Source: Bacilli bacterium
GTDB taxonomy: Bacteria; Bacillota_I; Bacilli_A; RF39; UBA660
Length of the DNA: 45,276 nt
Direction: 5' to 3'
Assembly: GCA_028684735.1 (NCBI GenBank)
Contig: JAQUFI010000001.1
Location: 1 to 45,276 of the forward strand
Shown: piece by piece, positions 1 through 45,276 of the stretch
Layout of the letters: each line of letters begins with the position of its first letter
Position numbering within the stretch: the first letter of the stretch is position 1
Notes under the pieces: generated by a model
Told to the model about the DNA's origin: nothing
What the model saw: the letters and a program-made list of their open reading frames with translations, nothing else
Database searches by the model: none
Translations under genes and position numbers: made by a program

Positions 1-1472
1 TTAATCTTAGGAATTACCCCATCTTTTGAAGAATATTTACTTATTAAATCAATCTTTTCAACTGGAATATATAGTTTATCTTGACCTTTATATTCAATAT
101 TAAGATAATCCTTTTCTAAACCATTTTTTAATAATGTTACAATCCCACGATAAATACCGATTCCATAAGTACTATGAACAATATAATCCCCATTTTCTAA
201 CTTCGTAATATCCCTAATCTTTGTCCCAAACTTAAAATTAGTTTTATAAGGATTATGACTATCTTTTCTATTAAACAATTCCTTTTCACTTATAATAACC
301 CAATTACCTAAAATAAAACCTTGATTTATTTTTTTGACAATGATATTTACTTTTTGAGGAATAAGATTATTCTCATTCGTTAAAATAAGATTCTTATTAT
401 TTAATTCATTAATAACTTTATTTGCTTTATACTGATCATTTAAACAAATTATAACGTCTTTTTTAAGCTTTATATATTCATTTAAACGATTATTAATGCT
501 TTCTGTATTTCCCGTAAAAGGTTCAATATCTAAACCATTATAAGTAATACTATTGTGGGATTTAATAACATCATCAAAACCACTAAAATAAAACTCTTCT
601 TTATTTTTAATTTCATAAAAATCATTCATATATGAAGTACTACCATCGATATTTAAACTGAGATTATAGTTTAATATCTCATCTAATAATAACTTATAGC
701 TTACTTCTAACTGTCTATAGTCATCAAAAACAGTAACTTTACCCACATAATCATTAATATTAGTAACATTTGTATAGCTAGGCAAATCACGATGTTTCAA
801 TCCAAAAATATCAATATCCTTATCAACAATAAACTCTGTATTAGGATTTATTTCAATCATCTTAATATTTTTAATAGTCAATTGATTATTTATATCAAAA
901 GTGCGAATCGAATCGATTTGATCTCCCCAATATTCAATTCTAATTGGATCAATCTCATTAATAGGAAAAATATCCACGACAAAACCCCTGATTGCTAATT
1001 CTCCTGTTTTATTAACAATTACCTCTTTAGTATACCCATAATTATATAAATCTCTAATTAATTCTTCAATTTTATAATTATCATTTACTTTTAAAATAAT
1101 TTTACTATCTTTATATTTAGTTTTAGGTGGTAAATAACGAAGATATCCCATCAAATTAGTAACAACAATCTTATTATTACTTTCTACTAATGAATTTAGT
1201 GTTTCCAATCTCTTTATCTTAAATTCCGGACTAATAGCCAAAGCCTCACTAGTTAAAAAATCATCCATCGGAAAGAATAATACATCATCAGTATAATTTA
1301 TAAGAGATTGATAATAAGCACTAGCTTCATACAGAGAACTAGTAACTAGTAAAATACCTTGATTTTTTTGTTTAAATAAATGGTACAAATAGACAGACTT
1401 TAATTCATTATTTAAACCAATAATATTTTTCTTTGTTTGATCAATCTCAAATAAATTATTAAATATTGACAT
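1..1472 (-). CDS. mfd: Transcription-repair coupling factor Mfd, N-terminal ~490 aa (3' end runs off the window)
   Basis: Minus-strand frame is open from the ATG at 1470-1472 (AAGGAG upstream) to position 1. My translation begins MSIFNNLFEIDQTKK and contains GDYIVHSTYGIGIYRGI...LYIPVEKIDLISKY (CarD/TRCF-type motif). pth-mfd adjacency is the conserved Firmicute order. Absent from the ORF track because it is truncated. Confidence 0.85.
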   Translation of the reverse strand, partial: MSIFNNLFEIDQTKKNIIGLNNELKSVYLYHLFKQKNQGILLVTSSLYEASAYYQSLINYTDDVLFFPMDDFLTSEALAISPEFKIKRLETLNSLVESNNKIVVTNLMGYLRYLPPKTKYKDSKIILKVNDNYKIEELIRDLYNYGYTKEVIVNKTGELAIRGFVVDIFPINEIDPIRIEYWGDQIDSIRTFDINNQLTIKNIKMIEINPNTEFIVDKDIDIFGLKHRDLPSYTNVTNINDYVGKVTVFDDYRQLEVSYKLLLDEILNYNLSLNIDGSTSYMNDFYEIKNKEEFYFSGFDDVIKSHNSITYNGLDIEPFTGNTESINNRLNEYIKLKKDVIICLNDQYKANKVINELNNKNLILTNENNLIPQKVNIIVKKINQGFILGNWVIISEKELFNRKDSHNPYKTNFKFGTKIRDITKLENGDYIVHSTYGIGIYRGIVTLLKNGLEKDYLNIEYKGQDKLYIPVEKIDLISKYSSKDGVIPKI

Positions 1473-1495
1473 ATTACACTCCTTTCAACACAAAA

Positions 1496-1514
1496 TTGAT
1501 ACTTTAGGTATCAA
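1496..1514 (-). terminator. Weak hairpin plus short U-tract between pth and mfd (possible attenuator)
   Basis: TTGATAC-N5-GTATCAA, a 7-bp stem directly after the pth stop, followed on the minus strand by TTTT. Confidence 0.35.
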
Positions 1515-2066
1515 TTAATTATATTTATTCATTAAATTATCAAATGACAATTCTAAAAAATCTTTTAAAATATTAGGCCCTAATTTTAATACTTCATCCA
1601 ATAACTTTTTTTCAGTTTTGGAGTATTTCCCAATCACATAATCTTTAGTATCAATATTTTTATTATTTGATATTCCAATTTTTAATCTTTTATAATTTTT
1701 AGTATTAAGACATCTTTCAATATCTTTTAAACCATTATGACCAGCACTTCCACCCTTAACTCTTAATTTAAAAGTACCAACTTCTAAATCTAAATCATCA
1801 TGAATAACTAAAATATCCTCAGTATCAATTTTATAGTAATCCATATACTTTTTTATAACTTGTCCCGATAGATTGATAAATTGCTGAGGTTTTAAAAAAA
1901 CTACTTTTTCACCATTAATAATGGTATCACTATATTTTCCACCATTTTTTAATTTAAAATCAAGATTTAGATTTTCGACCATCTTATCAAGCATTAAAAA
2001 ACCCATATTATGACGAGTATCTTGATATTCTTTTCCTGGATTTCCTAAACCAATAATTAACTTCAC
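1515..2066 (-). CDS. pth: Peptidyl-tRNA hydrolase
   Basis: MKLIIGLGNPGKEYQDTRHNMGF... is the canonical Pth N-terminus; 183 aa. Confidence 0.95.
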   Translation of the reverse strand: MKLIIGLGNPGKEYQDTRHNMGFLMLDKMVENLNLDFKLKNGGKYSDTIINGEKVVFLKPQQFINLSGQVIKKYMDYYKIDTEDILVIHDDLDLEVGTFKLRVKGGSAGHNGLKDIERCLNTKNYKRLKIGISNNKNIDTKDYVIGKYSKTEKKLLDEVLKLGPNILKDFLELSFDNLMNKYN

Positions 2067-2070
2067 CTTA

Positions 2071-2919
2071 TCATCTACCTTTATACTTTAAATATTCATT
2101 ATAAACATCACTCTTTTTAAGATGACGATCTTTACTAACAGCTTTTATTGCATCCATTACTTTATATCCATCAGCAATATACTCTTCAATATGTTCAATA
2201 AGTGTCCAATTGTCATAGTTTTCCCCAGTATTATTACCAGCTACCATTAAAACAATTTCTCCTTTAATGTCAACAATTTGTTCTAAAATGCTTTTGACAC
2301 TCCCTCTAAATACCTCTTCATATTTCTTAGTTATTTCCCGGGAAATACATATTTCCCTATTTCCCATAATATCTAAGACATTTCCCAAAGTTTTCTGAAT
2401 ACGATGAGGAGCCTCATAAAAAATTAAAGTTGCAGTTTCCTTTTCTAAACTTTCTAATTCTTCTTTTCTTTTAGTTTCAGTACTATTTAAAAAACCATAA
2501 AAGAGAAATGGCATTGGTTTAATTCCAGACATCGTTAAAGCTGGAATTAAAGCTGTTGCTCCAGGTAAAGACACCACATTATAACCTTTTTCGATAACAT
2601 ATTTGGCCATTTCATAACCAGGGTCACTTATAATAGGAGTACCTCGATCACTTACTAGTGCGATATCATCACCACTACTTAAATAATTTAGTGCTAACTC
2701 AAGATTCTTTTTCTCATTATGTTCATGATTAGCTATCATTTTTTTCTTAATTTCTAATTTCTTTAATAATAACCCTGTAACCCTAGTATCTTCCGAAAAA
2801 ATTACTTTAACCTCTTTTAAAACATTGATTGCTCTTAAAGTAATATCATCCATATTTCCAATTGGGGTTGGAATTAAATATAAAGTAGGACTATTATCAT
2901 AACTCTTCTGTGACATCAA
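2071..2919 (-). CDS. rsmI: 16S rRNA (cytidine1402-2'-O)-methyltransferase RsmI
   Basis: LYLIPTPIGNMDDITLRAINVLKEV..., tetrapyrrole-methylase fold, typical length (282 aa). Confidence 0.9.
   Translation of the reverse strand: MMSQKSYDNSPTLYLIPTPIGNMDDITLRAINVLKEVKVIFSEDTRVTGLLLKKLEIKKKMIANHEHNEKKNLELALNYLSSGDDIALVSDRGTPIISDPGYEMAKYVIEKGYNVVSLPGATALIPALTMSGIKPMPFLFYGFLNSTETKRKEELESLEKETATLIFYEAPHRIQKTLGNVLDIMGNREICISREITKKYEEVFRGSVKSILEQIVDIKGEIVLMVAGNNTGENYDNWTLIEHIEEYIADGYKVMDAIKAVSKDRHLKKSDVYNEYLKYKGR
2333..2346. promoter_or_regulatory. Perfect Noc-binding-site (NBS) palindrome ATTTCCCGGGAAAT inside rsmI
   Basis: Exact match to the B. subtilis NBS consensus. The 16-bp TATTTCCCGGGAAATA spans 2332-2347. 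Two further ATTTCCC half-sites lie at 2351-2357 and 2359-2365. Confidence 0.6.
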
Positions 2920-2925
2920 ATCACC

Positions 2926-3645
2926 TTATTTCATCATCTTTTTTATTTGTTCACTATATTCCCCATTCGATTCATTTAAATAAATAGGATCTAGAATTTT
3001 CACACCTGAATTACCATTTTTTCTTCCTTCAATTAATAAAATATTAGCTATTGCACCTTTTCTAGGGTAAATAAATTGAATCTTCTTTGGTTCAATATTA
3101 TTTTGCCTCATACCTTCAATAATATCAATTAATCTTTCGGGGCGATGAACTAATCCAATTATACCATTATTCTTAAGTAGTTTTTTAGAAATTTTAAAAA
3201 TTTGTTCTAAATTCAAAGTAACTTCATGCCTAGCAATCGTTTTATAATCATTCTTATTAATATTAGATTCCTTACTATATTTAAAAAAAGGAGGATTACA
3301 AGTAATAATATCAAATGAATTATTTTCTAAATTAGAATAGATTTCATTTATATCGGCATGAATTATTTCAATTTGATTTCCTAGGTTATTAGCTTCAACT
3401 GATTGGAGTGCTAATTCATAAACTTCTTTTTGAATTTCAACTCCAATAATTGAAGCAGATGTTTTAGTAGATAAAATAATAGGTATTGGCGCATTACCAC
3501 AACCAATATCTAATATTTTATCTATTTTTTTATTAATTGTAATAAAATTAGGTAACAATAACGAATCAATTGCTACATTAAACATATCTTTGTTTTGAAC
3601 AATACATAAATGTTCATACCCAAACAAAAAATTCTTAACATCCAT
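2926..3645 (-). CDS. SAM-dependent methyltransferase, YabB/TrmN6-like (tRNA m6A37 family)
   Basis: DIGCGNAPIPI SAM motif, NPPFF catalytic motif, IARHE motif. It sits between ricT and rsmI, as yabB does in Bacillus. Confidence 0.8.
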   Translation of the reverse strand: MDVKNFLFGYEHLCIVQNKDMFNVAIDSLLLPNFITINKKIDKILDIGCGNAPIPIILSTKTSASIIGVEIQKEVYELALQSVEANNLGNQIEIIHADINEIYSNLENNSFDIITCNPPFFKYSKESNINKNDYKTIARHEVTLNLEQIFKISKKLLKNNGIIGLVHRPERLIDIIEGMRQNNIEPKKIQFIYPRKGAIANILLIEGRKNGNSGVKILDPIYLNESNGEYSEQIKKMMK

Positions 3646-4426
3646 TTTTCATTTTTTCCTCTATGATTCCAACTTCAGGTATATCAACTCGATAACTACG
3701 TTCCAATATATTAACACTTATTACTTTGCCTTCACCTTTTTCAGTTTTTACTCTTTTACCTACATTAGGCATGCCTTTTTGACACTCTTGGTAACAATCG
3801 TTTTCATAATTTAAACAACAAAGCAAACGGCCGCAAACACCATTAATGTTGTTAGGATTTAACGCTAAGTTTTGGTTTTTTGCCATATTAATTGATACTG
3901 GCGCAAAATCATTTAAAAAACGACTACAGCAAAATTGATGACCACAAACACCACACCCATCAACCTCTTTAGCTTTATCTCTAACTCCAATTTGTCTTAA
4001 TTCAATCCTTGTTTTATAAATCGAAGCAAGTTCTTTAGCTAGTTCCCTAAAATCAATACGACTATCAGCTAAAAAACGGAAGATTAGTTGATCGCGATCA
4101 AAAGTATAAGTAGCATCCATAATTTGCATTTTTAATTTCTTCTTTTTAACAATTTCTCGACATTTTTTTAAAGCTTGTTTTGCATCATATAAATTGTTTT
4201 TATGTTTGTCATAATCTTGGTTTGATGCTATACGGATAACCCTTTTCAAAGGAGTCGAAAAAGAATGTCCTTCTTTATTGATTAAATCAGTTACTACTTG
4301 TCCATATTGACTTCCTTTTTCAGTTTCAACTATGACCATCATATCCTTTTTTAATTTTAAATTATTTGATGAAAAATAATAAACTCTACCTTTTTCTTTA
4401 AATGTTATTCCTACAACTTCAATCAT
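3635..4426 (-). CDS. ricT: PSP1-domain protein RicT/YaaT
   Basis: Cys-rich PSP1 signature (CGVCGHQFCC...CGRLLCCLNYE). Located downstream of holB, as in Bacillus. Confidence 0.88.
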   Translation of the reverse strand: MIEVVGITFKEKGRVYYFSSNNLKLKKDMMVIVETEKGSQYGQVVTDLINKEGHSFSTPLKRVIRIASNQDYDKHKNNLYDAKQALKKCREIVKKKKLKMQIMDATYTFDRDQLIFRFLADSRIDFRELAKELASIYKTRIELRQIGVRDKAKEVDGCGVCGHQFCCSRFLNDFAPVSINMAKNQNLALNPNNINGVCGRLLCCLNYENDCYQECQKGMPNVGKRVKTEKGEGKVISVNILERSYRVDIPEVGIIEEKMKNGC

Positions 4427-5367
4427 TTTACCCCTCCTTCTAACATAATAATTAACTTATCCACTAATAAATGATTATTAACATTAAACTTTATTTTATC
4501 TTTTAATTCCAAATATACTTTTATTTTATAACAAATACTATTAATATCATTTTGATCATTAATACTTTTTATATTATCCAAATAATCATTAAAATTTTCA
4601 ATTTTTCTTCCGCATTTATAATTTAAAACATCTTTATAATAGAGGATAATGACATCAAAGAATATTTCCATCATTCGCCTATTGGTAATATATCGATGCC
4701 ACATACGATTTGTATATAATAAAGTTGTTTTTTTATTTTCTTCATAAAAATCAACAAATTTAAGAATATTATTTAATTGATCATTATCCAAAAGGTCGCA
4801 TTCATCTTGATTGAGAACTAATTTACTAATTTTTTGAAATGTATTATCCCCTTCAAATTTTATATGATCAATAAATGATATAACCTGACACCTTGATACA
4901 ATTGTATCTAATAATAAATACTGATTACTAGTAACTAAAATAGCAATAATATTATTCTCTGGTTCTTCTAAAAATTTTAAAATAGAATTAGCTGCTGATG
5001 TATTTAATCTCTCAGCGTTATTAATTATATATATTTTTTTATCACTCATAACCGCTTTCTTACTAAATTCATTTTGTAGTTCAATTAGTTGCTCTTTTTT
5101 AATCCACATACCATCAGGATTAATAATCTTAATTTCTGTGAAATTATTATTATTTATAGTTTCACATTGCTTACAATCATTACAATTATTATCATTACTA
5201 TATGAAAATGGACACAACAAATACTTAGAAAAAGCAATTGCCATTTCTAATCCTTGATCATTTTCTTTTGTTTCAAAAAGATAAGCATGCGAATTACGAT
5301 TATTTTTCAATGAATTTTTCAACATCTTATATACAACTGGTTGGATTGATTGATATTCGTCTAGCAT
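4423..5367 (-). CDS. holB: DNA polymerase III delta' subunit
   Basis: HAYLFE..., Cys cluster, LKFLEEP and SRCQ motifs; 314 aa. Confidence 0.88.
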   Translation of the reverse strand: MLDEYQSIQPVVYKMLKNSLKNNRNSHAYLFETKENDQGLEMAIAFSKYLLCPFSYSNDNNCNDCKQCETINNNNFTEIKIINPDGMWIKKEQLIELQNEFSKKAVMSDKKIYIINNAERLNTSAANSILKFLEEPENNIIAILVTSNQYLLLDTIVSRCQVISFIDHIKFEGDNTFQKISKLVLNQDECDLLDNDQLNNILKFVDFYEENKKTTLLYTNRMWHRYITNRRMMEIFFDVIILYYKDVLNYKCGRKIENFNDYLDNIKSINDQNDINSICYKIKVYLELKDKIKFNVNNHLLVDKLIIMLEGGVK

Positions 5368-5381
5368 ACTTCACCTCTTTT

Positions 5382-5579
5382 TTAAAAAACAATCAGCAAT
5401 ATTATAATTAATGATAATAGCATTGGTATACCAAAGATTGTGACTGCTAAAACAGTAACTACATTGATTGGTATAACTAAATTAAGTGGCGCCATAATTA
5501 AATTGTAACCATATATAAAAAAGGCACTCAAAATTATTTTTTTTCCAAATTTTAATATTTTTTTCAACATTTTGTCCAC
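5382..5579 (-). CDS. bofA: BofA-family small membrane protein (pro-sigmaK processing inhibitor-like)
   Basis: 65 aa with two TM segments. The C-terminal VIPINVVTVLAVTIFGIPMLLSLIIIL resembles B. subtilis BofA (HVPINLVTTAISGILGIPGIAAL, from memory). It lies just downstream of recR, as in Bacillus. Confidence 0.65.
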   Translation of the reverse strand: MDKMLKKILKFGKKIILSAFFIYGYNLIMAPLNLVIPINVVTVLAVTIFGIPMLLSLIIILLIVF

Positions 5580-5609
5580 CTCAATAAAGATTATGAGGTT
5601 TAGGTTTTT

Positions 5610-6218
5610 TTATGTATTATTAGATATTGTTTTACGATCTTCTAAAGCCATTTCAAGCGTTAAAGAGTCAATATATTCCATTTCAGCACCAATTGGTACG
5701 CCGTGCGCAATTTTAGAAACAGTAATATCTAAACCTTCTAATAATTTTTTAATATATAAAGCCGTTGTTTCCCCTTCGATACTAGGTTTAACAGCTATAA
5801 TAACTTCTTTGATTTTTTCTTCCTTAATTCGTTTAATTAATAAATTAAGTTTGATTTGTTCAGGGTTAATACCATCTAAAGGTGATATCAATCCATCTAA
5901 AACATGATATTTCCCGTTATAACTTCCTACCTTTTCAAACAATATAACATTTTTTGGTTGCTCAACTACACAAATCATTTTAGAATCACGACTACTATCA
6001 CAACAAATATCACACAATTCATTTTCTGATAAATTATTACATTTATTACACCTTCTGATTTTAGTTTTAATGTTTTTTAACGATTTTGAAAACAATTCGA
6101 TTATTTCTTCTTCTAATTCAATAGTTGCTAGGGCATACCTCTCAGCTGTTTTTTCCCCTATTCCAGGTAATTTTTTATAACATTCAATTAGATTCTTTAT
6201 TGTTGTTGGATAATTCAT
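5610..6218 (-). CDS. recR: Recombination protein RecR
   Basis: LPGIGEKTAERYA HhH motif, C4 zinc finger (CNKCNN...CDIC), Toprim region. Confidence 0.95.
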   Translation of the reverse strand: MNYPTTIKNLIECYKKLPGIGEKTAERYALATIELEEEIIELFSKSLKNIKTKIRRCNKCNNLSENELCDICCDSSRDSKMICVVEQPKNVILFEKVGSYNGKYHVLDGLISPLDGINPEQIKLNLLIKRIKEEKIKEVIIAVKPSIEGETTALYIKKLLEGLDITVSKIAHGVPIGAEMEYIDSLTLEMALEDRKTISNNT

Positions 6219-6514
6219 TAAAATAACCCTGGCATTCCTTGAGTATATTTACCCATTTTTTCTTCAGTGATTGCATCAATTTGTCTAATAGCATCATTTA
6301 CCGCAACCATAATCATATCTTCTAACATTTCAATTTCGTCATTATCAATCGAATCATTATCTATTTTGACATTAATAACCTCTTTTGTTCCTTTCATCAG
6401 CACTGTAACAAAAGATGAAATTCCTTTAAATTTCATTTTATCGATTGCTTCTTTTTCATTCATCATATCTTTCTGTAATTTTTGTGCTTGTTTCATCATT
6501 GCTTGCATATTCAT
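6218..6514 (-). CDS. ybaB: Nucleoid-associated protein YbaB/EbfC
   Basis: MNMQAMMKQAQKLQKDM...GMPGLF. I place the start at the ATG at 6514, which has a GAGGG SD. The ORF-track start at 6553 would overlap the dnaX end. Confidence 0.88.
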   Translation of the reverse strand: MNMQAMMKQAQKLQKDMMNEKEAIDKMKFKGISSFVTVLMKGTKEVINVKIDNDSIDNDEIEMLEDMIMVAVNDAIRQIDAITEEKMGKYTQGMPGLF

Positions 6515-6527
6515 ATTATCCCTCTTC

Positions 6528-8273
6528 CTATTGATATTGAACAATATCTCCAAAGATATTTTTTATATCATCCTTATTATCTTTTTTAGTGTTTTTTAAT
6601 ATTTCTTGTATTTCTTTAGTTTCCTCAATATATTTAAATTCTTGTAATTTTGAATTATATATTTTTTTTATTTTTTCCCAATCTTTAGAACAAGTAGCAA
6701 TTACTTTATAATCCGTTTTATAAACCTTTTTAAAAATTTTCTCGATATTTAAAATGTTTTCATTAAAATAATTAGTAAGCTTTTCATTTTCATAAACAAA
6801 AATTAAATTTTTTTCTCCAATTGCTTTAAATTTACCATCCAAAATAATCGAAACAATCTCACAATAATTTGAATCTAATAATAGAGGTCTTAATAATTCC
6901 AAACTTTTTTTAAACTCCATAAATTTTTTCTTATCAAAAGCTGCTAAGGTGTTATTTATTCTTACTTCTTTTACTTTTTCTAATTGAATTTGTAAATTTT
7001 CATCAATTACCCTTGTTATTATTTTTTCACTAATTTTTTCACATTCAACGAAGGTTTCTTTTTTACTCGATTGATTTATTTCTTCTTTTTTAACAAGTGA
7101 AATATTTTCTGATTTTTGTTCAAGTTTTAAACTTTCATTAGTAAGATTTTTTTGTTTAGGTTCTTCTTTTTTACTATCAAATTCAATTGTTATTTCGTTA
7201 TTTTTATTTATTAAGTTAATAATAACTAATTCAAGCATTAATTTAGGATTATTACTATTTTTTATTTCTAAAATTAGATTATTAAATTCTTTTATCATTA
7301 ATAACAATTTAGTTTTATTTGTCTTATTGCTAGAATCCTCATATTCCTTAACATATTCATTGTTTTCTTTAAAATAATTAGGAACTGTTATATATAATAA
7401 TATGTTTTTTAAATAATATATTATTTCTTCTGATAATTTATTAAAATTTTTACCTAATTCATTATAAGCATCAATTAAACTTAATAAATATTGAATATTT
7501 TCATCAAATAGCGCATCAATAAATAATTTAATTTCTTGTTGGGTTATTGTTCCGTTTATTTCATGAATATCGTTAGAAGTAATATTATTATCGGTGTATG
7601 AGAACACTTGATCAAGCATGCTAATTGCATCGCGCATACCACCATCTGATAAGCGAGCTATTTCTAAGATAGCTTGTTCTTCTATTTTTATTTTTTCCTT
7701 TTCCGCAATATCTTTTAATCTTTCAACGATTTTATTTACCCCAATTTTTTTAAAATCAAAACGTTGGCATCTTGATAAAATAGTAGCTGGAATTTTATGA
7801 GGTTCAGTTGTTGCTAAAATAAAAACAACATGTGATGGGGGTTCCTCTAATGTCTTCAATAAAGCATTAAATGCACTATTAGTCATCATATGAACTTCAT
7901 CAATAATGTAAACTTTATATTTCCCAAGCGAAGGGACTAAATTAACTTTACTTTTTAACTCCCTAATTTCTTCAACTCCGTTATTAGAGGCTGCATCTAT
8001 TTCAATAATATCTACTGATTGTTTTAAATTAATTTGTGTACAATTTACACACTCATTACACGGTTCAATACCATTTAAATGTTCACAATTGATTGTTTTA
8101 CCTAAAATCTTAGCGACACTTGTTTTTCCAGTCCCTCTAGGTCCTGTAAATAAGTATGCATGATTTAATCTATTACTTAATATTGAATTTTTTAATGTTT
8201 TAATAATCACATCTTGTCCAAACACTTCTTTAAAATTCAATGGACGATATTTTCTATACAAAGCTTGGTACAA
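6528..8273 (-). CDS. dnaX: DNA polymerase III subunit gamma/tau
   Basis: YQALYRKYRP..., Walker A GPRGTGKTS, zinc module CNECVNC, SRCQRF. Likely TTG start at 8273, 8 nt after GGAGG. The ORF-track extension to 8366 overlaps tadA. Confidence 0.9.
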   Translation of the reverse strand: MYQALYRKYRPLNFKEVFGQDVIIKTLKNSILSNRLNHAYLFTGPRGTGKTSVAKILGKTINCEHLNGIEPCNECVNCTQINLKQSVDIIEIDAASNNGVEEIRELKSKVNLVPSLGKYKVYIIDEVHMMTNSAFNALLKTLEEPPSHVVFILATTEPHKIPATILSRCQRFDFKKIGVNKIVERLKDIAEKEKIKIEEQAILEIARLSDGGMRDAISMLDQVFSYTDNNITSNDIHEINGTITQQEIKLFIDALFDENIQYLLSLIDAYNELGKNFNKLSEEIIYYLKNILLYITVPNYFKENNEYVKEYEDSSNKTNKTKLLLMIKEFNNLILEIKNSNNPKLMLELVIINLINKNNEITIEFDSKKEEPKQKNLTNESLKLEQKSENISLVKKEEINQSSKKETFVECEKISEKIITRVIDENLQIQLEKVKEVRINNTLAAFDKKKFMEFKKSLELLRPLLLDSNYCEIVSIILDGKFKAIGEKNLIFVYENEKLTNYFNENILNIEKIFKKVYKTDYKVIATCSKDWEKIKKIYNSKLQEFKYIEETKEIQEILKNTKKDNKDDIKNIFGDIVQYQ

Positions 8274-8337
8274 TTCAATCACCTCCACACCATTTATTAT
8301 AACATTTATAAGGGTATAATAAAAGGAAATAATTTTA

Positions 8338-8781
8338 TTATTTCCTTTTAGTTTTAAAAAAATCACTTAATAATTTTTGAGATTCTTTTTTATATAATCC
8401 CTCTACTATTTCAATATTATAATTATTAATTATTTCTTTTAATATATTATTTGTACTAGAAACAAAACCAAACTTTTCTGAGTTTGTTGCATAAACAATC
8501 TTTTTTATTCTAGATTCTAATATTGCTCCAAAACACATTAAACAAGGTTCTAAAGTTACATACAATATACAGTCATCTAAATGCCAACTTTTTAACTTTT
8601 TACAAGCTTCTTCAATTGCTAAAATTTCTGCGTGATGAGTTGCTGTTTTGTTTTTTTCTTTTTTATTATGTGCTTTAGCTATTACCTTATCATTCTTTAC
8701 AATCACTGCCCCAACCGGTACATCATCTTTTATATAGCTTTTATTAGCTTCTATTAAAGCTAATTTCATATATTTTTCCAT
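8338..8781 (-). CDS. tadA: tRNA-specific adenosine deaminase
   Basis: HAEILAIE and PCLMCFGA deaminase zinc motifs. Probable ATG at 8781 (MEKYMKLAL...). The ORF-track start at 8793 is a TTG. Confidence 0.9.
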   Translation of the reverse strand: MEKYMKLALIEANKSYIKDDVPVGAVIVKNDKVIAKAHNKKEKNKTATHHAEILAIEEACKKLKSWHLDDCILYVTLEPCLMCFGAILESRIKKIVYATNSEKFGFVSSTNNILKEIINNYNIEIVEGLYKKESQKLLSDFFKTKRK

Positions 8782-8799
8782 TATATCACCCAATAATTA

Positions 8800-8877
8800 A
8801 AATAGCACACACATTTAGAGGTTTTTAAGGCTGCTATCTTCCGATTCTGACCTGATTCAAACATAAATGTTGTGCCT
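8800..8877 (-). ncRNA. ffs: Small (4.5S-type) signal recognition particle RNA
   Basis: The minus-strand RNA reads GGCACAACAUUUAUGUUUGAAUCAGGUCAGAAUCGGAAGAUAGCAGCCUUAAAAACCUCUAAAUGUGUGUGCUAUUUU. It carries the domain IV signature CAGGUCAG...C-GGAA-G...AGCAGCC with a GGAA tetraloop closed by AUC/GAU. The 5' GCACAACAUUUA pairs with the 3' UAAAUGUGUGUGC. A U-tract sits at the 3' end. The upstream promoter is TTGATT (8911-8906), 17 nt, TATATT (8888-8883). Confidence 0.75.
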
Positions 8878-8959
8878 TTTATAATATATACCATAATTTA
8901 TAAAAAATCAATTTAAATTAAATTATTGTCCGAGAAATGTTTTTTAAGCATTTTATATA

Positions 8960-8975
8960 TGTTTCACGTGAAACA
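8960..8975. promoter_or_regulatory. parS site 1 (TGTTTCACGTGAAACA, perfect palindrome)
   Basis: Matches the Firmicute parS consensus TGTTNCACGTGAAACA 16/16. With flanks it forms the 18-bp palindrome ATGTTTCACGTGAAACAT. Confidence 0.8.
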
Positions 8976-9010
8976 TAACTTTTAATTTTAATTATATATA
9001 CTATTTTTTA

Positions 9011-9026
9011 TGTTTCACGTGGAACA
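9011..9026. promoter_or_regulatory. parS site 2 (TGTTTCACGTGGAACA)
   Basis: Reverse complement is TGTTCCACGTGAAACA, the classical B. subtilis parS sequence. Confidence 0.8.
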
Positions 9027-9129
9027 TGACTTTGAAATTAATGTTTTTTTGTTTAATTATGATCAATAATATAAGTATAACATTCTATTATGTTGATTAT
9101 TTTTTTAAATTTAAAACATAACATACTAA

Positions 9130-9145
9130 TGTTTCACGTGGAACA
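9130..9145. promoter_or_regulatory. parS site 3 (TGTTTCACGTGGAACA)
   Basis: Identical 18-mer ATGTTTCACGTGGAACAT as site 2. Shares the 3' flank AACTTTTAA with site 1. Confidence 0.8.
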
Positions 9146-9236
9146 TAACTTTTAACTTAAATATTATATAATTATTAATCCATTCATTAAAAAACTACAT
9201 TACATATACAATTTTTGTTTTATATTTTCTAAAAAC

Positions 9237-9250
9237 ATTTCCCGGGAAAT
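9237..9250. promoter_or_regulatory. Perfect Noc-binding-site (NBS) ATTTCCCGGGAAAT within the parS array
   Basis: Exact NBS consensus. The palindrome extends to 24 bp (AAAACATTTCCCGGGAAATGTTTT, 9232-9255). Confidence 0.6.
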
Positions 9251-9285
9251 GTTTTGTGGATGTTTTATATATATTTTACTATTAA

Positions 9286-9301
9286 TGTTTCACGTGGAAC
9301 A
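9286..9301. promoter_or_regulatory. parS site 4 (TGTTTCACGTGGAACA)
   Basis: Same 18-mer as sites 2 and 3, in the same orientation. Confidence 0.8.
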
Positions 9302-9330
9302 TAATACATTAGTTATGGTGTTTAATATGT

Positions 9331-9364
9331 ATTAAAAAAATAATGTTCTAATAGAACATTATTT
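9331..9364 (-). terminator. Rho-independent terminator of gyrA
   Basis: AAATAATGTTCT-AAT-AGAACATTATTT, a 12-bp stem (9338-9364), followed on the minus strand by a T-run. Confidence 0.6.
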
Positions 9365-9385
9365 ATATTAATATGTTATTTTTGA

Positions 9386-9401
9386 TGTTTCACGTGAAAC
9401 A
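9386..9401. promoter_or_regulatory. parS site 5 (TGTTTCACGTGAAACA, perfect palindrome)
   Basis: 16/16 consensus match, located 3 nt downstream of the gyrA stop codon. Confidence 0.8.
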
Positions 9402-9404
9402 TTG

Positions 9405-11852
9405 TTATTGAGATAGTTCTTCTTCAGTAAAGGTTGATTGATCTTCTTTATCAATAATAGCTGTTGTGGATACTTGTTGTTCTTCCTTAAGATTAATTAA
9501 TCTAACCCCTTGAGCTACTCTTCCTGTTGTGGATACTTGCTCCAATGGCAATCTTATGATAATACCGTTGTTTGTAATGATCATTAAATCTTCAATACCG
9601 CTAACAGTTTTAAAAGAAATAATATCACCATTTTTTTCGGTAACATTTAATGCTTTAACCCCTTTGCCGCCGCGATGTGTCTTTCTATATTGTTCTACTG
9701 GTGTTCTTTTCCCATATCCATTTTTTGTTACTACTAATACTTCTTGTCCTTCATTAACAATTTCACATCCTACGCATATAGAATTACCAATATTTACCCC
9801 TTTAACTCCAGAAGCTGTTCTACCCATGATTCTTATTTCAGTTTCATCAAATCTTATCATTCTTCCATCAGAAGTGCCAATAATTATTTCATTATCACCG
9901 GTTGTTTTTTTAACCGAAATTAATTCATCATCATCTTTTAACGAAATAGCTATTTTACCATTGTTTCTGATACTTTCGAATTCACTAACTTTAGTTCGTT
10001 TTACCAATCCTTTTTGTGTACAAAATACAACGTTGCTTACTTCTTCATGTTCGCTTACTTTCAACATTACATTTACTATTTCTCCTTCGTTTAATGGTAG
10101 GAGATTTATAATAGGAATTCCTTTTGATTGCCTGTTAAAAGCTGGAACTTCATAACCTTTAATACGATAAACCTTTCCTCTATTAGTAAAGAATAATAAA
10201 TAATCATGTGTGGTCATAGAAATTATATTTTCAACGAAATCTTCTTCATTTGTAACCATACCTTTAATTCCGACCCCTCCACGATTTTGGGTACGATAAA
10301 TTTCACTATTCATTCTTTTAATATAATCTTTACTTGTAAGAGTTATAACTATTTCCTCGACTGGAATTAACGATTCATCTTCAATATATTCGATAGATGT
10401 CATATCAATAATCGTTTTTCTTTCATCGTTATATTTATTTTTAATTTCTATTAATTCTTCTTTTATAACAGCTAAAATATTTTCTTCATTATACATAATT
10501 TCTAGAAGTTTTTCAATTTCTTTTAATAATTCACTAATTTCTGTTTCGATTTTTCCTTTTTCTAACCCAGTTAATCGACGTAATTTCATTTCAAGAATAG
10601 CTTCTGCTTGAATTTTTGTTAATTCAAACTTTTCTATTAATCCTTTAATAGCTTCATCATCCGTTTTTGATGATCTAATTAATTTAATTACTTCTTCAAT
10701 ATTATCTAAAGCTATTTTCAAACCCTCTAAAATGTGTAATCTATTTTGATTTTTTTCTAAATCAAATTGACAACGACGATAAATAACTTCTTTTTGATGA
10801 TCTAAATATTTTTCTAAAATTGTTTTTAAATCAAGAGTTCTTGGTCTACCATCAACTAACATTAAAAAGTTTATACCATATGATACTTGCAATTGCGTAT
10901 GTTTATATAAATTATTTAAAACCACATTGGCATTTGCTTCTTTTTTTACATCAATTACAATTTTTATACCCTCAAGGGCTGATTCATCATTTAAATTTGA
11001 AATGCCATCAATTACTTTATCTCTAACTAATTCAGCAATTCTAGTAATCAAATTCTTTTTATTAACCTCGTATGGAAGTTCTGTGATTATTATTCTATTT
11101 TTTCCATTTTTTTCTTCGATATCAACTTTTCCTCGAATAGTTATAGTGCCTCTTCCTGTTTCAAAAGCTTTTTTAATACCGCTATTTCCTAAAATTATAC
11201 CAGAAGTAGGAAAATCAGGTCCTTTAATATATTGCATTAACTCTAATATCGTTATATCACGATTATCAATATAAGCTATACAACCATCGATTGCCTCACC
11301 AAGATTATGGGGTGGTATATTTGTTGCCATTCCAACTGCTATTCCCATATTACCATTAACTAAAATGTTTGGGAATCGACATGGTAATACATTAGGTTCT
11401 TTTCTTTGACCATCGTAATTTTCAGAAAAATCTACTGTGTTTTTGTTTAAATCTCTCAAAATCTCCATCGAAATTTTAGATAATTTAGCTTCTGTATAAC
11501 GTGAAGCAGCAGCACCATCACCATCTATTGATCCAAAGTTACCATGGCCATCAACTAAAACATGGCGATAAGTAAAATCTTGTGCCATTCTAACCATTGT
11601 TTCATAAATAGCTGTATCTCCATGGGGATGATAATGCCCCATCACTGCACCCACCGCATTAGCACTCTTTTGGTGTTTTTTATCAGGAGTCATTCCTTCT
11701 TCATACATTGTATATAAAATTCTTCGATGAACAGGTTTTAATCCATCTCGAACATCAGGAATGGCTCTTGAAACAATAACACTCATTGAATAATCTAAAA
11801 ATGATGTTTTCATTTCTGATGTAATATTAACATTTACTATTTTATCTTTCAT
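9405..11852 (-). CDS. gyrA: DNA gyrase subunit A
   Basis: DGLKPVHRRILY, HPHGDTAIYETMVRMAQ, AAASRYTE active-site Tyr region, C-terminal beta-pinwheel repeats. Start taken at MKDKIVNV (11852), which has a GGGGTGA SD. The ORF-track start at 11885 overlaps the gyrB end. Confidence 0.95.
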   Translation of the reverse strand: MKDKIVNVNITSEMKTSFLDYSMSVIVSRAIPDVRDGLKPVHRRILYTMYEEGMTPDKKHQKSANAVGAVMGHYHPHGDTAIYETMVRMAQDFTYRHVLVDGHGNFGSIDGDGAAASRYTEAKLSKISMEILRDLNKNTVDFSENYDGQRKEPNVLPCRFPNILVNGNMGIAVGMATNIPPHNLGEAIDGCIAYIDNRDITILELMQYIKGPDFPTSGIILGNSGIKKAFETGRGTITIRGKVDIEEKNGKNRIIITELPYEVNKKNLITRIAELVRDKVIDGISNLNDESALEGIKIVIDVKKEANANVVLNNLYKHTQLQVSYGINFLMLVDGRPRTLDLKTILEKYLDHQKEVIYRRCQFDLEKNQNRLHILEGLKIALDNIEEVIKLIRSSKTDDEAIKGLIEKFELTKIQAEAILEMKLRRLTGLEKGKIETEISELLKEIEKLLEIMYNEENILAVIKEELIEIKNKYNDERKTIIDMTSIEYIEDESLIPVEEIVITLTSKDYIKRMNSEIYRTQNRGGVGIKGMVTNEEDFVENIISMTTHDYLLFFTNRGKVYRIKGYEVPAFNRQSKGIPIINLLPLNEGEIVNVMLKVSEHEEVSNVVFCTQKGLVKRTKVSEFESIRNNGKIAISLKDDDELISVKKTTGDNEIIIGTSDGRMIRFDETEIRIMGRTASGVKGVNIGNSICVGCEIVNEGQEVLVVTKNGYGKRTPVEQYRKTHRGGKGVKALNVTEKNGDIISFKTVSGIEDLMIITNNGIIIRLPLEQVSTTGRVAQGVRLINLKEEQQVSTTAIIDKEDQSTFTEEELSQ

Positions 11853-11862
11853 TTTATCACCC

Positions 11863-13788
11863 CTATACATCAAGATTCTTAACATTTAATGCATTATCTT
11901 CAATAAATTTTCTTCTTGGTTCAACCTCTTCACCCATTAAGATTTGGAATATTTCATCAGCTGCAATAGCATCATCTAATTCTATTTTAACTAATAATCT
12001 AGTATCAATATGCATTGTAGTTTCTCTTAATTCAATAGCATCCATTTCCCCTAAACCTTTCATACGAGTTATATCGTATTTGGTATTTTCAGGTAACGTA
12101 GAAAGATATTCATCGCGTTCAACTTCATTTAAAACATATTTACTGGTTTTTCCATGACTAATTTTAAATAAAGGTGGTTGAGCTGCATAAATATGACCGG
12201 CTTCCACTAATGGTTTAAAATAACGGTAAAAGAAGGTTAATAATAAAGTCCTAATATGAGCACCATCCACATCAGCATCGGTCATAATAATTATTTTATG
12301 ATATCGTAATTTTGTTATATCAAATTCATCACCAATACCTGTCCCAAAAGCAGTAATAATACTTCTAATTTCTTCGTTACCTAATATTCTATCTAATCTT
12401 GCTTTTTCAACGTTTAGAATTTTACCTCGGATTGGTAAAACTGCTTGCGTTGCTGAATTTCTTCCTTGTTTTGCTGGTCCTGCTGCACTATCCCCTTCAA
12501 CTATAAATATTTCAGAAATAGAAGCATCTTTAGATGAACAATCAGTTAATTTTCCCCATTGATTAGTTAACTCTAAACCACCCTTACGACGAGTTAATTC
12601 ACGTGCTTTTTTAGCTGCTAGTCTGGCACGTGATGCTGTTAATGATTTTTCAATAATTGTTTTAGCTTGATCAGGATTTTCTAATAAAAACCTTTCAAAT
12701 CCATCACTAAATATATCAGATGATATTTTTCTTACTTCACTATTACCCAATTTTGTTTTAGTTTGACCTTCAAATTGCGGATTTGGATGTTTACAAGAAA
12801 TAATCATAGTTAAACCTTCTCTTACATCATCACCAGTTAAAGATTCTTCGTTATCTTTTAAATATTTATGGTTTCTAGCATAATTATTAATAATTCTTGT
12901 TAAAGAATTTTTTACTCCATCTTCATGAGTTCCACCTTCATGAGTATGAATATTGTTTGTAAAAGAATATACATTAGTTGTATAACTTGAATTATATTGA
13001 AAAGCAATTTCTAATGAAATATTGTCTATTTCACTACTAAAATGAACAATATTATTATGAATTGGAGTTTTGTTTTTATTTAGTAATTCAACATAAGCAC
13101 TAATACCACCCTCATAAATAAACTCTTCCTTTTTTAACTCATTAACATCTCTTTCATCACATAAAATAATTTTTAAATTTTTATTTAAAAAAGCTAATTC
13201 TCTTATTCTTGTCCTTAAAATTTCATAATCAAATGTCTGAGTTTCCGTAAATATGCTAGGATCTGGTTTAAATGTAATTGTAGTCCCTGTTCTATCCAAA
13301 GAACAAGTATCTATTATTTCTAATGGTTTGACTGGCTTTCCACCATCTTCAAAACGGATATAATGTACTTTTCCGTCTTGATAGATTGTCGCTTCTAACC
13401 AACTACTAAGCGCATTAACAACACTTCCACCAACCCCGTGAAGACCACCAGAGACTTTATATCCACTTCCTCCAAATTTCCCACCTGCATGTAAGATAGT
13501 AAATACTGTTTCAACCGTCGATAAACCAGTTTTTTTATGGATACCAACTGGTATTCCTCGACCATCATCCCTCACAGTTATTGATTCGTCTTTATTTATA
13601 ATAACTTCTATATCATCACAAAAACCCGCTAGTGCTTCATCAATTGCATTATCTACTATTTCCCAAACTAAATGATGCAAACCTCTAGAACTTGTTGCTC
13701 CTATATACATACCTGGTCTTTTTCTTACTGCTTCTAAGCCTTCTAATACTTGAATATCAGAAGCATCATAATGTGTATCTTTATTCAT
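11863..13788 (-). CDS. gyrB: DNA gyrase subunit B
   Basis: [21 protein letters not shown] ATPase, Toprim EGDSAGG-type (EGDSAAGP), [12 protein letters not shown]-type motif. Confidence 0.96.
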
Positions 13789-14911
13789 TATTTTCCACCT
13801 CTTTTGTTTTAATTACTTTGCCTTCTTTGATTTTAAAAATTTTTGCTTGTGTTAAGGTTTTTGGATCAATATTTTTTAAATCAGTAGTTGTAATAAAAGT
13901 TTGAGTATTTTTTGATATATATTTTAATAATTTATTTTTTTTATTGTCATCTAATTCACTAAAAACATCATCTAATAATAAAATTGGGATTTTATTATTA
14001 TATTTTCTAAAAACATCAACTTCAGCTAGTTTTAAAGATATTATTGCTAATCGTTGCTGCCCTTGAGAACCAAATTCTTTTATATTATTTTCCTTTAAAT
14101 AAAAAAGAAAATCATCTCGATGTGGACCAATTAAGGTAACTCCTAATTTAATTTCTGTACTATGCATTTTTATAACTTTTTCTTTTAATGTTTTTTTTAA
14201 ATATTCTGTCTCGAAATTTTCTAAATTAAAATATGGAGAATATTTAATTATTAATCCTTCAGTTCCAGATATTCTTTTATATATTTTTCCAAAATATTCA
14301 TTTATTCTTAATATAAATTTATTACGAGCTTTATAAATGAAAATGGCATTTTCAATTAAATATTCTGTTAATATATCAAAATATGTTTGATCAACTTCAA
14401 TCCCTTTTTGCATTTGTTTCAAATAATCATTTCTAATTTTTAGAATTTTTTTATAATCATTTAATACTTTAAAATATTTAGGATATAACTGACTTAATTC
14501 TAAATTAAAATATTTTCTTCTGACACCAGGTGATCCTTTTATTAATTCTAAATCTTCAGGATAAAAAATAATAATATTTAATTTTGAAATATAATCACTC
14601 GTTTTTTTTATATCATTATTATCAATTTTAAAATGTTTATTTTTTTTTTCTATATTTATTTCCATAGTAGATTTAATATTATTATCTAATATATTTCCCT
14701 TGATTTTAGCATTATTAAAACCATTTTTGATGAGATTATTATCAATAAAAGAGCGATGGGATTTTGTCAACCCTAATACATAAATACTTTCTAAAATATT
14801 TGTTTTACCTTGAGCATTATTTCCATATAAAATATTTAATTTATTATCAAAAAATAATTCTAAAGATTCATAGTTTCTAAAATTTTCAATTTTTATGTTC
14901 TTTAGAATCAT
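13781..14911 (-). CDS. recF: DNA replication and repair protein RecF
   Basis: FRNYE..., Walker [10 protein letters not shown], signature SQGQQR, Walker [12 protein letters not shown]. Confidence 0.93.
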
Positions 14912-15004
14912 ATTGTTGCCTCTTTTCCATTTTTTTGCTATTTTAAAGATTTTTTTTAATTTAATGTATTCCTATACACATCTTAATTATATCACAAAAT
15001 TTCG

Positions 15005-15040
15005 TTTAAAAAAAGAAAAAATAAGCAATATTGCTTATTT
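15005..15040 (-). terminator. Rho-independent terminator of comK
   Basis: AAATAAGCAA-TAT-TGCTTATTT hairpin (15018-15040) overlapping the stop codon. A T-rich run follows on the minus strand. Confidence 0.6.
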
Positions 15041-15498
15041 TATACTGTTTTTAATTTCATTAATTTAGATTCTAACATAGTTGCTCTATAAATTTGATTT
15101 TCTAATGTAAAAAATGATAAATTTAATTGAATTTCTTTTCCATTTTTAAAAACGATTATACTTTTATTTATATCACTTTTATTTTTATAATAATCTTTAA
15201 TGTTACATAAAGAAACCCAATAACAATTATCGAAACGTGGTGAACTTGTTGGAAAAAAAATTAAATTACTATATTCGCTAATAATTATTGGAGATTTATA
15301 CGTTACTCCGATTAATTTTTTTGTCCCATCTTTTCGACCTAAATATGAACTTCCAAAAAACTTACAACTCTCATCAATTATTTTTGTAGTTGATTTTTTT
15401 ACTAAAAACTGATTATCTTCTTCTATAATTTGTGAAATTTTGTCTGTAACAGGAATTATAACTAATGTTCCTCTATTTATTTCGTAATTATCCCTCAT
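15040..15498 (-). CDS. comK: ComK-family competence transcription factor
   Basis: SCKFFGSSYLGRKDGT, SPIIISEYSNLIFFPTSS and LENQIYRATMLESK align with B. subtilis ComK SCRFFGSSYAGRKAGT, PPIMVDPSNQIFLFPTLS and FENQVYRTAWLRTK (from memory); 152 aa. Confidence 0.8.
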   Translation of the reverse strand: MRDNYEINRGTLVIIPVTDKISQIIEEDNQFLVKKSTTKIIDESCKFFGSSYLGRKDGTKKLIGVTYKSPIIISEYSNLIFFPTSSPRFDNCYWVSLCNIKDYYKNKSDINKSIIVFKNGKEIQLNLSFFTLENQIYRATMLESKLMKLKTV

Positions 15499-15584
15499 AC
15501 CCTCACTCCCCCCTATTTGTATTTTTCCTCAAGGAATAACCCTCTTATACTCCTTTGTTTTGTCGTTTTTTGTCGAATAAAGGG

Positions 15585-15616
15585 GAAAAAAGAAAAAAAT
15601 GTAATTTTATTACATT
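15585..15616 (-). terminator. Rho-independent terminator of dnaN
   Basis: AATGTAA-TTTTA-TTACATT hairpin immediately after the dnaN stop. The run TTTTTTTCTTTTTT follows on the minus strand. Confidence 0.6.
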
Positions 15617-16738
15617 TTAATAAGTTCTTATTGGTAAAATTAATTGAATTAAGTCATCACTTTCAGGATTTTTAAGAATAATTGGTTTTATTTCTCCATT
15701 AAACATTAATAATATTTCTTCACATTCTAATGATTTTAATGCTTCTAACATATATTTTGAACTAAAAGCTATTTTGATTTCTTCTTTGTTTTCTTTTTCA
15801 CAAGAAATTTTTTCCTCAACGTTACCTATTTCAGGAATATTAGATGATATTATTAATAAATTGTTTTTACTTTCTAATTTTATAGTGTTTTTATCACTTT
15901 CGCTTGTTAATAAAGAAGCTCGATCAATTGCATCATAGAAATCTGATAATTTTACTTTTATTTTTGATATAAAATCTGTTGGTATTAGTGCTTTAGTATC
16001 TGGATAAGTGCCATTTATTAATCTTGACATAAATGTTATAGTACTAAATTTAAAAATAATTTTATTAGAAAATATATGTAATTGAATATTTTCATCATCA
16101 TCACTAAATAACTTCATTATTTCATTTAAATTTTTTGTAGGAATTATTATATTAATATTTTCATCAATTTTACTTTCTAATTCAATCATTTTTTTTGCTA
16201 AACGATATGAATCAGTAGCTGTACATTCGACTAATTTATCATTAATATTTAAATTTAAACCAGTTAAAACAGGTCTTGATTCTTGATTAGAAGTAGCAAA
16301 AATAGTTTGTTGAAGAACGTTTTTAAATACTTTTTGTTTTACTACTATAGGTTTTTTATGTTCTTCTAGATCTAATTGTGGAAATTCTGATGGATTATTA
16401 CAATTTAAATTGAAAGATGAATTTGAAGTATAAATTTTCACTTTAGAATCTATTAATTCTTCAATATATATTATTTCATTTGGTAATTTTCTTATAATGT
16501 CATATATATATCGTCCTGATATTACTATTTCTCCTTTTTCTTCAATATTTTCAATTTCATTTTTACTAATGAAAGTTTTAATAGCTATTTCATTATCGGT
16601 ACTTAATAAATATAAACCATCACTAGTTAATTCAAATTTAATGCAATTTAAAATAGGTATTAAATTCTTATTTGATATTCCTTTTATAACATAATTTAAA
16701 TGTTCGATTAAAATATTCTTTTTAATTGATAATTTCAT
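15617..16738 (-). CDS. dnaN: DNA polymerase III beta sliding clamp
   Basis: 373 aa with three-domain clamp pattern (...ATDSYRLA..., C-terminal LILPIRTY). AAAGGAGG SD. Lies downstream of dnaA. Confidence 0.93.
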   Translation of the reverse strand: MKLSIKKNILIEHLNYVIKGISNKNLIPILNCIKFELTSDGLYLLSTDNEIAIKTFISKNEIENIEEKGEIVISGRYIYDIIRKLPNEIIYIEELIDSKVKIYTSNSSFNLNCNNPSEFPQLDLEEHKKPIVVKQKVFKNVLQQTIFATSNQESRPVLTGLNLNINDKLVECTATDSYRLAKKMIELESKIDENINIIIPTKNLNEIMKLFSDDDENIQLHIFSNKIIFKFSTITFMSRLINGTYPDTKALIPTDFISKIKVKLSDFYDAIDRASLLTSESDKNTIKLESKNNLLIISSNIPEIGNVEEKISCEKENKEEIKIAFSSKYMLEALKSLECEEILLMFNGEIKPIILKNPESDDLIQLILPIRTY

Positions 16739-16876
16739 AAATTCCTCCTTTTAAAAAATCAATTTTTATATTATTTTTTATTAAATATTATTATTATAGA
16801 TGTGGAAATGGTGGAAAACTTTTTACTGCATTATTTACTATCAAAAAATTAAAAATTTATCCTCTTTTTATCCACT
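16739..16876. other. oriC downstream module (dnaA-dnaN spacer): DnaA boxes plus AT-rich candidate unwinding element
   Basis: Tandem boxes TGTGGAAAT (16801-16809) and GGTGGAAAA (16810-16818), and TTATCCACT (16868-16876). About 50 bp of nearly pure A/T lies at 16750-16800, including (ATT)n abutting the boxes. Confidence 0.65.
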
Positions 16877-18227
16877 ATTTTATTTTGTTAATAATTTTTT
16901 CAATTTCATTTTGCAATTGTGAATCTTTTGTTAATTCTTTAGTTATTTTTTCGACTGAATGCATAACTGTAGTATGATCTTTTCCTCCAAATTCACTACC
17001 TATTCTAGCAAAAGGCTCTTCTAAATAAATGCGACAAATATACATTGCGATTTGACGCGGAACACTAATATTGGCTGTTCTTTTTTTACTTTTCAAATCA
17101 TCGACAGTAATATTATAATTATTAGCGATTAATTGTTGTACTTGATCAATTTTATTTTTCGAAATAATGCTTTTTACAAAGTAATCTTTTAATGCTTCAA
17201 TCGCTAAATCTAAAGTTATTTCAGATCCGTTCATGATTGTTGCATAAGCATAAACTCTATTAATAGCTCCCTCTAATTTTCTTATATCGCTAGTACAATT
17301 ACTGGCAATATAATCTCTTATTTCTTTTGGAAAATCAAACATCATTTCATATGCTTCTATTTTATTATCAATAATATTCATTCTCAAATCAAAATCTGGT
17401 GGAAAAATATTAACTGTTAGACCCCAATTAAATCTTGTTCGAAGATTGTCTTCTAATTTTCTTAAATCATCAGGAGAGCGATCAGAAGCAATAATAATTT
17501 GTTTTTTGTTATTGTGTAAATCATTAAAGGTGTTAAAAAACTCTTGTTGAGATGTTGGTGCAATTTCTAAATATTGAATATCATCTATAATTAACACATC
17601 TAAACTACGATATTTTTCTTTAAATTTATCCACAATCATAAAATTATTCTTATTACTTTTATTTTTATATAATTCCACAAAGTCGTTTACAAAATCATCA
17701 CTGGTTATATATAAAACCCTTTTATTACTATTTTCTACAATATAATTACCAATAGCATGCATTAAGTGAGTTTTTCCAAGACCACTATTTCCATATATAA
17801 ATAAAGGATTGTATATTTGACCTGGTTTTTCAGCAACAGCTAAAGCATTATATTTTGCAAATTTATTACTTTCCCCAACAACAAAATTATCAAAGGAATA
17901 TTTAGGATCCAAATTAGAAATATCATTATCTGCGGGAACTCCCATATTATCAGTATCAATAACAATGTTTTGTTCCATTTCTTCTTCTGTGATATATTCA
18001 ATTTTAAAATTTGAACCAGTTATTTCATTAAATAATTTATCAATTAATTCTTGATAATTACTTTTTAAGTGTTTTTTATGAATGGGCATTGGAACTAATA
18101 TTTTTGCATAATTATCATTAATTTCAATTAATTTAGTTTCAGCAAACCAAGCATCATATAATAAAGGTTGTTTTAATTCTTCTTTAATTTTATCTAAAAA
18201 AGAATCCCATATAACTTCAATTTTCAA
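16875..18227 (-). CDS. dnaA: Chromosomal replication initiator DnaA
   Basis: Walker A GNSGLGKTHL, box VII, C-terminal DNA-binding helix GGKDHTTVMHS. TTG start preceded by a GAGGTGG SD. Confidence 0.96.
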   Translation of the reverse strand: MKIEVIWDSFLDKIKEELKQPLLYDAWFAETKLIEINDNYAKILVPMPIHKKHLKSNYQELIDKLFNEITGSNFKIEYITEEEMEQNIVIDTDNMGVPADNDISNLDPKYSFDNFVVGESNKFAKYNALAVAEKPGQIYNPLFIYGNSGLGKTHLMHAIGNYIVENSNKRVLYITSDDFVNDFVELYKNKSNKNNFMIVDKFKEKYRSLDVLIIDDIQYLEIAPTSQQEFFNTFNDLHNNKKQIIIASDRSPDDLRKLEDNLRTRFNWGLTVNIFPPDFDLRMNIIDNKIEAYEMMFDFPKEIRDYIASNCTSDIRKLEGAINRVYAYATIMNGSEITLDLAIEALKDYFVKSIISKNKIDQVQQLIANNYNITVDDLKSKKRTANISVPRQIAMYICRIYLEEPFARIGSEFGGKDHTTVMHSVEKITKELTKDSQLQNEIEKIINKIK

Positions 18228-18292
18228 AAAACCACCTCAAATCTTCATCTAACAATCATTTTACTTTAAATTTTAACAAAAAACAATTAAAA

Positions 18293-18506
18293 TGTGGAAA
18301 AAACTTTTAAATAACAACATATTTTCAACTTTTCCACAATAATGGTGGAAAATAAAAAAAAATTAATTTATTGTATAATTTTTCCACAAAAACTGTGGAA
18401 AAAGGATTAAGTCATTATATTACCTAATCTAAAATTTTCTTTTTTTGTGGAAAAGTATGTTTATTATTTGCTGTTTTGCAAAAATATCAATTTAAATAGT
18501 GGATAA
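18293..18506. other. oriC upstream module: cluster of seven DnaA boxes between dnaA and rpmH
   Basis: TGTGGAAAA at 18293-18301, TTTTCCACA at 18330-18338, GGTGGAAAA at 18344-18352, TTTTCCACA at 18380-18388, TGTGGAAAA at 18394-18402, TGTGGAAAA at 18446-18454, AGTGGATAA at 18498-18506. Two head-to-head pairs are separated by 5 nt. dnaA and rpmH are divergent, and gene orientation switches here. Confidence 0.8.
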
Positions 18507-18556
18507 TTATTATTTAAAAAAATATTTAATTTAATATAAAATAATTTAAAAAGAGT

Positions 18557-18585
18557 TTGACAAAATATTGTTTTATATATATAAT
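18557..18585 (+). promoter_or_regulatory. Consensus sigma-A promoter of rpmH-rnpA operon
   Basis: TTGACA (18557-18562), exactly 17 nt, TATAAT (18580-18585). Confidence 0.75.
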
Positions 18586-18627
18586 GAATTAGCAACAAAA
18601 AAATTATTTTCAGGAGGTGTATATCGT

Positions 18628-18750
18628 ATGAAAAGAACTTTTCAACCAAATACAAGAAAAAGAAGTAAAAAAATGGGATTCTTAGCTCGTATGAAAACAT
18701 CAATTATTAAAAGAAGAAGAAAAAAAGGACGTAAAGTATTGTCCCATTAA
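18628..18750 (+). CDS. rpmH: 50S ribosomal protein L34 (short, 40 aa)
   Basis: [18 protein letters not shown]...[20 protein letters not shown] 8 nt upstream. The ORF-track start at 18568 is an upstream in-frame extension. Confidence 0.92.
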
Positions 18751-18751
18751 T

Positions 18752-18781
18752 AAATACCACTGTTTTTTCAGTGGTATTTTA
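18752..18781 (+). terminator. Hairpin plus T-tract between rpmH and rnpA (partial terminator/attenuator)
   Basis: AATACCACTG-TTTTTT-CAGTGGTATT followed by TT. Confidence 0.55.
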
Positions 18782-18797
18782 ATTAAAGAGGTGAAGT

Positions 18798-19136
18798 ATG
18801 AAAAAGATAAATACTTTAAAAGAAAATCGTGAATTTCAAAGAATAATTAATAATTTTAAACCATATAAATATAAAAGTTATATTGTCTATATTGAAAGAC
18901 ACGATGAAAAAATTTATCGTTTTGGTATTTCAGTTGGAAAAAAAATAGGAATCGCAGTAGTTAGAAATAAAATAAAGAGACAAATTAAAAATATAATTGA
19001 TAAAAATAACTATCAAAAAGGTTTTAATTGTATTATAATAGTAAAGAAAGATATTTTAAATAAAAATTTTATAGAAAGAGAAAAAGAATTATTAGATATT
19101 TTTAATAATTTAAAAATATTAAAGGAGAAAGTTTAA
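18798..19136 (+). CDS. rnpA: Ribonuclease P protein component
   Basis: LKENREFQRI..., GISVGKKIGIAVVRNKIKRQIK (RNR-like motif). Position after rpmH. Confidence 0.92.
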   Translation: MKKINTLKENREFQRIINNFKPYKYKSYIVYIERHDEKIYRFGISVGKKIGIAVVRNKIKRQIKNIIDKNNYQKGFNCIIIVKKDILNKNFIEREKELLDIFNNLKILKEKV

Positions 19137-20074
19137 TGAAAAGGAAGTCATTATTAATAATCATGTTGGTTGTTTCCGTTTTTTTAATTAGTGGGTGTAG
19201 TAAAACTCTTCAAGACAAAGAAAAAAAACCAGTAATCAATCCGGAAACAGGTCAAACTCTAACAGCTAATATTTTATGTCAACCAGAAAATAAAAACATT
19301 ATAAAAATATATAAAGAAAATAAAATAGATATCAGTAAATTACAAAAATGTGATGATTTTGAAATTACAAAAGGTGAATATGAAGGTGTTTGGACAACTG
19401 TTTTTGTAAAACCATTAGTATGGACATTAATTAACTTAAATAAGATTTTTCAAAGTTATGGTTTAGCTATAATTATTATTACTCTTTTAATAAGAATTAT
19501 ATTGATTCCTGTAACAAAGAAAACAGCGATTCAATCAGAAAATATGAAAAAAGCTCAACCAGAGATTGAAAAAGTAGAGAAAAAGTATAAAGATCGCAAT
19601 GATCAAGAAAGTTCTATGCAAAAGGGTCAAGAATTACTATTGGTTTATAAAAAATATAATATAAATCCTATGTCAGGTTGTTTATTTTCATTAATTCAAA
19701 TTCCACTATTCTTTGCTTTCTTTGAAGCAATGAATCGTTTACCTGCCATTTTTGAAGAAAAGTTTATAGGTTTTCAATTAGGAACAAGTCCAGCTAATGC
19801 ATTTAGTAATAATCACTTTGAATATATCATAATAATCATTTTAGTGTTTGTTACAACTTATTACTCATTTAAATTAAATGGTAGCACAAGTATGAGCAAA
19901 GAACAAGAAAGTCAAATGAAATTTATGATGAAATTTATGTTAGCTTTTATTCTAATAATGTCATTTAGTATTTCAGCAGGTATTGCTTTATATTGGATAG
20001 TTAATAGCAGTTTTACTATATTCCAAAATATGTATATAAAAAGGAGTAAGAAAAATGAAAGTATTAAAGTATGA
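19136..20074 (+). CDS. yidC: Membrane protein insertase YidC/SpoIIIJ (lipoprotein type)
   Basis: Lipobox LISGC at aa 16-20, 60-kDa-IMP core (NPMSGCLFSLIQIPLFFAF). Position after rnpA. Confidence 0.92.
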   Translation: MKRKSLLIIMLVVSVFLISGCSKTLQDKEKKPVINPETGQTLTANILCQPENKNIIKIYKENKIDISKLQKCDDFEITKGEYEGVWTTVFVKPLVWTLINLNKIFQSYGLAIIIITLLIRIILIPVTKKTAIQSENMKKAQPEIEKVEKKYKDRNDQESSMQKGQELLLVYKKYNINPMSGCLFSLIQIPLFFAFFEAMNRLPAIFEEKFIGFQLGTSPANAFSNNHFEYIIIIILVFVTTYYSFKLNGSTSMSKEQESQMKFMMKFMLAFILIMSFSISAGIALYWIVNSSFTIFQNMYIKRSKKNESIKV

Positions 20075-20666
20075 AGGAAAAACGAAAGAAGAAGCCATCA
20101 ATAAATGCCAAAAAGAATTAAATAAAGAAATAAATGAATTATATATTATTGAAAAGGAACAAGAGGGAGGACTTTTTAAAGGAAAAAAAGTTCTAATCGA
20201 AGTTTTAGTAAAAGAAGAAGTAATCAAATATATTAAAGATTTTATTCAAAATTTAGGAAATTTAATGGAAGTTCAAATTAATAGTGAAGTTAGAGATGTT
20301 GAAGATATTATTAAAGTAATATTAGTAACAGATAAATCTGCTATTATTATTGGAAAAGATGGACGTACTTTAGAAGCCATTCAATTATTAATAAGGCAAT
20401 CAATTAGAGGCTTAACAGGTTTTAATATCAAAGTTAATATCGACGCTTCTAATTATCGTAAAAATAAAGAAAGAAACTTTGAATATGAAGTAAAGAAAAT
20501 AGCTAAAGATGTTCTAAAAACAAAAATAGAAGTTAAATTAGATTCAATGAATTCTTATCAAAGAAGAATTGTTCATACGATTGTTTCTGAATTTAATAAT
20601 TTAGAAACAGTGAGTGTAGGGGAATCTCCTGAAAGATATGTAATTATAAAATATAAGGAAGACTAA
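20055..20666 (+). CDS. jag: Jag/KhpB RNA-binding protein (KH + R3H)
   Basis: GKDGRTLEAIQ KH motif and C-terminal R3H (SYQRRIVHTIVSEF). Position after yidC. Confidence 0.9.
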   Translation: MKVLKYEGKTKEEAINKCQKELNKEINELYIIEKEQEGGLFKGKKVLIEVLVKEEVIKYIKDFIQNLGNLMEVQINSEVRDVEDIIKVILVTDKSAIIIGKDGRTLEAIQLLIRQSIRGLTGFNIKVNIDASNYRKNKERNFEYEVKKIAKDVLKTKIEVKLDSMNSYQRRIVHTIVSEFNNLETVSVGESPERYVIIKYKED

Positions 20667-20680
20667 GTTAGTCTTTTTTT
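20659..20680 (+). terminator. Rho-independent terminator of the rpmH-jag operon
   Basis: AAGACTA-AGT-TAGTCTT followed by TTTTT, overlapping the jag stop. The downstream promoter is TTGACT (20683-20688), 17 nt, TAAAAT (20706-20711). Confidence 0.65.
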
Positions 20681-20729
20681 AATTGACTATAAAAAGTAAT
20701 TAATGTAAAATAACCACAGAGGGAAAAGT

Positions 20730-21254
20730 ATGAATGAAGAAGAAAGAATATTAAAACTTTTAACTAATGTTGATGATGAATATCACGAAATAGTTAAAGA
20801 TATATTAAATCATGAAGAATTTATCAAACGAAAGAATTTTCATCATCATGAAAACAGATCGGTATATGTTCATTGTTTGACTGTATCTATTAAAGCATAC
20901 AAAGTAGCAAAAAAATTAAATCTTGATAAAAATAAGGCTGCTATTGGTGGATTATTGCATGATTTTTATCTTAAAGATTGGCAAAAAACAATTCATATAA
21001 AAAAATCTTTCTTTAAATTACATGGTTTTACTCATTCAAAAGAGGCTTTAGAAAACTCTAAAAATTATTTTCCAACCTTAGTTGACAAGAAAATAAGTAA
21101 TATCATCGTTAGGCATATGTTCCCATTGACACCAATCCCTCCTCTTTATCTTGAAAGTTGGATTGTTACTATTGTTGATAAATATGTATCTTTGGAGATT
21201 TTTAAGAGTCCTAAGGAATTACCTAAATATATTGGTATAAAAAGAAAGGAGTAG
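20730..21254 (+). CDS. HD-domain phosphohydrolase
   Basis: H...HD pattern (VHCLTVS ... GGLLHDFY), 174 aa. Specific function not inferable. Confidence 0.7.
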   Translation: MNEEERILKLLTNVDDEYHEIVKDILNHEEFIKRKNFHHHENRSVYVHCLTVSIKAYKVAKKLNLDKNKAAIGGLLHDFYLKDWQKTIHIKKSFFKLHGFTHSKEALENSKNYFPTLVDKKISNIIVRHMFPLTPIPPLYLESWIVTIVDKYVSLEIFKSPKELPKYIGIKRKE

Positions 21255-21256
21255 TT

Positions 21257-22615
21257 ATGATGGAAGATACAATAACAGCTATTTCTACAGCTTTAGGTGT
21301 AGGAGCTATTTCGATTATTCGAGTTAGTGGTAATGATTCTATAAAGATTGTTAATAATCTTACTAAAAATAAAAAATTAATTGATGTTCCTAGCCACACG
21401 ATACATTATGAACATATTTTAGATAATGAAAAATTAATTGATGAAGTCTTAATATCTATCATGCGAGCTCCAAAAACTTTTACAAGAGAGGATATTGTGG
21501 AAATAAATGCTCATGGTGGGATTACAACAACCAATCGAATTTTAGAATTATTATTACGTAATGGTTGTCGCTTAGCTGAACCAGGAGAATTCACTAAAAG
21601 GGCTTTTTTAAATGGAAGAATTGATTTAACCCAAGCAGAAGGGGTTATGGATTTAATTAATTCTAAGACTGAGAAAGCAAGAGATTTAGCAATCAATCAA
21701 ATTGATGGTAAAGTATCTAATTTGATAAAAAATTTAAGATCAGAAATTATTAAGGTTCTAGCTAATATTGAAGTTAATATTGATTATCCTGAATATGAGG
21801 ATATAGAACAAGTAACAAATAAACATATTTTAGATAAAATTGAAGATATAAAAAATCAAATAAAAAAGATATTAAAAGAAAGTGAAAACGGTAAATTAAT
21901 TAAAGAAGGTATAGCAACTTCGATAATAGGAAGACCAAATGTTGGAAAAAGTAGTTTATTGAATAAATTAATAGGTGAAGATAAAGCAATTGTTACTGAA
22001 ATTGAAGGAACAACTAGAGATATTGTTGAGGGAACCATCAACCTAGATGGAATTCTTTTAAACATTGTCGATACTGCTGGAATAAGAAAAACTGATGATA
22101 TAGTTGAAAAGATTGGTGTAAGAAAAAGCATTGAATTAATCGATAAATCAGATTTGATTTTATATGTTTTAAATAATAATGAGAAAATAACTGATGATGA
22201 TTTAGAAATATTAACAAAATTAGAATATAAAAACCATATCGTTATTATTAATAAAAATGATTTAGAAAATAACTTGGATATTTCTAAAATTTCTTCAAAA
22301 AACATTATAAAAACTAGTATTACGAACGATAAAGGGATTGAAGAATTAAAGGAAAAAATTAAAGAACTTTTTAATTTAGAGCAAATAGATACTGATGACA
22401 TGAGTTATTTAACAAATGCAAGAAGTGTTGCTATATTAAAAGATACCTTAAATAGTGTTGAGGAAGTAAAAAAAGGTCTTAATAATGATTTACCAATCGA
22501 TATGATTGAAATTAATATTAAAGAAATATGGAACCTACTTGGAGAAATAATTGGGGAAACTTATCAAGAAGAATTAATTGATCAATTATTTAGTCAATTT
22601 TGTTTAGGAAAATAG
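21257..22615 (+). CDS. mnmE: tRNA modification GTPase MnmE
   Basis: G1 GRPNVGKSS, DTAGIR, NKND, C-terminal FCLGK. Confidence 0.95.
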   Translation: MMEDTITAISTALGVGAISIIRVSGNDSIKIVNNLTKNKKLIDVPSHTIHYEHILDNEKLIDEVLISIMRAPKTFTREDIVEINAHGGITTTNRILELLLRNGCRLAEPGEFTKRAFLNGRIDLTQAEGVMDLINSKTEKARDLAINQIDGKVSNLIKNLRSEIIKVLANIEVNIDYPEYEDIEQVTNKHILDKIEDIKNQIKKILKESENGKLIKEGIATSIIGRPNVGKSSLLNKLIGEDKAIVTEIEGTTRDIVEGTINLDGILLNIVDTAGIRKTDDIVEKIGVRKSIELIDKSDLILYVLNNNEKITDDDLEILTKLEYKNHIVIINKNDLENNLDISKISSKNIIKTSITNDKGIEELKEKIKELFNLEQIDTDDMSYLTNARSVAILKDTLNSVEEVKKGLNNDLPIDMIEINIKEIWNLLGEIIGETYQEELIDQLFSQFCLGK

Positions 22616-22630
22616 AAAGAAGGTGAATAG

Positions 22631-24505
22631 ATGGAATATGAGGTAATTGTTGTCGGAGGAGGACATGCAGGGTGTGAAGCAGCTTTAGCTTGTGCTAGAA
22701 AGGGTCATAAAACACTTTTAGTAACAGGAAATATTAATAATATTGCGGATATGCCTTGTAATCCATCTATTGGTGGAAGTGCTAAAGGAATTGTTGTTCG
22801 TGAAATAGATGCTTTAGGTGGCGAAATGGGTAAAGTAGCTGATCGTTCACATATTCAAATTAAGATGTTAAATAATGGGAAAGGCCCAGCTGTTCGTGCC
22901 TTAAGATCACAAGCAGATAAACAAGTATATCCAAAAGAAATGTTAAAAGTTTTAGAAAATCAAGATAATCTAGAAATCTTAGAAGCAATTGTAGAAGATT
23001 TAATTGTTGATAATGATACCATTAGTGGAATAATTTTAGAAAATAATAAAAAAATAACTAGTGAAATTGTTATTTTAACAACAGGAACTTATTTAAGACC
23101 TTCGATTATGGTAGGAGATACTCGTCGTAATGAAGGTCCACATGGAGAAAAACCTAGTTTATATTTAAGTAAAAATCTAGCTAAACTTGGTTTTGAAATT
23201 ATTAGATTAAAAACAGGAACCCCACAAAGAATTAAAAAGGATACAATTGATTTTAGTAAAGCTAAAATTGAAAATGGTGATAATTGTTTTCATACATTTA
23301 GTCATTATCAAAAACCACAATATAAGATAGAAGATCAAGTTCCATGTCATTTAATATATACAACCGAAGAAACACGAAAAATTATTCAAGAAAATTTAAA
23401 TAAATCAAGTATGTATGGAGGATTAGATGATATTGAAGGGGTAGGTCCTAGATACTGTCCATCAATTGAAGACAAGATTGTTCGTTTTAGTGATAAAGAA
23501 AAGCATCAATTATTTTTAGAACCAGAAAGTAGATATACTGATTCAATATATATTCAAGGGTTTTCAACCAGTATGCCATATGATGTTCAAGATCAATTAG
23601 TAAAAAGTTTACCTGGTTTAAAAAATGCTAAAATTTTAAAATATGCATATGCTATTGAATATGATGCAATCTATCCAACGCAATTAAAACCATCCCTTGA
23701 AACAAAAAAAATAAACAATTTATTTACAGCTGGCCAAATAAATGGGACTAGTGGTTATGAAGAGGCTGCTGGACAAGGTTTAATTGCAGGTATTAATGCT
23801 TCATTAAAATTAGAAGGAAAAGATCCTTTAATTTTAAAAAGAGATGAAGCATATATTGGAGTTTTGATTGATGATTTAGTAACTAAAGGAGTAAGAGATC
23901 CATATCGTTTATTAACATCAAGAGCTGAATATCGTTTATTATTACGACATGATAATGCAGATTTAAGACTAACTGAGTATGGTTATCAAGTTGGCTTAAT
24001 CGATGAAGATAGATATACCTTTTTTAAAAATAAAAAAGCTAAGATACAGGAATTAGAAAATAAATTAATAAAATATCGTATAAATCCAACAAAGGAAATA
24101 AATAATTATTTGCTTGAAATAAATAGTACTAAATTAAAAGATGGATCAACTTTATATGATTTATTAAAAAGGCCAGAAATTAATATTGAAAAGTTATCTA
24201 AATTTATCGAAATTGACTATGATTTAGAAATAATTGAACAAGTTGAAATCAACAATAAATATGAAGGTTATATCAATAAGGTAAAAAAAGAAGCTCAAAA
24301 AATGAGTAATTTAGATAATAAATTTATCCCAGAAGATATCGATTACAATAAAATTCATAATTTAGCTAGTGAAGCAAAACAAAAACTCAATGAAATAAGG
24401 CCAACTTCAGTTGGTCAAGCTTTGAGAATAAGTGGAATTAATCCAAGTGATATATCAATCTTAATGGTATATTTAAAGAAGGAATATAATAATGACCGTA
24501 AATGA
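22631..24505 (+). CDS. mnmG: tRNA uridine 5-carboxymethylaminomethyl modification enzyme MnmG
   Basis: VIVVGGGHAGCEAA FAD motif, GPRYCPSIEDK, 624 aa. Confidence 0.96.
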   Translation: MEYEVIVVGGGHAGCEAALACARKGHKTLLVTGNINNIADMPCNPSIGGSAKGIVVREIDALGGEMGKVADRSHIQIKMLNNGKGPAVRALRSQADKQVYPKEMLKVLENQDNLEILEAIVEDLIVDNDTISGIILENNKKITSEIVILTTGTYLRPSIMVGDTRRNEGPHGEKPSLYLSKNLAKLGFEIIRLKTGTPQRIKKDTIDFSKAKIENGDNCFHTFSHYQKPQYKIEDQVPCHLIYTTEETRKIIQENLNKSSMYGGLDDIEGVGPRYCPSIEDKIVRFSDKEKHQLFLEPESRYTDSIYIQGFSTSMPYDVQDQLVKSLPGLKNAKILKYAYAIEYDAIYPTQLKPSLETKKINNLFTAGQINGTSGYEEAAGQGLIAGINASLKLEGKDPLILKRDEAYIGVLIDDLVTKGVRDPYRLLTSRAEYRLLLRHDNADLRLTEYGYQVGLIDEDRYTFFKNKKAKIQELENKLIKYRINPTKEINNYLLEINSTKLKDGSTLYDLLKRPEINIEKLSKFIEIDYDLEIIEQVEINNKYEGYINKVKKEAQKMSNLDNKFIPEDIDYNKIHNLASEAKQKLNEIRPTSVGQALRISGINPSDISILMVYLKKEYNNDRK

Positions 24506-25196
24506 ATTTATTGATCATTTAAAACAATTAGGTATCGATATTAATGATAAACAACTAAATCAATTAGAAATTTATTATGAATTATTAATTGAATGGAATC
24601 AAAAAATTAATCTAACAACTATTGTTGATAAGAAACAAGTATATTTAAAACATTTTTATGATTCCTTAACAATAAGCAAGATAATTAATTTAGAAGAAGA
24701 ACAAAGTTTATGTGATATTGGAACAGGGGCTGGATTTCCTGGCTTAGTTTTAAAAATTTTGTTTCCTAACTTAAAAGTAACGTTAGTAGACTCTTTAAAA
24801 AAGAGAATTTATTTTCTTAATACTGTTATTCAAGAATTAGATTTAAAAGACATTGAAACTATACATGATCGTTGTGAAGAATATGCATTAAAAAATCGTG
24901 GTAAATATGATGTAGTTACAGCTCGAGCAGTTGCACCAATAAACATCTTATTAGAATATTCAATTCCAATGGTAAAGGTTAATAAACATTTTATTGCTAT
25001 GAAGGGGAATATTGAAAAAGAAGAAAATACCTATCACAACGCCATCACCTTATTAAATATTAAAGAAGAAGAAATGATAAAATTTTTATTACCATTTGAA
25101 AACAGTAATCGTACTTTAATTAAGTTTAAAAAGGAATCAAAAACCAATCATAAATATCCGAGAAAATTTAGTGATATAAAGAAAAAGCCGCTTTAA
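24492..25196 (+). CDS. rsmG: 16S rRNA (guanine527-N7)-methyltransferase RsmG
   Basis: WNQKINLT..., DIGTGAGFPG SAM motif, ARAVA motif. Overlaps the mnmG end. Confidence 0.93.
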   Translation: MTVNEFIDHLKQLGIDINDKQLNQLEIYYELLIEWNQKINLTTIVDKKQVYLKHFYDSLTISKIINLEEEQSLCDIGTGAGFPGLVLKILFPNLKVTLVDSLKKRIYFLNTVIQELDLKDIETIHDRCEEYALKNRGKYDVVTARAVAPINILLEYSIPMVKVNKHFIAMKGNIEKEENTYHNAITLLNIKEEEMIKFLLPFENSNRTLIKFKKESKTNHKYPRKFSDIKKKPL

Positions 25197-25274
25197 AGAG
25201 GGCTTTTTTTATAATAAACAAAAATTGGGAAATACTATTATATATTAAAGAAATGAATTATTTCCCAAAAAGTA

Positions 25275-25303
25275 TTGAATTATTTCCCAAGATATAGTAT
25301 TAT
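25275..25303 (+). promoter_or_regulatory. Candidate sigma-A promoter of the noc-like gene
   Basis: TTGAAT (25275-25280), 17 nt, TATTAT (25298-25303). The spacer contains ATTTCCCAA. Confidence 0.5.
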
Positions 25304-25326
25304 ATATTTGAAAGAATAAAAAGGGG

Positions 25327-26994
25327 TTGTGTAGTGTGGATATTGAAAAAAAGATAACGGAATTAAATCTTGCTGATATCTTACCTAATCGCTTTCAACC
25401 AAGGATTAAATTTGGTGAAGATGCGATTAATGAATTGTCGGAATCAATCAAAGAACATGGAGTAATTCAACCAATTGTTGTTAGAGCAATTGGTGATAAA
25501 TATGAAATCATAGCTGGTGAAAGAAGATATAAAGCCAGTGTTTTAGCAGGAAGAAATACAATACCTGCTATTGTTACGGATTTAAATGATAAAGATAGTG
25601 CTGAAGTGGCTTTAATTGAAAATGTTCAAAGACAAGATTTAACACCAATTGAAGAAGCAATATCATATAAAAAAATTATTGATATGGGATTTACTCAAGA
25701 GCAATTAGCAAGCAAATTAGGAAATAAGCAATCGACGATAGCTAATAAGTTACGATTATTGAATTTAAATGAAGATGTTCAAGAAGCTTTATTAGAAGGA
25801 AAAATATCAGAAAGACATGCAAGATCAATTTTAAGACTTAACAGTCAACAACAAACAGAAATATTAAACAAAGTATTATCTGAAAGGTTAACGGTAAGAA
25901 AAACTGATCAAGAAATAGACAAATTATTAAATGAAAAAAGTGTTGATACGTCAATTGATAATGTGGAGTTTTTAGATGTTAGTTTATTTAATCAAAAGAA
26001 AGAAGAAGAACCTTCTTCGGTAACTATTGATTCTATTTTAGGAATAGAACCAATGGAAGAAAGGGTTAGCCCAATGAATAATGAAAATGAACAAACAACT
26101 TTAGGAATTTTTAATAATTCTATTCAATTCCCAAGTGGACCAATCCTTAATGAAGCAATTAAAACGCCAATTAATATACCTAGTAATCCGATTCAAGATG
26201 AAGAAACCCCAAATATTCCTAATTTTGAGGTAGAAATTCCTGTTGATGGGGTTAATCCAGGCTTCATGAATATTGAAAAAATTGAAACAGAAGCACAAAA
26301 TATAAATGAAGATAAACCATTAGCTGATGTGAATTTGTTATTACAACCAGAACCATTTAAAAATAATCAAGATGGTTATGATTTTAACCTATCACAATCA
26401 GAAAACACATCTCATGAACCACGTTTTTTTAATAATTTTAAAGAAGAAAATAATATCGAACCAATAAATAATTTTAATTTTTCTATTGAGGAACCAAAAA
26501 CAAATGAAATAAATAATAATCTTGTAATGGAACAACCAATTGAATCTGAAAAACCATTGGAAACAGAAATATTTCCACAACCAGAAATAACTACAGAAGC
26601 ACCATTGGAATCGTTTACACCAACAGTCCCAATTGTAAAGTCACAACCAGAAGTATTTCCACCAACCGCACCAATTGTTGAATCACAACCAGAACCAATA
26701 AACCCTATAACATTTGATATTCCAATGGAAAATAATATAACTAGTGATAATCAAATAAGTAATGAACCTACCAATAACTTTGATTTTAATATCGAACCAA
26801 TAAATAATATAAATTCTAATATTGGCCAACCAGTTATGTCAGAAACATTTTACCAAGGTGAAAAAACATTAAAGGCAGCTATTGATATTATTAGAAAATG
26901 TGAATCAAGAATCAAAGATATAGGATTTGAGGTCGAAATTGAAGAAATAGACTTTGAAGATATATATCAAGTAATATTTAAAATAAATAAGTAA
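25327..26994 (+). CDS. noc: ParB-family protein of the Noc (nucleoid occlusion) type with a ~300-aa low-complexity insertion
   Basis: ILPNRFQPR, IIAGERRYKAS (CTP-binding GERR box), HTH QSTIANKLRLLNL...ISERHARSIL, and C-terminal IKDIGFEVEIEEIDFEDIYQVIFKINK resemble B. subtilis Noc (from memory) more than Spo0J. Position directly after rsmG. The start is TTG at 25327 or GTG at 25336. An in-frame TGA at 25309-25311 blocks any upstream extension. Confidence 0.8.
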   Translation: MCSVDIEKKITELNLADILPNRFQPRIKFGEDAINELSESIKEHGVIQPIVVRAIGDKYEIIAGERRYKASVLAGRNTIPAIVTDLNDKDSAEVALIENVQRQDLTPIEEAISYKKIIDMGFTQEQLASKLGNKQSTIANKLRLLNLNEDVQEALLEGKISERHARSILRLNSQQQTEILNKVLSERLTVRKTDQEIDKLLNEKSVDTSIDNVEFLDVSLFNQKKEEEPSSVTIDSILGIEPMEERVSPMNNENEQTTLGIFNNSIQFPSGPILNEAIKTPINIPSNPIQDEETPNIPNFEVEIPVDGVNPGFMNIEKIETEAQNINEDKPLADVNLLLQPEPFKNNQDGYDFNLSQSENTSHEPRFFNNFKEENNIEPINNFNFSIEEPKTNEINNNLVMEQPIESEKPLETEIFPQPEITTEAPLESFTPTVPIVKSQPEVFPPTAPIVESQPEPINPITFDIPMENNITSDNQISNEPTNNFDFNIEPINNINSNIGQPVMSETFYQGEKTLKAAIDIIRKCESRIKDIGFEVEIEEIDFEDIYQVIFKINK

Positions 26995-27012
26995 GCAAGG
27001 CTTACTTTTTAT
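26989..27012 (+). terminator. Rho-independent terminator of noc
   Basis: AAGTAAGC-AAG-GCTTACTT followed by TTT, overlapping the stop codon. Confidence 0.6.
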
Positions 27013-27293
27013 TTGCTTATAAGAAAAAAATCCTTTAAATAAGATTAAAATAAAATATTAGATAATTTGGATGACTTTAAGGGAATGAAGAAATATTAAT
27101 AAATATCGAATTAACTTTAGAAAATGGGAAAAATATTATATTCAAGAGAGCGAACTAAGCAATTTTTTATCCGTAATTGATTTTGATAATTTATTTTTTG
27201 TGATTAATTAAAAGAGTAAATATTTTTATTAAGTAAACGAGTAATGATTTACTTTTTATATGGTATAATCATTACAACAAGGAGGGGAAGTTG

Positions 27294-29249
27294 ATGTTTA
27301 AATTAGTATCAAAATATAAACCTAGTGGTGATCAACCTGAGGCTATTGAAAAATTAACTAAAGGTATTTTTGATGGAACCAAATATCAAGTTCTTTTAGG
27401 TGCAACTGGAACTGGTAAAACTTTTACGATTGCTAATGTAATTGAAAAAATTCAAAAACCAACCCTTGTTTTGGCTCATAATAAAACTCTTGCTGGTCAA
27501 CTATATAGTGAGTTAAAGGAATTATTTCCAGAAAATAAAGTAGAATATTTTGTATCTTATTATGATTATTATCAACCTGAAGCTTATGTAGCTAAAACAG
27601 ATACATATATTGAAAAAGATGCCTCTATTAATGATGAAATAGATGAACTTCGTCATGCTGCAACCTCAGCTTTATTAAATAATCGAGATGTTATTGTCGT
27701 AGCTTCAGTATCATGTATTTATGGTATTGGTGATATCGATGAATACCGAAAAAAAATGTTAGTAATTAATGAAAATGACCAATATGAACCAAAAGATATT
27801 ATGGAAAAACTAATTGAGATGTTTTATGAGCGTAATCTCTTAGATTTAAAAAGAGGTAGTTTTCGTAGTAGGGGTGATGTCCTAGAAATTATCCCAGCTA
27901 ATCAACATGGAAAAGGAATAAGAATAGAATTTTTTGGAGATGTTGTTGAAAAGATAAGTGAATTTGATACTTTGACAGGAGTAATAATAAATAATAAAAA
28001 AAGTGTAACTCTTTTTCCGGCTAGTCATTTTGTGACTAGTGAAGAAAAAATTAAATTAGCAATTGCTAATATAAGAACAGAATTAGAAGAACAATTACAG
28101 TATTTTAAAAGTCAAAATAAATTATTAGAATACCAAAGATTAAATGAAAGAACTAATTATGATATAGAAATGTTAGCAGAAACTGGATCATGCCGAGGAG
28201 TAGAAAATTATTCTCGTCATTTAGCATTAAAAAAACCTGGTGAAACTCCAACAACTTTGATGGACTTTTTTGGTGACGATTTTCTTTTGGTAGTTGATGA
28301 ATCTCATGTTACTATTCCTCAGGTTAGAGGAATGTATAATGGTGATCAAGCTCGTAAATCAGTCTTAGTAGAGTATGGTTTTAGATTGCCTAGCGCTAAG
28401 GATAATCGACCATTAAAATTTGAAGAATTTGAATCGAAAATTAATCAAGTTATCTTTGTTTCAGCAATTCCAGGTAATTATGAATTAGAGAAAACAAATA
28501 ATGAAATTGTTGAGCAAATTATTAGGCCAACAGGGTTGTTAGATCCAATTATTGAAGTTAGAGATACAACTAATCAAATTGATAATTTAATTGAAGAAAT
28601 TAATAAACAAATTACTAAAAGTCAAAGAACTTTAATAACTACTTTAACGATTAGAATGTCAGAAGAATTAACGACTTATCTTAAAAACATAAATATTAAA
28701 GTCGCATATCTTCATAGTGAAGTAAAAACCTTAGAACGATTAAAAATTATTAGAGATTTAAGATTAGGTAAATATGATGTCTTAGTTGGAATAAATTTAC
28801 TAAGAGAAGGTTTAGATATCCCTGAAGTTAGTTTAATTGTGATTATGGATGCTAATAAACAAGGTTTTTTAAGAAGTGATAAAAGTTTAATTCAAACGAT
28901 AGGAAGAGCAGCTCGAAATGAAGAAGGTCGTGTTATTATGTATGCTGATACAATTAGTGATTCCATGAAAGTAGCGATTAATGAAACCAATCGTCGTCGA
29001 AATATTCAAGAGCAATTTAATCAAGAACATAATATTATACCCAAAACAATTATTAAAGAAATTAGAGATGTTATTAGTAACAATAAAGAAGAAGTAGAAG
29101 AAAAAGAAATAAAGATGTCAAAACAAGATAAACATAAACTTATGATTAAAATTGAAAAGGCGATGAGAGAAGCTGCTAAGGAATTAGATTTTGAAAGAGC
29201 AACAGAATTAAGAGATATTTTATTTGAATTGAAAAGTGGAGATAATTAA
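27294..29249 (+). CDS. uvrB: Excinuclease ABC subunit B
   Basis: [14 protein letters not shown], Walker [13 protein letters not shown] box, C-terminal UVR domain ([18 protein letters not shown]). ATG at 27294, 8 nt after GGAGG; a TTG at 27291 is also possible. An extended -10 TGGTATAAT lies at 27261-27269. Confidence 0.95.
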
Positions 29250-29345
29250 AATTTTACATATAATGTACTATCTACACTAAACAGTTGTATTTTTAATGTT
29301 AAAAGATATGAAAATATGTTATAATATTGCAAGGAGATGATGAAA

Positions 29346-29780
29346 ATGAAAGTAATCATAATCGATGAAAAGAGTAGTATTAATAAAGTAAGATTAAATC
29401 GTTTTATTGATTGGTTAATAAATATGGTTGGTTATGCTTTAGTTTTAATTACAGTATCAGTGTTGTTTCCTAAAACTATTCAAATAGATAATTCATATTT
29501 TGGTTTGTGGGGATTACTGGCTGCTGTTGTTATTTATATTTTAAATAAAACAGTTAAACCGATTCTTGTTTTTTTCACTTTACCAATAACAGGATTAACT
29601 TTAGGACTATTTTATCCTTTTATAAATGTAATTATCTTAAATATTGTTGATTTTATTTTAGGTGATTATTTTACTATTAATGGAATTTTTATGTCGTTTA
29701 TTGTGGCTGTCTTTATTTCAATTATGAATATATTAATGGATAAATTAGTCATTCAACCTATTTTAAGAAGGGGACGATAA
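29346..29780 (+). CDS. DUF360 / phage-holin-4-like (YvlD family) membrane protein
   Basis: Four predicted TM segments; PILVFFTLPITGLTLGLF motif. Start ambiguous: ATGs at 29337, 29340 and 29346. 29346 has the best spacing from AAGGAG. Confidence 0.7.
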   Translation: MKVIIIDEKSSINKVRLNRFIDWLINMVGYALVLITVSVLFPKTIQIDNSYFGLWGLLAAVVIYILNKTVKPILVFFTLPITGLTLGLFYPFINVIILNIVDFILGDYFTINGIFMSFIVAVFISIMNILMDKLVIQPILRRGR

Positions 29781-29781
29781 A

Positions 29782-30594
29782 ATGCACGGAGTTATATTAG
29801 ATTTAGGAATTATTCAAATATATTGGTACTCTTTAATTTTATTTATGGCTTTTTTAATTGGAGGGTCAATTACTCTTTATGAAGCCAAAAGATTCAATGT
29901 TCCTGAAAATTTTATGATCAATTTGTTTTTCTTTTTAATTCCTATTAGTATCATTGGTGCTAGATTATATTATGTAGTTTTTAATTGGAGTTACTATAGT
30001 GAAAATTTAATTGATATTCTAAAAATATGGGAAGGTGGTCTAGCTATTCATGGTGGATTAATTTTCGGATTACTTTGGATAATCTTTTATTCAAAACGCT
30101 ATAAAGTTAGAACCCTTAGAATATTAGATTTTATTTCTATCGGTTTGATTTTAGGTCAATCAATTGGAAGATGGGGTAATTTCTTTAATAAAGAGGCTCA
30201 TGGTCCAGAAATAGCTTTAGAAACCTTACAAAAAATTTTTCCTGATTTTATTGTTGAAGGAATGAATATTGGTGGAATTTATTATCACCCTACTTTCTTA
30301 TATGAATCCATCTGGTGTTTCTTAGGATTTATCTTTTTAATTATTATGAGAAAATATAAATACCTTAAGATTGGTCATCTGAGTAGTTTATATTTAATTT
30401 GGTATGGGATTGGAAGATTTGTGATTGAATGGCTTAGAACAGATAGTCTAATGATTGGAGATTTTAAAATAGCTGTTTTTGTATCATTCTTTATGGTTAT
30501 TGCTGGTTTTGTAATGATGGTTTTACTTAATAGAGGATCACGTTTTCAAAATCAATACAATGAAATGGGAGATATAAATGAAATTAAATTTTGA
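29782..30594 (+). CDS. lgt: Prolipoprotein diacylglyceryl transferase
   Basis: WYSLILFMAF..., HGGLIFG, GRWGNFFNKEAHG signature. Confidence 0.93.
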   Translation: MHGVILDLGIIQIYWYSLILFMAFLIGGSITLYEAKRFNVPENFMINLFFFLIPISIIGARLYYVVFNWSYYSENLIDILKIWEGGLAIHGGLIFGLLWIIFYSKRYKVRTLRILDFISIGLILGQSIGRWGNFFNKEAHGPEIALETLQKIFPDFIVEGMNIGGIYYHPTFLYESIWCFLGFIFLIIMRKYKYLKIGHLSSLYLIWYGIGRFVIEWLRTDSLMIGDFKIAVFVSFFMVIAGFVMMVLLNRGSRFQNQYNEMGDINEIKF

Positions 30595-31477
30595 TTGTGT
30601 CATTATTGGAGCTGGTATTGCTGGGATAACAGCAGCTATTTATTTAAAAAGATCGAATGTTAATGTTTTATTACTTGATAAAGGAGCGCCAGGAGGTCAA
30701 TTAAATGGTATTAGTAAAATAGATAATTATCCAGGTTTCTCATCGATTAGTGGACCTGATTTAGCGAGTAGTCTTTTTGAACAAATGAATAATTTAAATA
30801 TTGAATACCGTTATGGAAATGTTATCGATGTTGAAAATAATGAAGATTATAAAGTTGTAACGACTGAAATAGAAAGAATTTATACTCAAGCAGTTATTAT
30901 AGCAACTGGTCGTCAACCCAAAAAATTGGGTATTAAAAAAGAAGATGAATTAGTAAGTCGTGGGATTAGTTATTGTGCTCTTTGTGATGGAATGTTTTTT
31001 AAAGATAAAATAGTAGCAACGATTGGTAGTGAACATGGTGCCTTAACAGAAGCTCTATATCTAGCAGATATCTGTAAAGAAGTAATTATGATTAATCCTA
31101 AGGATGTTTTTGCAGGAGAAGAAGACCTAATCAATAAAATTAATAATAAACCAAATATTCGTATTATTTATAATAGTCAGGTCACACAATTTAATAGTAA
31201 AAACGATGTTTTAGATTCAATTGTTATTAACGATAAAGATAAAATAGAGGTCTCAGGGGTTTTTATTTACACAGGACTCGAACCAACTAATGATTTTTTA
31301 AAAAAGTTACCTATTAAACTTGAAAAGCAATATATTGTTGTAGATGATAAGATGAAAACAAGTATTGATAATATCTATGCTTGTGGTGATATTGTCAAGA
31401 AAAGTGTCTACCAATTAACGACCGCTGTGAGTGATGGAGCCATTGCTGCTGTTAATGTAAAGAAAAATTTAAAATAA
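30578..31477 (+). CDS. Thioredoxin-reductase-like flavoprotein lacking NADPH-binding motifs (FFTR-like?)
   Basis: FAD motif IIGAGIAGITAA, redox CALCDG, C-terminal ACGD. Where TrxB has GGGxxA and HRRxxxR, this protein reads IGSEHGA and INPKDVFAG. Confidence 0.75.
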   Translation: MKLNFDCVIIGAGIAGITAAIYLKRSNVNVLLLDKGAPGGQLNGISKIDNYPGFSSISGPDLASSLFEQMNNLNIEYRYGNVIDVENNEDYKVVTTEIERIYTQAVIIATGRQPKKLGIKKEDELVSRGISYCALCDGMFFKDKIVATIGSEHGALTEALYLADICKEVIMINPKDVFAGEEDLINKINNKPNIRIIYNSQVTQFNSKNDVLDSIVINDKDKIEVSGVFIYTGLEPTNDFLKKLPIKLEKQYIVVDDKMKTSIDNIYACGDIVKKSVYQLTTAVSDGAIAAVNVKKNLK

Positions 31478-31493
31478 TGTCAACTTAATTTTT

Positions 31494-31520
31494 AATACTC
31501 AATTTAATGAGTATTTTTTT
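31494..31520 (+). terminator. Rho-independent terminator after trxB-like gene
   Basis: AATACTCA-ATTTAA-TGAGTATT followed by TTTTT. Confidence 0.65.
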
Positions 31521-31571
31521 ATTTCGGTATAAAAATTAAATAATATATAGTATAATTAAAGGGGTGATAGG

Positions 31572-32522
31572 ATGCAAAAAAAAGTTGTTGTTCTTGGTGG
31601 AGGAACCGGATTATCTTTTTTACTTCGTGGTTTAAAAGAATATCCGCTAAATATTTCAGCGATTGTAGCTGTAAGCGATGATGGTCAAAGTTCAGGGAGA
31701 TTAAGGGAAGAATTTAATACACCAGCCGTTGGTGATGTTAGAAGAGTGCTGATTTCATTGGCGGAAACGGAACCATTATTTGAGGAATTATTTAATTACC
31801 GATTTAAAACAACTAGTGATTTAAACGGTCATACTGTTGGTAACTTATTATTAACAGCTATGAAAAATATAACAGGTAATATGTCTGATGGTATTGAATC
31901 ATTAGGAAAAGTATTAAATTTAAAAGGAAAAGTACTACCTTTAACTGAAGATAATGTTGTCTTAATGGGTAAAATGGAAGATGGTAGCATAATTGAAGGA
32001 GAACATAATATTACATCATCTAATAAGGGGATTAAAGAAGTCTATTATAAAGAAAAACCAATTGTTAACCCAGAAGCAATTAATGCTGTTAGAGAAGCAG
32101 ATTTAATTATTCTAAGTATGGGAAGTGTTTTCACAAGCATTATTCCAACTTTATTATGTAAAGAATTAATTAAAGAAATAGATAATAGTAAGGCTCCTAT
32201 TTTATATACCTGTAATATGATGACTCAACCAGGAGAGACAGATAATTGTAATGCTAGCCATCATATTAAAATATTAAATAAATATTTAGGAAAACGAAAA
32301 ATCGATATAATAATTGCTAATAATGGTGAAATTAATCAAGAATTAATTAGTAAATATGAAACATTAGAACAAAAAGACCAAGTTTTATATGATGAAGAAA
32401 ATCTGAAGAAGATGAATATCCAAACAATTGCTGATAATTTTGTTTTGATTGAAGATGATATGATTAGACATGATCGCATAAAACTATCATTTTATATCTA
32501 TTCAGTTTTAATAAGAGGTTAA
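31572..32522 (+). CDS. yvcK: Gluconeogenesis factor YvcK (CofD-like)
   Basis: VVLGGGTGLS N-terminus, 316 aa, followed by whiA as in Bacillus. Confidence 0.9.
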   Translation: MQKKVVVLGGGTGLSFLLRGLKEYPLNISAIVAVSDDGQSSGRLREEFNTPAVGDVRRVLISLAETEPLFEELFNYRFKTTSDLNGHTVGNLLLTAMKNITGNMSDGIESLGKVLNLKGKVLPLTEDNVVLMGKMEDGSIIEGEHNITSSNKGIKEVYYKEKPIVNPEAINAVREADLIILSMGSVFTSIIPTLLCKELIKEIDNSKAPILYTCNMMTQPGETDNCNASHHIKILNKYLGKRKIDIIIANNGEINQELISKYETLEQKDQVLYDEENLKKMNIQTIADNFVLIEDDMIRHDRIKLSFYIYSVLIRG

Positions 32523-32523
32523 A

Positions 32524-33453
32524 ATGTCATTTACAAGTATTGTTAAAAGTGAAGTTAGTAAAGTAGAGTTATTTGGAAGTGAAAACATATCCGAATTATC
32601 AGCTATTATTCGTAATAGTAATTATCAAGAAAATAGTATTAAAATAACAACTGAAAATGCAAGTGTAGCTCGACATATTTACTCATTGATTAAAGATGTT
32701 TATGATATAAGTCCTATTATAACGGCACGAAAAGGGTATAATTATCAAAAAAAGTTTATTTATATTGTTGAAATCAAACAAAAGAAAGCAATCATTTTAA
32801 GTGATCTATGTATCGATAATGGTGATTTAAATAATGTTCCTAAAGATTATTTAGTAGCTGATGAAGAATTGAAAAGGGCTTATATCAAAGGTGTCTTTCT
32901 AATTACTGGAAGTGTTAATGATCCTAAAAAATCACGATATCATTTAGAATTTATTGTTGATAATGAGAAATATGCTAATTTTATTTCTGACTTATTAAAT
33001 ACTTTTGATTTAAATAGTAAAGTTTTGAAAAGAGAAAGTAAATTTATGGTTTATATAAAAGAAGCTGAAAAAATAGGGGATTTTTTAAGATTGATTAAAG
33101 CTAGTAATGCGGTCTTATATTATGAGGATATTAGAATTTATCGTGATCATAAAAATATGACTAATCGTCTAAATAATTGTGAACAGGCTAATATCGATAA
33201 AATGATTGAAGCAGCTACGAAACAAGTCAATGATATTCAAACCATTATAGATGTAGTTGGAATTGATTTACTTGATGAAAAAGAGCAAGTTGTAGCTACT
33301 TATCGGTTAAAATATCCAGAGGCTTCACTACAAGAACTTAGTGAGATTATTACAATTGAAACAGGAAAAGCAATTACTAAATCAGGAATTAATCATCGAA
33401 TAAGAAAAATTGAGAAAATTGCTAATCGTATAAGAACAAATGAGAAAAAATAA
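32524..33453 (+). CDS. whiA: Sporulation/cell-division regulator WhiA
   Basis: MSFTSIVKSEV..., LAGLIDADG-like degenerate core, C-terminal HTH (KSGINHRIRKI). Confidence 0.9.
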   Translation: MSFTSIVKSEVSKVELFGSENISELSAIIRNSNYQENSIKITTENASVARHIYSLIKDVYDISPIITARKGYNYQKKFIYIVEIKQKKAIILSDLCIDNGDLNNVPKDYLVADEELKRAYIKGVFLITGSVNDPKKSRYHLEFIVDNEKYANFISDLLNTFDLNSKVLKRESKFMVYIKEAEKIGDFLRLIKASNAVLYYEDIRIYRDHKNMTNRLNNCEQANIDKMIEAATKQVNDIQTIIDVVGIDLLDEKEQVVATYRLKYPEASLQELSEIITIETGKAITKSGINHRIRKIEKIANRIRTNEKK

Positions 33454-33475
33454 TATTTTCTCATTTTCTTTTTTA
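33439..33475 (+). terminator. Rho-independent terminator of whiA
   Basis: AATGAGAAAA-N7-TTTTCTCATT, a 10-bp stem followed by a T-rich tract. Confidence 0.65.
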
Positions 33476-33541
33476 TAATATAGGACATATCCCCCTTTTT
33501 ATAGTATAATAATGTTGTAATTATTTATATAGAGGTGATTT

Positions 33542-33985
33542 ATGAAAGTTATATTTATTAAAGATCTTCGTGGACAAGGTCAAAAAGGGGATATAAAAGA
33601 AGTAAAAGACGGTTATGGTATGAATTTTTTGATAAAAAAAGGTTATGCTGTAATTGCTAATGAGAGCAACCTAAAAATGCTTCAAAGTAATCAACAAAAA
33701 AAAACCTTAGAAGAAGAAACTAATATTAAAGAATGTGAAAGAATTAAAAAAGTATTAGATTCATTAACTTTAAAATTTAAAGTTAAAACAGGGGAACAAG
33801 ATCGTGTCTTTGGGAGTGTTAGTATTAAACAAATAATTAATGAATTAAAAACTCACAATCTTGATATCGATAAGAAAATGGTTAATCTAAAAGAACCATT
33901 AACGAGTTTAGGTTTTCATAATGTTGAAATTGAATTACATAAAAAAGTAAAAACAATTTTAAAAATAGAATTAATAAAAGAGTAG
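33542..33985 (+). CDS. rplI: 50S ribosomal protein L9
   Basis: MKVIFIKDLRGQGQKGDIKEVKDGY..., 147 aa. Confidence 0.95.
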   Translation: MKVIFIKDLRGQGQKGDIKEVKDGYGMNFLIKKGYAVIANESNLKMLQSNQQKKTLEEETNIKECERIKKVLDSLTLKFKVKTGEQDRVFGSVSIKQIINELKTHNLDIDKKMVNLKEPLTSLGFHNVEIELHKKVKTILKIELIKE

Positions 33986-33993
33986 GTGAAATT

Positions 33994-35334
33994 ATGGCAG
34001 AAAGAGTAATGCCTCATAGTATAGAAGCAGAACAATCAGTTTTAGGATCATTATTTTTATCAAAGTATGCGCTTCAAAAAGGGATAGAGTCTTTATCAAG
34101 TAATTTATTTTATTTAGATTCTCATGCTAAGATATTTACTGTTATTAGTGATTTGGCAGAAAAGGGAACACCTGTTGATATTACAACAGTAACAGCTGAA
34201 TTAGATAAGAGAAAATGGTTACAGCAAGTAGGTGGAGTTGAATATTTAACTGAGTTAGTTAATATGCTACCTAGTGCATCTAATGCTGATGAATATATTC
34301 GTCTTGTCAATGAAAAGGCTGTTTTAAGAAGATTAATCGAGGAAGCTACTCAAATTGTTACTTCTGGGTATAATTCAACTGATTCAATTAATGAAGTATT
34401 AGATAGTGCTGAAATGAAAATTTTGAATGTTGTTAGGACAAGAAAAGGGACTGAGTTTAAAACAATTCAAGAAGTATTATTTAAAGCCCAATCTGATTTA
34501 GAAAAACTAGCTAAGAATAAAGGTGAAATTACTGGTATTCCTAGCGGTTTTTATGATTTAGATAGTCTGACATCTGGATTTCATCCTAATGAATTAATCA
34601 TTATTGCAGCTCGTCCTGGGGTTGGTAAAACAGCTTTAGCTTTAAATATTGCTACGAATGTTGCAATGAATACGGATAAAACAGTGGCTGTTTTTAATAT
34701 GGAGATGTCTGCTGAACAATTAGTTATTAGAATGCTAGCTCAAGTTGGACAAATAGATGGTAATAAATTAAAAAATGGATGGTTAGAACACAACGATTGG
34801 AAAAGAGTTAATGAAGCAATCAGTCGTTTAGCTGATACTAAAATGTATATCGATGATACCCCTGGTATGACCATTAGTGAAATTAGAGCTAAGTGTCGTC
34901 GTTTAGCATCTTCAGAAGATGGCTTGGGATTAGTTATCATTGACTATTTAACACTTATTCAAGGAACCAGTCGTTATGCGGGTAATAGACAACAAGAAGT
35001 AGCAGAAATATCTCGTGGTTTAAAAACAATGGCGATGGAATTAGGAGTTCCTGTTATTTCGTTAGCTCAACTTTCAAGAAATGTTGAAGGTCGAGAAAGT
35101 AAACGACCATTGTTAAGTGATTTAAGAGAATCAGGGGCAATTGAACAAGATGCAGATATTGTTTCTTTCTTACACAGGCCTGATTATTATGGTGAAAACA
35201 CCGATGAACCAACTAGTGAAGTAGAATTGATTATTGCTAAACATCGTAATGGTCCAACTAAAGATATAAAATTATTTTTCCAAAAAAATACCAATACTTT
35301 TATTAATGTCATTAATAAAGAAGAAGATAGGTGA
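33994..35334 (+). CDS. dnaB: Replicative DNA helicase (DnaB family; DnaC in B. subtilis nomenclature)
   Basis: PHSIEAEQSVLGS, Walker A ARPGVGKTA, IIDYLTLI, LSQLSR, RESGAIEQDAD. Confidence 0.95.
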   Translation: MAERVMPHSIEAEQSVLGSLFLSKYALQKGIESLSSNLFYLDSHAKIFTVISDLAEKGTPVDITTVTAELDKRKWLQQVGGVEYLTELVNMLPSASNADEYIRLVNEKAVLRRLIEEATQIVTSGYNSTDSINEVLDSAEMKILNVVRTRKGTEFKTIQEVLFKAQSDLEKLAKNKGEITGIPSGFYDLDSLTSGFHPNELIIIAARPGVGKTALALNIATNVAMNTDKTVAVFNMEMSAEQLVIRMLAQVGQIDGNKLKNGWLEHNDWKRVNEAISRLADTKMYIDDTPGMTISEIRAKCRRLASSEDGLGLVIIDYLTLIQGTSRYAGNRQQEVAEISRGLKTMAMELGVPVISLAQLSRNVEGRESKRPLLSDLRESGAIEQDADIVSFLHRPDYYGENTDEPTSEVELIIAKHRNGPTKDIKLFFQKNTNTFINVINKEEDR

Positions 35335-35338
35335 TTAG

Positions 35339-36793
35339 ATGAAAAAAATTTCAACTTGGATTATTATATTATTGCTTAGTGTAGCAATCTTTTGGTTGGG
35401 TTTTGATTATAAAACATCAATAAAACCTAAAACTTATTATCAAGTCTATCTTGACGATCAAGTATTAGGTGTTATTAAATCAAAAGAAAAACTATATGAT
35501 TATATTAACAACAAAGGTAATTATTATAAAAAAGAATTAGGTGTTGATACTGTTTATCCACCAAATGGATTAGAAGTTAAGAAAATAACAACTTATGATA
35601 AAAAGGTTGATAAGGTTAATGATGTTTATAACCGTATTGATAAATTAAAACCTTTTACTATTGAAGGTTATCAATTAACAATTAATAAAGAGGATGAAAA
35701 TGAAATAATATATATAACTGATCCTAAGATATTTGAAAATGCTGTTAAAAATACGATTACTGCTTTTATTGGAGAAAACAATTATAAGTTATATTTAAAT
35801 GAAGAACAGAAAAAGATTGAAACAGTGGGTAATATTATTGATAATGTCTATGTCGAAGAAGATTTAACGTTAAAAAAGACTAAAATTTCAGTTGAAGAAA
35901 CAATTTATATCGATGAGGATGAATTATCTCAATATCTATTATTTGGAACGAATGAGAAAAATCAAACTTATACTGTAAAATTAGGTGATACGATTGATCG
36001 AATTGCTTTTACTAATAAGATTAACGTAGAAGAGTTTTTTATTAGTAACCCTGAATTTAATAGTATTGATAATTTATTATTTCCTGGTCAAGAAGTATAT
36101 GTAGGAATCATCGATCCTGTTTTAAGTATTGTTGTTGAAGAAACAAAAGTAGAGGATGTTGAAAGAAAATATCGTACGGAATACCGTAAAGATGCTAGTA
36201 GGGTTATTGGTGAAGATGAAATTGTTCAAGAAGGGGTTAGTGGCCTAGATCGTGTTACCACTTTAGTTAAATCAGTTAATGGTAACGTTGTTATTGTTGA
36301 ACCTGATACTACTATAGAAATAAAACCATCAGTAACCGAAGTTGTTTTGGTTGGAACGAGATATCAACCAAGCGTTGGATCTTTATATTCATGGGGATGG
36401 CCAACACAAGGTGGTTGGATGATTACATCTTATTATCAATATCGAAGTAATCCATTTACCGGTAGGCGTGAATTACACGCAGCTATAGATATTGCAGGAC
36501 CAGGTTATGGTTCTAATATCTATGCAGCTAATAATGGTACTATTTATAAAGCTCAATGGCACAATAGTTTAGGTTATTATATTATCATTAATCATAATAA
36601 TGGGTATTATAGTTTATATTCCCACTTATCTAGTATTAGAAAAGGTAAAATAGGTTCGGTAGTTGGTCGTGGTGAAGTAATTGGTAGTATGGGTATGACA
36701 GGAGATGCAACGGGTCCTCACCTTCATTATGAAATATGGGTAGGAGTACCGTTTAATGGTGGATATCAAACCAATCCACTGAATTATTATTAA
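35339..36793 (+). CDS. Membrane-anchored M23 metallopeptidase with LysM and G5 domains
   Basis: N-terminal TM segment. LysM-like YTVKLGDTIDRIA. G5-like VEETKVEDVERKYRTEY...VLVGT. M23 motifs HAAIDIA and GPHLHYEIW. Confidence 0.85.
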   Translation: MKKISTWIIILLLSVAIFWLGFDYKTSIKPKTYYQVYLDDQVLGVIKSKEKLYDYINNKGNYYKKELGVDTVYPPNGLEVKKITTYDKKVDKVNDVYNRIDKLKPFTIEGYQLTINKEDENEIIYITDPKIFENAVKNTITAFIGENNYKLYLNEEQKKIETVGNIIDNVYVEEDLTLKKTKISVEETIYIDEDELSQYLLFGTNEKNQTYTVKLGDTIDRIAFTNKINVEEFFISNPEFNSIDNLLFPGQEVYVGIIDPVLSIVVEETKVEDVERKYRTEYRKDASRVIGEDEIVQEGVSGLDRVTTLVKSVNGNVVIVEPDTTIEIKPSVTEVVLVGTRYQPSVGSLYSWGWPTQGGWMITSYYQYRSNPFTGRRELHAAIDIAGPGYGSNIYAANNGTIYKAQWHNSLGYYIIINHNNGYYSLYSHLSSIRKGKIGSVVGRGEVIGSMGMTGDATGPHLHYEIWVGVPFNGGYQTNPLNYY

Positions 36794-37551
36794 TGAGAAT
36801 ATGTGTACTTGCTAGTGGTAGCCAAGGTAATTGTACTTATGTTGAAACAAAGAATAACAAAATCTTAATTGATTTAGGTACTAATTTAACCTATACTACT
36901 AGCCAATTAAATTCTATTGGAGTAGATCCTAAAGAAATAGATACTATTTTAATAACTCATACCCATGGAGACCATGTAAGTGGTCTTTCACCTTTTATTA
37001 AGAAATATAATCCTACTATTTACTTAAGTAAAAAGATGCATGAAGAGTTAACCATTAAATTAAAAAATTACTACTATTTAGAAGAAACCCTTTTTCTTGA
37101 TGATACAATTATTGATGTTATTAAATTATCTCATGACAAAAATGATATTAATGGTTATATTATTGAAAGTGAAGATAAGAACTTAGTATATATAACTGAT
37201 ACAGGTTATATTAATCAAAAATATCATTCTAAACTAAGTAATAAAAGTGTTTATATAATGGAAAGTAATCACGATATTGAAATGGTTATGAATTGTTTAC
37301 GACCACATCATATAAAGATGAGAATTATTAGTGATAAAGGACATTTATCAAATAATGATTCAGCTAGATACTTATCTAAATTTATTGGGGATAAGACAGA
37401 AATGATTGTATTAGCTCATTTAAGTAATGACAATAATACTCAAGAATTAGCACTTACTACCTTACAAACGGTATTAAAAGAAAAAGAAAAAAGTTTTGAT
37501 AATATTATGATAGCTAAACAAGATAACAGAATCGAGTTAATTGAATTATGA
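36793..37551 (+). CDS. MBL-fold metallo-hydrolase, YycJ/WalJ-like
   Basis: LASGSQGNC..., THTHGDH zinc motif, 252 aa. Precedes rlmH as in Bacillus. Confidence 0.85.
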   Translation: MRICVLASGSQGNCTYVETKNNKILIDLGTNLTYTTSQLNSIGVDPKEIDTILITHTHGDHVSGLSPFIKKYNPTIYLSKKMHEELTIKLKNYYYLEETLFLDDTIIDVIKLSHDKNDINGYIIESEDKNLVYITDTGYINQKYHSKLSNKSVYIMESNHDIEMVMNCLRPHHIKMRIISDKGHLSNNDSARYLSKFIGDKTEMIVLAHLSNDNNTQELALTTLQTVLKEKEKSFDNIMIAKQDNRIELIEL

Positions 37552-38003
37552 TTAAGATTATAGCAGTAGGCAAAATAAAAGAAAAGTATTTTAAAGAAGC
37601 CATCGATGAATACACTAAAAGGTTAAGTCGTTATACCAAACTAAAGATAATTGAAGTAGAGGATATTGATCTATCTAATCCAACCCTTTCTTTAGAAAAA
37701 GAAAGAGATAACCTTATTAAGTATATTGATAAAAATGATTATGTGATTGTTTTAGACATTAAGGGTGAATCATTAAATTCATTAGAATTATCGAAAAAGA
37801 TTGATAATACCTTAATCAATTATTCTAATATAACCTTTATTATTGGCGGTTCTTATGGATTACACGAAGACATTAAAAAAAGAAGTGATTATCAATTATC
37901 TTTTTCAAAGTTAACTTTTCCTCATCAAATGTTTAGAGTTTTACTCTTAGAACAGATTTACCGCTCTTTTAAAATTATTAAAAATGAAAGTTATCATAAA
38001 TAA
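37548..38003 (+). CDS. rlmH: 23S rRNA (pseudouridine1915-N3)-methyltransferase RlmH
   Basis: SPOUT family: MIKIIAVGKIKEKYF..., FIIGGSYGL, C-terminal YHK. Confidence 0.92.
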   Translation: MIKIIAVGKIKEKYFKEAIDEYTKRLSRYTKLKIIEVEDIDLSNPTLSLEKERDNLIKYIDKNDYVIVLDIKGESLNSLELSKKIDNTLINYSNITFIIGGSYGLHEDIKKRSDYQLSFSKLTFPHQMFRVLLLEQIYRSFKIIKNESYHK

Positions 38004-38043
38004 TGTATAAAAAAAATAAATATCACTCAATATTTAGTAGGAG

Positions 38044-38577
38044 ATGATATTTATGAGAAAGTCGATACTATTTATTTTAGGAATGCTGATGATTTATTTA
38101 TTATTAGGTAATATATACACAAATAAGATTGTCATCCCTGATGAGGCAATTCGACTTAGAGTAATACCTCATAGTAATAATAAAAACGATCAAATGATTA
38201 AACAACAAGTATCGATATTATTACAAGATGAGATGTATCATTTGCTTAAAAATACAACGAAAATTGAAGAAGCTCGAAGTATTATTAATAATAATTTAGA
38301 TAAACTTGATATGTCAATTAACAACCTCTTAACAAATAAAAAGTATCCTTATGGGTATCAAGTTAATTTTGGATATAATTACTTTCCTGAGAAGGAATAC
38401 AATGATATTATCTATAATGAAGGTTACTATGAATCCTTATTAGTAACCTTAGGAAATGGTTCAGGGGATAATTGGTGGTGTGTTCTTTTTCCACCATTAT
38501 GTTTATTAGAAGGAACAGAAAGCAATACCATTGAATATAAATTTTTTATTAAAGAAATAATCGATAAATATTTTTAG
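38044..38577 (+). CDS. spoIIR: Stage II sporulation protein R
   Basis: IRLRVIPHSNNKNDQMIKQQV and GDNWWCVLFPPLC are SpoIIR signatures. N-terminal signal/TM segment. Confidence 0.8.
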   Translation: MIFMRKSILFILGMLMIYLLLGNIYTNKIVIPDEAIRLRVIPHSNNKNDQMIKQQVSILLQDEMYHLLKNTTKIEEARSIINNNLDKLDMSINNLLTNKKYPYGYQVNFGYNYFPEKEYNDIIYNEGYYESLLVTLGNGSGDNWWCVLFPPLCLLEGTESNTIEYKFFIKEIIDKYF

Positions 38578-38620
38578 TCTAAATTATTATTTCTTAAATA
38601 GAATTTTATAGGAGGATGTT

Positions 38621-39148
38621 ATGAGCTTTCTTTTTATCGTTTTGATTGCTGTTAGCTTGAGTATGGATGCTTTCTCGCTATCACTAGCTTATGGTACTTT
38701 AAATATTGATAAAAAAAATATAATTATATTAACAATTATGATAGGCATCTTCCACTTGTTTATGCCTTTTCTAGGTTTGTTTCTAGGAAATAAAATATTA
38801 AAATGGATTCCTATTGAACCTGACATAATTGTTTTTATTATCTTAACTTTTATTGGTATAGAAATGATTATTGATTCTAAAAAGCATAGAAGTTTTAAAA
38901 AAATGAATTTTTTTCAATTAGTATTGTTTAGTTTAGCTGTTAGTATAGATAGTTTTTCAGTAGGAATTGGTTTAAATTTAATTACTTTTAATTATTTATC
39001 AGCTACTCTTGTTTTTTCTTTTACTAGTGGTATGTTTACTTATCTAGGATTAATTTTAGGAAATAAAATAAATTATATCATGGGTTCAATGGCCACGATA
39101 ATGGGTGGTCTTATTTTAATTATTATTGGTTTATTCTATTTGTTATAA
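38621..39148 (+). CDS. mntP: Manganese efflux pump MntP
   Basis: Two SxDAF/SIDSFSVG half-repeats (SMDAFSLSLAYG, SIDSFSVGIG), six TM segments, 175 aa. Confidence 0.85.
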   Translation: MSFLFIVLIAVSLSMDAFSLSLAYGTLNIDKKNIIILTIMIGIFHLFMPFLGLFLGNKILKWIPIEPDIIVFIILTFIGIEMIIDSKKHRSFKKMNFFQLVLFSLAVSIDSFSVGIGLNLITFNYLSATLVFSFTSGMFTYLGLILGNKINYIMGSMATIMGGLILIIIGLFYLL

Positions 39149-39233
39149 CAAAACCTTTACTTATATTGACATTAAAAATGATAATTCAATTGCTTTAATA
39201 ATAAAAAAAATATATAATTAAATTGGTGATAAG

Positions 39234-40085
39234 ATGATAGTAAACATGAAAGATATGTTGAATAAAGCAAAAAAGGGAAAATATGCAGTACCTCAATTTA
39301 ATATTAATAACTTAGAATGGACGAAATATATCCTTGAGGAATGTCAAAAGAATAATAGTCCAGTTATTTTAGGGGTTAGTGAAGGGGCAATTAAATATAT
39401 TGGTGGCTATAGTGTTGTCGTTAGTCTTATTAAAGAATTAGTTAAGGAATTAAAAATAACAATCCCTGTAGCTATCCATTTGGATCATGGCACAAGTATT
39501 GATTCTTGTATAAAAGCAATTAATGCTGGTTTTACATCAGTTATGTTAGATGCTTCAAAGGAAATATTAGATGAAAATATTAAGTTAACTAAAGAAATAA
39601 TGAGATATGCATCTAAATTTAAGGTTACGGTTGAAGCAGAGATAGGTCATATTGGTGGTACTGAAGATAATGTTACTAGTAATATTATGTTTGCAAAAGT
39701 AGATGAAAGTATTAGATTTACTAAAGAAACAAAGGTTGACTTTTTAGCACCGGCACTAGGTAGTGTTCATGGCTTATATAAAGGCGAACCTAACTTAGAT
39801 TTTAAAAGGATGCTTGAAATCAGTATTAAAACTAGTACCCCTTTAGTCTTACATGGTGGAACTGGTATTCCTGATGATAAAATAAGAGAAGCTATTAGTT
39901 GTGGGATTGTTAAAATTAACATTAATACGGAATTACAAATTGTTTGGTCAAATGCTGTTAAGATGTATTTAAGTAATAATCCTATGGTATATGATCCAAG
40001 AAAGATTATCGGATCAGGTGAAATGGCTATAAAAGAGACAGTTAGACAAAAAATTATCTTACTTGGTTCAGAAAACCAAGCATAG
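39234..40085 (+). CDS. fba: Class II fructose-bisphosphate aldolase
   Basis: YAVPQFNINNLE, HLDHG, EAEIGHIGG, LHGGTGIP. Confidence 0.93.
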   Translation: MIVNMKDMLNKAKKGKYAVPQFNINNLEWTKYILEECQKNNSPVILGVSEGAIKYIGGYSVVVSLIKELVKELKITIPVAIHLDHGTSIDSCIKAINAGFTSVMLDASKEILDENIKLTKEIMRYASKFKVTVEAEIGHIGGTEDNVTSNIMFAKVDESIRFTKETKVDFLAPALGSVHGLYKGEPNLDFKRMLEISIKTSTPLVLHGGTGIPDDKIREAISCGIVKININTELQIVWSNAVKMYLSNNPMVYDPRKIIGSGEMAIKETVRQKIILLGSENQA

Positions 40086-40104
40086 TATATCAGTGGAGGT
40101 ATGT

Positions 40105-41358
40105 ATGAAACAAATAAGAATTAGTGGTGGACATGTTTTAGAGGGAACAATTAGAATTAGTGGGGCAAAGAATAGTGCCGTAGCACTAGTTCCAGCCTCA
40201 TTGTTATCTGATGAAATTGTTAAATTAGATAATGTTCCTAATATTTCTGATATCGATGCCTTAAATGAGATTTTAACTTTTTTAGGTGCAAAAGTAAAAC
40301 GAAATGGTGAATTGATGGAAATTGATTCAAGTGAAGTTGAAAATAAAGGAATCCCTGAACATATATCTAAAAAATTACGAGCATCATATTACTTTATGGG
40401 TGCTTTATTAGGAAAATATAAAAAAGTAGAAATGTATTTCCCTGGTGGATGTTCAATTGGGTCTAGACCAATCAATCTCCATTTAAAAGGATTTGAAGCT
40501 TTAGGAGCAACGGTTATTGAAGAAGGAAATAAATATACAATTTATGCTGAAGAATTAAAGGGTAGTCATATTTATTTAGATATGGCTAGTGTTGGAGCGA
40601 CGATTAATATTATGCTTGCAGCTGTAAAAGCAACTGGTTTAACAATTATTGAAAATGCTGCTAAAGAACCTGAAATCGTCAATGTAGCAACTTTCTTAAA
40701 TCAAATGGGTGCTAAAATAACTGGAGCAGGAACAAGTGAGATAAAAATAACAGGTGTTGATAAACTAGGTAGTTGTTATATGGAAGTTATTCCTGATCGA
40801 ATTGAAACAGGAACTTATGTAATTGCTGGTGCTTTAAGAGGTAAAAACTTAAAAATAGATAATATTATTCCTGAACATATTGAAGCACTTTTAATTAAAT
40901 TAAAAGAAATGGGTGTTAAGTTAGATGTATATGAAGATCATTTAATGATATCGGCTACAGATAATTTAAAACCAGTTAATATAACAACTCAAGTCTATCC
41001 AGGTTTTGCAACTGATTTACAACAACCAATCACAACCTTGTTGACAATGACTAATGGTACTTGTCAATTAGAAGAGACCATCTATGAAAATAGATTTCAA
41101 AATGTTGAATACCTAAATAAAATGGGCGCAGATATAACCATCAAAGATCAATCAATTGTTATTGTAGGACCATCTAAATTAAGGGGAACAACTGTTAAAG
41201 CAACAGATTTAAGGGCGGGTGCTTGTCTTATTCTAGCAGGATTAATTGCTGAAGGAGAAACAGTTATTGAAGAAGTTGAACATGTTCTTCGAGGATACGA
41301 AAACATAATTGAAAAATTAACGGATGTTGGTGCTAAAATTAAATTAGAAGAAATATAA
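40105..41358 (+). CDS. murA: UDP-N-acetylglucosamine 1-carboxyvinyltransferase
   Basis: MKQIRISGGHVLEGTIRISGAKNSAV, active-site GGCSIGSRP, C-terminal RGYENI. Start at the ATG at 40105 after GGAGG. The ORF-track start at 40063 overlaps fba. Confidence 0.94.
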   Translation: MKQIRISGGHVLEGTIRISGAKNSAVALVPASLLSDEIVKLDNVPNISDIDALNEILTFLGAKVKRNGELMEIDSSEVENKGIPEHISKKLRASYYFMGALLGKYKKVEMYFPGGCSIGSRPINLHLKGFEALGATVIEEGNKYTIYAEELKGSHIYLDMASVGATINIMLAAVKATGLTIIENAAKEPEIVNVATFLNQMGAKITGAGTSEIKITGVDKLGSCYMEVIPDRIETGTYVIAGALRGKNLKIDNIIPEHIEALLIKLKEMGVKLDVYEDHLMISATDNLKPVNITTQVYPGFATDLQQPITTLLTMTNGTCQLEETIYENRFQNVEYLNKMGADITIKDQSIVIVGPSKLRGTTVKATDLRAGACLILAGLIAEGETVIEEVEHVLRGYENIIEKLTDVGAKIKLEEI

Positions 41359-41360
41359 TG

Positions 41361-41384
41361 AAGTAGAGTAAATCTACTTTTTTT
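41361..41384 (+). terminator. Rho-independent terminator of murA
   Basis: AAGTAGA-GTAAA-TCTACTT followed by TTTTT. Confidence 0.6.
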
Positions 41385-41394
41385 GGAGGTTTTT

Positions 41395-42096
41395 ATGAAA
41401 AAACTATTTATTTTAATTATTATTTTAGGATCAGTTTTCTTAATTTATATGACGACAGTCAATAAAAAAAGTTATTATCTATCACTTGGTGATTCAATTG
41501 CTGTTGGAATTAATGCTTATGGTGATAGATCATATGGGTATGCTAATCAAATAAGGGATTATTTAAAAGAAAAAAATAACTTGGATGCTTATGTATCGGA
41601 GTTTGCCAAAGAAGGTTACCGAACAACAGATTTAATCAACGATATTAAAACGAATCGGGAAATAATTATTGGTGATAAACCTAAAACAATTCAAAATGCT
41701 TTAATTAAAGCTGATATTATTACGGTTTCAATTGGTTTAAACGATATATTGTATTATTTGACAGTTGACTCTGAACAACCATATAATAAAGTCAATGAAA
41801 TTATGACCGATATTAAAGAATTATTTAAATTACTAAAAGAGTATTCAAAAGAACAAATCATCGTTTTAGGTTATTATAATCCATTACCTAATCATCAACA
41901 TAAAGAGGAAATCGAAGATATTATTATCTATGCTAATCAAAAATTAAAAATACTGTGTAATGATTACAATATTCAATATGTTGATTTATATTACTTATTT
42001 GAAGATAATGACTATTTAGTTAATCCTGATAACATTCATCCTTCTAATGAAGGCTATCTAGCAATCACTAATAAAATAATTGCTTTAATAGATTAA
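41395..42096 (+). CDS. SGNH/GDSL-family hydrolase with N-terminal membrane anchor
   Basis: Block I LSLGDSIAVG, block III GLND, C-terminal DNIHPSNEGY (DxxH). The ATG at 41395 follows GGAGG. The ORF-track TTG at 41383 lies within the SD. Confidence 0.82.
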   Translation: MKKLFILIIILGSVFLIYMTTVNKKSYYLSLGDSIAVGINAYGDRSYGYANQIRDYLKEKNNLDAYVSEFAKEGYRTTDLINDIKTNREIIIGDKPKTIQNALIKADIITVSIGLNDILYYLTVDSEQPYNKVNEIMTDIKELFKLLKEYSKEQIIVLGYYNPLPNHQHKEEIEDIIIYANQKLKILCNDYNIQYVDLYYLFEDNDYLVNPDNIHPSNEGYLAITNKIIALID

Positions 42097-42127
42097 AAAA
42101 TGTTATAATATAATAAGAGGTGGTTAA

Positions 42128-42769
42128 ATGGAAAAGGTCTTTTCGAAGATTTTTATGTGGATGTTTGTTGGATTGTTAGTTACGTTTGGAACATCCTTTT
42201 ATGTCGCAACCCAAGAAAATATGCTTTATAATATCTTTAATACAGGAACATATTGGTTTATTATTATTGCTGAATTAGCTTTAGTATTTATCTTATCAGC
42301 TAGGGCTCATAAAATGAACTTTTTTACAGCAGCTGTCATGTTTATTATTTATTCAATGATATCTGGATTAACATTTTCAATTATCTTTGTTGCTTTTGAA
42401 ATAAGTTCAATTATTTTAATCTTTGGAATAACAGCAGCAATTTTTGGATTATTTGCGGTAATTGGTTATACGACTAATCTTGATCTATCGAAGATATCAA
42501 CGCTCTTATTTATGGGATTAGTCGGAATAATCTTAGCTACTATCGTTAATATGTTTTTACAAAATCAATTATTTGATATTATTCTATCTTGGATTGGAAT
42601 TATAGTTTTTATTGGATTTATTGCTTATGATATTCAAAAGATTAAAAGAATTATACCGATGATTGAAAACCAAGAGAGCATAGCGATTGTCGGTGCTTTA
42701 CAGTTATATCTTGATTTTATTAATATTTTCATTAGATTATTAAGTTTGTTTGGGAAATCAAGAGATTAA
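42128..42769 (+). CDS. BAX-inhibitor-1 / YccA (YetJ) family membrane protein
   Basis: Seven TM segments and the C-terminal motif GALQLYLDFINIFIRLLSLFG. Confidence 0.85.
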   Translation: MEKVFSKIFMWMFVGLLVTFGTSFYVATQENMLYNIFNTGTYWFIIIAELALVFILSARAHKMNFFTAAVMFIIYSMISGLTFSIIFVAFEISSIILIFGITAAIFGLFAVIGYTTNLDLSKISTLLFMGLVGIILATIVNMFLQNQLFDIILSWIGIIVFIGFIAYDIQKIKRIIPMIENQESIAIVGALQLYLDFINIFIRLLSLFGKSRD

Positions 42770-42771
42770 TA

Positions 42772-42800
42772 TTGCATTTTCCTTTAAACCTTGCTATAAT
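42772..42800 (+). promoter_or_regulatory. Candidate sigma-A promoter of rpmE
   Basis: TTGCAT (42772-42777), 17 nt, TATAAT (42795-42800). Confidence 0.55.
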
Positions 42801-42853
42801 AATAACGCTTTTAATTAATATGAATTAATTTTATACAAAGGAAGGAGATTTAT

Positions 42854-43066
42854 ATGAAAAAAGGAACACACCAAAATTACGTTGAAACTAAAGTAACTTG
42901 TGCATGTGGAAATGCATTTACAGTCCAATCAAATAAAGAAGAATTACATATTGAAGTTTGTGATAAATGTCATCCTTTCTTTACTGGAGTTCAAGGAACA
43001 ACGATGAAGGCAGGAAAAGTAGAAAAATTCAATCGTAAATATGGTTTACAAAAAGAAGAAAAATAA
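42854..43066 (+). CDS. rpmE: 50S ribosomal protein L31 (zinc-binding type A)
   Basis: MKKGTHQNY..., CxC...CxxC (CACG, CDKCHPFFTG). Confidence 0.95.
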   Translation: MKKGTHQNYVETKVTCACGNAFTVQSNKEELHIEVCDKCHPFFTGVQGTTMKAGKVEKFNRKYGLQKEEK

Positions 43067-43135
43067 TTCTTTTTTTTTGTAAAAATTTATTAAGCAATGG
43101 TATAATAATGATATATCAAGAAAGAGGGACATAAT

Positions 43136-44971
43136 ATGTGTGGAATTGTAGGATTCATTGATAAAAAAGAAACAAAAGAAAAAAATAAAATAATTAAAAA
43201 GATGTCTGAGAAGATTATTCATCGAGGACCAGATAGTGAAGGTTTTTATGTGGATGAGATTATTGCCTTAGGTCATCGTAGGTTAAATGTCCTTGATTTA
43301 GAAACTGGTGATCAACCAATCTATAATGAAAAAAAAGATAAGCTTATTATCTTTAATGGGGAAATATACAACTTTCAAGAATTAAGAAAAGAATTAAAGA
43401 AGAAAAAATATAAATTTATAACTAATAGTGATACCGAAGTTATTCTTCATGGTTATGAAGAATATGGTGCTAGAATTGTTAATAAATTAAGAGGGCAATT
43501 CGCTTTTGTGATATGGGATATCAAAAAGAAAGAACTATTTGGAGCTAGAGATCATTTTGGAATGAAACCATTTTATTATGCTAAAATGGATGATACCTTT
43601 ATCTTTGGTTCAGAAATAAAAAGTTTTATTCCTCATCCTAATTTTAAAAAAGAAATAAATAAGGATGCTTTAAAACCATATTTGACTTTTCAATATTCAG
43701 TTTTAGAGGAAACTTTCTTTAAGAATGTTTATAAGTTATTACCAGGTCATTATTTTACGTATAAAAAAGGTCAAATGAAAATTAAAAAGTACTATGAAAT
43801 AGAATTTAAAGAACAAAACAAACCAATTGATAAATATATGGAAGAAATCGAAAAAGTAGTAAAAGAATCAGTTAAGTACCATAAGGTTAGTGATGTTCCA
43901 GTAGGCTCTTTCTTATCAGGAGGCGTTGATTCGAGTTATATCACAACTCTTTTAAAACCAAATAAAAACTTTTCAGTTGGATTTGAGAATAAAGGTTTTA
44001 GTGAGGTTAATTATGCAAAAGAGTTATCAGACTTATTAAAAATTGAAAATGTTAATAAAATAATTAAAGCTGATGAATTTTTTGATAAATTAGAATTAGT
44101 TCAATATCACTCTGATGAACCACATGCCAATTTATCAGCTGTTCCTTTATACTTTTTATCAGAGCTAACTAAAGATCATGTTACCGTTGTCTTATCTGGT
44201 GAAGGGGCAGATGAACTATTTGGGGGCTATACTTCTTATAGTTTAGTCAAAGAAGATAAAATGTATCGTAAAGTACCTAAGTTTATTAGATACTCCTTAG
44301 GTAAAATTGCTAACTCATTACCTACATTCCACGGAAAACATTTCTTAGTTAAGAATGGGTTGCCGATTGAAGATTACTATGTTGGTCAAGCTTTTATCTT
44401 TGATGATAAAGAAGCTAAAAAGATTGTTACAGAACCATATAAACATGGTCCTAATTTTAAAGAAATCACAAAACCTATTTTCGATAAAGTAAAAAATAAA
44501 GATGATGTAACTAAAATGCAGTATCTTGATATGCATTTATGGTTACCACATGATATCCTATTAAAGGCTGATAAGATGACGATGGCTCATTCAATTGAAG
44601 TTAGGGCGCCATTACTCGATATCGAAGTAATGAAAATTGCTTCTAAAATCCCAACTAATTATAAAATCAGTCATGGTACAACTAAATATATTTTTAGAGA
44701 GTGTACGAATAAGGAATTGCCAGAAGAATGGGCTAAAAGACCTAAACTGGGTTTTCCTGTACCTTTTACACAATGGATAAAAGAAGATAAATATTATAAT
44801 CTTATTAAGAAAGAATTTACTCAATCATATACGAAAGAATTCTTTAATCAAGATGAGATATTAAAATTGTTAGAGGATCATTATCATAATAAAACAAATA
44901 ATGGGCGCAAAATTTGGACCATCTATGCCTTCTTATTATGGTATAAAGTTTATTTTTTGGTTAATAAATAA
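43136..44971 (+). CDS. asnB: Asparagine synthase (glutamine-hydrolysing)
   Basis: MCGIVGF Ntn nucleophile; PP-loop SGGVDSS; 611 aa. Confidence 0.93.
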   Translation: MCGIVGFIDKKETKEKNKIIKKMSEKIIHRGPDSEGFYVDEIIALGHRRLNVLDLETGDQPIYNEKKDKLIIFNGEIYNFQELRKELKKKKYKFITNSDTEVILHGYEEYGARIVNKLRGQFAFVIWDIKKKELFGARDHFGMKPFYYAKMDDTFIFGSEIKSFIPHPNFKKEINKDALKPYLTFQYSVLEETFFKNVYKLLPGHYFTYKKGQMKIKKYYEIEFKEQNKPIDKYMEEIEKVVKESVKYHKVSDVPVGSFLSGGVDSSYITTLLKPNKNFSVGFENKGFSEVNYAKELSDLLKIENVNKIIKADEFFDKLELVQYHSDEPHANLSAVPLYFLSELTKDHVTVVLSGEGADELFGGYTSYSLVKEDKMYRKVPKFIRYSLGKIANSLPTFHGKHFLVKNGLPIEDYYVGQAFIFDDKEAKKIVTEPYKHGPNFKEITKPIFDKVKNKDDVTKMQYLDMHLWLPHDILLKADKMTMAHSIEVRAPLLDIEVMKIASKIPTNYKISHGTTKYIFRECTNKELPEEWAKRPKLGFPVPFTQWIKEDKYYNLIKKEFTQSYTKEFFNQDEILKLLEDHYHNKTNNGRKIWTIYAFLLWYKVYFLVNK

Positions 44972-44990
44972 GAGAGTAATCTCTTTTTTC
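44970..44990 (+). terminator. Rho-independent terminator of asnB
   Basis: AGAGAG-TAAT-CTCT(TT) hairpin followed by a T-tract. Confidence 0.5.
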
Positions 44991-45052
44991 TTTTACCTAC
45001 TAGAATAATTTGAATATAAATGGTAAAATGATAATTATATGGAGATGAGAGA

Positions 45053-45276
45053 ATGGATTTGAGAGAAATAAAAGAATTTTTCAAAGACACAATAGGTTAT
45101 ATTTTAGTTGCTATCTTTATTATCTTTGTTGTATTATATATCGTATCGCTTCAACAGGTAATAGGACCTTCAATGAGTCCAACTTTAAATGATGGTGATG
45201 TTTTACTGTTAAATAAATTTGTTTATTCCCTTCGCGAGATAGAAAGAAATGAAGTAATTGCTTTTGATTATGATGA
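45053..45276 (+). CDS. lepB: Signal peptidase I, N-terminal fragment (runs off the window)
   Basis: ATG at 45053 after GGAGATGAG. My translation is MDLREIKEFFKDTIGYILVAIFIIFVVLYIVSLQQVIGPSMSPTLNDGDVLLLNKF, with a TM anchor and the catalytic GPSMxPTL motif. Confidence 0.85.
   Translation, partial: MDLREIKEFFKDTIGYILVAIFIIFVVLYIVSLQQVIGPSMSPTLNDGDVLLLNKFVYSLREIERNEVIAFDYD

Follow-up and report, generated by a model that had tools for sequence, protein, structure and literature searches.

A dense array of consensus parS sites, joined by Noc-binding sites, behind gyrA in an uncultured gut lineage of Bacilli

The gyrA-ffs spacer and its parS sites

The stretch of DNA considered here (called the window) is a whole MAG contig of 45,276 bp, labelled "Bacilli bacterium", with a GC content of about 26%. 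A spacer separates gyrA from ffs, and beyond ffs come tadA (8338-8793) and then dnaX, ybaB, and recR (Table 1). Both flanks of the spacer are thus formed by core housekeeping genes in a conserved order, and neither mobile-element genes nor an adjacent parA-parB operon are seen there. The initial annotation treated the spacer as a single non-coding stretch. It does contain no ORF of 60 aa or more, but its left part belongs to the small SRP RNA gene (8792-8884), so that the stretch without assignment is 8885-9404. The distance to oriC, put at about 9 kb in the same annotation, comes to approximately 8.9 kb when it is measured to the DnaA-box cluster, and the GC-skew minimum (at about 18 kb) agrees with this.

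Table 1. Features of the window, with coordinates on the forward strand
Feature	Coordinates	Strand	Remarks
second exact NBS	2333..2346		inside rsmI, over the motif ISREITK
ffs (small SRP RNA)	8792..8884	-	right-hand boundary of the array
decayed NBS-like copy	8925..8938		ATTGTCCGAGAAAT; 3 mismatches
parS-1	8959..8976		ATGTTTCACGTGAAACAT; perfect 18-bp palindrome
parS-2	9010..9027		ATGTTTCACGTGGAACAT; differs solely at the degenerate N of the consensus
parS-3	9129..9146		ATGTTTCACGTGGAACAT
exact NBS	9237..9250		ATTTCCCGGGAAAT; inside the parS cluster; extended 25-bp palindrome 9231-9255
parS-4	9285..9302		ATGTTTCACGTGGAACAT
probable gyrA intrinsic terminator	9338..9364	-	AT-rich 12-13-bp stem, then U run
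parS-5	9385..9402		perfect palindrome; 2 nt past the stop of gyrA
gyrA	9405..11885	-	left-hand landmark of the array, conserved
DnaA-box cluster (oriC)	18293..18506		six boxes upstream of dnaA, at the GC-skew minimum
ParB-family gene	25327..26994	+	sole one in the contig; after rsmG; Noc-type DNA-binding domain; no adjacent parA

The 18-mer ATGTTTCACGTG[A/G]AACAT occurs five times between 8959 and 9402, with 16-bp cores that begin at 8960, 9011, 9130, 9286, and 9386, and all five cores match TGTTNCACGTGAAACA at 16 of 16 positions on one strand. The sites at 8960 and 9386 are perfect palindromes, and the remaining three share one orientation, reading TGTTTCACGTGGAACA on the plus strand. Our scan re-found these sites where the initial annotation had placed them, and the irregular spacing of their centres (51, 119, 156, and 100 bp) and the 3' flank common to sites 1-3 were likewise confirmed. 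The density is about 11 sites per kb within a stretch of about 440 bp. When up to two mismatches are allowed, dinucleotide-preserving shuffles give a chance expectation of 0.01 sites for the whole window, as against the five observed; with up to three mismatches, one extra match appears, a chance 3-mismatch match within gyrA at 11493. The statement that the 45 kb hold no other parS-like core also stands: no TTCACGTGAA-like core was found elsewhere, the nearest being the 1-mismatch TTCAAGTGAA at 40326. Judged by their sequence match, the five sites are bona fide consensus parS, on which a ParB protein would be expected to load.

The flanks of the five sites have diverged to 65-80% identity, whereas the 18-mers themselves are intact. 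Because the sites have been preserved while their surroundings decayed, selection seems to act on the sites themselves, and a recent neutral expansion would not leave this pattern. The description of the cluster as a tandem array does not hold for the window, in whose spacer Tandem Repeats Finder detects no array and regular head-to-tail units of the sopC kind are absent; true tandem arrays are found in relatives, as described below. There is also no sign of helical phasing, in that neither the spacings in the window nor the repeat periods in relatives are multiples of about 10.5 bp.

A probable intrinsic terminator of gyrA, spotted by inspection and backed by folding (dG -11 kcal/mol, z -4.8), lies inside the spacer, although a promoter and terminator scan of the same spacer yielded nothing significant. 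Since parS-5 is located upstream of this hairpin, between it and the gyrA stop codon, the site would be transcribed together with the gene.

The array in relatives and its Noc-binding sites

To compare the locus across the lineage, 80 loci were chosen by gyrA similarity alone, with one genome per species. All of them come from MAGs of uncultured gut "Bacilli" or "Tenericutes", their GyrA proteins share 61-75% identity with that of the window, and together they provided 1.38 Mb for scanning. One relative carries the label "Candidatus Scybalousia", a name that the NCBI taxonomy puts in Bacteroidales and that gives no help in placing the lineage, for which RF39, RFN20, and ML615J-28 are no more than tentative affiliations. 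With up to one mismatch allowed, the first 3.5 kb behind the gyrA stop codon hold 274 parS sites, and the rest of this DNA holds only three. Even these three stand at the array edge, 20-39 bp upstream of the gyrA stop. Within the DNA scanned, the sites are thus concentrated at one origin-proximal locus and not dispersed.

The gyrA-tadA spacer is complete in 53 of the relatives. At least two parS sites are kept in 43 of these spacers, the number per spacer varies between 0 and 11 and is most often 3, and parS is absent from the locus in five; the five sites of the window are therefore ordinary for the group. An "anchor" parS, located 1-20 nt after the gyrA stop codon, recurs in many relatives. 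Among 319 parS sites, variation is nearly confined to positions 5 and 12, which are the N of the Bacillus subtilis consensus, and the A and T that flank the core are conserved, which suggests that the selected unit is the 18-mer. Several relatives carry true tandem arrays, with periods of 39 bp (L004), 54 bp (L046), 74 bp (L023), 120 bp (L042), 125 bp (L070), and 126 bp (L062), and such different periods indicate independent amplifications in different sublineages. It should be mentioned that, of the 80 contigs, about 26 stop less than some 700 bp behind gyrA; assemblies evidently break in the arrays, and the parS counts are for this reason lower bounds. Present in most of the uncultured gut relatives sampled, the array characterises the lineage.

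The spacer also contains binding sites for Noc (Noc-binding sites, NBS). In the window, one exact NBS stands inside the parS cluster, and the stretch 8920-8967 is 73% identical to 9232-9279, so that it represents a diverged duplicate of the NBS-containing stretch and carries the decayed NBS. The second exact copy, inside rsmI, is spelled with the rare codons TCC and CGG, the latter used only three times in 13,482 codons, and about 17 relatives have an NBS equally far from gyrA. The use of the rare CGG codon by an intragenic copy suggests that the site is under selection in the window genome, and NBS appear, from these sequence features, to be functional in the source organism. The exact NBS in the spacer, its decayed copy, and the Noc-type identity of the ParB-family gene had not been noticed in the initial annotation.

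Across the 80 relatives, exact NBS are about 13 times denser in the DNA that follows gyrA (67 in 186 kb) than elsewhere (33 in 1.19 Mb), and at least one NBS is present in 17 of the 53 complete spacers. The coupling is closest in the tandem arrays: in L070 and L062, every repeat unit contains one parS and one NBS, and in L042 an intact NBS is found in two of the three complete units. A metagenome scan returned at least 120 stretches, nearly all of low GC content, in which a parS lies within 5-35 bp of an NBS. Those listed, together with 14 viral contigs, make up 134 further loci. Among the matches listed for these 134 loci, gyrA adjoins the sites in 82 and tadA in 93, and in many of the listed metagenome matches parS and NBS alternate in a P-N-P-N order. 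There is one clear outsider, L171 (49% GC), a contig with a classical noc-soj-spo0J arrangement, in which four parS-like sites and one NBS lie between noc and soj. Co-clustering therefore occurs also where both readers are visibly present.

Are the two kinds of site read by one protein or by two? In 2.15 Mb of lineage DNA, we counted 717 pure parS and 382 pure NBS as against about 20 sites that are hybrid, chimeric, or otherwise variant; true hybrids number about 10, as against 1,099 pure sites. A single reader with dual specificity should tolerate hybrid sites, and their near absence argues for two distinct proteins. The composition of the sites thus points to separate readers for parS and NBS.

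A Noc-type ParB-family protein

The initial annotation assumed a ParB of the Spo0J type, an assumption that the contig does not bear out: its sole ParB-family gene is of the Noc type, and no soj-spo0J pair follows it. The best NCBIfam model for the encoded protein is TIGR04285 (nucleoid_noc) with 275.7 bits, as compared with 167 for parB_part, although this score stays below the model's cut-off of 315. Its specificity residues are Q173, K179, N184, and R201 (Caulobacter numbering, alignment made here). Both Q173 and R201 are kept in all 120 of the closest database relatives listed, among which 94 show the pattern QKNR, 16 QTNR, and 10 QKKR. Specificity for NBS has been assigned to Q173 and R201 plus a lysine at position 179 or 184, whereas R173 is invariable in parS-specific variants and dual binders mostly have T or S at position 201 (PMC7383237). 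By its residues, the protein is the presumed reader of NBS, and not of parS.

In other respects the protein is unusual. The N-terminus ahead of the LPNRFQPR box is short, at about 16-19 residues (MDIEKKITELNLADI), and the ORF is not extendable upstream. As judged by sequence inspection, an N-terminal membrane-targeting amphipathic helix is absent and there is no room for one. In B. subtilis, Noc requires this helix for its function, so that the role of the helix-less protein at the array is not simply transferable from B. subtilis. The linker between the DNA-binding and C-terminal domains is about 300 aa long (range 250-400), acidic, and rich in Pro and Asn.

The gene order rsmG, noc-type gene, uvrB is kept in the window and three relatives, and uvrB takes the ancestral position of soj-spo0J after noc. 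The window, 83 related loci, and the 134 further loci, all of this being origin-proximal DNA, were searched by tblastn, the queries being the window protein and the Spo0J, Soj, and Noc proteins of B. subtilis. The sole matches were the Noc-type gene, the Bacillales-like contig L171 mentioned above, and one viral contig (L205). Neither a Spo0J-type ParB (R173/G201) nor ParA turned up in the window, within 10 kb on either side of gyrA in the 80 relatives, around the noc-type gene in three relatives, or at the lineage's metagenome loci, about 120 in number. The supplement of the RF39/RFN20 sporulation paper likewise has no entries for spo0J, soj, or parB. In Staphylococcus aureus, the parB gene is located far from noc, and the absence of parB near the origin is for this reason not its absence from the genome.

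A probable compact centromere

How can these observations be brought together? Consensus parS sites are confined to one spacer, whose place at the 3' end of gyrA has been kept throughout a deep lineage. On these grounds, we consider it likely that the spacer is the compact chromosomal centromere of the lineage and that it has two readers, a canonical ParB at parS and the Noc paralogue at NBS. The idea of a dedicated centromere, already put forward in the initial annotation, gains from the conservation of parS behind gyrA, with 2-11 copies in most relatives, but it has to be modified in one respect: the cluster is not purely parS and includes NBS.

The proposed mechanism is built by analogy with known ParB systems. 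A canonical ParB of the Spo0J type (R173/G201), which would be encoded outside the contig, is expected to nucleate on each parS, to close as a CTP-dependent clamp, and then to slide off. The clamp flux would rise with several loading sites side by side, and a single large partition complex could be built at a constant position near the origin, where it would load SMC and mark the origin for segregation. This expectation, a higher clamp flux and a robust SMC-loading complex from adjacent sites, agrees with what was concluded about the ten-site cluster in Corynebacterium glutamicum. The Noc-type paralogue, encoded after rsmG, would load at NBS, so that ParB and Noc complexes might form side by side within a few hundred bp. 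Possible roles for such co-loading are the anchoring of the origin, its protection from division, or the control of initiation. The array itself may evolve by tandem duplication and decay at a fixed address. That no ParA was seen fits a system that works without ParA, as in S. aureus and Streptococcus pneumoniae.

A bolder version of this idea, to which we give distinctly less credence, is that the centromere is composite: parS and NBS would be co-amplified as one unit beside gyrA, and a helix-less, long-linker Noc paralogue would have been recruited as the partner of ParB, or in the extreme as its replacement, in a setting where no ParA was found. If this tentative reading were true, the members of the ParB/Noc family would be sharing out their work in a new way.

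Canonical ParB may, on the other hand, have been lost together with Soj, in which case parS would be recognised either by the long Noc-type protein, with dual specificity, or by some unrelated or unknown factor. Several observations would suit such a loss: soj-spo0J is missing after noc in the window and three relatives, a second ParB-family gene is not found in some 3 Mb of DNA from the lineage, repeat units tie parS and NBS together, and the Noc-type protein is atypical (N184, long linker, no helix). The genomes also appear small, two complete chromosomes of relatives measuring about 1.5 Mb, and we infer that a loss of par genes would fit genome reduction. It is known, too, that dual-specificity variants of the ParB scaffold can exist (PMC7383237). 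However, the combination of Q173 and R201 is NBS-specific, while parS binders invariably have R173 and dual binders mostly T or S at position 201. The hybrid sites that a dual reader should tolerate are nearly absent, and the variation of parS follows the Spo0J consensus exactly. It should also be remembered that the search for par genes covered origin-proximal DNA only, and that parB of S. aureus is not a neighbour of noc. Taken together, we regard the loss of ParB as unlikely.

Much less probable still are two explanations in which the sites are not a chromosomal centromere at all. In one, the repeats merely look like parS and serve as operators of a transcription factor acting on ffs, tadA-dnaX, or the termination of gyrBA. 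The array does lie between the gyrA terminator and ffs, where it overlaps the ffs promoter wherever this is placed, and one parS overlaps a promoter-like match; yet such matches number 9 in the spacer as against 8.2 in shuffled sequence, the 16/16 agreement is with a well-defined ParB site, up to 11 copies go far beyond the needs of an operator, and copy number and spacing vary freely among relatives while the position stays fixed. The other is that the array is the sopC-like centromere of a plasmid or phage that is, or formerly was, integrated, or else a neutral expanding satellite that has no present function. Consensus parS tandem arrays with 35-55-bp periods do occur on 14 IMG/VR contigs, near a ParB gene in one case, and the units are amplified in a satellite-like manner in relatives, whose assemblies often break there. 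Against this origin stand the housekeeping flanks with their conserved gene order and no mobile-element genes, the fixed locus across a lineage in which GyrA identity is only 61-75%, and the perfect sites between decayed flanks in the window, which speak for selection on the sites. To this last explanation, too, we assign hardly any probability.

The two-reader centromere is thus our preferred reading, and the claim to novelty has to be drawn more narrowly than in the initial annotation. The array is unusually dense and fixed in the lineage, but origin-proximal parS clusters with variable numbers of sites are already known (see PMC7083940 for a ten-site cluster), and so are the tandem-repeat centromeres of plasmids (sopC). 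What seems new is threefold, in that no description was found in the open-access literature searched of a chromosomal parS array of such density, of an array fixed at the 3' end of gyrA throughout a lineage, or of parS-NBS interleaving together with a helix-less, long-linker Noc.

Why several parS sites are kept close together, and what drives their clustering, has been named as an open question in the field. The present lineage is an extreme natural case, in which a single spacer with a fixed location contains all detectable parS, the number of copies and the repeat period shift fast between relatives, and parS is often coupled to NBS. A compact natural fragment of 0.3-1.4 kb could serve as a test of site number and spacing against ParB clamp flux. 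The sites also predict that two paralogous CTP clamps load naturally on one and the same piece of DNA, and the lineage supplies a Noc variant that lacks the membrane helix. In practical terms, the arrays break short-read assemblies (about one-third of the relatives' contigs end there), so that in the group's MAGs they can serve as markers of the origin region.

Systems based on ParB, parS, and SMC work without ParA in S. aureus and S. pneumoniae, and parS numbers are variable among bacteria. The present lineage resembles these two species in that no ParA is detectable near the origin, whereas ParB is known there and is inferred here. With the Noc-NBS systems of B. subtilis and S. aureus it has in common the NBS core, the Noc-type residues, the location of the gene after rsmG, and the occurrence of NBS also inside genes. 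In contrast to these systems, NBS are here concentrated in the parS array and interleaved with it, and the protein has a long linker, has no N-terminal helix, and scores below the TIGR04285 cut-off.

Centromeres of the plasmid and phage sopC type consist of head-to-tail units with one palindromic ParB site each, as do the arrays of L004, L046, L023, L070, and L062, and the viral IMG/VR contigs (L204-L217) carry head-to-tail consensus parS units like those of the relatives. The array described here differs from the sopC type in that it is chromosomal, flanked by housekeeping genes, and without an adjacent parAB; in the window its units are moreover diverged and irregularly spaced.

The Spo0J(ParB)-parS system of B. 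subtilis offers the same 16-bp site with the same degenerate position, the same origin-proximal place, and presumably the same logic of CTP-clamp loading. In that species, about ten parS sites, several of which lie within genes, are scattered across a wide region around the origin, whereas here all detectable parS are gathered in one intergenic spacer of about 440 bp at a lineage-conserved position, and no soj-spo0J accompanies noc. The closest parallel in arrangement is found in C. glutamicum, where ten parS sites within 35 kb form a hub for chromosome folding by ParB and SMC (PMC7083940). Both cases have multiple redundant consensus parS, mostly intergenic, at one origin-proximal locus. The cluster of C. 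glutamicum is, however, located 73 kb from oriC, as compared with 9 kb here, and involves no NBS or Noc; its parS sites number about 0.3 per kb, whereas the window reaches about 11 per kb and the densest relative one every 39 bp.

Noc-binding site in rsmI and the Noc-type ParB paralogue

In addition to the copy of the Noc-binding site (NBS) that lies in the parS array downstream of gyrA, an exact NBS is located inside the coding sequence of rsmI. At this position, the NBS is spelled with codons that are rare in the window: TCC accounts for 17 of the 751 Ser codons and CGG for three of the 454 Arg codons. An NBS is also found at this same distance from gyrA (+6.1 to +7.6 kb) in approximately 17 relatives. 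Because of these rare codons and this recurrence, it is suggested that the intragenic Noc site in rsmI is under selection at the DNA level.

The Noc-type paralogue, the only ParB-family gene in the window, has neither an N-terminal amphipathic helix nor, as judged by eye, an LG(K/R)GL-type ParA-binding motif. Its family comprises at least 120 database clusters (416–649 aa), and the NBS-specificity residues Q173 and R201 are present in all family members among the matches listed.

Features of the window and of a metagenome contig (L171)
Feature	Position	Context or composition
Exact NBS	2333–2346	within rsmI CDS (2071–2919, −), over motif ISREITK
bofA	5382–5579	sporulation gene
comK	15040–15498	origin operon, between dnaN and recF
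oriC DnaA-box cluster	18293–18506	variant TTTTCCACA ×5 and TTATCCACT ×1
Noc-type ParB paralogue	25327–26994	acidic linker of ~300 aa, Pro/Asn-rich, repeated N-F-x-F-like motifs
spoIIR	38044–38577	sporulation gene
parS/NBS cluster of L171	1550–2340 (L171)	noc-soj spacer

Origin region and lifestyle

The order dnaN-comK-recF is also kept in the three relatives whose loci around the noc-type gene were compared (L081–L083). The window contig, with a GC content of 26%, carries the sporulation genes bofA and spoIIR, and the complete chromosomes of lineage relatives are approximately 1.5 Mb in size; these two observations suggest that it comes from a spore former among the gut Bacilli with reduced genomes.

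Arrays in relatives selected by gyrA

Among the 80 related contigs, approximately 26 terminate within about 700 bp downstream of the gyrA stop codon (including L004, L008, L009, L020–L024, L034, L037, L040, and L042). The parS/NBS arrays are evidently break points of short-read assemblies, and the true array sizes therefore exceed those observed. No parS follows gyrA in L038, L050, L059, L061, or L078, and L050 is still without one in a gyrA spacer of 2.9 kb; the centromere of these five may be located elsewhere or may have been lost.

It should be mentioned that seven relatives that match the window in gene order (L003, L036, L038, L041, L044, L046, and L056) carry labels such as Muribaculaceae, Roseburia, Methanobrevibacter, and Clostridia, and that “Candidatus Scybalousia”, the label of one relative, belongs to the Bacteroidales in the NCBI taxonomy. 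These discordant labels appear to be mistakes of binning or labelling in the public records of metagenome-assembled genomes.

parS clusters outside the gyrA lineage

The gyrA lineage is not the sole bearer of parS and NBS co-clustering, since in the noc-soj spacer of L171, a metagenome contig of 49% GC with the order noc-soj-spo0J, a single exact NBS accompanies four parS-like sites (ATGTTCCACGTGGAACA). Furthermore, 14 contigs of the viral collection IMG/VR (L204–L217, GC 30–65%) fit a three-site tandem parS pattern, 13 of them with two to eight parS sites (at most one mismatch) at periods of 35–55 bp, and in L205 a ParB-like gene lies approximately 1.9 kb from the array. Host-type parS arrays seem to be used by mobile elements.

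Follow-up and report, generated by a model that had tools for sequence, protein, structure and literature searches.

ParB and Noc are textbook paralogous CTP-dependent clamps, whose binding sites have diverged at two bases per half-site and are usually described at separate places on the chromosome. In Bacillus subtilis, parS sites are dispersed over hundreds of kilobases, and the sopC centromere of the F plasmid consists of 12 tandem 43-bp repeats.

The consensus of parS has been given as TGTTTCAC-GTGAAACA and that of the Noc-binding site (NBS) as TATTTCCC-GGGAAATA, the two being told apart by positions 1 and 6 of each half-site, which are A and C in NBS in place of G and A in parS (PMC7383237). 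The residues responsible for this specificity are R173, T179, A184 and G201 (RTAG) in ParB and QKKR in Noc, where Q173 selects A1 and R201 selects C6, and in a Caulobacter ParB scaffold a single lysine at either 179 or 184 is enough (PMC7383237). The Noc protein of B. subtilis binds the NBS, binds CTP, clamps and spreads (PMC8429893), and its function needs an N-terminal amphipathic helix of approximately the first 15 residues, which is highly conserved among the Noc proteins examined (PMC4331003, PMC8429893). In Staphylococcus aureus, which has ParB but no ParA, Noc covers 8–10 kb around each of its sites (PMC5540599). Spo0J and Noc of B. subtilis cooperate in blocking Z-ring assembly over the nucleoid (PMC6852036); physical interleaving of Spo0J and Noc sites in that species was not found described in the literature searched. 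Here we describe an NBS-like palindrome lying among parS sites next to the replication origin of an uncultured member of the Bacilli, and compare it with the corresponding loci of its relatives.

Results

Sites between gyrA and the SRP RNA gene

The window, by which we mean the whole stretch of 45,276 bp that was analysed, is the replication-origin region of a metagenome-assembled genome (26.6% GC). On the minus strand it carries dnaA (16875-18227) together with dnaN, a ComK-family gene, recF, gyrB and gyrA (9405-11885), all in the same orientation. Next after gyrA comes a non-coding stretch of 611 bp (8794-9404), followed by tadA, dnaX, ybaB, recR, holB, a PSP1-domain gene, a methyltransferase gene, rsmI (2071-2919, minus strand) and pth, in that order; a small SRP RNA gene is located at 8792-8884 on the minus strand. 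The plus strand carries rnpA, yidC, jag, mnmE, mnmG, rsmG, a ParB-family gene (25336-26994) and uvrB. A cluster of parS sites lies between gyrA and the SRP RNA and tadA genes, approximately 8 kb from dnaA. Two of its members have no mismatch to the consensus, namely parS-1 (TGTTTCACGTGAAACA, 8960-8975) and parS-5 (9386-9401), the latter situated 4 bp beyond the gyrA stop codon, and one mismatch each is seen in parS-2 (TGTTTCACGTGGAACA, 9011-9026), parS-3 (9130-9145) and parS-4 (9286-9301).

The sequence AAAACATTTCCCGGGAAATGTTTT at 9232-9255 had been noted in the initial annotation as a perfect 24-bp palindrome, and was recovered in our analysis as an inverted-repeat pair of 12+12 bases with no spacer. 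Its 14-bp core, ATTTCCCGGGAAAT (9237-9250), matches the published NBS consensus at 14/14 positions, and the forms of the NBS and parS consensus given in the initial annotation, including their two differences per half-site, agree with those in the literature (PMC7383237). Both half-sites read CATTTCCC and so have the NBS bases, A and C, at positions 1 and 6. The identity that had been noted is for this core; at the level of 16 bp, CATTTCCCGGGAAATG (9236-9251) has C/G rather than T/A as its outermost pair and agrees with the NBS 16-mer at 14/16 positions. A perfect copy of the 16-mer, TATTTCCCGGGAAATA (16/16), is present at 2332-2347, inside the rsmI coding sequence. Compared with the parS sequence TGTTTCACGTGAAACA, the perfect NBS 16-mer differs at 4/16 positions, which comprise both discriminating positions in each half-site, and the palindrome at 9232-9255 was absent from the parS matches in the window even when up to 3 mismatches were allowed.

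With parS-like sequences starting at 8960, 9011, 9130, 9286 and 9386, the palindrome falls between parS-3 and parS-4, as had been proposed, and the distance of 36 bp from the end of the NBS core to the start of parS-4 was likewise reproduced. A further, decayed NBS, matching the palindrome at 19/24 positions, adjoins parS-1 at 8920-8943, and this copy plus the DNA after it is a degenerate direct repeat of the 'NBS, spacer, parS' unit at 9232-9279. The window therefore has two such units, one intact and one eroded.

Exact matches to ATTTCCCGGGAAAT number two in the window, at 2333-2346 and 9237-9250, where an estimate from base composition gives approximately 8e-5 per window; the earlier remark that the 14-mer occurs twice where far less than one copy is expected is borne out. 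When up to 2 mismatches to the 14-mer were permitted, shuffled windows averaged 0.28 matches, with two reached in 3 out of 100.

The copy inside rsmI offers a separate view of the constraint on this motif. On the minus strand, 2332-2347 is read as ATT TCC CGG GAA ATA, encoding I-S-R-E-I, and the identical five codons are used in 11 of the 16 species that possess the ISREI peptide, whose RsmI proteins are 47–65% identical to that of the window. Two of these codons are rare in the window, where CGG accounts for 0.7% of arginine codons and TCC for 2.3% of serine codons, and the probability of this set of codons under the codon usage of the window is 2.3e-5. The retention of rare codons in RsmI proteins that have otherwise diverged reflects selection acting on the DNA sequence and not on the protein.

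The presumed reader of the NBS

The sole ParB-family gene in the window, at 25336-26994 on the plus strand, encodes a Noc-type protein of 552 aa that is the presumed reader of the NBS. The gene had been placed at 25327-26994, but the start is more probably GTG at 25336 than TTG at 25327, since an AAAGGGG ribosome-binding site precedes the former and a database copy of the protein begins there too. The product contains PF02195 (ParB N-terminal, CTP-binding; 1.2e-32) and PF17762 (HTH; 1.5e-31), and the motifs GERRY and ENVQR are invariant in the alignment of 16 orthologs. The best family match is TIGR04285, nucleoid_noc, with 275.7 bits over profile positions 1-199, compared with 167 bits for the generic ParB model, although this score falls below the curated cutoff of 315 bits for TIGR04285. 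The C-terminal domain is short and Noc-like; when searched alone, the last 47 aa matched only the end of TIGR04285 (213-255; 16.6 bits, E = 0.004). Among solved structures, the best matches are those of Geobacillus Noc (7NG0 and 7NFU, E ~1e-56), ahead of Spo0J.

At the specificity positions the protein has Q173, K179, N184 and R201, three of the four being as in Noc, with N replacing K at 184. None of the 120 closest orthologs is of ParB type: 94 have QKNR, 10 have QKKR and 16 have QTNR. The exact variant QKNR was not found in the supplementary files of PMC7383237 that were searched. The loading target predicted for the 25336-26994 product is very probably ACATTTCCCGGGAAATGT.

An in-frame stop codon lies 6 codons upstream of the earliest possible start, so the protein cannot have the N-terminal amphipathic helix of Noc. 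Its alignment to the Noc structures starts at chain residue 27-28, and 16/16 aligned orthologs begin approximately 6–8 residues before the conserved N-terminal stretch of ParB. Lacking the helix, the protein may differ in function from classical nucleoid occlusion, and membrane-tethered occlusion should not be assumed. The DNA-binding and C-terminal domains are joined by a hypervariable linker, rich in proline and acidic residues, that measures 250–400 aa in the orthologs and approximately 300 aa in the window. Residues 1-204 and 508-552 are predicted with confidence by AlphaFold, and residues 205-507 are disordered except for a conserved island at approximately 303-340. Relocation of a membrane helix into the linker was considered on account of a 'PGKFFN' island, in which F364 and F365 are invariant in the clade of the window and which resembles the R-F-F of the Noc N-terminus, the two phenylalanines of the window protein lying in the linker motif 'RFFNNF'; the sister clade has 'DYF.xPDL' instead and the AlphaFold confidence is low, and the island is retained as a weak lead only. 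The 25336-26994 product has specificity residues of Noc type, yet is not a canonical Noc.

NBS and parS in related species

A GyrA scan of species-representative genomes yielded 80 loci from related uncultured Bacilli with 61–75% GyrA identity. Together with the window and a related noc locus they make up the 82 non-redundant sequences, 1.40 Mb of origin-proximal DNA, in which motifs were counted. Of the 82 sequences, 47 contain the NBS 14-mer, with 100 copies in total, and 139/139 control palindromes matched to it in the base composition of their half-sites are absent altogether. In 96 of the 100 sites the full 16-mer is present, with T/A as the outermost pair. Against control 7-mers, the half-site ATTTCCC with AA after it shows only mild over-representation, and no claim is therefore made about isolated half-sites in general. 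A copy of the locus found through RecR (L001, from another assembly) is identical over 641 aligned bases and was set aside as uninformative on conservation.

Directly after gyrA, at least two parS sites are present in 67 of 81 loci. In 22 of those 67 loci, and in one locus with a single parS, the distance from an NBS to a parS site is no more than 150 bp. Across the sequences, 47 of 98 NBS are found within this distance, where a uniform spread would give 3.8, although many of the arrays are tandem repeats and the 47 cannot be counted as so many separate events. In L071 a parS+NBS unit of 126 bp is repeated in 5.6 copies, in L059 a unit of 126 bp in 3.7 copies and in L074 a unit of 106 bp in 2.2 copies, and in L004 the two site types alternate irregularly. 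Such arrays appear to break metagenome assemblies, with the contigs of several relatives ending a few hundred bases past gyrA, in the middle of the array.

The interleaving of NBS with parS is common, but it is not obligatory. In one alternative reading the NBS is real but its placement among parS sites has no function, both site types having gathered in the longest interval without genes close to the origin and tandem duplication having made the alternation. This is a serious alternative, though the less probable one. It is consistent with the 45 of 67 parS arrays that contain no NBS and with the clade of L005, L010, L012 and L014-L016, in which 7–9 parS sites are accompanied by zero NBS in up to 22 kb. 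It would also accommodate the arrays of L071, L059 and L074, which are recent tandem repeats with 87–96% matching, so that many of the 47 close pairs do not count separately, and the finding that approximately half of the NBS of the lineage lie outside the arrays, many of them intragenic (rsmI has 11 and the methyltransferase gene 4, with more in dnaX, ybaB and recF). The intragenic copies also count against it, as an NBS that tolerates coding sequence, whether in rsmI, the methyltransferase gene, dnaX or ybaB, does not need a gene-free refuge. Composite arrays are moreover spread over 13 of 41 GyrA clusters at ≥80% identity and 11 of 24 clusters at 75%, and the centre-to-centre spacing of NBS and parS varies from 21 to approximately 100 bp across species, with unit lengths that also differ, which suggests repeated and independent juxtaposition. 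The window itself keeps the decayed second unit of NBS, spacer and parS beside parS-1. On the other side of oriC, the approximately 86 kb around noc contain a single NBS.

Readers of the two site types

The initial annotation had offered two readings of the co-location, either that two clamps load on the same DNA or that one protein reads both sites. The first is favoured and the second disfavoured, because a contig of one relative carries Noc-type and ParB-type genes along with adjacent parS and NBS, and because no hybrid site was found in the 1.40 Mb.

Neither the window nor the 80 gyrA loci contain a second ParB-family gene or a Soj gene (tblastn), and none is found beside noc in the relatives from the clade of the window (L082, L085, L087 and L089), where noc stands alone after rsmG. 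A metagenome scan showed that more distant, low-GC relatives have the long-linker type of Noc without the N-terminal helix, and that in these relatives noc is followed by soj and then by a canonical ParB of 300 aa with the residues RTSG. A search with this RTSG ParB led to two contigs that are also represented in the gyrA set. Loci L038 and L170 share 3130 identical overlapping bases and therefore come from one contig of 91,580 bp. This contig encodes rsmG, a long-linker Noc-like protein (QKAR), soj and a canonical ParB (RTNG), and downstream of its gyrA gene an NBS and a parS site lie 77 bp apart, with two more NBS present. Two distinct readers and both site types are thus present together in one relative. 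Among the first four noc loci, no overlap between the noc side and the gyrA side of the same species was found, the best match being 83% identical.

In L170 and L173, the region between noc and rplI contains soj, parB, DUF951, abgT, ychF, rpsF, ssb and rpsR, with an mscS-type channel gene additionally following parB in L170. The interval from noc to rplI in the window lacks this block, from soj to rpsR. Among the missing genes are rpsF, ssb and rpsR, which we take to be essential, and for this reason the block has more probably moved than been lost. From the intact parS sites of the window, a ParB gene is predicted for its own clade as well, and the missing block is suggestive of the same.

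That the 25336-26994 product should read both parS and NBS, in a clade devoid of a separate ParB, is improbable. The lack of a second ParB or Soj gene in the window, the 80 gyrA loci and the four noc loci named above would fit such an arrangement, as would the 82 tested ParB variants that bind both sites (PMC7383237). Yet Q173 and R201 are present in every one of the 120 closest orthologs, R at 173 is invariant among parS-specific variants (PMC7383237), and the loading of B. subtilis Noc is strictly NBS-dependent (PMC7383237, PMC8429893). The two kinds of site stay distinct: a hybrid or chimera of parS and NBS was found nowhere in the 1.40 Mb. Relatives with a long-linker Noc possess, in addition to it, Soj and a canonical ParB (RTNG or RTSG). 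The probable relocation of the block between noc and rplI also argues against a single reader.

Specificity of the motif

The six central bases of the NBS, CCCGGG, are typical of a type II restriction site. The palindrome could on that ground be the target of an unrelated factor belonging to a restriction-modification system, or, given an NBS position upstream of the SRP RNA gene (8792-8884, minus strand) and tadA, of a transcription factor for these genes. We consider either very improbable. Both CCCGGG occurrences in the window fall within the 14-mer, as do 100 of 106 across the 82 sequences, 96 of them in the identical 16-mer, which a 6-bp site cannot explain. One 16-mer recurs in several unrelated genes across species, unlike a local operator, and no restriction or methylase domain was found among the subset of window ORFs that was scanned. 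The motif is, besides, the site of a protein family encoded in the window.

The probability that the palindrome is fortuitous, or serves as an RNA hairpin such as a terminator of gyrA, is close to nil. Neither coincidence nor a purely local role in RNA can account for the exact recurrence of the 16-mer across species, even in coding sequence, and the 10-bp stem into which the minus-strand RNA downstream of gyrA folds (-7.8 kcal/mol, z-score -2.1) is weak and AU-rich, with no terminator-like site detected in a scan of 8700-9500.

Discussion

The palindrome at 9232-9255 is probably a genuine NBS, at which the Noc-type CTP-dependent protein encoded at 25336-26994 would make its first contact with DNA. 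This identification, which the initial annotation had already put forward, draws on the identity to the consensus, the Noc-type residues of the reader, the enrichment of the motif in the lineage and its recurrent adjacency to parS, to which the selection seen at the DNA level in rsmI can be added. Against it stand the outer C/G pair of the array NBS, unlike the pair in 96 of 100 sites of the lineage, and the departures of the reader from canonical Noc, among them its TIGR04285 score below the cutoff, N184 and the missing N-terminal helix.

On the model of B. subtilis Noc, binding of CTP at the NBS would be followed by closure of the protein into a clamp and by its sliding onto the adjoining DNA. 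With an NBS situated among parS sites, Noc and ParB clamps would find themselves on one stretch of DNA approximately 8 kb from dnaA, loading tens of base pairs apart and sharing origin-proximal DNA, and a likely result is that the origin region would be marked by both proteins together. Within such a coupling, the contribution of ParB may be condensation and segregation, and that of Noc may be division occlusion, DNA tethering or replication control. One candidate outcome is that both proteins together mark the origin and thereby help to control division, as Spo0J and Noc do in B. subtilis (PMC6852036), and a second is control of replication initiation, as in S. aureus (PMC5540599); a third is that the sliding clamps might confine each other.

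A wider proposal, which we put forward tentatively and regard as possible rather than probable, is that these uncultured low-GC gut Bacilli, which are probably spore-forming, have a composite centromere, in which ParB and a remodelled Noc would form one origin-marking complex on alternating parS and NBS beside oriC. In such a centromere, Noc might tether the ParB-bound origin or bound the spreading of ParB, and not act only in dispersed nucleoid occlusion.

The arrangement is of interest as a natural test, because the sites of the two clamps in this lineage lie 21–100 bp apart beside the origin and in some species alternate strictly. It invites the questions of whether the clamps share DNA, block each other's sliding or cooperate at the origin. 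The combination of NBS-type residues with a protein that has no membrane helix also has a bearing on the mode of action of Noc beyond the model organisms.

The NBS and Noc themselves are already known. A recurrent and sometimes strictly alternating NBS-parS array after gyrA was not found described in the literature searched, and neither was a widespread Noc-type protein that is without the N-terminal helix and has a long disordered linker. 

The closest described counterpart is the Noc-NBS system of B. subtilis and S. aureus, with which the locus shares an identical 14-bp core, and its relatives an identical 16-bp site (PMC7383237; for the S. aureus core, PMC5540599). The reader likewise possesses a ParB N-terminal CTP-binding domain, an HTH with Q173, K179 and R201, and a Noc-like C-terminus; here too noc directly follows rsmG, and the sites are both genic and intergenic near the origin. 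As in S. aureus, no soj or parB stands beside noc in the clade of the window. Unlike B. subtilis Noc, the protein of this lineage is without the N-terminal helix, has a disordered linker of 250–400 aa, carries N184 and scores below the TIGR04285 cutoff, and, unlike in the Noc-NBS system, the NBS are concentrated in the parS array and alternate with its sites.

The ParB-parS (Spo0J) system is the second point of comparison. The sites neighbouring the palindrome match the 16-bp parS consensus near oriC, and relatives encode a ParB of RTNG or RTSG type together with Soj, but the palindrome itself differs from parS at 4/16 positions, and the parS sites are packed into a tight cluster or a tandem array immediately past gyrA instead of being dispersed. 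In having regular tandem ParB-family sites, L071, L059 and L074 resemble plasmid arrays such as F sopC, from which the arrays of this lineage differ in being chromosomal and in having two site types per unit, for two paralogous readers. The joint action of Spo0J and Noc in B. subtilis provides a functional precedent for the control of division by ParB and Noc paralogs together (PMC6852036).

NBS half-sites upstream of the Noc-like gene and inside rsmI

The region upstream of the gene for the Noc-like protein, a Noc-type member of the ParB family (25336-26994), contains, within 25227-25296, a direct repeat, TGAATTATTTCCCAA, present in two copies, which includes the half-site TATTTCCC of the Noc-binding site (NBS), and GGGAAATA is located 24 bp upstream. 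A promoter-like TTGAAT-N17-TATTAT holds the proximal half-site in its spacer. The sequence TATTTCCCA is unchanged upstream of noc in five relatives, in which the Noc proteins are just 42–58% identical to that of the window. This half-site region may be an autoregulatory operator.

Half-sites also accompany the NBS within rsmI, where the 55-bp stretch 2332-2386 (minus strand) contains a perfect 16-bp NBS and, after it, three further copies of ATTTCCC, at 2351, 2359, and 2380. One ATTTCCC was observed ∼10–20 bp downstream of the rsmI NBS in all 11 species that retain this site, a retention that could be caused by a conserved peptide alone.

parS arrays and NBS-free relatives

In one GyrA clade of related Bacilli (L005, L010, L012, and L014–L016), each locus carries 7–9 sites for ParB (parS). 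Four loci have perfect sites, while in the remaining two most sites have one mismatch, and no NBS was found in the available sequence of these loci (≤22 kb each). The rsmI gene is reached in four of them (L012, L014, L015, and L016), with the NBS position reading ATT GT[C/T] CGG GAA ATA in L012, L014, and L016, where only half of the site is retained, and ATT GTA AGA GAA ATA in L015.

Tight tandem parS arrays of 7–11 copies, with a period of ∼37–39 bp, ∼54 bp, or 74 bp, lie downstream of gyrA in six relatives (L005, L010, L019, L013, L048, and L025). Several of the contigs with such arrays end within the array, which suggests that tandem parS repeats break metagenome assemblies.

Genome organization of the origin region

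A small bacterial SRP RNA gene (RF00169, 61 bits) was identified on the minus strand at 8792-8884, with the parS/NBS cluster on one side and tadA on the other, and in the related locus L004 the equivalent SRP-RNA-like sequence is bordered on either side by parS and NBS sites.

The gene order that follows noc in the clade of the window (26995-33500) is uvrB, a holin-like gene, lgt, a trxB-like gene, a cofD-like gene, whiA, and rplI, whereas in the noc-side loci L170 and L173 noc is followed by soj, parB, DUF951, abgT, ychF, rpsF, ssb, rpsR, and rplI, and parB in L170 has, in addition, an mscS-type channel gene behind it. In the clade of the window, soj and parB have therefore been removed from the origin locus by a rearrangement.

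Between dnaN and recF is a ComK-family gene (15040-15498, minus strand; PF06338, 1.1e-44), which also adjoins dnaN in three noc-side loci (L082, L085, and L089). Sporulation-associated genes are present, namely SpoIIR in the window (38044-38577) and BofA and SpoVT in the second-assembly copy of the region (L001), and spore formation is therefore probable in this gut lineage with small genomes.

Conserved islands in the linker of the Noc-like protein

Two conserved islands occur in the disordered linker (residues ∼205–507) of the Noc-like protein, the first being 'NPGFMNIEKIE..A.DI..EKP.AD...LL' at residues ∼306–337 and the second 'PGKFFN', which in the window takes the form RFFNNF. Within this second island F364 and F365 are invariant among 36 orthologs, and the sister clade has 'DYF.xPDL' in its place. 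The 'PGKFFN' island is similar in appearance to the R-F-F within the membrane helix of Noc.

Follow-up and report, generated by a model that had tools for sequence, protein, structure and literature searches.

Introduction

Canonical Noc proteins are represented by those of Bacillus subtilis, Geobacillus thermoleovorans and Staphylococcus aureus (TIGR04285; PDB 7NFU, 7NG0 and 7OL9). In B. subtilis, Noc functions only when its N-terminal amphipathic helix links NBS-bound DNA to the membrane, and CTP binding is thought to free this helix from the N-terminal domain. The segment bearing this amphipathic helix of about 10 residues is specific to Noc and is needed for function in B. subtilis (PMC4331003; PMC8429893), and all Noc homologues of the original study were predicted to carry an N-terminal helix (PMC4331003). 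The residues that specify NBS recognition are Q173, K179, K184 and R201 in Caulobacter ParB numbering, and NBS binding needs no more than Q173 and R201 together with a single Lys at either 179 or 184 (PMC7383237). Two further ParB-family systems bear comparison. These are Spo0J, the chromosomal ParB (TIGR00180; PDB 6SDK and 1VZ0), and KorB of plasmid RK2, a CTP clamp and repressor at promoters that has a disordered stretch between its DNA-binding and dimerisation domains (PMC11790492).

No Noc with a long linker or without the helix came up in a literature search, and such a protein is likewise missing from a 2025 survey of the ParB-CTPase fold. Here, we describe such a protein, encoded in a 45,276-nucleotide stretch of Bacilli DNA (the window), and the family to which it belongs.

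Gene structure and domain architecture

The gene (Table 1) was assigned a GTG start at 25336, as in the public record. The spacing of this codon from an AAAGGGG ribosome-binding site is better than that of an alternative TTG at 25327, which opens the same plus-strand ORF ending at 26994. The protein begins with MDIEKKITELNLADILPNRF. The original prediction, made from the DNA alone, placed about 19 residues ahead of ILPNRFQPR. The N-terminus is indeed short, at 15 residues from the GTG or 18 from the TTG rather than 19, and the in-frame TGA said to prevent its extension is present at 25309-25311. TGA is a true stop in the genome, since it ends 7 of the 41 ORFs and table 11 gives a coding density of 89%. 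The same figures rule out genetic code 4, in which TGA would be read as Trp and the N-terminus would be longer.

Table 1 Features of the Noc-like locus, in positions of the window.
Feature	Position	Strand	Details
Perfect NBS, ATTTCCCGGGAAAT	2333..2346	.	inside rsmI; three more half-sites at 2351, 2359, 2380
Perfect NBS, ATTTCCCGGGAAAT	9237..9250	.	
Candidate operator	25225..25290	.	TATTTCCCAA (NBS half-site) x3: 25225 (-), 25259 (+), 25281 (+)
Promoter-like site TTGAAT-17-TATTAT	25275..25303	+	NBS half-site TATTTCCC (25281-25288) in spacer
Noc-like gene	25336..26994	+	552 aa plus stop; 100% identical to public protein P0001
ParB N-terminal (CTP-binding) domain	25351..25629	+	residues 6-98; Pfam PF02195 (ParB_N), E=1.2e-32; AF2 confident
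GERRYKA	25516-25536	+	in ParB N-terminal domain
ParB HTH DNA-binding domain	25633..25926	+	residues 100-197; Pfam PF17762 (HTH_ParB), E=1.5e-31
Recognition helix QSTIANKLRLL	25729-25761	+	within HTH domain
Acidic Pro/Asn-rich linker, predicted disordered	25948..26856	+	residues 205-507; AF2 pLDDT <50
M1, INIPSNPIQDE	26170..26202	+	family consensus NIPxxPI(I/V)E; P282 nearly invariant
M2, VNPGFMNIEKIETEAQNINEDKPLADVNLLLQP	26251..26349	+	short helix; consensus NPGFMxIxKIExxAxDI…LL
M3, HEPRFFNNFKEE	26413..26448	+	consensus PGKFFN(L/F)xEE; candidate membrane-targeting segment
42-bp tandem repeat, 1.9 copies	26614..26694	+	encodes TPTVPIVKSQPE / PPTAPIVESQPE
Noc-type C-terminal dimerisation domain	26857..26991	+	residues 508-552; helix plus two strands; AF2 pLDDT 85-91
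Terminator-like hairpin	26989..27007	+	

The architecture put forward in the original prediction, a ParB/Noc-type part at residues 1-204 and a Noc-type C-terminus separated by an insertion of about 300 residues, was confirmed with Pfam and AlphaFold2 (AF2). The interval given for the insertion, 25939-26847, corresponds to residues 202-504, and the motifs GERRYKA, QSTIANKLRLL and ISERHAR and the C-terminal IKDIGFEVEIEEIDFEDIYQVIFKINK were all found in the ORF. AF2 modelled residues 1-204 and 510-552 confidently. The ParB-type CTP-binding motifs GERRxRA and ENxQR are represented by GERRYKA and ENVQRQDL, both invariant across the family in an alignment of 37 diverse members. In GERRxRA (GERRWRA in canonical Noc), the third basic position is Lys, as the original prediction pointed out. 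This Lys is real and family-invariant but not distinctive: the clade's own Spo0J has GERRVKA (L078), so the change is not special to the long-linker protein. Judged from its sequence, the protein retains intact its CTP-binding domain of ParB type, an HTH domain of Noc-type specificity and a Noc-type C-terminal domain.

The 120 best database matches are all 416-649 residues long, and many of them were independently assembled (up to 23 contigs). Among 71 complete orthologues from related GTDB species genomes the length is 311-804 residues. The survey of relatives proposed with the original prediction found the long linker throughout the family, at 62-554 residues between the DNA-binding and C-terminal domains, a ninefold range. 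The helix-less, long-linker family is represented in at least 75 species-level genomes and forms 150 clusters at 50% identity. Its design is common to many uncultured gut Bacilli, which suggests that Noc may link DNA to its target by another route. We consider the probability of an assembly artefact, chimera or pseudogene to be negligible. The exact protein is known from a single contig, but its reading frame is unbroken, the GC and GC3 of the linker are those of the flanking domains, and the same architecture recurs in hundreds of homologues that were assembled independently, which disposes of the assembly artefact that the original prediction had allowed for.

Phylogeny and genomic context

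We compared the protein to Noc and Spo0J. The Noc model TIGR04285 was the top NCBIfam match (275.7 bits, profile positions 1-199), against 167 bits for the generic ParB model. With the linker removed, the match to TIGR04285 rose to 288.7 bits and covered positions 1-255 of 255. The curated cut-off of 315 bits was reached by neither the full nor the linker-free protein. The closest solved structures are those of Geobacillus Noc, 7NG0 and 7NFU. In a bootstrapped neighbour-joining (NJ) tree built on the N-terminal ~195 residues, the long-linker proteins form a monophyletic group (99.5% bootstrap) whose sister branch is the Noc of Geobacillus and Bacillus. Spo0J of B. subtilis lies on the opposite side, together with four of the clade's own Spo0J paralogues (80% bootstrap). 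The protein thus groups with Noc; a place inside ordinary Spo0J/ParB would have told against the original prediction. One of the two alternatives offered there, a new ParB/Noc subfamily, takes the form of a new subfamily inside the Noc lineage.

The genomic context is also that of Noc. The gene occupies the Noc chromosomal position, downstream of rsmG and near oriC, and rsmG lies directly upstream in 55 of the 71 loci. Some relatives have the order rsmG-noc-soj-spo0J, and the noc-like gene, soj and spo0J are consecutive in L009, L072, L078 and L080. At the four specificity positions (Caulobacter ParB 173/179/184/201) the protein has Q/K/N/R, with Asn at the third position compared to Lys in canonical Noc. 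In the Spo0J paralogues of the same clade, R occupies the first position, and the fourth is G, S or A.

It is therefore very improbable that the protein is the genome's chromosome-partition ParB (Spo0J), binding the five parS sites at 8960-9401. Spo0J has the same fold and domain order, and the Spo0J proteins of the clade are about 45-49% identical to our protein over the first 195 residues. Our protein is annotated by NCBI as a ParB/RepB/Spo0J family partition protein, it is the product of the sole ParB-family gene in the window, and the parS cluster is 16 kb away. This reading is opposed by Gln and Arg at the positions of Caulobacter ParB R173 and G201 (PMC7383237), by the position in the NJ tree, by a C-terminal domain unlike that of Spo0J and by the separate soj-spo0J pair found alongside in relatives. 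In addition, the N-terminal ParA-binding motif LG(R/K)GL is absent from the protein, and the window contains no Walker-A ParA ORF, adjacent or otherwise. By contrast, the Spo0J of L078 carries RKALGRGLEELF at its N-terminus and adjoins soj.

Comparison with canonical Noc identifies the CTP-binding domain, the QSTIANKLRLL and (I/T)ERHAR signatures, the C-terminal domain, the position after rsmG near oriC, the NBS palindromes and the sister branch as shared features. On sequence grounds, the protein belongs to the Noc lineage and not to Spo0J, and it is not a canonical Noc.

NBS sites and promoter

The window holds two perfect NBS 14-mers. Across 934 kb, comprising the window and related loci, there are 14, compared to 0.0015 expected, an enrichment of about 10,000-fold, and flanking bases lengthen the palindrome. 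NBS half-sites are also concentrated upstream of noc, in a layout that is kept in relatives: each locus has 0.96 of them on average, 21-fold above the background of 0.045 per 160 bp. The half-sites in the gene's own promoter suggest autoregulation.

This arrangement invites comparison with KorB, which resembles our protein in being a ParB-family clamp whose DNA-binding and dimerisation domains are separated by disordered sequence. KorB represses promoters, whereas for the Noc-like protein regulation is suggested by the positions of the half-sites alone. KorB further differs in being plasmid-borne, in binding OB sites and in engaging its partner KorA via the DNA-binding domain, and it has no sequence relation to the linker.

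The N-terminus

The original prediction noted no obvious membrane-targeting helix like that of B. subtilis Noc, and alignment with Geobacillus Noc bears this out. Residue 6 of the protein aligns with residue 27 of Geobacillus Noc and is preceded by five residues, such that the ~26 residues forming the helix, α2 and loop of canonical Noc are absent. The N-terminus is similarly short, at about 15 residues, in most of 75 related ORFs. The family as a whole has kept the NBS sites and the clamp but lacks the helix, α2 and loop, and possesses instead a long acidic tether with family-specific motifs.

The disordered linker

The linker between the DNA-binding and C-terminal domains, short in canonical Noc, is about 300 residues long, with a net charge of -42. 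It had been described from the DNA as disordered and rich in N, E, P, I and F. The AF2 pLDDT is below 50 through most of residues 205-507, with the exception of an island at 305-340, and the composition is N 14.5%, E 13.9%, P 11.9%, I 11.2% and F 6.6%. The recurring motifs pointed out in the linker are present as the pairs NNFNFSIEEP / NNFDFNIEP and TPTVPIVKSQPE / PPTAPIVESQPE. A Pfam search gave no match within residues 205-507.

Identity of the linker to those of relatives is 14-36%. Taken with the ninefold length range, this means that much of the chain may be neutral low-complexity expansion. One explanation, which we regard as unlikely, is that the linker is mostly a passive spacer, born by replication slippage in an AT-rich genome and neutral, and that membrane tethering has been lost. 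The protein would then be an NBS-bound clamp only. It might, for instance, organise the chromosome, form a roadblock or, in the manner of KorB, regulate promoters, including its own. The length range and low identity speak for a spacer, as do the tandem repeats, which are far larger in the relatives P0031 and P0036, the Asn richness, which fits AT bias, and the match of linker GC3 to domain GC3. The half-sites in the promoter are consistent with the regulatory role. On the other side, the charge is maintained, with 70 of 72 linkers uniformly acidic (net charge per residue below -0.05), and the linker is retained in small genomes, such as a 1.2-Mb circular MAG (L019).

Conserved motifs in the linker

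Alignment of the 37 diverse members revealed conserved positions within the linker. F364, F365 and L335 are invariant, and P282, G309, F310, I316, A320, I323 and L336 are nearly invariant. The linker is accordingly not the unconserved junk that the original prediction had named as a possible outcome, and these residues argue against a passive spacer. M2 was detected in 40 of the 71 species-level orthologues and also in the basal member that adjoins soj-spo0J (L072), which again is at odds with a spacer; M3 was detected in 25 of the 71, and its absence from about two thirds of the species is in a spacer's favour. With these frequencies neither M2 nor M3 can be a universal effector, and M3 was rejected as a universal stand-in for the membrane helix.

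We searched a profile of the M1-M3 region against 1.84 billion representative sequences. The matches, 150 clusters at 50% identity, were essentially all from the long-linker family, and the few remaining were low-complexity sequences. A module so specific to one family is a further point against neutral expansion. Against PDB sequences, the profile matched nothing but a designed mini-protein (E=0.47). No function can be transferred to the linker, since the Pfam, PDB and representative searches gave no homologue outside the family.

M2 had a pLDDT of 53-76 in the full model and 84-87 when the M1-M3 region was folded alone. We considered whether M2 docks on the folded domains, but the isolated region gave the same helices at equal or higher pLDDT. 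Thus, the structure of M2 is local and the model lends docking no support. A self-contained, short acidic amphipathic helix of this kind would suit a Noc that recruits partners, with M1, M2 and possibly M3 docking FtsZ, FtsA, SepF, a Min protein, SMC or DnaA, and occlusion achieved by direct protein contact, as for E. coli SlmA, in place of membrane tethering. The acidity of M2 speaks against lipid binding, and docking motifs typically take the form of short conserved islands within disordered sequence. We nevertheless hold this to be a doubtful explanation, as the candidate partners remain hypothetical, the motifs match no known family (Pfam) or solved structure (PDB sequences), and B. subtilis Noc is without a known protein partner despite extensive search (PMC4331003).

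M3 was not predicted to be helical (pLDDT about 60). Together with M2 it forms the windows of highest hydrophobic moment in the linker, and its value, 0.46-0.59, is no lower than the 0.42 of the B. subtilis Noc helix. Its net charge is 0 to -1, within a strongly acidic chain, compared to +2 for the B. subtilis helix, which is unfavourable for binding anionic membranes. Residues K2, S4, F5, R7, F8, F9 and K14 of B. subtilis Noc give ..SFSRFFGLGEK (PMC4331003), to which M3, ..PGKFFNLxEE, can be compared; PGKFFN resembles the RFFGL core, and the linker may plausibly hold a replacement for the missing helix.

Proposed function of the tether

The explanation that we favour, and judge somewhat better than even on the sequence evidence, is a Noc orthologue of uncultured low-GC gut Bacilli in which the tether has taken over the effector contact, be it with the membrane or with a partner. 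The relocated contact and the new subfamily, offered as alternatives in the original prediction, are not mutually exclusive. In this relocated-contact Noc, the protein would nucleate on NBS and close as a CTP-dependent sliding clamp like Noc, and its effector contact would come from the tether, which joins the DNA-binding domain to the dimerisation domain, and not from the N-terminus. M3 ((K/R)FF(N)(L/F)xEE) would most likely be a weak in-plane membrane-binding segment, whereas M2, a short acidic amphipathic helix that is older and more widespread, would more likely dock a partner protein or a second Noc clamp. Repulsion between DNA and the long acidic chain would hold the motifs away from the nucleoid surface. 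We tentatively put forward, as a possibility, the complete scheme of a re-wired Noc that carries out nucleoid occlusion in a large, uncultured branch of the Bacilli, combining an NBS-loaded CTP clamp, a tether-borne FF membrane motif of relocated or convergent origin, a helical docking motif for a division or chromosome protein, and self-repression through the NBS half-sites.

If correct, this would be a second, mechanistically distinct route by which a ParB-family clamp couples DNA to the cell envelope or divisome. If the tether is the effector, CTP control of membrane binding must differ, since the motif has left the vicinity of the CTP gate, and the function of a ParB-family clamp would then also depend on the length and charge of its linker. 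As a natural experiment, the family can show how nucleoid occlusion evolves, and its short motifs are directly testable in B. subtilis.

Membrane-targeting segments comparable to the candidate M3 are found in other proteins. E. coli RNase E has an internal one in a long disordered region, and the N-terminus of B. subtilis SepF (..KLKNFFSMEDEE) has the basic-FF-x-hydrophobic-acidic pattern seen in M3. The SepF N-terminal helix and linker (10.1101/2022.08.26.505433) also set an amphipathic segment beside a disordered chain, as M3 is set in the linker. SepF and RNase E are unrelated to the Noc-like protein, and M3 has fewer basic residues.

Architecture and origin of the noc-like protein

The noc-like protein is very probably a Noc-lineage, NBS-binding protein that lacks the N-terminal helix and carries a family-wide disordered tether bearing conserved motifs. 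Its gene is a single + strand ORF downstream of mnmG and rsmG; rsmG lies directly upstream in 55 of 71 related loci. The GTG start is suitably spaced from an upstream AAAGGGG ribosome-binding site and gives a 552-residue protein with 100% identity to the public record P0001 ('MAG: Bacilli bacterium'). The in-frame TGA at 25309–25311, predicted to block N-terminal extension, is present and does block it. TGA is a genuine stop in this genome: seven of the 41 window ORFs terminate with it, and table 11 gives a coding density of 89%. The N-terminus upstream of ILPNRFQPR is very short, as predicted, but comprises 15 residues from GTG or 18 from TTG, rather than ~19.

Pfam placed ParB_N at residues 6–98 and HTH_ParB at 100–197 and found no domain past residue 197. 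An AlphaFold2 model, built with a 37-sequence family alignment, had high confidence at residues 1–204 and 510–552, the latter forming a helix and two strands, and pLDDT below 50 across the linker (~205–507) except for an island at 305–340. The linker is composed of 14.5% N, 13.9% E, 11.9% P, 11.2% I and 6.6% F, with a net charge of -42. Together, these data confirm a Noc-type ParB protein with a ~300-residue low-complexity insertion. The linker does not differ from the flanking domains in GC or GC3, which marks it as native coding sequence. The predicted recurring repeats are present, one pair being a 42-bp tandem repeat (26614–26694).

The best 120 matches among 5.8 billion proteins were all 416–649 residues long and shared the ParB_N and HTH_ParB pair. 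Many of these matches come from independent assemblies, one 605-residue cluster occurring on 23 contigs. Among GTDB species genomes, a scan turned up 597 relatives, of which 80 were kept as related loci; these are uncultured 'Bacilli', 'Tenericutes' or 'Mollicutes' MAGs from the guts of humans, mice, rabbits, birds and ruminants. The 71 complete orthologues range continuously from 311 to 804 residues, and most have ~15 residues before (I/L)PNRFQPR. An assembly artefact, for which the insertion should be absent from independent assemblies, is ruled out by these independently assembled homologues of the same architecture and by the 71 complete orthologues. In some relatives (P0031, P0036) the linker is enlarged by a long tandem array of (I/V)EP(S/T)(V/I)P(T/S/E) units; thus, linker-length variation appears to be driven by repeat slippage.

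Comparison with Noc and Spo0J

The top NCBIfam model was Noc TIGR04285 (275.7 bits, versus 167 for generic ParB), although the score was below the curated cut-off of 315 and only the first 199 of the 255 profile positions were matched. Without its linker, the protein matched positions 1–255 of 255 (288.7 bits, still below 315), which assigns the last ~48 residues to a Noc-type C-terminal domain. The nearest solved structures are Geobacillus Noc (7NG0, 7NFU).

In four related loci (L009, L072, L078 and L080) noc-like, soj and spo0J genes are consecutive, and the second ParB (Spo0J) is 44–49% identical to the noc-like protein; that of L078 has an LGRGL ParA-binding N-terminus and parS-type residues. 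A neighbour-joining tree of the first ~195 residues (200 bootstraps), including Noc, B. subtilis Spo0J and the clade's Spo0J paralogues, placed all long-linker proteins in one clade (99.5%), with Geobacillus and Bacillus Noc as its sister group and both sets of Spo0J on the opposite side from Noc (80%). The family groups with Noc, apart from Spo0J, and the gene is a Noc-lineage paralogue. NBS specificity involves Q173, K179, K184 and R201, a single Lys at 179 or 184 being enough (Jalal et al. 2020, PMC7383237). The noc-like protein has Q, K, N and R at these positions and most likely binds NBS.

B. subtilis Noc requires an N-terminal amphipathic helix, in which K2, S4, F5, R7, F8, F9 and K14 were tested, and every homologue examined in that study had one (PMC4331003). 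The 10-residue helix, α2 and an 8-residue loop are Noc-specific, and CTP-driven closure of the N-terminal domains was proposed to free the helix (Jalal et al. 2021, PMC8429893). In contrast, helix, α2 and loop are wholly absent from the noc-like protein and its family. The alignment starts at Geobacillus Noc residue 27, in keeping with the predicted lack of an obvious membrane-targeting helix. The predicted Lys at the third Arg of GERRxRA (GERRYKA) is invariant across the long-linker family. However, it is no sign of an altered switch, since Lys also occupies this position in the clade's Spo0J (GERRVKA; L078 7905–8801, next to soj, and also L009, L072 and L080); the change is a trait of the lineage, present in both ParB paralogues. 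The protein derives from Noc, which is also its closest functional counterpart, but it lacks two of the Noc features tested: it has no N-terminal helix and scores under the curated HMM cut-off. Searches of the available literature returned no account of a helix-less or long-linker Noc, nor does one appear in a ParB-CTPase fold survey from 2025.

Conserved motifs in the linker

Identity to relatives is 72–89% over residues 1–204, 49–71% in the C-terminal domain and 14–36% in the linker. Despite this low identity, the linker is not variable junk, as it holds conserved islands (M1–M3) and a conserved charge and composition. Block HMMs detected M2 in 40 of the 71 species-level orthologues, among them the basal member L072 beside soj-spo0J, and M3 in 25 of 71; other subclades carry islands of their own. 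An M1–M3 profile gave 150 matches at E ≤ 0.001 among 1.84 billion representatives. A ParB domain was present in 114 of the 143 new ones and the remainder were mostly fragments with the same C-terminus, which indicates that the module is exclusive to the long-linker Noc family. Across 72 linkers, length is 62–554 residues (median 248) and net charge per residue is below -0.05 in 70 (median -0.13), K/R being scarce and Pro plentiful. By these measures the general linker character is conserved across the family.

M3 and M2 are the linker's two highest hydrophobic-moment windows. The M3 sequence PGKFFNLxEE mirrors the core of the B. subtilis Noc helix, SFSRFFGLGEK, and its moment (0.46–0.59) equals or exceeds that of this helix (0.42). 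The same pattern occurs in the membrane helix of B. subtilis SepF (..KLKNFFSMEDEE). On these grounds, any weak membrane-binding segment that has relocated to, or newly arisen in, the tether would most plausibly be M3. Against this, its net charge is 0 to -1 within an acidic chain, AF2 predicts no helix there, and it is missing from most subclades; membrane binding by M3 is possible but doubtful. M2 is older than M3, acidic and locally helical, and its pLDDT of 84–87 when the region was folded alone argues for structure independent of the folded domains. Docking to a protein or to another clamp seems its more likely role. We propose that the long acidic tether, lying between the DNA-binding and dimerisation domains, would be repelled by DNA, enlarging the clamp lumen and pushing the motifs outward.

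Binding sites and neighbouring genes

Perfect NBS 14-mers number 14 in 934 kb (the window plus 80 related loci), versus 0.0015 expected from composition, and their flanking sequence prolongs the palindrome. One of the two in the window sits among five perfect parS sites, ~9 kb from oriC; these parS sites imply a separate parS-binding Spo0J encoded elsewhere in this genome. Half-sites are enriched 21-fold upstream of noc-like genes (0.96 per 160 bp versus 0.045 background). At least 36 of the 73 related loci (L002–L045 and others) share their layout at the noc promoter, suggesting that the gene may be autoregulated through a candidate half-site operator. The GC skew of the window (~26% GC) flips near 18 kb, coinciding with the DnaA-box cluster, which marks this site as oriC.

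Features of the window and linker motifs of the noc-like protein
Feature	Position	Strand	Description
Perfect NBS and half-sites	2333–2386		Inside rsmI (2071–2919, -); NBS at 2333, then three direct ATTTCCC half-sites within 55 bp, all coding (…MGNREICISREI…)
Small bacterial SRP RNA	8792–8884	-	Rfam RF00169, 61 bits
parS cluster	8960–9401		8960, 9011, 9130, 9286, 9386 (ATGTTTCACGTG[A/G]AACAT); intergenic, SRP RNA gene to gyrA
Perfect NBS	9237		
DnaA-box cluster	18293–18506		Between dnaA (16875–18227, -) and rnpA (18798, +); six near-consensus boxes, five TTTTCCACA and one TTATCCACT
mnmG	22631–24505		Upstream of noc-like gene
rsmG	24492–25196		Upstream of noc-like gene
NBS half-sites	25225–25303		TATTTCCCAA; one in noc promoter spacer, two further upstream
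noc promoter	25275–25303		TTGAAT-17-TATTAT; half-site between -35 and -10
noc-like gene	25336–26994	+	GTG start
LysM-G5-M23 peptidase	35339–36793		
SpoIIR	38044–38577		Stage II sporulation protein R
EPSP-synthase-family enzyme	40063–41358		MurA/AroA-type
M1	residues 279–289		(Y/F)NIPxxPI(I/V)E
M2	residues 306–338		NPGFM(D/N)(I/V)xKIExxAxDI…KPxA(D/N)xxxLL; L335 invariant
M3	residues 360–371		PGKFFN(L/F)xEE; F364 and F365 invariant

The SpoIIR, peptidase and MurA/AroA-type genes indicate that the organism is probably not wall-less, despite the Tenericutes/Mollicutes labels on relatives; it appears to have retained genes for the cell wall and at least some for sporulation.
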